Assembly (NCBI GenBank): GCA_021735045.1
Contig: JAIPHU010000007.1
Coordinates: 24,583 to 56,582 of the forward strand
Direction: 5' to 3'
Length of the DNA: 32,000 nt
DNA from: Candidatus Omnitrophota bacterium
GTDB lineage: Bacteria; Omnitrophota; Gorgyraeia; Duberdicusellales; 4484-171
Both the position numbers and the translations under genes were made by a program. Shown in pieces: positions 1 to 32,000 of the stretch. Below the pieces are notes generated by a model that was given only the letters and a program-made list of their open reading frames with translations, had not been told where the DNA came from and did not search any database. Positions within the stretch are counted from its first letter, which is position 1, and each line of letters starts with the position of its first letter.

Positions 1-1224
1 ATATGGATATGACTCTAGTTTAATCTCTGAATAATATTTACCTAAAAACAAAACAACCAATGAAGATAGACTATAGTCTGATATAGATGAATCTACCAGA
101 TAGGAAGCTATCTTTATATCAAATGTTTTACCTTTGATACCTAAGCCAGGACAGTTTACCATTTGATCTTTTAGTTCAAATGTCACCTTTTCTATAGAAG
201 AATCTGTAAGAACCGGCCTAAACTTCTCTAGCTTTTCTTTGTATAAACTATCTTTATCTAAATCATAAATATATATATCTTGAGCATCAATAAAATATAT
301 AAAAGGTAACTGAGAATTAACTTTAGCCGGATCTAGACTTTTCCCATTTTTTACTTTTATCTTATTAGATTCATCTTGGCTAAAAAACTTATCTTTGGGT
401 ATTTTAAACTCTAACTCAGAAAAAAGACTAACTAAACTATCTTTATCGACTTTATCTTTTTTTAACTGATCTACTTTCATTTTTAGCTTTGGTTCTGCTA
501 GCTGGGCCAGTTCTTTACTTAAGATGATTTGTTCTTTATTGTCTTTTATCCGCTTGGCTTCTTTAGGACTTAACTTATCTAGATTTTTAAAGATATTATC
601 AATACTGCCAAACTCTTTAATTAATTTAGTAGCGCCTACTTTTCCAATTCCCTTTGCTCCAGGGATATTATCCGAAGCATCGCCTAATAAAGAAAGATAA
701 TCCGCCATATAACAAGGTTTAAAACCATACTTTTTAATAAAATCCTGCTGCTTATAAAATTTTTGCTCTCGGTAGTTATAAACAGAAATACCTTCATTAG
801 CCAAAAGCTGGTAAAGGTCTTTGTCTGAACTAACCACTACCACTTGCCTGTTTTGGTTTATCGCTTCTTTAGCTAGTGAAGCTATAACATCATCAGCTTC
901 ATATTTTTCTTTTTCAACAGTTTTTAAACCTAAAGCTTTGATTAATCTGCGAATTATAGGAAATTGTGATTTTAGTTCATCGGGCAAAGGCGGCCTTTGT
1001 ATTTTATAGTCTTTATATTTCTTTTGCCGATGAGTTTTTCTCGATACATCAAAGCAAATACCGATAAATTCAGCTTCTTGTTCTAAAATAAGCTTTTTTA
1101 AGGTCCGGTAGAACCCATAAACAGCCCCAGTGGGAACTCCAGATGAACTACTAAGTTTTATCGCAAAATGAGAACGATAACATAAGGAAGTGCCATCAAT
1201 CAAATATAATTTTTTATTAGACAT
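1..1224 (-). CDS. polA: DNA polymerase I, N-terminal part (5'-3' exonuclease/FEN domain plus the start of the next domain). Partial; continues beyond the left edge.
   Basis: Not in the ORF track because it runs off the window. My own minus-strand translation from ATG 1224-1222 stays open for all 408 codons. It reads MSNKKLYLIDGTSLCYRSHFA...GVPTGAVYGF...EADDVIASLA...VVSSDKDLYQL...LLGDASDNIPGAKGIGKVGATKLIKEFGSIDNI, which are classic FEN and H3TH motifs of Pol I. Confidence 0.8.
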   Translation of the reverse strand, partial: MSNKKLYLIDGTSLCYRSHFAIKLSSSSGVPTGAVYGFYRTLKKLILEQEAEFIGICFDVSRKTHRQKKYKDYKIQRPPLPDELKSQFPIIRRLIKALGLKTVEKEKYEADDVIASLAKEAINQNRQVVVVSSDKDLYQLLANEGISVYNYREQKFYKQQDFIKKYGFKPCYMADYLSLLGDASDNIPGAKGIGKVGATKLIKEFGSIDNIFKNLDKLSPKEAKRIKDNKEQIILSKELAQLAEPKLKMKVDQLKKDKVDKDSLVSLFSELEFKIPKDKFFSQDESNKIKVKNGKSLDPAKVNSQLPFIYFIDAQDIYIYDLDKDSLYKEKLEKFRPVLTDSSIEKVTFELKDQMVNCPGLGIKGKTFDIKIASYLVDSSISDYSLSSLVVLFLGKYYSEIKLESYPY

Positions 1225-1261
1225 CAATATTTAGAATTATGAATAAAGGAGTGACTATTAT

Positions 1262-2113
1262 TTATCTTATTTGGGAAACATCTTTTTGGGTAATGCGAAA
1301 AACAGAATTAAGTGCGCTTTTTAACCTATCTGCCGCTGAAAGATAATCATTATTTTCTATGTATTCTAGTGCATCTTTAGTATCTACAAGAGCACTCTGC
1401 CTTAAATGGAAACTTTTAGATTTTTCCATTATTTTTTTTGCTTTCTCTTTAAGCTCTGGAGCTTTAGGAGCTAAAGAGATAACTTTGCTTAGCTCTTCTA
1501 TTGCATCTTCATAACTACCTTCTTCAAAAGCCCGTTTACCTAACTTAAAATGCAGCTTAGCCTCTTCAATTGCCTCTAACCTTTCTTGTTCTCTTTGGTA
1601 AGATATATCCTTAGACAAATTAGCAGCCTTTTTTTCTATCATCTCTTCTCTAACTTCTGGATAAGTACCTAATTTAAGCAGATGCTGTCTAGCTACCTCT
1701 TGCCAATACTCACCTTTTTTACCATTGATATACCTTTCTTTCCAGTGATAAGTAGCTTTTTCAATATTATTCTGTTTTTCATAAAGCAAGGCAAGATTAG
1801 CATGAGCCGGTAAAAATTTAGAATTTATTTCTAAGGCTTTCTGATAGTATCTTTTTGCTTTATTCAACCGTCCTCTCATCTCATAAGCTACCCCTAAATC
1901 ATTATAAGCTTGAACATATTCAGGATCTAGCTTAATAGCCTTTTGATAAAAAGGCAAAGCCCCTCCTACATCCCCTCTCGACTGCAACCTATAACCTTTT
2001 TCTCTGTAGTCCCGGGCTTGTTGCTTAACTAAATCTTCAGCTTGGGAAAATGATAAAGGTAAGAAAATGAAAAGAATAGCAAGAACAACTCTCATTCTTT
2101 TTAACTTTAACAT
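1262..2113 (-). CDS. Secreted TPR-repeat protein
   Basis: N-terminal signal-like segment MRVVLAILFIFLPLSFSQAEDL. Repeated TPR-type motifs (A..Y.KA..L.P....A..NLG..Y). Confidence 0.6.
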   Translation of the reverse strand: MLKLKRMRVVLAILFIFLPLSFSQAEDLVKQQARDYREKGYRLQSRGDVGGALPFYQKAIKLDPEYVQAYNDLGVAYEMRGRLNKAKRYYQKALEINSKFLPAHANLALLYEKQNNIEKATYHWKERYINGKKGEYWQEVARQHLLKLGTYPEVREEMIEKKAANLSKDISYQREQERLEAIEEAKLHFKLGKRAFEEGSYEDAIEELSKVISLAPKAPELKEKAKKIMEKSKSFHLRQSALVDTKDALEYIENNDYLSAADRLKSALNSVFRITQKDVSQIR

Positions 2114-2149
2114 ATGCTTTTTATTCTGTCAAGATTGTAATTAGACAAA

Positions 2150-2434
2150 TTATTTTGCTTTCTCATCTATCTGCTGGCCTGCCTCAATTAAAGACTTATC
2201 TTGTTTTTGCGCCTTCTGTTTGTAAAGATAGGCTAAAGAGATAGATGTTAAAAAAAATATAACCGTAAAAATCACGGTAAGTTTAACCAGCATTGAGCTC
2301 GTTTTTGTTCCAAAGATAGACTCTACACCACCTAGAGCTTCGACTAAACCACCGCTTCGTCCCCGCTGGACTAAAATCATTCCGATTAACGAAATAGCAA
2401 CAATAATATGAAGGATTAAAACTAATTTATACAT
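2150..2434 (-). CDS. secG: Preprotein translocase subunit SecG
   Basis: 94 aa with two TM segments. N-terminal LILHIIVAISLIGMILVQRGRSGGL matches the SecG signature. Sits in the conserved tpiA-secG neighbourhood. Confidence 0.75.
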   Translation of the reverse strand: MYKLVLILHIIVAISLIGMILVQRGRSGGLVEALGGVESIFGTKTSSMLVKLTVIFTVIFFLTSISLAYLYKQKAQKQDKSLIEAGQQIDEKAK

Positions 2435-2487
2435 AAATTTCTTTCTTTTATCAGCTTATCACAAATCAACTTTTTCTCAAGCTGTAT

Positions 2488-3249
2488 TTACCCTAAAGAA
2501 GAGTTTTTAATTATTTCTGTAAAATCTAAAGGTTTAAGTGAAGCTCCGCCGACTAAAGCACCATCAATATTTTCTTTAGCTATCAACTCTTTTATATTGG
2601 TAGGTTTAACACTTCCGCCATAAAGCACTCTTAATTTTTCAGCTGCTTGATCTGAAAAATTTTTCTTAAACCATTCTCTAATAAAGCTATGCATTTGATC
2701 TGCCTGCTCTCCGGTTGCAGTTTTTCCAGTTCCAATTGCCCAAACCGGCTCATAAGCAACGGTAACCTTTTCTAAATCAGCCTGGCTCAAAGAATCAAAA
2801 CCTTCTCTTAACTGCTTTTCTACAACCTCTTTTTCTTTTTGCTGCTCTCTTTGCTCTAGGCTTTCTCCAACACAAACAATCGGCAAAAGATCTGCCGAAA
2901 TTGCAGCTTTTATTTTTTTGTTAACTTGCTGATTAGTTTCAGAAAAATATTTTCTTCTTTCTGAATGGCCAATAATTACAAATTTAACTCCTATGTCTTT
3001 CAGCATTGCCGCAGAAACTTCCCCGGTAAAAGCACCATTGGCCTCCCAATGCATATTTTGAGCCCCCAGCTCAATAACTGAATCTTTAATTGCTTCCTGA
3101 GCTGCCAGCAAAGAAGTATAAGGAGGGCAAATCAATATATCTGCATCTTTAAAACTCCCTACATTTTCTTTTAATTTAGATACCAAATCAGCTGCCTCAG
3201 TAGCAATTTTGTTCATCTTCCAATTACCAGCAATAAATGGTTTTCGCAT
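2488..3249 (-). CDS. tpiA: Triosephosphate isomerase
   Basis: IAGNWKMN, IIGHSERR and AYEPVWAIGTGKTAT motifs. Confidence 0.95.
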   Translation of the reverse strand: MRKPFIAGNWKMNKIATEAADLVSKLKENVGSFKDADILICPPYTSLLAAQEAIKDSVIELGAQNMHWEANGAFTGEVSAAMLKDIGVKFVIIGHSERRKYFSETNQQVNKKIKAAISADLLPIVCVGESLEQREQQKEKEVVEKQLREGFDSLSQADLEKVTVAYEPVWAIGTGKTATGEQADQMHSFIREWFKKNFSDQAAEKLRVLYGGSVKPTNIKELIAKENIDGALVGGASLKPLDFTEIIKNSSLG

Positions 3250-3302
3250 AATTACCCCCGTTAAAAATGAATATATTTAGGTGTTATTCCTCTATTTTTA
3301 AT

Positions 3303-3333
3303 GGCATCGAGCCGACTTCCTCGGCGAGATGCC
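3303..3333 (-). other. GC-rich intercistronic stem-loop between pgk and tpiA
   Basis: GGCATC-GA-GCCGA-CTTCC-TCGGC-GA-GATGCC. This gives 6 bp + 5 bp stems separated by a symmetric GA/GA internal loop. No flanking U-run on either strand. Confidence 0.55.
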
Positions 3334-3355
3334 TTAACTATCTAAATAAGATTTC

Positions 3356-4540
3356 TCATTTCATTGAAAGAGCTGAAATTCCCGGCAAATCCTTCCCTTC
3401 AAGAAATTGCAGAGAAGCTCCTCCACCAGTTGAGATATGAGACATCTGATCGGATAGTTTAAATTTTTTTACAGCGGCAGCAGTATCTCCACCACCAATA
3501 ACCGAAATAGCTTCTGATTCAGCTATCGCTTCAGCTATCGCTTTGGTCCCTTGAGCAAACTTATCCTTTTCAAAAATACCCATAGGGCCGTTCCAAACTA
3601 TAGTTTTAGCATCTTTAATTTTTTGACTGAATTCTTTTTGAGTTTTAGGGCCAATATCTACGCCAATCCAACCTGATTTAATATCGGCAGATTCGGTAGT
3701 TTCTACATTTTCTCCCTGCTTAATATCATCTGTTATTAGATGATCTATAGGTAATAATAGTTCTACTTTCTTTTCTTCTGCTTTGGCTAATATTTTTTTA
3801 ACTACCTCAAACATATCTTCTTCTAGAAGCGAAGAACCAATATCTACTCCTTTTACTTTTAAAAATGTATAAGCCATAGCTCCGCCGATAACTATCGAAT
3901 CAGCTTTATCCATCATATTTTCAATAACCGGTATCTTATCAGATACCTTGGCTCCGCCTAAAATAAAAACAAATGGTTTCTGAGGCTCAGTTAAAACTTT
4001 TTGAAAATATTGAATTTCTTTATCAATTAAAAAACCTGCTGCAGAATCTAGAAAATGAGTTACTCCTTCTGTAGACGCATGAGCTCTGTGGGCTGTACCA
4101 AAAGCATCATTTACATATAAATCAGCTAAAGAAGCTAACTGCTTTGCAAAGTCTTGATCATTTGCTTTTTCTTGAGAATAAAATCTTAAATTTTCTAAAA
4201 GAATAACTTCACCATCTTTTAATTTATCAATCTCTTCCTCTACATTTTTGCCAATACAGTCGTCAGCCATTTTAACCGGCTGATCAATCAACTGACTCAA
4301 GCGCTTTGCTACTGGCTTTAAGCTAAACTCCTCTTTTTTCTGGCCTTTAGGCCTCCCTAGGTGGCTAACTAAAATTAACTTTGCCCCAGACTCCCGAATA
4401 TAGTTTATAGTATCTAAGGCTGCCTTGATCCTTGAGTCATCGGTAATATTTCTATCTGAATCTAGAGGAACGTTAAAATCAGCCCTGATCAATACTTTTT
4501 TACCAGCTAAATCTAGATCTTTTACAGATTTTTTTGCCAT
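3356..4540 (-). CDS. pgk: Phosphoglycerate kinase
   Basis: RADFNVPLD, ILVSHLGRPKG, and STGGGASLQFLEGKDLPG at the C-terminus. SD GAGGAG lies upstream. Confidence 0.95.
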   Translation of the reverse strand: MAKKSVKDLDLAGKKVLIRADFNVPLDSDRNITDDSRIKAALDTINYIRESGAKLILVSHLGRPKGQKKEEFSLKPVAKRLSQLIDQPVKMADDCIGKNVEEEIDKLKDGEVILLENLRFYSQEKANDQDFAKQLASLADLYVNDAFGTAHRAHASTEGVTHFLDSAAGFLIDKEIQYFQKVLTEPQKPFVFILGGAKVSDKIPVIENMMDKADSIVIGGAMAYTFLKVKGVDIGSSLLEEDMFEVVKKILAKAEEKKVELLLPIDHLITDDIKQGENVETTESADIKSGWIGVDIGPKTQKEFSQKIKDAKTIVWNGPMGIFEKDKFAQGTKAIAEAIAESEAISVIGGGDTAAAVKKFKLSDQMSHISTGGGASLQFLEGKDLPGISALSMK

Positions 4541-4583
4541 ACTTCTCCTCTTACTGATTAAATGGTTAATTAGTCATCATCAC

Positions 4584-4664
4584 CGAATATACGAATTTTT
4601 TACGAATATACGAATAAATATCTATGCCGATTCGTAAATTCGTATAGATTAGTAAATTCGATAA
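4584..4664 (-). repeat. Array of CGAAT/ATTCG pentamers forming direct and inverted 13-15 nt repeats in the gap-pgk intercistronic spacer
   Basis: CGAATATACGAAT occurs exactly twice (4584-4596 and 4603-4615). TACGAATATACGAAT (4601-4615) pairs 14/15 with ATTCGTAAATTCGTA (4630-4644). A further ATTCG lies at 4656-4660. Confidence 0.7.
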
Positions 4665-4676
4665 TTATCTTTATCC

Positions 4677-5705
<1,029 letters not shown>

Positions 5706-5791
5706 TCACCTACCGGCAACATTAACCGTTTATAAATTTTTATTTTTAAAACTTTCAGGCTTGAAACTTATCTAAAGCGTAATTTCATGCA

Positions 5792-5818
5792 ATTATAACA
5801 CAAATCTCAAAATGTCAA
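5792..5818 (-). promoter_or_regulatory. Putative sigma70-type promoter for gap-pgk-tpiA-secG
   Basis: Minus strand reads TTGACA (5818-5813), a 15-nt spacer, then TGtTATAAT (extended -10; TATAAT = 5797-5792). The spacer is short. It would give a ~105-nt leader containing a 7-bp hairpin (GGTTAAT/ATTAACC, 5700-5727) just 5' of the SD. Confidence 0.4.
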
Positions 5819-5826
5819 AATAAAAT

Positions 5827-5871
5827 ATTTATCTTTTTTGCAAGATAAATCAACAAAAGGGAACGTTTCCC
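5827..5871 (-). terminator. Two weak hairpin+T-run elements; candidate intrinsic terminators ending the tyrS-galT unit
   Basis: On the minus strand, GGGAA-ACG-TTCCC is followed by TTTTGTTG (5871-5851). Then ATTTATCTT-GCAAAA-AAGATAAAT is followed by ATTTTATTTT (5850-5819). The stems are short or AT-rich. Confidence 0.3.
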
Positions 5872-6014
5872 TCTGTTATAAGCTACTGCAAATAAAGGAG
5901 TTATAAAGCAGCGTTTTCCGAAAATAAACGTAAAATGCCAGTTTATAACCCCTTGGCCGGCAAAGGGTTGTAAACGAGGGAAACGTCCCCTTGGTTTCTG
6001 AAGTTTAGGTTCAC

Positions 6015-7010
6015 TCATGTTGTGTTTAGGCGGCGAGCTGCATCCTCCGGCAAAAGCGGATTAATATAACCACCAGTTGCCCATTCAAATCCAGCAATCT
6101 CTCCTAATTTAGGTAAAAATTCAATATGCCAATGGTAAAAATCATAATTTTTCCCATCGCTGTTAATTGGAGTTGTATGAATTAAAAAATTGTAAGGGTA
6201 ATCGCCTAAAACATTTCCTAACTTAATAAATAACTCTTTTAAAATAGACGATAAACTATCTATTTGCCGATCAGTTATTTTCCTAAAATCTGATTGATGC
6301 AAAGTAGGCAGTATAGTGAGCTCAAAAGGTGAACGAGAAAAAAAAGGACAAAATGCGATAAAATCTTCATTTTCTAATACTAGCCTATCTTTTTGTTTCT
6401 TTTCTTCTTCTATTATTTTACAAAACATACACTCATTATTTTTAGCAAAATACTCTTTGGTGCAATCTAGTTCTTCTGTCACTCTTTTAGGAACTATAGG
6501 TAGGCAAATTAACTGAGTATGAGGATGCTCCAGGGAAGCCCCTGCAGCCAAACCATGATTTTTAAATATTAATATGTATTTAAAACGCTTATCTTTTGTT
6601 AGGAAACTAAATCTTCGCCGGTATACCTTAATTACTCTTGTAATCTCTTCCTGCGATAACCCGCGCATCGTCTTATAATGATCGGGAGTTTCAATAATTA
6701 CTTCATGGAAACCTACCCCTTCTCTTTTTTGAAAAATTCCTTCTTTTTCTTCCTTTTTTTCTAAATTATCTTCTAGAGCAGGAAATTTATTCGGCACAGT
6801 TCTAGTTAACCAGCCGGGGCTATTGGGCTCACCGCCTTGGGGCCGATCTGCATCTGTCTCCGGCGGAGTCATTGCTTCATTGCCCAGACAAAAAGGACAA
6901 TTTTCCAATTTAGTCTGAGCTTGAACATTGTTAATTTTATCAAAAGAGAAATCTTCTTCTGTTAAAATAACCCAGCGTTTGGTAATCGGATTTAGGCGTA
7001 GTTTTTTCAT
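6015..7010 (-). CDS. galT: Galactose-1-phosphate uridylyltransferase family (HIT superfamily) enzyme, catalytic motifs intact
   Basis: CPFCLGNE (Cys-x2-Cys), VPNKFPA, GFHEVIIETPDH, EHPHTQ (the H-x-H-x-Q nucleophile motif), HWHIEF. Confidence 0.75.
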   Translation of the reverse strand: MKKLRLNPITKRWVILTEEDFSFDKINNVQAQTKLENCPFCLGNEAMTPPETDADRPQGGEPNSPGWLTRTVPNKFPALEDNLEKKEEKEGIFQKREGVGFHEVIIETPDHYKTMRGLSQEEITRVIKVYRRRFSFLTKDKRFKYILIFKNHGLAAGASLEHPHTQLICLPIVPKRVTEELDCTKEYFAKNNECMFCKIIEEEKKQKDRLVLENEDFIAFCPFFSRSPFELTILPTLHQSDFRKITDRQIDSLSSILKELFIKLGNVLGDYPYNFLIHTTPINSDGKNYDFYHWHIEFLPKLGEIAGFEWATGGYINPLLPEDAARRLNTT

Positions 7011-7014
7011 TTTT

Positions 7015-7956
7015 TTATCGTCTAGATTGGCTTGATTCTTCTATCCTGCTTTCCCGTAAACTTTCAGCTGCAGCCTCCGGCGGAGTAGGATTTATATAAA
7101 ATCCGGTTCCCCATTCAAACCCGGCAACTCTGGTTAATAAAGGAATAAGTTCAATATACCAGTGATAACCTCGCGAAACATCATTATTACTACAGTCGTC
7201 TAAGGGGCCGGTATGTATTACATAAGTATACGAAAAATCACCCAATAAATTTTTCATCTTCAACAAAACCTCTTTAAAAGCTAAAGATAAATTCTTTAAC
7301 TGCTTCTGATTACTTTGGGTATAGTCATAAGAATGATCTTTTGGTAAAATCCAAGTCTCCAGAGGAAACCGGGAAGCAAAAGGACAAAAAGCTATAAAAC
7401 TCTCATTTTCTAAAATAAATCTCTTCTTAGACTTTTTTTCTTGTGCAATCATATCACAATAAATACAAGACTTTTTTTGTTGATAGTAGTTTAGAGCTCC
7501 CTTCATCTGTCTTTTTGCATTTTTAGGATAAACCGGTAATCCAATAAAGTTACTATAATTATGGCTTAGGCTTCTAGAGTTAGTTTTTACCTTATAATTT
7601 CTAAAAACTACTATGTACTTTATCTGTTTTTTCTTTTTAATTTCTAAAATTTTCTTTTTATAAAGAGAAAAAACCGGAAAAAAATCACAATCTGAATTTA
7701 ACTCTACACAATAACCATCATCGACTATTTTATGAAATCCAAACTCATCTTTTTGATTAAAAGGCCCATCAAGAACTATCTCTGTATCTTTTGATCTTTT
7801 TTTAAAATTCTGGCTCTGTTTAGATAAAGATTGGCTACTTTGATCTAAAGAATGGTCTTTTGAACTATCAACTTCAAAATCATTAGGCCGTTTTGCCCTC
7901 TGGGTAGCAACAATAACCCAGCGTTCGATAATAGGATCTTTACGTAACTGTGACAT
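7015..7956 (-). CDS. GalT-family paralog with a degenerate catalytic half (predicted non-catalytic)
   Basis: The C-terminal half aligns clearly with the downstream gene (LENESFIAFCPF, HWYIEL, VAGFEWGTGFYINP). CPFC is absent. EHPHTQ is replaced by SHNYSN and HWH by HWY. Confidence 0.65.
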   Translation of the reverse strand: MSQLRKDPIIERWVIVATQRAKRPNDFEVDSSKDHSLDQSSQSLSKQSQNFKKRSKDTEIVLDGPFNQKDEFGFHKIVDDGYCVELNSDCDFFPVFSLYKKKILEIKKKKQIKYIVVFRNYKVKTNSRSLSHNYSNFIGLPVYPKNAKRQMKGALNYYQQKKSCIYCDMIAQEKKSKKRFILENESFIAFCPFASRFPLETWILPKDHSYDYTQSNQKQLKNLSLAFKEVLLKMKNLLGDFSYTYVIHTGPLDDCSNNDVSRGYHWYIELIPLLTRVAGFEWGTGFYINPTPPEAAAESLRESRIEESSQSRR

Positions 7957-7961
7957 TTAAC

Positions 7962-9173
7962 TTAACTTTTTACTACAATTTTTAAAAACCTTTTCTTGCC
8001 AACTTTTAATATTACTTCTTCGGAAGAAAAAAAAGTAATATTTTTCTTTAAGACAGAGTAGTTACTGGGGTCTTTTGAATCGATCATAGTTATTGAACCT
8101 TGGTTTAAAAGGCGTCTAGCTTCATTTTTAGAAGAAGTTAGTTTCATCTTAGATAAAATATCTACTACATCTATTTTTTTATTATCTGCTTTATAAATAG
8201 GTACCTTTTCCGGAATTTTTCGCTCAGAAAAAACTTTTTGGAACTCTTTTGATTCTTTTTCTGCTAAATTTTTAGAGTAATATCTGGATACCAAATATTT
8301 TGCTAATTTAACTTTAGCATCCTTAGGATGCATTTGCTTTATCTGCGATAGATCAAAATCAGTAAGAAGCCTTATATAGTCCCACATAATCTCATCTGGC
8401 ACACTCATTATTTTACCAAACATATCTTTTGGTTTTTCTGTTATTCCAATATAGTTTCCTAATGATTTAGACATCTTTTTCTGGCCATCTAGGCCAACTA
8501 AAAGAGGCATAGTAGCTACTATCTGAGGCGGCTGATTAAAAAACTGTTGAAGGTTTCTTCCTACCAAAAGATTAAATTTTTGATCAGTCCCCCCAAACTC
8601 AATATCTGCTTCCATCTTATAAGAATCATAACCTTGGATTAGAGGATAAATGACTTCTAATAAACTCAATGGTTTTTGATTTTGGATACGTTTAGAAAAA
8701 TCATCTCTTTCTAAAATTCTGGCTACAGTATAAGATGAAAGTAAAGATAAAAAAGAAGATAAGTTCATCTTCTTATACCATCTGCTGTTATATATTATTT
8801 TTGTTTTTCTTTTATTCAGTATCTTAAAAGCTTGTTTGGTATAAGTTGAAGCATTAGCTCGGATTTGGGAATCATCCAACACCGGCCTCTGGATAATCTT
8901 TCCGGAAGGATCACCAATTTTTGCGGTAAAATCTCCAATTATAAAGTATACGATATGGCCTAAATCTTGAAGTTTCCTTAACTTATTAAGTAACACAGTA
9001 TGGCCAATATGAATATCACAGGCGGTAGGATCGAAACCAATTTTTATCTTAAGGGGTTTGCTTTTTTTTAATTTATCTTTTATTTTTTTCTCTAGCTGCT
9101 CTGGAGAAATTAAATCAACAGTATTTTCTTCAATAGCCTTAAGATGTTTGGATAAATCTTTATTCAAAAACAA
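7962..9173 (-). CDS. tyrS: Tyrosyl-tRNA synthetase (with C-terminal S4-like domain)
   Basis: HIGH motif (DIHIGHTV) and KMSKS motif (KKMSKSLGN). The track start is a TTG. SD spacing suggests the in-frame TTG two codons downstream (9167) may be the real start. Confidence 0.9.
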   Translation of the reverse strand: MFLNKDLSKHLKAIEENTVDLISPEQLEKKIKDKLKKSKPLKIKIGFDPTACDIHIGHTVLLNKLRKLQDLGHIVYFIIGDFTAKIGDPSGKIIQRPVLDDSQIRANASTYTKQAFKILNKRKTKIIYNSRWYKKMNLSSFLSLLSSYTVARILERDDFSKRIQNQKPLSLLEVIYPLIQGYDSYKMEADIEFGGTDQKFNLLVGRNLQQFFNQPPQIVATMPLLVGLDGQKKMSKSLGNYIGITEKPKDMFGKIMSVPDEIMWDYIRLLTDFDLSQIKQMHPKDAKVKLAKYLVSRYYSKNLAEKESKEFQKVFSERKIPEKVPIYKADNKKIDVVDILSKMKLTSSKNEARRLLNQGSITMIDSKDPSNYSVLKKNITFFSSEEVILKVGKKRFLKIVVKS

Positions 9174-9209
9174 TCCTCTCTATAGCCTTTGATTAATAAA
9201 AAGGGATGA

Positions 9210-10865
9210 TTATTCTTCTTCAGTCTTTTTAGGTTCTTTGGACTCTTTATCTTCTTGAGAATCTTGCTCTTTTGCTTCTTCGGGTTCTTTAAGTTCCTGG
9301 CCTTCTTTAGGCTCTTTCAGATCTTCAGTTTCTGCGGAAAGGCCGATCTTTGCTGTAGCTGGGTCAACTTTAATGATTTTGACATTAATCTTATCGCCAA
9401 CATTAATTTTATCCATATCTTCTTTTTCGATTTGACTAGAATAGATAAGCCCTTCTAGATCATCTTGTAATTTTACAAATACACCGAAATCAGATATTTT
9501 TACAACTTCAGCTTTGACAACCTTGCCTACCGGGAACTCTTCTGTGATCTTAGGCCAAGGATTTTCTTCTAATTGTTTTCTGCCTAAAATTACTTTCTTG
9601 TTTCTTCTATCCAGGCCTAAAACCTTCCATTGGTAACTATGTGATTTTTTTAGTTCAGAAGAAGTACGAGCAACCCTTTTAGTCCATGATATATCTTCGT
9701 TATAAATTACGCCCTCTATTCCGTTTTCTAACTCCACAAAAGCGCAACCATTTCCAAAACCTGAAACTTTACCCTTTACTGTACTGTCTATAGTAACCAA
9801 ATCCTCTATATCTTCCCAAGGATCTTTTTCTAGCTGTTTTATACTTAAGGATATTTTTCTTTGCTGGGGATCAACCCCTAAAACTTTAACTTCGATAGTA
9901 TCTCCAATAGCAAAAGCATCTTTTAGGTTAATAAACTTTTTAGTCCAAGATATTTCACTAATATGGACTAGCCCTTCAATGCCTTTTTCCAGCTCTACAA
10001 ACACCCCATAGTTTTGGATATTGGTGATTCTTCCCTTTACTACTGCACCTTCGGAATACTTTTGTTCTATTTGAGTCCAAGGATCAGGAGTCATTTGCTT
10101 TAGGCCTAAAGAAATTTTGTTGTTTTCTTTATCAAAGTCTAGAACAAGAACTTCAATCTCATCACCTACAGCTACTATCTCTGAAGGATGGGCAATCTTT
10201 TTCCAACTCATATCCGCTATATGGAGAAGTCCATCAACTCCGCCTAAATCAATAAATGCTCCAAAGTTAGTAATACTTTTAACTTTACCTTTGATAGTCT
10301 CGCCTTTTTTAATATTTTCCCAGACCTCTTTTCTAGATTCTTCTTTTTCCAGTTTTATTGCATCTCGGCGAGAAAGAATAAAATTCTTTTTCTGAGGGCT
10401 AATCTTTATAATTTGAAACTTAAATGTATTATCTGAAATTTCTTCTTCACTTAAACTTCTAAATGCAGAAAGGCTCCTAGGTAAAAACCCTTTAGCTCCA
10501 AAAACATCTATAATATAACCGCCTTTTACCTTATGATGAAGCTTACCTTCTACAATATCACCTTCACTTTTTTCTGTAGATAAAGTAATCCAGCCTCTCT
10601 TTTCTCTGGCCTTCTTATAGGAAAGGATTATCCTTCCTTCATCATCTTCTACATTTTCAACACTAACATCAATTTTTTGGCTAATCTTTAACTCTTGATC
10701 CCCGAATTCATCCCTTAAGATAATTCCTTCGGACTTATAGCCAACATCAACCATAACTTCCTTGGAGGTTAAAGCGATAATGGTGCCTTTTACGATTTGG
10801 CCCCTCTTTAACTCTTTAATTGAACTATAATATGCTTCTTTTAACTCTGTTGATACATCTGTCAC
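9210..10865 (-). CDS. rpsA: 30S ribosomal protein S1 (six S1 domains) with an acidic KE-rich C-terminal tail
   Basis: Repeated S1/OB motifs (G.V..I..FGAFV.L..GV.GL.H.S). GTG start 10 nt after AAGGAGG. Confidence 0.9.
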   Translation of the reverse strand: MTDVSTELKEAYYSSIKELKRGQIVKGTIIALTSKEVMVDVGYKSEGIILRDEFGDQELKISQKIDVSVENVEDDEGRIILSYKKAREKRGWITLSTEKSEGDIVEGKLHHKVKGGYIIDVFGAKGFLPRSLSAFRSLSEEEISDNTFKFQIIKISPQKKNFILSRRDAIKLEKEESRKEVWENIKKGETIKGKVKSITNFGAFIDLGGVDGLLHIADMSWKKIAHPSEIVAVGDEIEVLVLDFDKENNKISLGLKQMTPDPWTQIEQKYSEGAVVKGRITNIQNYGVFVELEKGIEGLVHISEISWTKKFINLKDAFAIGDTIEVKVLGVDPQQRKISLSIKQLEKDPWEDIEDLVTIDSTVKGKVSGFGNGCAFVELENGIEGVIYNEDISWTKRVARTSSELKKSHSYQWKVLGLDRRNKKVILGRKQLEENPWPKITEEFPVGKVVKAEVVKISDFGVFVKLQDDLEGLIYSSQIEKEDMDKINVGDKINVKIIKVDPATAKIGLSAETEDLKEPKEGQELKEPEEAKEQDSQEDKESKEPKKTEEE

Positions 10866-10906
10866 TAATAATCATCCTCCTTAATATAAGATTTTTGAGA
10901 ACCACA

Positions 10907-10935
10907 ATTATCTCTTATTTATCTAAATTTGTCAA
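10907..10935 (-). promoter_or_regulatory. Putative sigma70-type promoter for rpsA
   Basis: Minus strand reads TTGACA (10935-10930), a 17-nt spacer, then GATAAT (10912-10907), about 40 nt upstream of the rpsA start. Confidence 0.5.
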
Positions 10936-10954
10936 CAAAACAATTAATACTCTT

Positions 10955-11527
10955 TTATTTGATATTTTTTATAGTCTCAACTATTTTTTTGTTTATTTTA
11001 TCTGATTTTTCTGAAAAATCTATATTTTCGACTAATTTAAAAACTAATTTTACTGTTCTTCTTCTCGGAAAAACTTTACCTGGCGGTAATATTTGATCAG
11101 TTCCAAATATCCTTGCTGCGATAACCGGAACTTTTGCTTTTTTACAAAGAAAACCTGCCCCTTTCTGCGCATTTTCTAAGCCAGCTCCTCTACTACCTTC
11201 CGGAAATATCAAGATCGGTTTTTTGGCTAAAGTTTTTACTAAAGTTTTCATCGTCTGAAGGCTAATTTTTCCCCTCTCAACAGGAATTGTCCCCACTTTT
11301 TTAAAGTAAAAAGAGGATATTTTAGTCTTAAACAGTTCTTTTTTAGCAACAATAGCTAACTGGCGTGGACAAGCAGAAGATAAAAGCGGCGGATCCAAAT
11401 TACTAAGATGATTAGAGGCAAGAATAAAGCTTCCCCGCTGCGGGATAGAATCTCTGCCAATTACTTGCAAGCGAGAAAACCACTTAAAAAACAAAAAGCA
11501 TATGGTGGTAGAAATCTTATAAAGCAT
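10955..11527 (-). CDS. plsC: 1-acyl-sn-glycerol-3-phosphate acyltransferase
   Basis: NHLSNLDP (H-x4-D acyltransferase motif) and FPEGSRG. Overlaps the upstream gene by 11 nt. Confidence 0.8.
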   Translation of the reverse strand: MLYKISTTICFLFFKWFSRLQVIGRDSIPQRGSFILASNHLSNLDPPLLSSACPRQLAIVAKKELFKTKISSFYFKKVGTIPVERGKISLQTMKTLVKTLAKKPILIFPEGSRGAGLENAQKGAGFLCKKAKVPVIAARIFGTDQILPPGKVFPRRRTVKLVFKLVENIDFSEKSDKINKKIVETIKNIK

Positions 11528-12908
11528 CGATTATTTTTTTACCTTGCAAAATCAGTTCTTTAGCTTCTTTTTGCTTGCTGCTTTCAGCATAAACTCTTAC
11601 AATCGGCTCGGTGCCGGACTCTCTAAACATCAGCCAACAATCTTTAGCTATAATTTTTATTCCGTCTAACTTATTGACTCTTTTTACCTCTTTATTAGCT
11701 ATTTTTTTAGGTATTTTTAAGTTCTTTAAGCCATTTTTTAAATTTTTAACCGGTACAGCTATTCTTTGATAGTAGTATTTGCCATATTTCTTATAAAATT
11801 CTTCCAATAATTTATCGAAGCTCTTTTTGGTTTTAGCCATCATCTCCAAAAGTAGAAGGAAAGATACCGAGCCATCTCTTTCCGGAACATACCCAGCTAC
11901 GCCTACACCTCCTGCTTCTTCACCTCCGATATCAATAAGCTTTTGTTTAAAAAGTGTTGATAAATATTTAAAACCTACCGGGGTCTCATAACAGGCAATA
12001 TCTAAATCAACTGCTACTTTATCTATCACGTTACTACCGACAACAGTTTTGCCGATACCCTTTTTTGCCTTTCGGTTTTTTACCATATGGACTAAGAGCA
12101 AAGGTAAAATCACTTGGGCATTAACATAGTTACCTTTGCTGTCTACAACCGCCAGACGATCAGCATCCCCATCTAAGACCAGGCCAATATCATAGTTACC
12201 TTTTTTCATTTTTTTAAGCATAGACCCGATATTTTCTTCAGTTGGTTCAGGATGAATACCACCAAAAGAAGGATTGTGTTCATCATTTATATAATCTACT
12301 TTGACTTTGCTTTTTCCCAAAATTTCACTAACAAAATGATCACCTGATCCATACATGACATCTACTAGTACTTTAGCGTTCAACTTCCTAATTGCACTAA
12401 TGTTTAAGAAATCTTTTATAAATTTAAGATAAGGTTTAGTTAAATCTTTTATCTGTAGTTTATTTTTAGATTTTGCTTTTTTTACATCGATAGTTTTAGG
12501 TTTTCTCTTACCCAGTAAACTTTCAACTTTATTGGTAACTGCCTTGTCAGCTGAACCTCCACTTGAACTTTTAATCTTTAGGCCGTTAAATATAGCCGGA
12601 TTATGAGAAGCAGTAATCATTATCCCTAAATCAAACTTTTTATAAAGACAATGGAAACTTACTACAGGAGTAGGCACAGCCCGATCTGATACAGTTACTG
12701 TAATATTATTTGCAGCTAAAACCAACCCCACGGTTTCTGCAAACTCTTCTGATAAAAACCTCCGATCAAAACCAATAACTACTCTTTTTTTGCCTTTTTT
12801 TTCTTTTTTTAGGTAATCAGCAATAGCCTGAGACACTATCTCTAGATTATCAAAAGTAAAATCTTTAGCGATCACCGCTCGCCAACCATCTGTACCGAAT
12901 TTAATCAT
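11517..12908 (-). CDS. Phosphoglucomutase/phosphomannomutase family protein
   Basis: FGTDGWRA, TASHNP (phosphoserine loop), DGDADR (Mg site). I moved the start to the second ATG (MIKFGTDGWR) because GGAGG sits just upstream of it. The track start is 12920. Confidence 0.85.
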   Translation of the reverse strand: MIKFGTDGWRAVIAKDFTFDNLEIVSQAIADYLKKEKKGKKRVVIGFDRRFLSEEFAETVGLVLAANNITVTVSDRAVPTPVVSFHCLYKKFDLGIMITASHNPAIFNGLKIKSSSGGSADKAVTNKVESLLGKRKPKTIDVKKAKSKNKLQIKDLTKPYLKFIKDFLNISAIRKLNAKVLVDVMYGSGDHFVSEILGKSKVKVDYINDEHNPSFGGIHPEPTEENIGSMLKKMKKGNYDIGLVLDGDADRLAVVDSKGNYVNAQVILPLLLVHMVKNRKAKKGIGKTVVGSNVIDKVAVDLDIACYETPVGFKYLSTLFKQKLIDIGGEEAGGVGVAGYVPERDGSVSFLLLLEMMAKTKKSFDKLLEEFYKKYGKYYYQRIAVPVKNLKNGLKNLKIPKKIANKEVKRVNKLDGIKIIAKDCWLMFRESGTEPIVRVYAESSKQKEAKELILQGKKIIDAL

Positions 12909-13043
12909 TTTTCCTCCCATTAAAAATATTATGTATTGTCAAAAGTTTTTTATCCTATTTAGCTTTCGCGGCAAATGACAATTAATTATTACATTTCCTA
13001 ATAAATAACTGCTACAATCAATAGTATTATTTTAAACTGTCTT

Positions 13044-13610
13044 CTATATCCTTTTATAAATATTATTTCTTTTTATATATTTTTCTATCGCTTTCGGTGC
13101 TAAATACTTGATTGGTTTATTTTTTTTGATTCTGGCCCGGATTTGAGAAGAAGATACTCCGACTTGAGTTATATTAATCTTCTTAAATCCGTCCTCTATC
13201 TCTAAAGGAACTCCTTCTCTTAAAGCTACTACTATCTGAGATAATCTTTTTATTTTATCCGGTTGCTTCCATTTGTCAAAACTATTTGCTAAATCCGAAC
13301 CAATGATTAGATAAAAACTGTCTTCTGGATAGTTTCGATTAAGTTGTTCTAGGGTATCAACGGTATAAGAGATCCCTCTTCTTTTTAATTCTATATCTAA
13401 AACCTGGAACTTAGGGTTATCCTCGATAGCTAATTTGACCATCTCTAACCGTTGACCGGGGTCTAACTGATCTTTTTCTTTATGAGGAGATTTATTGGTG
13501 GGAATAAAGAAAACCTTATTTAGATTTAACTGATAAACAGCCTCTTGAGCTAAAATAAGATGCCCTATGTGGGGAGGATTAAATGTTCCTCCAAGTATTC
13601 CTATTTTCAT
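13044..13610 (-). CDS. nadD: Nicotinate-nucleotide adenylyltransferase
   Basis: GILGGTFNPPHIGHL and ISSSQIR-like (VSSSQIR) motifs. Confidence 0.9.
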   Translation of the reverse strand: MKIGILGGTFNPPHIGHLILAQEAVYQLNLNKVFFIPTNKSPHKEKDQLDPGQRLEMVKLAIEDNPKFQVLDIELKRRGISYTVDTLEQLNRNYPEDSFYLIIGSDLANSFDKWKQPDKIKRLSQIVVALREGVPLEIEDGFKKINITQVGVSSSQIRARIKKNKPIKYLAPKAIEKYIKRNNIYKRI

Positions 13611-13634
13611 ATGATTAATTGGTTAATGGTTTTT

Positions 13635-13664
13635 AGCATAGCGCAAAGTGCATAGCGCTTAGCG
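13635..13664. repeat. Left arm of an imperfect ~30-nt inverted repeat flanking the four-helix-bundle gene
   Basis: AGCATAGCGCA (13635-13645) is the exact reverse complement of 14070-14080. The inner 19 nt match 13/19 by eye. The segment is GC-rich (GCGC-containing) in AT-rich context. Confidence 0.65.
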
Positions 13665-13672
13665 TAAATATC

Positions 13673-14035
13673 TTACCTTAAAGATCTTTGCAAATTAGTG
13701 ATTTTTCGACACAAATGATCCAAATCTTCCTTAAATTCCTTTAATTCTTCATTATTTACTAATTTTCTTTTATTTAAAACAATTAAAACATTTACATTTT
13801 CAAATGCTGAGCGCCTAGCAATATTCAAAAACTGTATAAACTCCTTTTTTGAATTAGAACCTGACCCTTCTGCTATATTGTTTGATACAGAAAGTGCTGA
13901 CCCTCTAAGCTGCTCAGCAAACCTAAAAAGTTTTAATCTTTCTAATTTATCTGCAATATCAAATAACTTGGTTGATATTTCTATAGATAATTGCCATATT
14001 TCTAAATCTTCAAACCTAAATCTTGGACTATTCAT
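13673..14035 (-). CDS. Four-helix-bundle protein ('23S rRNA intervening-sequence protein' family)
   Basis: FEDLEIWQ...AEQLRGSALSVSNNIAEGSG..SKKEF..FL.IA.RS..E is the signature of this family. The track start is a GTG at 14053. I prefer the ATG at 14035 (MNSPRFRFEDLEIWQ), which leaves the right inverted repeat outside the CDS. Confidence 0.75.
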   Translation of the reverse strand: MNSPRFRFEDLEIWQLSIEISTKLFDIADKLERLKLFRFAEQLRGSALSVSNNIAEGSGSNSKKEFIQFLNIARRSAFENVNVLIVLNKRKLVNNEELKEFKEDLDHLCRKITNLQRSLR

Positions 14036-14050
14036 TTCTTTTACTTCTTT

Positions 14051-14080
14051 CACTTAGCGCTTTGCGCCCTGCGCTATGCT
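14051..14080. repeat. Right arm of the inverted repeat flanking the four-helix-bundle gene (overlaps the proA stop codon)
   Basis: CACTTAGCGCTTTGCGCCCTGCGCTATGCT. Its terminal 11 nt are perfectly complementary to 13635-13645. Confidence 0.65.
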
Positions 14081-15329
14081 ACTTACGGATTTGTCCGCTG
14101 CCTTTTCCTAACCATTTATAAGTAGTTAACTCCTCCAGCCCCATCGGACCGCGAGCATGAAGCTTATCAGTAGATATGCCAATTTCAGCCCCCAGCCCAA
14201 ATTGATAACCATCACTAAATCGAGTTGATAAATTATGGAAACAACAAGCAGAATCTACTTCTTTTAAAAATTTATCAGCCGCTTTTTTATCTTCAGTAAC
14301 TATGCAATCTGTATGATGAGAACCATATTTATTAATATGGGCTACTGCCTGATCCAGGTTGTCGACAACTTTAATTGACACAATTAAATCAAGATATTCA
14401 GTTTTCCAATCACTCTCTTTGGCTTTTTTTACATTTTTTATAATCTTTAACCCCTTATGGCCAACTCTAATCTCTACATTTTTTTCTTCTAATTTCTCCT
14501 TAAGCTGAGGTAAAAATTTAGCAGCACATTTTTTATTAACAAGAATAGTTTCAGCTGCATTACAGACTGAGGGACGCTGGACTTTAGCATTAATACAAAT
14601 TTTAAGAGCTTTAGATAAATCTGCATATTTATCTACATAAATATGGCACACCCCTTTATAATGTTTTATCACAGGAATTTTAGAACTTTCTGTAACTTTA
14701 CGAATCAAGGCTTCTCCGCCGCGGGGAATTACTAAATCAATATTTTTGTCTTGTTTAAACAACTCATCAGTTATGCTATAGTCAGGTTTTTTTATCACAA
14801 AAAAAGGTGAAAAATTTATCCCTACTTTAATTAAAGAACTATTTAAAGTGTCCCCAATTGCAATATTAGTTGCCATCGCTTTGCTACCACCTCTTAATAT
14901 TCCTATATTTGAGGTCTTAAACAAAAGGCCGATGCAGTCACTGGTTACATTAGGCCTTGCTTCATAAATAATTAAGACAACTCCCAAAGGAACCCTTACC
15001 TTCTGGACTTTCATCTTATTTGGCCTGACCTTAGTTAAAATAATTTTTCCTACAGGATCAGGTAACTTAGCAACTGCCCTCAGGGAGTCGCTCATTACTT
15101 TTATTCTTTTTGCATTAAGGGTAAGCCGGTCAATAAAACTTTGCGTTAAATTATCTTTTTTTGCCTTTTTTAAATCTTTTCTGTTTTCTGCTAAAATATA
15201 TTCTTTATTTTCAACTATTGCCTTAGCCATTGCTCTTAAAGCTTCATTTTTTTTACTAGTTGTAAGCCGTTGCAACAAAACAGATGCTTGTTTAAGCTGT
15301 TTGGTAATATTTTCTACATATTTACTCAT
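14079..15329 (-). CDS. proA: Gamma-glutamyl phosphate reductase
   Basis: Aldehyde-dehydrogenase fold with VCNAAETILV (catalytic Cys) and YGSHHTDCIVT. 416 aa. Confidence 0.9.
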   Translation of the reverse strand: MSKYVENITKQLKQASVLLQRLTTSKKNEALRAMAKAIVENKEYILAENRKDLKKAKKDNLTQSFIDRLTLNAKRIKVMSDSLRAVAKLPDPVGKIILTKVRPNKMKVQKVRVPLGVVLIIYEARPNVTSDCIGLLFKTSNIGILRGGSKAMATNIAIGDTLNSSLIKVGINFSPFFVIKKPDYSITDELFKQDKNIDLVIPRGGEALIRKVTESSKIPVIKHYKGVCHIYVDKYADLSKALKICINAKVQRPSVCNAAETILVNKKCAAKFLPQLKEKLEEKNVEIRVGHKGLKIIKNVKKAKESDWKTEYLDLIVSIKVVDNLDQAVAHINKYGSHHTDCIVTEDKKAADKFLKEVDSACCFHNLSTRFSDGYQFGLGAEIGISTDKLHARGPMGLEELTTYKWLGKGSGQIRK

Positions 15330-15333
15330 TTTA

Positions 15334-16674
15334 TTACTCCCCTATCCTTTCTAACAGGCCTTTAATACTATTTAGCAGCCTTTGCCTGCCTTGTTTTTGA
15401 GCTAAATCTTTTGCTTTAACAAAATTTTTTCTTGCTTTGGCAATATCTTCTGCTTCAAAATAGATCAATCCTATTTTAAAGTAAGTTTCAGCATCATCCG
15501 GGCTGTATTCGCTGCATTTTTTAAAATAAGTTATAGCTTTTTGATAGTCGCCAATAACTCCATAGGTCCACCCTAAATAACTATACGCTTTTTTATTATT
15601 TTGGTCTAGTTCTAAAATATTCCTATAGTAAGGAATAGCTTTTTGATATTTACCTAAATTAATATAGATCCTGCCAAGACTGAATAAAGTTTGTAAAGAA
15701 TCTGGTTTTATCTCTAAAATTTTTTCATATAGCTTGATAGCCTCTTGGCTTTTACCTTTTTCTAGATAAACAATAGCAAGATTATTATAGGCAGAAATAA
15801 ACCCGGAATCTAGTTCTAAAGCTTTTTGGTAATTATCTATAGCCTTGTTATAATTTTTCATTTTATAGTAAGAAAGGCCCAATAAATTATAAGCACCGCA
15901 GTTATCTGGTTTTATAATTATAAATTTATCCAAAAAATCTATAGCTTTTTTATATTGGCGATCCGAATAAAGTTCTTGGGCTTTATTAAAATAACTATCT
16001 GCTTTTATCATCAACCCTTTAAACTCCTCAAAATTAACTTTAACATCTTTAGTTATCTGTGGTTTTATATATTCTGCCGATAAAGCCAAGTTCATCGGCT
16101 GACAGCCCTGCGCCAAAGTAGTAACTATTGCTAACACTTTACCTTTTGAGTTTATAAGAGGGCTTCCCCTTGTTTCAAAAGAAACGGGAGCTTTAAATCG
16201 AAACCAATTTAAGCCTTGAAAATCTCTTACCTTAGAGATAATTCCTGAACTAAAATCATATTTTTTATCTTGATAACTTTCTAGACAATAGATAATATCA
16301 CCGGTTTGGCCAGCAAAAGAATCGGCAAATTCAACTGCATCTAGGCCCGAAGCATTGATTTTAAGTAAAACTAAGTTCTTTTTTAAACTGTAATATATTA
16401 AACCAGTTAGAGGATAAGTTATTCCTCCGCTAAATTCAACATTTACATCTTCAGCATTAATAATGGAACTATAGTTTGTTGCAATCACACCTGAAGAAGC
16501 TACTACAAATCCAGTACCTAGGCGTTTTTTTTCTCCTGAATTTTTGGTAACGATTGATACTATCGAGGGACTAATTTCTTGAAAAATCTCTTGGTCTGAT
16601 TTTAACTCTAGGGTTTGAGAAAAACCTAGAAAACAAAAAGAAAGGGCTGCTAAACCTACAACAAAACTTTTCAT
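15334..16674 (-). CDS. Secreted trypsin-fold (S1C/PF13365-like) domain with substituted catalytic triad, fused to ~6 TPR repeats
   Basis: Signal peptide MKSFVVGLAALSFCFLGFSQ. LGTGFVVASSGVIATNYSS aligns with GSGF....G.I.TN.HV. NLVLLKI aligns with DLALLKI, and TRGSPLIN with NSGGPL.N. A TPR region follows. The start is reset to the ATG at 16674, which forms an ATGA overlap with the proB stop. Confidence 0.6.
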   Translation of the reverse strand: MKSFVVGLAALSFCFLGFSQTLELKSDQEIFQEISPSIVSIVTKNSGEKKRLGTGFVVASSGVIATNYSSIINAEDVNVEFSGGITYPLTGLIYYSLKKNLVLLKINASGLDAVEFADSFAGQTGDIIYCLESYQDKKYDFSSGIISKVRDFQGLNWFRFKAPVSFETRGSPLINSKGKVLAIVTTLAQGCQPMNLALSAEYIKPQITKDVKVNFEEFKGLMIKADSYFNKAQELYSDRQYKKAIDFLDKFIIIKPDNCGAYNLLGLSYYKMKNYNKAIDNYQKALELDSGFISAYNNLAIVYLEKGKSQEAIKLYEKILEIKPDSLQTLFSLGRIYINLGKYQKAIPYYRNILELDQNNKKAYSYLGWTYGVIGDYQKAITYFKKCSEYSPDDAETYFKIGLIYFEAEDIAKARKNFVKAKDLAQKQGRQRLLNSIKGLLERIGE

Positions 16675-17759
16675 TTTAAACCTTTTTTTATAAATCTGTA
16701 GTAAGGATGATAAGACCAACCTGGAACAGATTTTACAAAATTATCACGGTGAATAACTTCTTTTTTAAGACGTTTCTTTTTACCGAGATCGTTCCAGTTA
16801 TAGTTAACTATACCGGTACCTATAATATTATTATTTTCATCTACAATGGCAACTGCATCTCCTTTTTGAAACCCTTGAGTTACCTCAGAGATACCCACGC
16901 TCAATAAACTTCTACCCTTATTTAATAAAGCTTCTTTAGCCCCTTTATCTACTACGATAGATCCTTTTATTTGCTTGCTGTCTATCCAGCGCTTACGAGA
17001 TTTTTTTCTATTTTTTACAGGCACAAAAAGAGTACCTATGTCTTTACCTTTAACCACATCAGAAATAACATTTTTTCTAAGCCCGGACACTATCTTGGTT
17101 TCTATTCCAGAAAGCGTAGCTTTTGTTGCTGCTTCTAGTTTTGTCTCCATACCTCCACTGGTATGAGTATTTGCCTGTTTTTCTACCAAGGCTTCAATTG
17201 TTTCATCTATTTTTTCTACCCGCTTTACTAATTCTTTTCCTTTAAATAACCCTTCTACATCAGAAAGTAAAATAAGCTGTTTTGCATCAATTAAATCTGC
17301 CACCAAAGCCGACAGATAATCATTATCTCCCCAACGAATTTCTTGGTGAGATACGACATCGTTTTCATTTACAATTGGAATAACTCCTAAGGAAAATAGT
17401 TTTCCCAGCGTTTTTTTAATATTTAAAAATCTCCTACGGTAGTTAAAATCGTCCCAGGTAAGAAGAACCTGTGCACAGCGGCCCTTATTCTGTTTAAAGT
17501 ATTTGTTAAATAGATCCATCAAAATAATTTGGCCAAAACTAGAAATAGCCATAAGAGAGTTAATATTATTAGGTTTTCGCCTATATCCTAAGGCTCCCAA
17601 CCCTGAAGCAACTGCTCCAGAAGTTACCAAAACAATATTAAACCCTAATTTTTTTACTTTAAAGATATCTTTAACCAGTGACCTTACTGTAGCTTGATTA
17701 ACCTTACCTAAAGGGGCAATAATACTGCTTCCGATTTTTACAACAATTGTTTTTCCCAT
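16671..17759 (-). CDS. proB: Glutamate 5-kinase with C-terminal PUA domain
   Basis: VVKIGSS, VTSGAV, GDND.LSA amino-acid-kinase motifs. PUA-like C-terminus (GAKEALLNKGRSLLSVGI). Confidence 0.9.
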   Translation of the reverse strand: MGKTIVVKIGSSIIAPLGKVNQATVRSLVKDIFKVKKLGFNIVLVTSGAVASGLGALGYRRKPNNINSLMAISSFGQIILMDLFNKYFKQNKGRCAQVLLTWDDFNYRRRFLNIKKTLGKLFSLGVIPIVNENDVVSHQEIRWGDNDYLSALVADLIDAKQLILLSDVEGLFKGKELVKRVEKIDETIEALVEKQANTHTSGGMETKLEAATKATLSGIETKIVSGLRKNVISDVVKGKDIGTLFVPVKNRKKSRKRWIDSKQIKGSIVVDKGAKEALLNKGRSLLSVGISEVTQGFQKGDAVAIVDENNNIIGTGIVNYNWNDLGKKKRLKKEVIHRDNFVKSVPGWSYHPYYRFIKKGLK

Positions 17760-17769
17760 CTTTTATTAA

Positions 17770-18618
17770 TTATAGTTTTTCTAAATAACTATGTATTTTT
17801 TCTTTTAATTGATTAATATCTATTTTACCAATATTTGCCGGCAAGTAAAAAACTTTTTTCTGGCCTAAAAAATCAGGGTCAAACTTATCTATCTCCTCTT
17901 TTATTTGTTTGTAATCTTTATTTTCACCCAATATTAATATTATTTTTGACCTAAATAAATGCCGCAAAAATCTATTTTTGCCTGGATTATCTTTTGTTTC
18001 TCTAACCGGTGGAGTATCTAATAAAGTAATCTTGTTAAACTTATAATTAAAATGGCCTAAAGCACAAGTAGCTGTAGTAAAAGGATAATGAGCTACTCTA
18101 TTTTCTTGGCCAGTAATCAAGTTAAACAAAGTGGTTTTTTTCCTATTAGCAAATCCAACAATAACAACATCAACAGGAATACGGTAATCTAGGACTACTA
18201 GTTTAGTTTGGCCTGCCCCGGGATCGGTGGTGGCAGGATTTCTGTTACTGCCTCTTCCTCCCTGGCCACCTTCACAAAGCACAAACTCTTTTCTTCCATT
18301 TATTAGATCAACTATCAATTGATTATTTTTATCTAAAATTTGTGTACCGCTGGGCAAGTCGACATAAAGTGGTTCGGCATTTTTCCCGCTTTTTAACCTT
18401 CTTGATCCAGGTTCTCCTGAAGCTGCAACAATTTTCTTTTTACCTTTTAATTTACCTAAATCATAAAGGTGAGGGCTTACCTTTAATATTATATCTGAGC
18501 CTCTGCCTCCATCACCTCCATCGGGATGAAACCTGGCTGAAGATAACTTTTTTACTGAAGCAGAACCTTTGCCTCCACTGCCTGACTTAAATAATATCTG
18601 AAGCCTATCGACTATCAC
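17770..18618 (-). CDS. obg: Obg-family protein, compact (282 aa), with non-canonical G motifs
   Basis: Obg-fold N-terminus (KSGSGGKGSAS...PDGGDGGRGSDIIL...GGQGGRGS). YPFTT and FLRHL are conserved. G1 reads GFANRKKTT, G3 reads DTPP, G4 reads NIGKID. Confidence 0.7.
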   Translation of the reverse strand: MIVDRLQILFKSGSGGKGSASVKKLSSARFHPDGGDGGRGSDIILKVSPHLYDLGKLKGKKKIVAASGEPGSRRLKSGKNAEPLYVDLPSGTQILDKNNQLIVDLINGRKEFVLCEGGQGGRGSNRNPATTDPGAGQTKLVVLDYRIPVDVVIVGFANRKKTTLFNLITGQENRVAHYPFTTATCALGHFNYKFNKITLLDTPPVRETKDNPGKNRFLRHLFRSKIILILGENKDYKQIKEEIDKFDPDFLGQKKVFYLPANIGKIDINQLKEKIHSYLEKL

Positions 18619-18619
18619 T

Positions 18620-19108
18620 TTATGAAGATTTTTTGAGAGAAGATTTTTTGGGAGAAGATTTTTTAGTTGTCTTTTTCTTAGTTGTCTTTTTTTTAGTGGG
18701 AGATTTCTTAGCTGTTGCTTTCTTAGTTGAAGTTTTTTTCGTCGTTTTCTTCTTATGAGTTGCTTTTTTAGTTATTTCTTTTTTGGAACCTTTAGTTATA
18801 TCGGAAATAATATCTGTAATTTTTATTGTAGTATATTTTTGACGATGTCCTTGTTTCCTTCGATATTTCTTTCTTCTTTTATATTTATAAACAATTACTT
18901 TTTTACCTTTTTTCTCTCCTTTAATATCAGCCTTTACCTTGGCCCCCTCCACATAAGGGGTTCCTATTTTAACTTTTCCCTGATTAGCTACCAGTAAAAC
19001 CTTATTAAAGGTAGTTTCCTTCGATACATCCTTTAATTTTTGGACATCCAAAATATCACCGGTTTGGACAATATACTGTTTTTTGGCTATTTCGACTACT
19101 GCAAACAT
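18620..19108 (-). CDS. rplU: 50S ribosomal protein L21 with a ~60-aa Lys/Thr/Ser-rich C-terminal extension
   Basis: MFAVVEIAKKQYIVQTGDIL...KVIVYKYKRRKKYRRKQGHRQKYT is canonical L21. The tail reads KKATHKKKTTKKTSTKKATAKKSPTKKKTTKKKTTKKSSPKKSSLKKSS. Confidence 0.9.
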   Translation of the reverse strand: MFAVVEIAKKQYIVQTGDILDVQKLKDVSKETTFNKVLLVANQGKVKIGTPYVEGAKVKADIKGEKKGKKVIVYKYKRRKKYRRKQGHRQKYTTIKITDIISDITKGSKKEITKKATHKKKTTKKTSTKKATAKKSPTKKKTTKKKTTKKSSPKKSSLKKSS

Positions 19109-19115
19109 AGGCTAA

Positions 19116-19144
19116 ATATTAGCATACTGGTTAACTTACGTCAA
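19116..19144 (-). promoter_or_regulatory. Putative sigma70-type promoter for rplU; predicts a (near-)leaderless transcript
   Basis: Minus strand reads TTGACG (19144-19139), a 17-nt spacer, then TGcTAATAT (TAATAT = 19121-19116). Only 7 nt (TTAGCCT) separate the -10 from the ATG at 19108. No SD is present. Confidence 0.5.
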
Positions 19145-19170
19145 GGAATTATTGCGGCTTCAGCTCATTA

Positions 19171-19197
19171 TTGCTAAAAATGCTTTTATGGTATAAT
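19171..19197 (+). promoter_or_regulatory. Putative promoter for the plus-strand operon of the island
   Basis: TTGCTA, a 15-nt spacer, then TGgTATAAT (extended -10; TATAAT = 19192-19197), 35 nt upstream of the ATG at 19232. Confidence 0.4.
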
Positions 19198-19231
19198 ATT
19201 TTTTTAAGTTTCCTTAACTTCATCAGATAAT

Positions 19232-19957
19232 ATGAGTAAAAAACTATATATTTTTCTACGAGATGACGATATTTACAGCTACGACCATAATTTTTTATCT
19301 ACTTTTAATCTTTTAAAAAACTATGAAATACCAGTAGTTTTAGGAGTTGTTCCTAAAAAAATAGAAAGGAAATTGGTTAATTTCTTAAATAAAGAAAAGA
19401 AAAATAACAGCTATCAATTCGATATAGCCCAACATGGTTGGTCTCATAAAAATTATAGCAAAGATATAAAAAATAAATACGAGTTCGGGCCCCTAAGAAA
19501 TTATCGGCAACAAAAAAAAGATATCACCAGAGGATATATCAAAATGAAACAGCTTTTTGGCAAAAATTTTACTCCTGCCTTTATTCCCCCTTATCATGGC
19601 TATGACCTTAACACTTTAAAGATAATCAATGAATTAAAAATTCCTTTATTTTCAGCCGGAAAAAAAATAATCTTAAAAAAAAGAAACTTCCTAAATTTAC
19701 CGGCTCAATTATCTCTAAATGACTACGGGCCAAAAGGCAAACCTCTCCAACTTACAGCTAAAACATTAATTAAAAGATTTTATTTTTCAATAAATAGATA
19801 TAAAATACTCGGTATGGTTTTCCACCATTATGTAATCAAAAACAAAAGACAAATAAAACAATTGGAAACATTTATTAAGTTTTTAAAAAGATTGGAAGAA
19901 AAGGAAATAACAAATAATACCCTTTTTACCTATATCCTTTCTAAAAAGATAAAATAA
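19232..19957 (+). CDS. Polysaccharide-deacetylase-like (CE4/NodB- or DUF2334-like) metal hydrolase
   Basis: FLRDDDI (Asp motif), QHGWSH (H-x3-H), FIPPY (R-x-P-Y-like). This is the order and spacing of CE4 motifs 1-3. Confidence 0.5.
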   Translation: MSKKLYIFLRDDDIYSYDHNFLSTFNLLKNYEIPVVLGVVPKKIERKLVNFLNKEKKNNSYQFDIAQHGWSHKNYSKDIKNKYEFGPLRNYRQQKKDITRGYIKMKQLFGKNFTPAFIPPYHGYDLNTLKIINELKIPLFSAGKKIILKKRNFLNLPAQLSLNDYGPKGKPLQLTAKTLIKRFYFSINRYKILGMVFHHYVIKNKRQIKQLETFIKFLKRLEEKEITNNTLFTYILSKKIK

Positions 19958-19989
19958 CAGCTAGAGATATTTTAAAATTTTATAACAAA

Positions 19990-21039
19990 ATGAATAGTTA
20001 TTTAAAGAACAACTTAATCTTTGATATTTTACAAGATAAAGTTACTCAAGGGCCTCAAATTGCTAATCTTTATATTAACTCTAACTGCAATCTTGGCTGT
20101 GAATACTGCTGGTTCCACTCTTTCTGGAATAAAAATAAACCAAAAAAGCAAATTATACCTTTATCTTTAATTAAAAAAAATATATTAGCACTCAAAAAAC
20201 TTGGCACAAAATATATAGTATTAAGCTCTCATGGTGAACCTTGGCTCCATCCAGAAATAACAAAAATCATTAATTTTATTAAAAAAAATGGTTTATTTTT
20301 ACGAATCACTACAAATTTAACTTTCAGCGATAAACAACTAAAGTTAGCTTTTGGCAAAGCTAACTTTTTAGCAGTAAATTTCTCTGCCCCCACTCAAAAA
20401 CTTTACTCAAAAATTCACAATCCTACTAAAACTAAAACCTATAATAATCTCATCTCTAACCTCAAGCTATACTCTATGCTTTATAAAAAAGTAGGCACTC
20501 CTTATCTAGAAGTAAGATATATAATCACTAAAAACAACTATAAATTTATACCAAAAAGTATAGAACTTGCCCGAAAACTAGATATTGGCCAATTAAGATT
20601 TCGGCTCCTGGATACCACAAGGTATACAAAAAAACTTTCTCTAACTTCTTTAGAAATTGCTAAACTTAAAAGAATAATAAAAAAGGTTAATTCTAAACAT
20701 TTTCCAGTAAAAACTAACTTAAAATCTTTATATAGTTATCTGTCAAAAGACAATACTATAAATTTTTCTCTCAACAGATGTTTTATCGGCTGGTTAAGAA
20801 TATCTTTAGAACTTAATGGGGATATAGGTTTTTGTTGCCAAAACGATAAATTAATATTTGGCAACTGGAAACGTGACTCAATAAAAAAATCCTGGTATAA
20901 TCAAAAAGCCCAAAAAATAAGATTAAAGTCTAAATATAATTTTGATATCAAAAAGGATTTTTGGAAATCTTGTAAATTTTGTTTTATCGAAAAAGACAAT
21001 AAAAGTATTGATTCAATACTTAAAAAATTTAAAAGATGA
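19990..21039 (+). CDS. Radical SAM enzyme with C-terminal SPASM/twitch-like Cys cluster (paralog A)
   Basis: CNLGCEYC (C-x3-C-x2-C), HGEPWLHP. C-terminal CFIGW..(x12)..GDIGFCC...KSCKFC. Confidence 0.8.
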   Translation: MNSYLKNNLIFDILQDKVTQGPQIANLYINSNCNLGCEYCWFHSFWNKNKPKKQIIPLSLIKKNILALKKLGTKYIVLSSHGEPWLHPEITKIINFIKKNGLFLRITTNLTFSDKQLKLAFGKANFLAVNFSAPTQKLYSKIHNPTKTKTYNNLISNLKLYSMLYKKVGTPYLEVRYIITKNNYKFIPKSIELARKLDIGQLRFRLLDTTRYTKKLSLTSLEIAKLKRIIKKVNSKHFPVKTNLKSLYSYLSKDNTINFSLNRCFIGWLRISLELNGDIGFCCQNDKLIFGNWKRDSIKKSWYNQKAQKIRLKSKYNFDIKKDFWKSCKFCFIEKDNKSIDSILKKFKR

Positions 21040-22079
21040 ATTTAGATAAATTAAGAATTTTAGGAGCCGCAAAAGACAAATTACTGGCTGGCCCAAAGTC
21101 AATATATATCGATATCAATACTAATTGTAATCTAAACTGTAATTATTGTTGGATTCATTCACCTTTAGTAAAAAAGCCCTTATATAAGAAACCCTTACAG
21201 CTTGAACTATCAGATATTATTAAAATTACAAAAGAAGCAGACAGATGGAATGCTGGAGAAATAGTAATCTCCGGTGATGGCGAGCCTACCCTACATCCAA
21301 ATTTTAAGAAAATAGTTAAATATTTAACCAGAAAACCGCGAAAAATATATTTAACTACAAATGCCACCTTCAAAAAAGATCTTCTTAGCTCAGTTGCCAA
21401 AATTAATTACCTCTATATAACCCTCTCTGCCCCAAGCCAAAAACTATACAATCAAATACAATCTCCTAAAAACAGCAATATTTATCAACAAGTAATAAGG
21501 AATATTAAAATACTTACCCAACTAAGAGATAAATATAACAAACCTTATATAAACTTAGCTTATATAGTCAACTCTACTAATTTTAGAAAAATTCCTGAGA
21601 TGCTTAAATTGGCTGAAGAACTAAAAATAGATAAAATAAATTTTAGAATAATGGAGCCAACAAAATATACGAAAAAATTACTTTTATCCAAAGAACAAAA
21701 ACTAAAACTTATAAAGATTATTTCCCAGTTGTTAAATAAAAAATTTTCGTTTCAGCATAACTTATCAGAAATAAAAAACGGGCTCACAAATCCCAAACAA
21801 AGCCCCTATCATATAAAACAATGCTTTACCGGTTGGTTTAATTTATTTATAGATTTTAATAAAAAAGTCGGGCTTTGCTGTCATAATGAAAAATTAATTA
21901 TTGGTGATTTAAAAAAAGAATCTTTAGAAAAAATTTGGCAAAGCAAAAAAGCTCAAAAGTTGCGCCTTAGATGTAAATATGAATTTGATATAAAAAAGGC
22001 TCCTTTTAAAGGAGAATGCGAATGGTGCCATTGGTATAAACAAAATCAAAAAATATATGAACAAATTAATGATAAATGA
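21036..22079 (+). CDS. Radical SAM enzyme with C-terminal SPASM/twitch-like Cys cluster (paralog B)
   Basis: CNLNCNYC, GDGEPTLHP. C-terminal CFTGW...VGLCC...GECEWC. Collinear with paralog A along the full length. ATGA start/stop overlap with A. Confidence 0.8.
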   Translation: MNLDKLRILGAAKDKLLAGPKSIYIDINTNCNLNCNYCWIHSPLVKKPLYKKPLQLELSDIIKITKEADRWNAGEIVISGDGEPTLHPNFKKIVKYLTRKPRKIYLTTNATFKKDLLSSVAKINYLYITLSAPSQKLYNQIQSPKNSNIYQQVIRNIKILTQLRDKYNKPYINLAYIVNSTNFRKIPEMLKLAEELKIDKINFRIMEPTKYTKKLLLSKEQKLKLIKIISQLLNKKFSFQHNLSEIKNGLTNPKQSPYHIKQCFTGWFNLFIDFNKKVGLCCHNEKLIIGDLKKESLEKIWQSKKAQKLRLRCKYEFDIKKAPFKGECEWCHWYKQNQKIYEQINDK

Positions 22080-23028
22080 GATACTAAAAGATATTAAAGA
22101 GATAACTTTTGAACTTACCAATCGCTGCAATTTAAAATGTAAAATGTGCGGCATTTGGCAAGAAAAACAAAAAAAAGATCTCGGTTTAAAAGATATTAAA
22201 AAAATTACAAAGACTTTCAATAATCCTTTAACCGTATCTCTTACCGGGGGAGAACCATTGCTTCATCCTGATTTTGATAAAATCTATAGGTACCTTTATA
22301 AATTATTTCTCCAAAAAAAATTAAAAAACATAGATATATCCACAAATGCTTACTCTAATGATATTGTTGATTTCCTTTCTGAAAATAAAAAATACCTGCA
22401 GCCTTTAACTCTTTCTATAAGTTTAGATGGTTTAGAAAAAAACCACAATAGACAAAGAGGTAAGCCAGATGCTTTTTCAAAAACGTTAAAAAATATTATA
22501 AAAATAAAAAAATATAATATTTTCCCTACTATAAAATTTGTGGTTACCGACCTTAACTATAAAGATATAGATAAAATCTATAGACTAGCAAAATCCCTAA
22601 ATTTAACATTCAATCCCAAGCTAGTTGAAAAAATAAATAACTATTATCACCGTTATGAAAATAATCAAGTTAGATTGCTATCAACAAAAAACTTTCCTTT
22701 TATTCTAAAATCAATAAATAAAATATTGAAAACACAAAAAGTCAAAAATAATAAAATAGAATATTTTTCATTTAACTGTTTAACAAAATATATTTCATCT
22801 GGAAATCTTAATTTTATAAAAAAATGCCTTACTCCTCAAAAATCTTTATTTGTTACCTCAAATAATAAAATTTACAGCTGTATCTACCAAGAAAATATTG
22901 GCACAATTCAAAAATGGCCAGAAATAGATAAAAATGAATATGATAAGATTGAAAAAAATGCCCAAAAAGGTAAATGCCCGAAATGCTTATCTTATCATGG
23001 ATACCTGAGAGAATTTAATGCCTCCTAA
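22057..23028 (+). CDS. Radical SAM enzyme (third, more divergent) with C-terminal Cys-rich auxiliary domain
   Basis: LTNRCNLKCKMCGIW, LTGGEPLLHPDF. C-terminal KKCL...IYSC...GKCPKC. Confidence 0.75.
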   Translation: MNKLMINEILKDIKEITFELTNRCNLKCKMCGIWQEKQKKDLGLKDIKKITKTFNNPLTVSLTGGEPLLHPDFDKIYRYLYKLFLQKKLKNIDISTNAYSNDIVDFLSENKKYLQPLTLSISLDGLEKNHNRQRGKPDAFSKTLKNIIKIKKYNIFPTIKFVVTDLNYKDIDKIYRLAKSLNLTFNPKLVEKINNYYHRYENNQVRLLSTKNFPFILKSINKILKTQKVKNNKIEYFSFNCLTKYISSGNLNFIKKCLTPQKSLFVTSNNKIYSCIYQENIGTIQKWPEIDKNEYDKIEKNAQKGKCPKCLSYHGYLREFNAS

Positions 23029-23920
23029 AAAAATAAAAATAACAATGGATAAACTTTACTGTATTAGAAAAACATACTACAGCCGTATCTATATAGTAGA
23101 AAATAATCCCTCCTATCTTTTAAAAGAACACTTTTTTCCCAATAAAATAATTCATGAATATAAGACACTAAAATTTCTAAGAAAGAAAAATTTTAATAAC
23201 ATCCCAGAATTCAAACTAATAAAAATAAATAATCGCCAATTTTTATCCTTAAAAAAATTAAATAAACCCTTTCTCTTTCCAAATAAAACAAATACACCGC
23301 AAATTACAATGCTGGCAAAAACAATAGCTAAATTACATAATATAAAAACCAATAAAACTCAAAAAGATTTTATCCAAATGAAAATTTCACGAATAAAAAA
23401 ACTTTTTTTTCAATATAAATTTATAGATAACTACTATAACAATCAACCAAATTTATCTTTACAAAAAACAATTCTCCAATACATAAATTTTATTATAAAA
23501 TTTGCAAAAAAAATCCCTTTACCTGCTCAAAATTTATCATTAATTCATGGAGAGTTATTTCCGGATTATTTCTTTTTAGAAAATAAAAAAATAAAAATTA
23601 TAGATTGGGAAAACTCTTGTTTTGGAGATCCAATGTATGACTTAGCAACTTTGTTTAACCAAAAAAACTTCCCGCAAAAAAAGTTTCTAACACATTACTC
23701 TGGATGTAACGATAAGCAGTATTTAACAAAAAAAATAAAACTTTATCAATTTTTAAAAACTTTGAACTCTTTATTATTTTCTATTTTAGATAGTATAATC
23801 TCAATAGATAATTTTAAAGATACAGCTGCTATCGGCGGAAAAAAAACCATCTATAGAAAAGAAATTTTAACTGAACTGAAAAAAATAAAAGAACTGTATA
23901 ATAGTATAAAAACAATTTAG
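23018..23920 (+). CDS. APH/choline-kinase/ThrB2-like phosphotransferase-fold protein with an atypical catalytic loop
   Basis: LIHGELFPDYFFL...KIIDWENSCFGDPMYDLA aligns with the family consensus IHGDLFPDNVL...IDWE....GDP..DLA. The true start may be the second Met (MDKLY, 23045). Confidence 0.6.
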   Translation: MPPKKIKITMDKLYCIRKTYYSRIYIVENNPSYLLKEHFFPNKIIHEYKTLKFLRKKNFNNIPEFKLIKINNRQFLSLKKLNKPFLFPNKTNTPQITMLAKTIAKLHNIKTNKTQKDFIQMKISRIKKLFFQYKFIDNYYNNQPNLSLQKTILQYINFIIKFAKKIPLPAQNLSLIHGELFPDYFFLENKKIKIIDWENSCFGDPMYDLATLFNQKNFPQKKFLTHYSGCNDKQYLTKKIKLYQFLKTLNSLLFSILDSIISIDNFKDTAAIGGKKTIYRKEILTELKKIKELYNSIKTI

Positions 23921-23931
23921 GAAAATAAAAA

Positions 23932-24633
23932 ATGTTATCTGAAATAACTAAAAAAATATTTTTACCTTATAAAAACAAAAAAATAGCTATTTTATCTTCG
24001 GCAGGCTTAGGGTCTAACTTTTTGAGTTATTTTTCAATTATTTGTGGCTGTAAAACTAAACTTTATTTTATAAAAGCAACTCATCCAGAACTAGATTCAT
24101 ATAACAAAAAAAGGATTAAGATGCTAAAAGAAATATCCTCTTTTTTAAACCAAAAAGCTTCTATCTTAGAACTATCACCCAAGCAATATATAAAATATTT
24201 TTTAAAATTAGACAGTTGCTACCCCGATGCATTCCTAGAAGATGAAGATACCCCTGCAATTTATTTTGCTTTAGATAAAATTAAAGAAAGATTTGTCTTC
24301 CATGGAATGGGCTTGAATGAAATGGAAAATTTATCTTATAAAAATGCAAAACTTTATGTAAAGAATCAAAGGATAAAAAATATTAATTTACATAAGAAAA
24401 TTTCTAGTTATACAAAAAAAGAGATTTTCTTTCCCTTTTTAGAAGATAAAGCAATTCTAGATTTATTTTTAGAATACAAAAAAAAAGAAACATCTATTAA
24501 AAAAATACTTCAACAAATTCTTGGTAATAAACTTCCTAAGAAATTAATAGTTCAAAAAAGCCAACACACCTATGTCCCCCAGGATATATTAAAAATTGTT
24601 GATAAAATACATAAGTTGAAAAAAGGTTTTTAG
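23932..24633 (+). CDS. Short asparagine-synthetase-C-terminal-like / PP-loop-like protein (tentative)
   Basis: IAILSSAGLGSNF resembles the AsnB PP-loop (LSGGLDSS). EIFFPFLEDKAILDL resembles AsnB E.R.PFLD. Only 233 aa, with no glutaminase domain. Confidence 0.35.
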   Translation: MLSEITKKIFLPYKNKKIAILSSAGLGSNFLSYFSIICGCKTKLYFIKATHPELDSYNKKRIKMLKEISSFLNQKASILELSPKQYIKYFLKLDSCYPDAFLEDEDTPAIYFALDKIKERFVFHGMGLNEMENLSYKNAKLYVKNQRIKNINLHKKISSYTKKEIFFPFLEDKAILDLFLEYKKKETSIKKILQQILGNKLPKKLIVQKSQHTYVPQDILKIVDKIHKLKKGF

Positions 24634-25793
24634 TTTTGGTATCTAGCAATAACTAAACTACAATTCCCTCCTCCGAAGCCAAAAGAATTATTTAATATCA
24701 GTTCAACTCTTTTTTTTCTAGCCTGATTCGGAACACAATCAAGATCACATTCAGGATCGGGAGTTTCATAGTTAATGGTAGGTGGAATAACGTTATCTTT
24801 TAAGGTAAGCATACAAGTTATAGCTTCAATAGCAGAAGCTGCTCCCATTGCATGTCCTAGCATAGATTTAATAGAGCTTACAGGTATCTTTTTATATTTT
24901 TCTTTACCGAACATTTTTTTTATTGCACGGCATTCTGCTTTATCATTTTTTACTGTCCCGGTACCATGAGCATTAATATAATCAATATCCTCAACGTTTA
25001 TCCTTGCATTTTCTAAAGCATCCCTCATACAAGATAATATACCTTTTTCAGAAGGTATCGTTGGATGGGTCGCATCCGCACTTAATCCATAACCTATAAT
25101 CTCTCCATAAATAAAAGCATTTCTTTTTTTTGCCGAAGATAGACTTTCTAATACTAACATACCTGCCCCTTCTGCAGGTATTAAACCCTTGCGATTTTTA
25201 TCAAAAGGCTGACATCTCAAGGGAGCTATCGAAAAAAGCCTGTGAAAGCCAATAAAGTTTGTTATTGAAAAAAAATCAGCAGCACCAGCTAAAATAATCT
25301 GCTCTTTTTTACTTTTGATTCTATCGTAAGCCAAACCTAAAGCATAATTGCCAGAAGCACAAGCATAACTAACAGTATAAGCAGAACCTGCCAGCCCTAA
25401 ACTATTGGCTAGGTTTGCGGTAGCCATATACATAGGATATTGCTTCTTATCATTGGTATGACCTTCTGTGAACTCTTCTCCACTACTAATAGTTCCTAAA
25501 ACTACTCCTGCACTACTGTCTTTGACTCCTGCATCCTCTAGGGCATAATTAGCAGCTGTGATTGCAAATTGGTGGGTTCTTGGAAGAAAGGATATATCTT
25601 TAGCAGAAGAAAGCTTAGGTAGAGAAAAATTTTTTACTTCGCCTCCATAATGCTTTTGTAACTTTGAGCTATCGAAAGAATCAACTTCACTTATTGCAGA
25701 ATTACCTTCGATCAAGTTAGACCAGAAATCATCAAGAGAAGATCCTAGCGAAGAAACAACCCCTAAACCAGTGACAACTACTCTCTCAGCCAT
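24630..25793 (-). CDS. Beta-ketoacyl-ACP synthase, elongating (FabF/FabB-type)
   Basis: VVVTGLGVVSSLG, YACASGNYA (Cys), DATHPT (His), INAHGTGT (His), SIKSMLGHAMGAASA, NSFGFGGGN. Confidence 0.85.
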   Translation of the reverse strand: MAERVVVTGLGVVSSLGSSLDDFWSNLIEGNSAISEVDSFDSSKLQKHYGGEVKNFSLPKLSSAKDISFLPRTHQFAITAANYALEDAGVKDSSAGVVLGTISSGEEFTEGHTNDKKQYPMYMATANLANSLGLAGSAYTVSYACASGNYALGLAYDRIKSKKEQIILAGAADFFSITNFIGFHRLFSIAPLRCQPFDKNRKGLIPAEGAGMLVLESLSSAKKRNAFIYGEIIGYGLSADATHPTIPSEKGILSCMRDALENARINVEDIDYINAHGTGTVKNDKAECRAIKKMFGKEKYKKIPVSSIKSMLGHAMGAASAIEAITCMLTLKDNVIPPTINYETPDPECDLDCVPNQARKKRVELILNNSFGFGGGNCSLVIARYQN

Positions 25794-26022
25794 TACTATT
25801 TAAAATATCTCTTACTAATTTTATCAATTCTTCTGAATTTTTCACATTAAAATTGTCTTCAGCAATAGTAATATTATATTTATTTTCTATGGCAAAAATT
25901 ATTTCTATTAAACTAAAAGAATCTATATCTAAATCACTAAACTCTTTTTTTATATCTATTCTTTCGGATAACTTAGCTACTTGAGTTATAATTTTAATAA
26001 TTTCTTTTTCTAGATTATCCAT
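25786..26022 (-). CDS. Acyl carrier protein
   Basis: 78 aa, acidic. DLDIDSFSLIEII contains the DS(L/F) phosphopantetheine-attachment motif. GGAGG lies upstream. Confidence 0.8.
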   Translation of the reverse strand: MDNLEKEIIKIITQVAKLSERIDIKKEFSDLDIDSFSLIEIIFAIENKYNITIAEDNFNVKNSEELIKLVRDILNSNG

Positions 26023-26028
26023 TAATTT

Positions 26029-26910
26029 TTAAACCTCCAAAAACATACAACTACTATTAGTATTATCTCCTAAATTAAGAAATATAACCTTTAGGTTTTC
26101 TTTATTTAATAAATTAATTTTGTTTTTTTTACTTAAAAATTTAAAAATCTGGATTAAAGGAGAACTTTTTTTCGTTTTACAGTCTAAATTAAAAAAATTC
26201 AGTTTTGAGATATCCCCAAACAAAGACAAAACATCTCTTTCTAAAAAATGCCTATCTGTACCGGGAATACCAGAACTAATGATATAGTCAATTTTTGTAA
26301 TATCCCTACAAGAATTATTTAAAATTCTTCTTAAAGCTTTTACTAAACCCTGATTTTTACCTTTAGATTCAAAATATTGAGAAATCATTAAATTTTTCCC
26401 ATAAGCTTTTTCACTATTTACAATAGAATGATTTTCTAAAATAAAACATACACTTGTTTGAAATGACTTCTTCCTATTAAAATTTTCATCTAACTCCAAA
26501 ACAAATGCTTTATTTTTTTTGTTTCTCTTTAAAAAAAGTATTGCTTGAGAAAAAGCATCTAGTCCAGAAGAACTACCCGAACAAAAAGTAGTAGCTACCT
26601 TTTTTATATTTAGTTTAATAGAAAGATCACAGCTTAAATAAGAAACTAAAGTTTTTACAAATTTATATGGTTCAACTTTCCGTATGCCTCCAGATTTATA
26701 ATCTTGATAAAATTCTTTTCTTAAAAAAAAATTATTAAATGTTGTTCCTACAAACAAACCTGAATTCAAAAAATCTCTCTGTTTAAATTTTAAATTACTA
26801 TCTTCTAAGGCAATTTTTATAGACTCTAAAGCAATATCTTCTCTACCAGCTATTTTTTTTGTTTTTTTACCTATCCCCATTACTGCATTATTCATAATAT
26901 ATTTTCTCAT
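26029..26910 (-). CDS. Truncated KS-like (thiolase-fold) protein retaining the Cys position but lacking both catalytic His
   Basis: ATTFCSGSSSGLDAF aligns with T.TACASG..A. IDYIISSGIPGTDRHFLERDVLSLFG aligns with IDYINAHGTGT..D..E..A....FG (His replaced by Ser). No DA.H.T motif. 293 aa. Confidence 0.55.
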   Translation of the reverse strand: MRKYIMNNAVMGIGKKTKKIAGREDIALESIKIALEDSNLKFKQRDFLNSGLFVGTTFNNFFLRKEFYQDYKSGGIRKVEPYKFVKTLVSYLSCDLSIKLNIKKVATTFCSGSSSGLDAFSQAILFLKRNKKNKAFVLELDENFNRKKSFQTSVCFILENHSIVNSEKAYGKNLMISQYFESKGKNQGLVKALRRILNNSCRDITKIDYIISSGIPGTDRHFLERDVLSLFGDISKLNFFNLDCKTKKSSPLIQIFKFLSKKNKINLLNKENLKVIFLNLGDNTNSSCMFLEV

Positions 26911-26921
26911 AAAAAAAATAA

Positions 26922-27923
26922 TTAATATCCATCTTCAATCAAACCATTAAAATGATATGGTTTATTTTTTGGCAAAGAGAAAAAAGACTTTTTTCCTAAA
27001 TCAGAATATAAGCAATTTTCTTTTTGGTAACAACTAAAACCTATTTTTTTTAAATTTTCTAAATACAGTTTATGGCTTACTGAACATCGTACTTCTTTAT
27101 ATTTTTGGCCAGTAGAGCGAGTAAAAATATCAGACAGCAATAAAAAAAAGACTCGAAAAAATTTCAAATCTATTACTATATCCACCAAATAAATAGAAGA
27201 TCTCCTTTTTTCTGCAATAATATAGCCTAATATTTTTTTATCTAAAACAGCAGTATAAATAGTATAATTATTATCTGGTTTATAAAAGTACTTCCACTCT
27301 AAAAAATCTGCATCTGCCTGCATAAGAAAGTAATACTGAGAAGAAACTCTCTTAAAGAAATGACTCATCATTTTTTTAGAAAAATCATTTTTTTTAATTT
27401 TTATCTTATCACTACTAAAATCTAATTTTGCAGCTAAAGAAAAAGGGCAAAAAAGATTATAAACCGTAGCAAGACTTCTCCATTTAATCTTTTTAAAGGT
27501 TTGTTCTATTTGATTATCGTTGGGAAAAGTCAAAAAAAAGTCTCTATCTTTAAAAAATTTTTTATACCCAGAAAAAAGACAAGAAAACAGCATAGGAAAT
27601 TCTTTTCTATAATCAGGATCAATCATTAAGTCACAACCTATAGCCCCTTTTATCTTTTTTGAGTTAAGCATACCCTCAAAAAGAATACTCCCTCCATATC
27701 CTACTATTTCATCTTTATTTTTTTTGATGATAATTGCATTAAAAGTTAAAGTTGGGTTAGAATAACTTCTATATCTTTCTTTTAAAAAATTCTTGCTTGC
27801 AGATGGAGAAAAAAATGAAAGGCCTCTACCCTGCATTTTTTTTATAAATTTATATAAATCATCCAAATCATCTCGGCTGCAGAGTTTTAGTTTAAAATTA
27901 AAAATATTATCCATTATTAACAA
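26922..27923 (-). CDS. GNAT-fold / FemAB-like (tandem-domain) acyltransferase (tentative)
   Basis: Two GNAT-like halves (IIIKKNKDEIVGYGGSI...; YTAVLDKKILGYIIAEKRRSSIYLVDIVI...) and an FLEWKY motif. By eye only. The ATG at 27914 (MDNIF) is an alternative start. Confidence 0.4.
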   Translation of the reverse strand: MLIMDNIFNFKLKLCSRDDLDDLYKFIKKMQGRGLSFFSPSASKNFLKERYRSYSNPTLTFNAIIIKKNKDEIVGYGGSILFEGMLNSKKIKGAIGCDLMIDPDYRKEFPMLFSCLFSGYKKFFKDRDFFLTFPNDNQIEQTFKKIKWRSLATVYNLFCPFSLAAKLDFSSDKIKIKKNDFSKKMMSHFFKRVSSQYYFLMQADADFLEWKYFYKPDNNYTIYTAVLDKKILGYIIAEKRRSSIYLVDIVIDLKFFRVFFLLLSDIFTRSTGQKYKEVRCSVSHKLYLENLKKIGFSCYQKENCLYSDLGKKSFFSLPKNKPYHFNGLIEDGY

Positions 27924-29007
27924 CTTGATTAATCGTATTTATTATTTCCTCAACCTCTTTTTCTTTTATAAAAGAAAAAAGAGGAAGCTGTATAGCTTGA
28001 TTATAATATTTATTACTAACCGGAAAATCTCCTTCTCTAAAAGCACTTAAATTTTCCATTAAATGTAAAGGAGTATAAGGCCTCTGCCAATTTATCCCCT
28101 TTTTTTCTAGATATTTTCCTAGCTTATTTCTTTTTTTAGAAAAAATGACAAAATTTTGAGGAATTGATAAATTATCTTTATTATCTTTAAATATCTTGAT
28201 ATCTTCTGCTCCTCCTAACCCCTTTTCATACCTATCCTTAGCTTTTATCCTTGATTCTATTATTTTTTTTAGATATTTAAACTTTACTTTAACCGAAGAT
28301 AAATCTAGAAGGTTTATTTTTGCAAACCTTTGTCCAGGTCTTAATAAAGCCTTATCATCTTTCCATATCTTTGTATAATCATTAATTTTACTATACTTGT
28401 CTTTATTAAAACAAACCATTCCTCCTCCGCCGCCACAAGACGAAAGTGGTTTATAGTAAGAAAAGGAAAAACAAGAAATATCTCCAAACACTCCTAGTTT
28501 TTTTCCTCTATATTGGGAGCTTTCCGCTTGACAGCAATCTTCAACTATAGATAATCCCTGTGTTTTGGCAATTTTTAAGATAGCCGGAATATTACCAGCT
28601 CGTGAAAACATATGAGCCATAATGATTGCTTTTGTGTTCTTTTTAATCTTTTTCTCTAATAAAGACTCATCTATTTGCAAATCTTCTTCTTTAGCATCAA
28701 CAAAAATCGGAGTAGCCCCCAAATAAATAACAGTTAAAGCAACCGCCGGATAAGTGATATTAGGCACTATCACACTGTCGCCTTTTTTAACTCCTACTGC
28801 TAAAAGAGCTAGTTGCAGCGCATCAGTGCCAGAGTTTAGGGCTATAGCATGTTTTGTTCCAATATAATGCGCAAATATTTTTTCAAACTCCCTTCTTAAT
28901 AAATCAACATCATTTAACCCCTCTATTCTTCTTAGGTCAATATCCAATTGTTTCTGGTACTCTTTTATCAAAGCTCTATCTATGCGCATATTTTCATATC
29001 TTACCAT
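27907..29007 (-). CDS. DegT/DnrJ/EryC1/StrS-family PLP-dependent sugar aminotransferase
   Basis: NSGTDALQLALLA, IVEDCCQA, SFSYYKPLSSCGGGG (PLP Lys). GAGGT SD upstream. Confidence 0.85.
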   Translation of the reverse strand: MVRYENMRIDRALIKEYQKQLDIDLRRIEGLNDVDLLRREFEKIFAHYIGTKHAIALNSGTDALQLALLAVGVKKGDSVIVPNITYPAVALTVIYLGATPIFVDAKEEDLQIDESLLEKKIKKNTKAIIMAHMFSRAGNIPAILKIAKTQGLSIVEDCCQAESSQYRGKKLGVFGDISCFSFSYYKPLSSCGGGGGMVCFNKDKYSKINDYTKIWKDDKALLRPGQRFAKINLLDLSSVKVKFKYLKKIIESRIKAKDRYEKGLGGAEDIKIFKDNKDNLSIPQNFVIFSKKRNKLGKYLEKKGINWQRPYTPLHLMENLSAFREGDFPVSNKYYNQAIQLPLFSFIKEKEVEEIINTINQVVNNG

Positions 29008-29017
29008 TTCACTTACC

Positions 29018-30046
29018 TCAACTATTTTTAATAAATATCTTATCCATTTTCTGAATTTTTATGCAAATATTTTTATAGGCTTCAAACTTTCCTTTCATTT
29101 TTGGGTTGTTTTGTTTAGCTAAAATCAAAGACGCATTGAAATTACTAAAATTCCGATAACTTCTTTTTTCCCCAAAAAAACTATCTACCTTTTTTAAATA
29201 ATTAATCATATTTTCTCTAAATATTTTAACTTTTCCTTTTGAAACTTGAAAAATAAAAAAAGATTTTCGCAACCTTTGAGGAAATGTTAAAAAAGTCCAA
29301 TTAGGTAATACACTACCATTGGGTTGTATAACCAAATCTATAGATTTTTTAATTATTTTACTGTAATCTTTACACACTAACTTGCCATTATAGCTTTTAT
29401 CATAGTCTAATACTTTCTTATAATTTTCAAGAAATATTTTACCCTTCTGATAAGTCCAATCAGCCATAAAAGCAGGATGAACTTCGATATAATTGAGGCC
29501 TAAATTTACTAAATATTTAAAGTTTTCAAACATTGATTCTACTTCTTGGGGACAAACCGTCATAGTAGGATTTAGGTCCAAATTATATTCTACAATCATC
29601 CTAATATTTTGCAAACACCCCTGGAAATTTTCCTTATCTAGGCCCCGCCTGTGTCGAGAAGTTACTGAAAACCCCCCATCTATACCCGGCTCAACTATCA
29701 CATTTTTTTCTTTTAAAAATTTTGCCTTCTCAATTGATAAAAGCAAAATATTAGTCTGTAAACTTATACTACTTTTCGGATACATTTTTCTTAAATATCT
29801 TATTATTTTCTTTGTATGCTGCCAACACAATAACGGTTCTCCTCCCGATAACACAAAACAATATTTTTTGTCTAATGGAAAAGCTTCTAATAGTTTTAAT
29901 AATGACTGGTAAGTTAAATTGGTATCTTTTTTCCGATCAGAGAAAAAACAGTAGTCGCAGTTAAGATTGCATTTATTGGTTACAAATATCCAAATGTTTT
30001 GGAAATTGACTGTTTTAAAGATCTTTTTTACTGTTGGACTATCCAT
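29018..30046 (-). CDS. Radical SAM enzyme (fourth), without an obvious C-terminal Cys cluster
   Basis: VTNKCNLNCDYCFF (C-x3-C-x2-C), LSGGEPLL. The C-terminal ~130 aa lack a Cys-rich motif. Confidence 0.75.
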   Translation of the reverse strand: MDSPTVKKIFKTVNFQNIWIFVTNKCNLNCDYCFFSDRKKDTNLTYQSLLKLLEAFPLDKKYCFVLSGGEPLLCWQHTKKIIRYLRKMYPKSSISLQTNILLLSIEKAKFLKEKNVIVEPGIDGGFSVTSRHRRGLDKENFQGCLQNIRMIVEYNLDLNPTMTVCPQEVESMFENFKYLVNLGLNYIEVHPAFMADWTYQKGKIFLENYKKVLDYDKSYNGKLVCKDYSKIIKKSIDLVIQPNGSVLPNWTFLTFPQRLRKSFFIFQVSKGKVKIFRENMINYLKKVDSFFGEKRSYRNFSNFNASLILAKQNNPKMKGKFEAYKNICIKIQKMDKIFIKNS

Positions 30047-31230
30047 TTTATTTTATCAATAGTGTTAGGCATTCCCTTAAACCAGGATTGCTTAACCTTT
30101 AAGGTTTTTTTAGAGCCTTTTAGAAGATTCGCTATGGCTTCCTCTAGGTTGGTAGGATTTAACTCTTTTCTCAATATTATTTCGGAAGGAATATAGTTTT
30201 TTGCTAAATCTGCTCTCCATCTTTGTTCTGAAGTATAATAAGGAACAATAATTGTTTTTTTTCGGTAATATAACAATCTGGCTATAGTATTATAACCTGA
30301 CATATTAACCGATAAGTCACAAGCTTTAAGATAAAAATCAAACTCTCTAGGATTAATAACTTTTTTTAATTTAGCATTTTTTATTTTTTTTGCTATTTTT
30401 TTATATTGTCTAAATTCATTGACTGTTGTGGCTGGCCCTGTTGAAACTAAAAAAAACAAATTTTTATTTCTTTTTGCTGTCAACAAAGCGGTTAATATTA
30501 TTTTTTTATTTACAATGCCTCCGCCTCGACTTACCAAAATTAACTTTTCATATTTATTTTTTAGCAATTTATTTTTTTGAGAAATAACTGCTTTTCTTTG
30601 GTTATCATTAAAGATAAAACCAGTAAAGCTAATCTTATCAGAAAAATCATCGAAAACATTATCCAATTCAATTACAGCTTTTTTATGAAGATATTTCAAA
30701 TAACCTTGGCAAAATACCTTAGGAGAATGTATTAGTAAATAATCATAATATTTTTTTATATTCTCATAGGTAAAATTAGAATAATTAAGATATCCGCTGC
30801 TTGCAACTATTTTGCATCCAATCTCATTTTTTAGATATTCCAATAAATAAGGCAGTTCAAACGTCCAAAATTCTTGGCCAAAAGGAAAATATTCACTGAT
30901 AAATAGATTCGGTTGAAACGTTTTTATCTTTTTTTTCATAAACCTCAACCGTTCTTTTAACATTACTTTAACCTTACTATTTTCAATAAACTTATTATAA
31001 ATACTCTCTTTTTGCTCAATAAATAACCCCTTTTTATCTATCGCATAAGGCATGATATCAACTTTTGCATATCTACCAAAGGGTAATATATTTTGCTTTT
31101 TGCCACTTTGTAAAACTAAAATTTTTATATTTTTGCCAAAATACTCTTTTAACCCCTTAACTAAAGAAAATACTCTAGTTGAATGCCCTAATGTGTTATA
31201 ATGGCTAAAATAAAAAACTAATTTTATCAT
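30028..31230 (-). CDS. GT-B fold glycosyltransferase or UDP-sugar hydrolase with a MurG/PseG-like (GT28-type) C-terminal domain
   Basis: N-terminal FYFSHYNTLGHSTRV (G-x-G-H-like loop), LVSRGGG, ACDLSVNMSGYNTIARLLYYRKKTIIVPY..EQ..RA. Confidence 0.6.
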   Translation of the reverse strand: MIKLVFYFSHYNTLGHSTRVFSLVKGLKEYFGKNIKILVLQSGKKQNILPFGRYAKVDIMPYAIDKKGLFIEQKESIYNKFIENSKVKVMLKERLRFMKKKIKTFQPNLFISEYFPFGQEFWTFELPYLLEYLKNEIGCKIVASSGYLNYSNFTYENIKKYYDYLLIHSPKVFCQGYLKYLHKKAVIELDNVFDDFSDKISFTGFIFNDNQRKAVISQKNKLLKNKYEKLILVSRGGGIVNKKIILTALLTAKRNKNLFFLVSTGPATTVNEFRQYKKIAKKIKNAKLKKVINPREFDFYLKACDLSVNMSGYNTIARLLYYRKKTIIVPYYTSEQRWRADLAKNYIPSEIILRKELNPTNLEEAIANLLKGSKKTLKVKQSWFKGMPNTIDKIKWIVQQ

Positions 31231-32000
31231 GATAGCTATTATTTTTTATACTCTTATAGTAATTACAGGATTTTTGACTATCTCCACCGACATTTTAAGA
31301 AAAAAGATAAAAAATAAACATCTTGTTTTCATTGCCGCTATAGCGATATTTCTATATATCTTTTTTGGGATAAAAGGAGACTTTAAAATATCTTTACCTT
31401 TGATTATAAATCCTGTTATTGCGTTAATGATAAGCCTTTTACTTTATTTTTGTGATATGTGGAAAGCAGGAGATGCAAAATTATTCGTTGTATATTCTCT
31501 GCTTGTATATAAAAATAACTACTCTGCTACTCTGCCTCTTTCTTGCTTTGTTATTTTTGTAAATACTTTTTTGATAAGTTTTATCTGTTTAATCCCTTAT
31601 ATTATAAAAAACATTATAGACAATAAGAATAAGATGCGCAAGAAAATACTCTCTAAAGATACACTTAAATATCTTTTAAAAATAATTCTAATAGCTTTTT
31701 CTATATCCTGGCTAATAAAACCAGTTCTTAGGTTATTGCCTTTTAAAAATATATTTTTTCTAGAATTTACCTTTATTTACCTAGGTTATTTATTTATTTA
31801 TAAATATATAGATAAAATAAAAAGTAAAAAAACTTTGCTAATATTAATATTTGCAATTGGGTTAATTACACGTTATATCCTAATGCCGGAATCTTTTCAA
31901 TTGGTCAATATCTCTGCCTATCTCAGGCGCATATTTCAATTTTCGTTACTTATTTATATAATAAGGGCAGTTATGAATATAGAAGAAAAAAAATCGGCCC
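31229..32000 (+). CDS. Prepilin-peptidase (A24, CpaA/TadV-like) polytopic membrane protein. Partial; continues beyond the right edge.
   Basis: Not in the ORF track. My translation from ATG 31229 is open to the window end: MIAIIFYTLIVITGFLTISTDILRKKIKN...MWKAGDAKLFVV. These are the two Asp motifs of A24 peptidases (D....I.N and G.GD.KL). Several hydrophobic segments. Confidence 0.6.
   Translation, partial: MIAIIFYTLIVITGFLTISTDILRKKIKNKHLVFIAAIAIFLYIFFGIKGDFKISLPLIINPVIALMISLLLYFCDMWKAGDAKLFVVYSLLVYKNNYSATLPLSCFVIFVNTFLISFICLIPYIIKNIIDNKNKMRKKILSKDTLKYLLKIILIAFSISWLIKPVLRLLPFKNIFFLEFTFIYLGYLFIYKYIDKIKSKKTLLILIFAIGLITRYILMPESFQLVNISAYLRRIFQFSLLIYIIRAVMNIEEKKSA

What the first reader, a model, noticed from the sequence alone, without database searches (positions are those of the whole stretch)
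19232..31230. Convergent 13-gene island: four radical-SAM enzymes, a private KS/ACP/KS-like set and amino-sugar tailoring enzymes, matching no pathway I can name
**Seen in sequence**
- The plus-strand operon has 6 genes: CE4-like deacetylase, three rSAM, an APH-like kinase and an AsnB-like domain.
- The minus-strand operon has 7 genes: GT-B, rSAM, DegT aminotransferase, GNAT/FemAB-like acyltransferase, KS-like, ACP and KS.
- The two operons are packed head-to-tail with 4-23 nt overlaps and meet at overlapping stop codons.

**Established parallels**
- DegT aminotransferase + GNAT + MurG-like GT-B is the PseC/PseH/PseG logic of pseudaminic-acid synthesis.
- GT followed by deacetylase followed by N-acylation is used in lipid A (LpxC/LpxD), mycothiol (MshA/B/D) and butirosin (BtrM/BtrD, with an ACP-borne side chain on BtrI).
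- GT + deacetylase + rSAM is used for hopanoid cyclitol ethers (HpnI/K/J).
- SPASM-type rSAMs acting on lipids are known (GDGT ring and tetraether synthases).

**What does not fit**
None of these pathways combines all the parts seen here. The window also lacks the expected companions: a sugar 4,6-dehydratase, a nucleotidyltransferase, MCAT/KR/DH/ER, a PPTase, a transporter or flippase, and any precursor peptide.

**Inference**
The island makes an amino-sugar-containing small molecule or glycolipid. The sugar would be N-acylated from a dedicated acyl-ACP and further remodelled by radical chemistry.
Basis: partly seen in the sequence, partly recalled or inferred. Interest (0 to 1): 0.85.

Follow-up and report, generated by a model that had tools for sequence, protein, structure and literature searches.

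The report
Tailoring genes beside a His-Xaa-Ser system
The 13 genes are real, but they are two separate recurring enzyme modules (a sugar/radical module and a fatty-acyl module) that in related bacteria always sit beside a ribosomally made His-X-Ser-repeat protein and its own leader peptidase, so they probably decorate that protein rather than make a free glycolipid.

Summary
Observation confirmed. All 13 ORFs, their domain calls, the 4-23 nt overlaps and the overlapping stop codons are as described, in a Candidatus Omnitrophica MAG.

Interpretation partly supported. The island is not one conserved unit.
- Module A is the CE4 deacetylase, three rSAMs, APH-like kinase, AsnB-like protein, GT-B, a fourth rSAM and DegT. 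It recurs in seven metagenome loci without any KS, ACP or GNAT.
- Module B is a double-GNAT, a truncated KS-like protein, ACP and KS. It recurs in Omnitrophota loci without module A.

In relatives long enough to show the flank, both modules abut a prepilin-peptidase-like (A24) membrane protein. That gene starts at window 31229 and runs off the window end. In 5 of 5 independent relatives with enough sequence, the A24 gene adjoins an HxsA3-type His-Xaa-Ser set: HxsB rSAM, an HxsD-like protein and an HxS-repeat precursor with an invariant DExG|F prepilin-like leader. CE4 lies on the far side of that set, or inside it.

The "missing precursor" is therefore probably just beyond base 32000. I could not verify this.

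The KS is 51% identical to anammox amxFabF2, the KS of a KS/CLF-like heterodimer.

Best reading: a radical, amino-sugar and N-acyl tailoring system for an HxS-repeat envelope protein. The chemistry is inferred.

The parts
19232..19957 (+). w01, a CE4/DUF2334 metal-dependent deacetylase (241 aa); module A
   Evidence: Pfam DUF2334 46.7 bits and Polysacc_deac_1 35.7 bits. The RDDD, QHGWxH and PPYH motifs are conserved in six homologues. Homologues at 35-55% identity occur in L026, L028, L029 and L032.
19990..21039 (+). w02, a radical SAM/SPASM enzyme (349 aa), paralogue of w03; module A
   Evidence: Pfam Radical_SAM + SPASM. 37% identical to w03. 62% identical to its L026 counterpart.
21036..22079 (+). 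w03, a radical SAM/SPASM enzyme (347 aa); module A
   Evidence: Pfam. The family has 145 representatives at E<1e-30, including fusions of 3-4 rSAM-SPASM units with or without a B12-rSAM. AF2 model pLDDT 85.9. Foldseek hits mix RiPP maturases and sugar rSAMs at TM about 0.6, and there is no RRE domain.
22057..23028 (+). w04, a radical SAM enzyme with a C-terminal Cys cluster (323 aa); module A
   Evidence: Pfam Radical_SAM 71 bits. NCBIfam best hits are PTO1314, MoaA and HxsC (64 bits, cut-off 268), none passing. It always lies next to w02/w03 homologues.
23018..23920 (+). w05, an APH/choline-kinase-like phosphotransferase (300 aa); module A accessory
   Evidence: Pfam APH 44 bits. Relatives occur in L027, L031 and L033. 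The Brenner-motif Asp is not conserved: HGE, HGH, NGE or HAD.
23932..24633 (+). w06, an AsnB-type PP-loop-like protein with a degenerate ATP motif (233 aa); module A accessory
   Evidence: No Pfam hit and no homologue in the word-indexed search. tblastn relatives in L031 and L033 carry TGGLDSS. The L033 protein hits Asn_synthase at 31 bits and the L032 protein at 63 bits.
24630..25793 (-). w07, an amxFabF2-like beta-ketoacyl-ACP synthase with an intact Cys-His-His triad (387 aa); module B
   Evidence: Pfam KS N+C. FabF equivalog 370 bits against a cut-off of 494. Best PDB match is 9s5h_B at 370 bits and 51% identity, against 276 bits for the best canonical FabF. 59-63% identical in L003, L009, L013 and L014.
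25786..26022 (-). w08, a dedicated acyl carrier protein (78 aa, DS motif present); module B
   Evidence: Pfam PP-binding 34 bits. A generic ACP by PDB search, not specifically amxACP-like.
26029..26910 (-). w09, a truncated KS-like, CLF-like partner lacking the catalytic Cys (293 aa); module B
   Evidence: Pfam KS N-terminal domain only, 32 bits. Four family members in 5.8 billion proteins. The catalytic position holds S, I, Q and Q. Best PDB hit is 9s5h_C, amxFabFmut. The AF2 model is too poor to use, pLDDT 49.
26922..27923 (-). w10, a divergent double-GNAT acyltransferase (333 aa; annotated start gives 330); module B
   Evidence: No Pfam hit. Only one non-self hit in the word-indexed search. 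31-35% identical in L002, L003, L009, L012, L013 and L014. Distant tblastn relatives carry Acetyltransf_9/_17. The GNAT motif-A RGxG is replaced by RKEFP.
27907..29007 (-). w11, a DegT-family PLP aminotransferase (366 aa); module A
   Evidence: Pfam 243 bits. PseC equivalog 166 bits against 423.5, not met. Best PDB hits are QdtB and glutamine:scyllo-inositol transaminase. 52-66% identical in L002, L026, L028, L031 and L033.
29018..30046 (-). w12, a radical SAM enzyme with no SPASM hit (342 aa), conserved neighbour of DegT; module A
   Evidence: Pfam Radical_SAM 65 bits. NCBIfam best hits are PapB, anSME and HxsB, all far below cut-off. PDB hits are CteB, anSME, ChlB and SkfB. It is adjacent to DegT in L026, L028 and L031, and separated from DegT by one GT gene in L033.
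30028..31230 (-). w13, a MurG-like GT-B glycosyltransferase (400 aa); module A
   Evidence: Pfam Glyco_tran_28_C 35.5 bits. 35-53% identical in L002, L026, L028 and L031.
31229..32000 (+). w14, an A24 (prepilin-type) peptidase-like polytopic membrane protein, truncated by the window end; the hub gene shared by module A loci, module B loci and Hxs sets
   Evidence: 27-46% identical to full-length homologues, which hit Peptidase_A24 at 21-26.5 bits against a cut-off of 26.5. Both catalytic-position Asp residues are invariant: D21 in TDxxxxKIxN and D82 in GDxKLF. It lies next to Hxs genes in L003, L009, L013, L026 and L028.

Best explanation
The 13 genes are two accessory tailoring modules of an extended HxsA3-type His-Xaa-Ser system found in Omnitrophota and related uncultured bacteria.

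**Shown**
- Module A (GT-B, rSAM w12, DegT, rSAM-SPASM w02/w03, rSAM w04, CE4, with or without APH and the AsnB-like protein) and module B (double-GNAT, KS-like, ACP, KS) are separate, recurrent gene sets.
- In relatives long enough to show the flank, each abuts the same A24 peptidase-like membrane protein.
- In relatives that gene adjoins HxsB, an HxsD-like protein and an HxS-repeat precursor with an invariant prepilin-like DExG|F leader.

**Inferred**
1. The window's own precursor, HxsB and HxsD lie just past base 32000.
2. The precursor is modified by rSAM enzymes and cleaved after the invariant Gly by the A24-like peptidase.
3. The amxFabF2-like KS and its CLF-like partner build a short or medium acyl chain on the private ACP.
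4. The GNAT transfers that chain to an amine. The amine is either the newly exposed N-terminal alpha-amine (the only obvious acceptor in loci that have module B alone) or an amino sugar.
5. Module A supplies that sugar. The GT-B adds a HexNAc, CE4 removes the acetyl group, and the conserved rSAM-DegT pair converts a hydroxyl to an amine through a ketone.

The predicted product is a heavily tailored, lipidated and/or glycosylated envelope protein. By analogy with the published HXS system it may be a periplasmic anti-phage barrier.
For: - **Module A without module B:** L026, L027, L028, L029, L031, L032 and L033.
- **Module B without module A:** L003-8, L009-12, L013 and L014.
- **A24-like hub:** the window plus L003, L009, L013, L026, L028, L030 and L033, with both Asp residues invariant.
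- **Hxs set beside the hub:** 5 of 5 independent loci with enough sequence.
  - L026 HxsB scores 397.7 bits against an equivalog cut-off of 370.
  - HxsD-like scores 43.6 against 50, and HxsA3 scores 46.4 against 65.
  - The L026 precursor ends in HSSHSSHS...HASHSSHASY.
  - The precursor leader is invariant across five lineages.
- **Nesting:** in L026 CE4 lies beyond the Hxs set. In L028 it lies between rSAM442 and the Hxs genes.
- **No sugar genes in module-B-only loci**. The acyl acceptor there can hardly be a cluster-made amino sugar.
- **Peptide-maturase affinities:** the best named relatives of w12 and w04 are PapB, anSME, HxsB and HxsC, all weak.
- **Literature:** HXS biology, including rSAM-dependent maturation and non-canonical N-terminal cleavage of HxsA, is described in PMC13128918.
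Against: - No Hxs gene is in the window. The rest of the 56.6-kb contig could not be reached.
- The module A families (GT-B, DegT, CE4, APH) are classic small-molecule or lipid-linked sugar enzymes.
- None of the window rSAMs has a recognisable RRE domain. The w03 model resembles sugar rSAMs (DesII, BlsE, viperin) as much as RiPP maturases.
- No protein reaches the HxsC cut-off in any locus. The HxsD-like and HxsA3-like matches are below cut-off.
- Published HXS systems have four genes and 99.7% are in Pseudomonadota.
- Conserved adjacency shows linkage, not a shared substrate.
Confidence: 0.55

Rival explanations
1. A free-standing pathway makes an amino-sugar small molecule or glycolipid. 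A lipid- or nucleotide-linked HexNAc is deacetylated by CE4, aminated through the rSAM-DegT pair, N-acylated from the private acyl-ACP by the GNAT, and remodelled by the rSAM-SPASM enzymes. The neighbouring Hxs genes are merely co-located envelope or defence genes.
For: - The enzyme families are typical of sugar tailoring.
- DegT and GNAT are translationally coupled here, and L002 carries GT-DegT-GNAT just downstream of a KS gene 3' end.
- A module A locus (L029) also carries GT1, GT2 and a PMT_2/ArnT-like GT-C. This resembles the ArnB/C/D/T logic for a lipid-linked amino sugar (own knowledge).
- The window rSAMs have no RRE domain, and the fold is as close to DesII and BlsE as to RiPP maturases.
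Against: - Module B occurs with the Hxs set and the A24-like gene but without any sugar gene in three or more lineages.
- Hxs genes are nested inside module A in L026 and L028.
- There is no NDP-sugar-forming enzyme, dehydratase, flippase or exporter in the window.
Confidence: 0.27
2. An unusual membrane-lipid pathway related to anammox 'Cluster I'. The amxFabF2-like KS with its CLF-like partner and ACP makes a special short acyl chain. The radical SAM enzymes remodel that chain, and the sugar enzymes build its head group.
For: - The KS is 51% identical to B. fulgida amxFabF2, and the best PDB hit of the KS-like protein is amxFabFmut.
- Cluster I also contains radical SAM chemistry.
- L002 has a B12-rSAM next to the GNAT.
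- Omnitrophota and anammox Planctomycetes are both PVC-group bacteria (own knowledge).
Against: - The window has no amxFabZ, phytoene-dehydrogenase homologue or B12-rSAM.
- The ACP is not amxACP-like.
- The rSAM module occurs without the KS module and the reverse.
- No lipid-assembly genes (for example acyltransferases to glycerol) are in the island.
Confidence: 0.1
3. An ordinary surface-polysaccharide, nonulosonic-acid (pseudaminic-acid-like) or flagellin/pilin glycosylation locus.
For: The top NCBIfam hit of DegT is PseC.
Against: - The PseC score is 166 bits against a cut-off of 423.5.
- No PseB, PseI or PseF, no Wzx/Wzy and no nucleotidyltransferase are present.
- Four rSAMs and a KS/CLF/ACP set are foreign to such loci.
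Confidence: 0.03

Closest known systems
HXS (His-Xaa-Ser) anti-phage system HxsABCD (Li et al., Nat Commun 2026, PMC13128918); NCBIfam TIGR03976-03978 and the HxsA3 variant NF038309
   Same: Relatives of this island sit beside a true HxsB equivalog, an HxsD-like protein and an HxS-repeat precursor. That precursor is probably N-terminally processed. In E. coli, HxsA likewise undergoes rSAM-dependent maturation and non-signal-peptidase cleavage.
   Different: - The window itself shows none of HxsA, HxsB or HxsD.
- No HxsC equivalog is present.
- The precursor is small, has a prepilin-like leader and shows no peptidoglycan-binding domain hit.
- The system has a dedicated A24-like peptidase plus 9-20 extra tailoring genes.
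- The phylum is Omnitrophota, not Pseudomonadota.
- A defence role is untested.
amxFabF2/amxFabFmut KS/CLF-like heterodimer of the anammox putative ladderane 'Cluster I' (PDB 9S5H/9S5I; bioRxiv 10.64898/2026.05.19.726425)
   Same: - w07 is 51% identical to amxFabF2 and keeps the Cys-His-His triad.
- It is encoded with an upstream inactive KS homologue and a private ACP.
   Different: - The partner is truncated (293 aa against 412) and only weakly similar.
- The ACP is generic.
- The window has no amxFabZ, PDH or B12-rSAM.
- The partner genes are GNAT and DegT.
RiPP-fatty acid hybrids in which a GNAT joins an ACP-borne acyl chain to a peptide amine (lipolanthines, goadvionins, selidamides). Recalled from own knowledge, not tested here.
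   Same: The logic of ribosomal precursor + leader protease + private KS/ACP + GNAT, as inferred for the module-B-only loci.
   Different: - No lanthipeptide or avionin enzymes are present.
- The KS is type II and CLF-like, not a type I PKS.
- The acceptor is unknown.
- No sequence relationship has been shown.
Amino-sugar N-acyl logic: butirosin (BtrN rSAM dehydrogenase + BtrS DegT transaminase, BtrM GT, BtrD deacetylase, BtrI ACP), tunicamycin (TunB rSAM, TunC GNAT, TunD GT, TunE deacetylase, TunK ACP) and Arn (ArnB, ArnC, ArnD, ArnT). Recalled from own knowledge.
   Same: - A conserved rSAM-DegT neighbour pair.
- GT + deacetylase + N-acyl transfer from an ACP.
- DegT hits 2-deoxy-scyllo-inosose and scyllo-inositol transaminases in the PDB.
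- A GT2 plus PMT_2 GT-C in L029.
   Different: - There is no 2-DOI synthase, no UDP-GlcNAc 5,6-dehydratase and no ArnA.
- w12 has no SPASM/twitch hit.
- No equivalog score is reached.
Type IV pilin / Flp prepilin processing by A24 aspartyl peptidases (PilD, TadV, FlaK)
   Same: - Two invariant Asp residues lie in TDxxxxKIxN and GDxKLF contexts.
- The candidate substrate has a basic leader ending in Gly, then Phe and a hydrophobic stretch, with Glu at +5 in 3 of 5 sequences.
   Different: - Pfam scores are at or below the gathering threshold.
- The protein has no methyltransferase domain and carries an extra C-terminal membrane region.
- No pilus assembly genes lie nearby.

Membership tests
HXS / His-Xaa-Ser system | HxS-repeat precursor (HxsA, HxsA3) | tested here: not met
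   Within the window there is no HxS x3, DExGF or LKIGLG motif in any frame and no tblastn hit. In relatives the HxsA3 model scores 46.4, 35.6 and 17.5 bits against a cut-off of 65, although the HxS repeats are visible in L026. The region beyond base 32000 cannot be tested.
HXS / His-Xaa-Ser system | HxsB radical SAM maturase (TIGR03978) | tested here: not met
   In the window, w12 scores 64.9 bits and w04 54.5 bits against a cut-off of 370. In the neighbouring loci of relatives, L026 scores 397.7 bits and passes. L003, L009, L013 and L028 are 48-62% identical to it.
HXS / His-Xaa-Ser system | HxsC radical SAM adjacent to HxsB (TIGR03977) | tested here: not met
   The best scores are w04 at 64.3 bits and L026 rSAM442 at 41.6 bits, against a cut-off of 267.9.
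HXS / His-Xaa-Ser system | HxsD (TIGR03976) | tested here: inconclusive
   None is in the window. The L026 protein scores 43.6 bits against a cut-off of 50. Pfam HxsD is precomputed for L003 and L009.
HXS / His-Xaa-Ser system | Anti-phage activity | not testable with these tools
   This needs a phage challenge of an expressing host.
KS/CLF-type heterodimer (amxFabF-het / type II PKS-like) | Active KS with a Cys-His-His triad | tested here: met
   The alignment to 9s5h_B keeps the motifs yaCasgn, aHgtgt and mlgHamg.
KS/CLF-type heterodimer (amxFabF-het / type II PKS-like) | Adjacent KS homologue lacking the catalytic Cys | tested here: met
   The position aligned to the Val of amxFabFmut is S (window), I, Q and Q in the four family members. 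Only the N-terminal KS domain is detectable.
KS/CLF-type heterodimer (amxFabF-het / type II PKS-like) | Physical heterodimer and chain-length control | not testable with these tools
   The AF2 monomer of the KS-like protein is unreliable (pLDDT 49).
Anammox ladderane 'Cluster I' | amxFabZ, phytoene-dehydrogenase homologue, B12-dependent rSAM and amxACP | tested here: not met
   No FabZ, PDH or B12-binding domain is in the window. The ACP scores only 23 bits to amxACP.
Pseudaminic acid pathway (PseB, C, H, G, I, F) | PseC equivalog plus PseB, PseI and PseF | tested here: not met
   PseC scores 166.4 bits against 423.5. No dehydratase, synthase or cytidylyltransferase belonging to the island is present.
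2-deoxystreptamine aminoglycoside (butirosin-type) | 2-DOI synthase; BtrN-type rSAM with an auxiliary cluster | tested here: not met
   No DHQ-synthase-like gene is present. w12 has no SPASM hit.
Hopanoid side-chain tailoring (HpnH, I, J, K) | HpnH equivalog (TIGR03470) | tested here: not met
   The scores are 38-49 bits against a cut-off of 225.
A24 prepilin peptidase | Two catalytic Asp residues in conserved motifs; Pfam PF01478 | tested here: inconclusive
   Both Asp residues are invariant. Pfam scores are 21.3, 24.0 and 26.5 bits against a cut-off of 26.5 for full-length homologues, and the truncated window copy gets no hit.

The most novel reading that the evidence does not exclude
Omnitrophota and related uncultured bacteria encode a previously undescribed class of ribosomal envelope proteins. 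These are prepilin-like His-X-Ser-repeat precursors, released by a dedicated A24 peptidase. They are then N-acylated from a private amxFabF-type KS/CLF/ACP line and decorated with radical-SAM-remodelled amino sugars. This would be a hyper-tailored relative of the HXS anti-phage effector. It would also provide the first non-anammox context for the 'ladderane cluster' KS/CLF pair.
Probability: 0.35. Interest if true: 0.85.

Novelty: new variant of a known kind. Interest (0 to 1): 0.7.

Why it matters
- **HXS systems.** If the linkage is functional, the recently described HXS defence system extends from a four-gene proteobacterial cassette to a modular platform. That platform adds a leader peptidase, protein lipidation and glycosylation, and up to ten or more radical SAM enzymes, in a phylum of mostly uncultured ultra-small bacteria.
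- **Ladderane enzymology.** The amxFabF2/amxFabFmut-type ketosynthase pair, so far discussed only for ladderane lipids, occurs in a different and simpler genetic context (GNAT + ACP). That context could be reconstituted in E. coli. It offers a handle on an enzyme pair that cannot be studied genetically in anammox bacteria.
- **Scanning method.** A 'missing precursor' can be an artefact of the window edge.

Tried and rejected
- **Rest of the MAG contig.** I could not reach it.
  - The genome-contig scan returned only relatives.
  - Exact-protein look-ups found only a 5.2-kb Logan contig or nothing.
- **NCBIfam equivalogs.** None of the 13 proteins reaches a curated cut-off.
- **PDB sequence searches of the rSAMs.** They gave only generic hits.
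- **Foldseek of a good w03 model.** It could not separate peptide-modifying from sugar-modifying rSAMs.
- **AF2 model of the KS-like protein.** It was too poor to search.
- **First metagenome scan.** The 16-sequence alignment had no usable conserved stretch. A 6-sequence alignment worked.
- **Promoter and terminator scans.** They equal the shuffled background and say nothing about operon structure.
- **Literature searches.** Searches for Omnitrophota BGCs, lipo-RiPP terms and HxsA3/prepilin terms found no description of this gene set.
- **Models considered and rejected.**
  - An O-antigen or Pse locus: the equivalog scores fail and the companion genes are absent.
  - A butirosin-type aminoglycoside: there is no 2-DOI synthase.
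  - Hopanoid tailoring: the HpnH scores are far below cut-off.

Full report
**1. Observation**

The window carries the 13 ORFs exactly as reported. Junctions are overlaps of 4-23 nt or gaps of 6-32 nt. The two operons end on overlapping stop codons at 24630-24633.

Pfam confirms these calls above the gathering score:
- CE4/DUF2334
- two Radical_SAM+SPASM proteins, which are 37% identical paralogues
- two further Radical_SAM proteins
- APH
- a full KS
- an ACP
- a protein with only the N-terminal KS domain
- DegT
- Glyco_tran_28_C

Two proteins have no Pfam hit.
- The 333-aa protein is a divergent double-GNAT. Distant tblastn relatives (E down to 1.7e-13) carry Acetyltransf_9/_17.
- The 233-aa protein belongs to an Asn_synthase/PP-loop family, shown through relatives in L031, L033 and L032. 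Its own ATP motif is degenerate.

No NCBIfam equivalog cut-off is reached by any of the 13 proteins. The source is an NCBI MAG named Candidatus Omnitrophica bacterium, locus tags K9M00_02965 and K9M00_02985, on a contig of 56,582 bp. The upstream 19 kb is housekeeping. The island has lower G+C (0.23-0.34, mostly 0.26-0.29) than the upstream flank (0.30-0.37).

**2. The island is two modules, not one unit**

The KS-like protein and the GNAT are extremely rare: 4 and 2 hits among 5.8 billion proteins. Their homologues lie in a fixed block, GNAT / KS-like / ACP / KS. This block occurs in Omnitrophota MAGs and metagenome contigs (L003-L014), with no GT, DegT, CE4 or w02-w04 homologue nearby.

Conversely, I built a profile of the w03 rSAM-SPASM family. 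That family has 145 representatives at E<1e-30, including giant fusions of 3-4 such units. The profile retrieved metagenome loci L026-L034. These hold homologues of w02, w03, w04, w12, DegT (52-66%), GT (35-53%), CE4 (35-55%), APH and the AsnB-like protein. They hold no KS, ACP, KS-like protein or GNAT.

- The plus-strand operon therefore travels with the GT-rSAM-DegT half of the minus-strand operon (module A).
- The acyl block (module B) is independent.
- L002 is a second case of the mixed form: GT-DegT-GNAT-B12-rSAM just downstream of a KS gene 3' end.

**3. The hub and what lies beside it**

A 14th gene starts at 31229, overlapping the GT start codon on the opposite strand, and runs off the window.
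- Its full-length homologues (27-46% identity) give borderline Peptidase_A24 hits.
- They keep two invariant Asp residues, in TDxxxxKIxN and GDxKLF contexts.
- The gene sits at the edge of module B in L003, L009 and L013, and at the edge of module A in L026, L028, L030 and L033.

On its other side, five of five independent loci with enough sequence carry a conserved set:
- a secreted protein of about 150 aa
- an HxsD-like protein
- a protein of about 80 aa
- a 461-472-aa rSAM
- a 89-138-aa protein
- usually a Cys-rich secreted protein

The L026 rSAM passes the HxsB equivalog cut-off (397.7 against 370). The HxsD and HxsA3 models match below cut-off.

The L026 small protein reads MKKSKKNKFNNLKKDIKDFIKDEKG|FVSKENILKIGLGTISALGIMS...HSSHSSHS...HASHSSHASY. 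Its leader, K..F..DE.GF..K..LK.G.G, is invariant across five lineages. It looks like a class III (prepilin-type) signal.

In L026 the CE4 gene lies beyond the Hxs genes. In L028 it lies between them and the A24/rSAM442 pair. The Hxs set is therefore nested within module A.

**4. Relation to published work**

HXS was shown in 2026 to be an anti-phage system. HxsB, HxsC and HxsD mature HxsA by a +8 Da modification and a non-canonical N-terminal cleavage. Mature HxsA then acts in the periplasm. Of the systems found, 99.7% are in Pseudomonadota and 99.8% have four genes (PMC13128918). I found no paper describing an HXS-type set with a dedicated peptidase or with glyco/acyl modules.

The window KS has its best PDB match, by a wide margin, to chain B of 9S5H (370 bits and 51% identity, against 276 bits for the best canonical FabF). 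The best PDB hit of the KS-like profile is chain C of the same entry. 9S5H is the Brocadia fulgida amxFabF2/amxFabFmut heterodimer from the putative ladderane Cluster I. It is a KS/CLF-like pair that decarboxylates malonyl-ACP and prefers C6-C8 substrates (bioRxiv 10.64898/2026.05.19.726425). At the position of the catalytic Cys, the KS-like family has S, I, Q and Q. The ACP is generic.

**5. Most likely mechanism**

Shown: the two modules, the hub gene and the conserved Hxs neighbourhood in relatives.

Inferred:
- The window's own precursor, HxsB and HxsD lie just past base 32000.
- The A24-like enzyme cleaves after the invariant Gly.
- The KS/CLF-like pair builds a short or medium acyl-ACP.
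- The GNAT transfers the acyl chain to an amine. In loci with module B only, the exposed N-terminal amine is the only obvious acceptor. Here the 17-nt DegT/GNAT overlap suggests an amino sugar instead.
- In module A, the GT-B adds a HexNAc, CE4 deacetylates it, and the conserved w12-DegT pair turns a hydroxyl into an amine. The rSAM-SPASM paralogues perform further radical tailoring.

I put the system-level link at about 0.55. Each individual chemical step rates well below that.

**6. Rivals**

- The free glycolipid or small-molecule reading keeps about 0.27. The enzyme families are classic sugar enzymes. No RRE domain is present. Foldseek of a confident w03 model (pLDDT 85.9) is equally close to SuiB, SkfB and anSME and to DesII, BlsE and viperin. 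L029 adds GT1, GT2 and a PMT_2-type GT-C, which recalls the Arn logic.
- A ladderane-like lipid pathway rates about 0.1.
- An ordinary Pse or O-antigen locus rates about 0.03. The PseC score is 166 against 423.5, and no companion genes are present.

**7. Limits**

- The rest of the contig was unreachable.
- The KS-like AF2 model was unusable.
- Promoter and terminator scans were at background level.
- The taxonomy of the metagenome loci is unknown.
- Counts of independent loci are small.

**8. Verdict**

This is a new, much-elaborated variant of a known kind (HXS-type rSAM-matured protein systems). It contains an amxFabF-type KS/CLF pair outside anammox bacteria.

Noticed in passing
window 31228-31231: The start codons of the divergent GT (minus strand, ATG at 31230) and the A24-like gene (plus strand, ATG at 31229) overlap by 2 nt. 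There is no intergenic promoter region, so each promoter must lie inside the other gene. In L026 the corresponding divergent pair has a 67-bp gap, though the minus-strand gene there is w12, not the GT.
   Followed up: partly
window 18620-19108 (-): Ribosomal protein L21-like ORF with a roughly 60-residue Lys/Thr/Ser-rich C-terminal tail (KKKTTKKTSTKKATAKK...).
   Followed up: no
window 23932-24633 (+): The AsnB/PP-loop-like protein has SSAGLGS where relatives have the canonical TGGLDSS. The ATP-pyrophosphatase Asp is replaced by Gly, so the protein may be catalytically inactive or repurposed.
   Followed up: partly
window 23018-23920 (+) and homologues in L027, L031, L033: In this APH-like family the Brenner-motif catalytic Asp is not conserved (HGE, HGH, NGE, HAD), whereas the IDWE motif is (IDLT in the L033 copy). 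The proteins may not be conventional kinases.
   Followed up: partly
L060 5944-19705 and L076 1893-15651: These metagenome contigs carry arrays of about ten tandem rSAM-SPASM paralogues plus a DegT fragment. In L034 five consecutive ORFs of 782-959 aa include rSAM-containing fusion proteins, and one of them contains a CE4 domain.
   Followed up: no
L026 16465-16917 (-), L013 5204-5683 (+), L003 4373-4852 (+): A conserved secreted protein of about 150 aa, with a TTYYPAPYGVY motif in L026 and L013, is always the first gene of the Hxs-like set. A Cys-rich secreted protein of 240-280 aa lies between the precursor and the A24-like gene. Neither has a family assignment.
   Followed up: no
window 6015-7010 and 7015-7956 (-): Two tandem galactose-1-phosphate uridylyltransferase-like (GalT/HIT) genes, with a phosphoglucomutase further on at 11517-12920. 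These are the only nucleotide-sugar-related genes in the window, 7-13 kb from the island.
   Followed up: no
window 13673-14053 (-): A 23S rRNA intervening-sequence protein family gene (PF05635) lies among the housekeeping genes.
   Followed up: no
P0005, P0006 (KS-like homologues; L009, L012): Two of the four KS-like proteins have Gln at the position of the catalytic Cys, as in type II PKS chain-length factors (KSQ). The window copy has Ser.
   Followed up: partly
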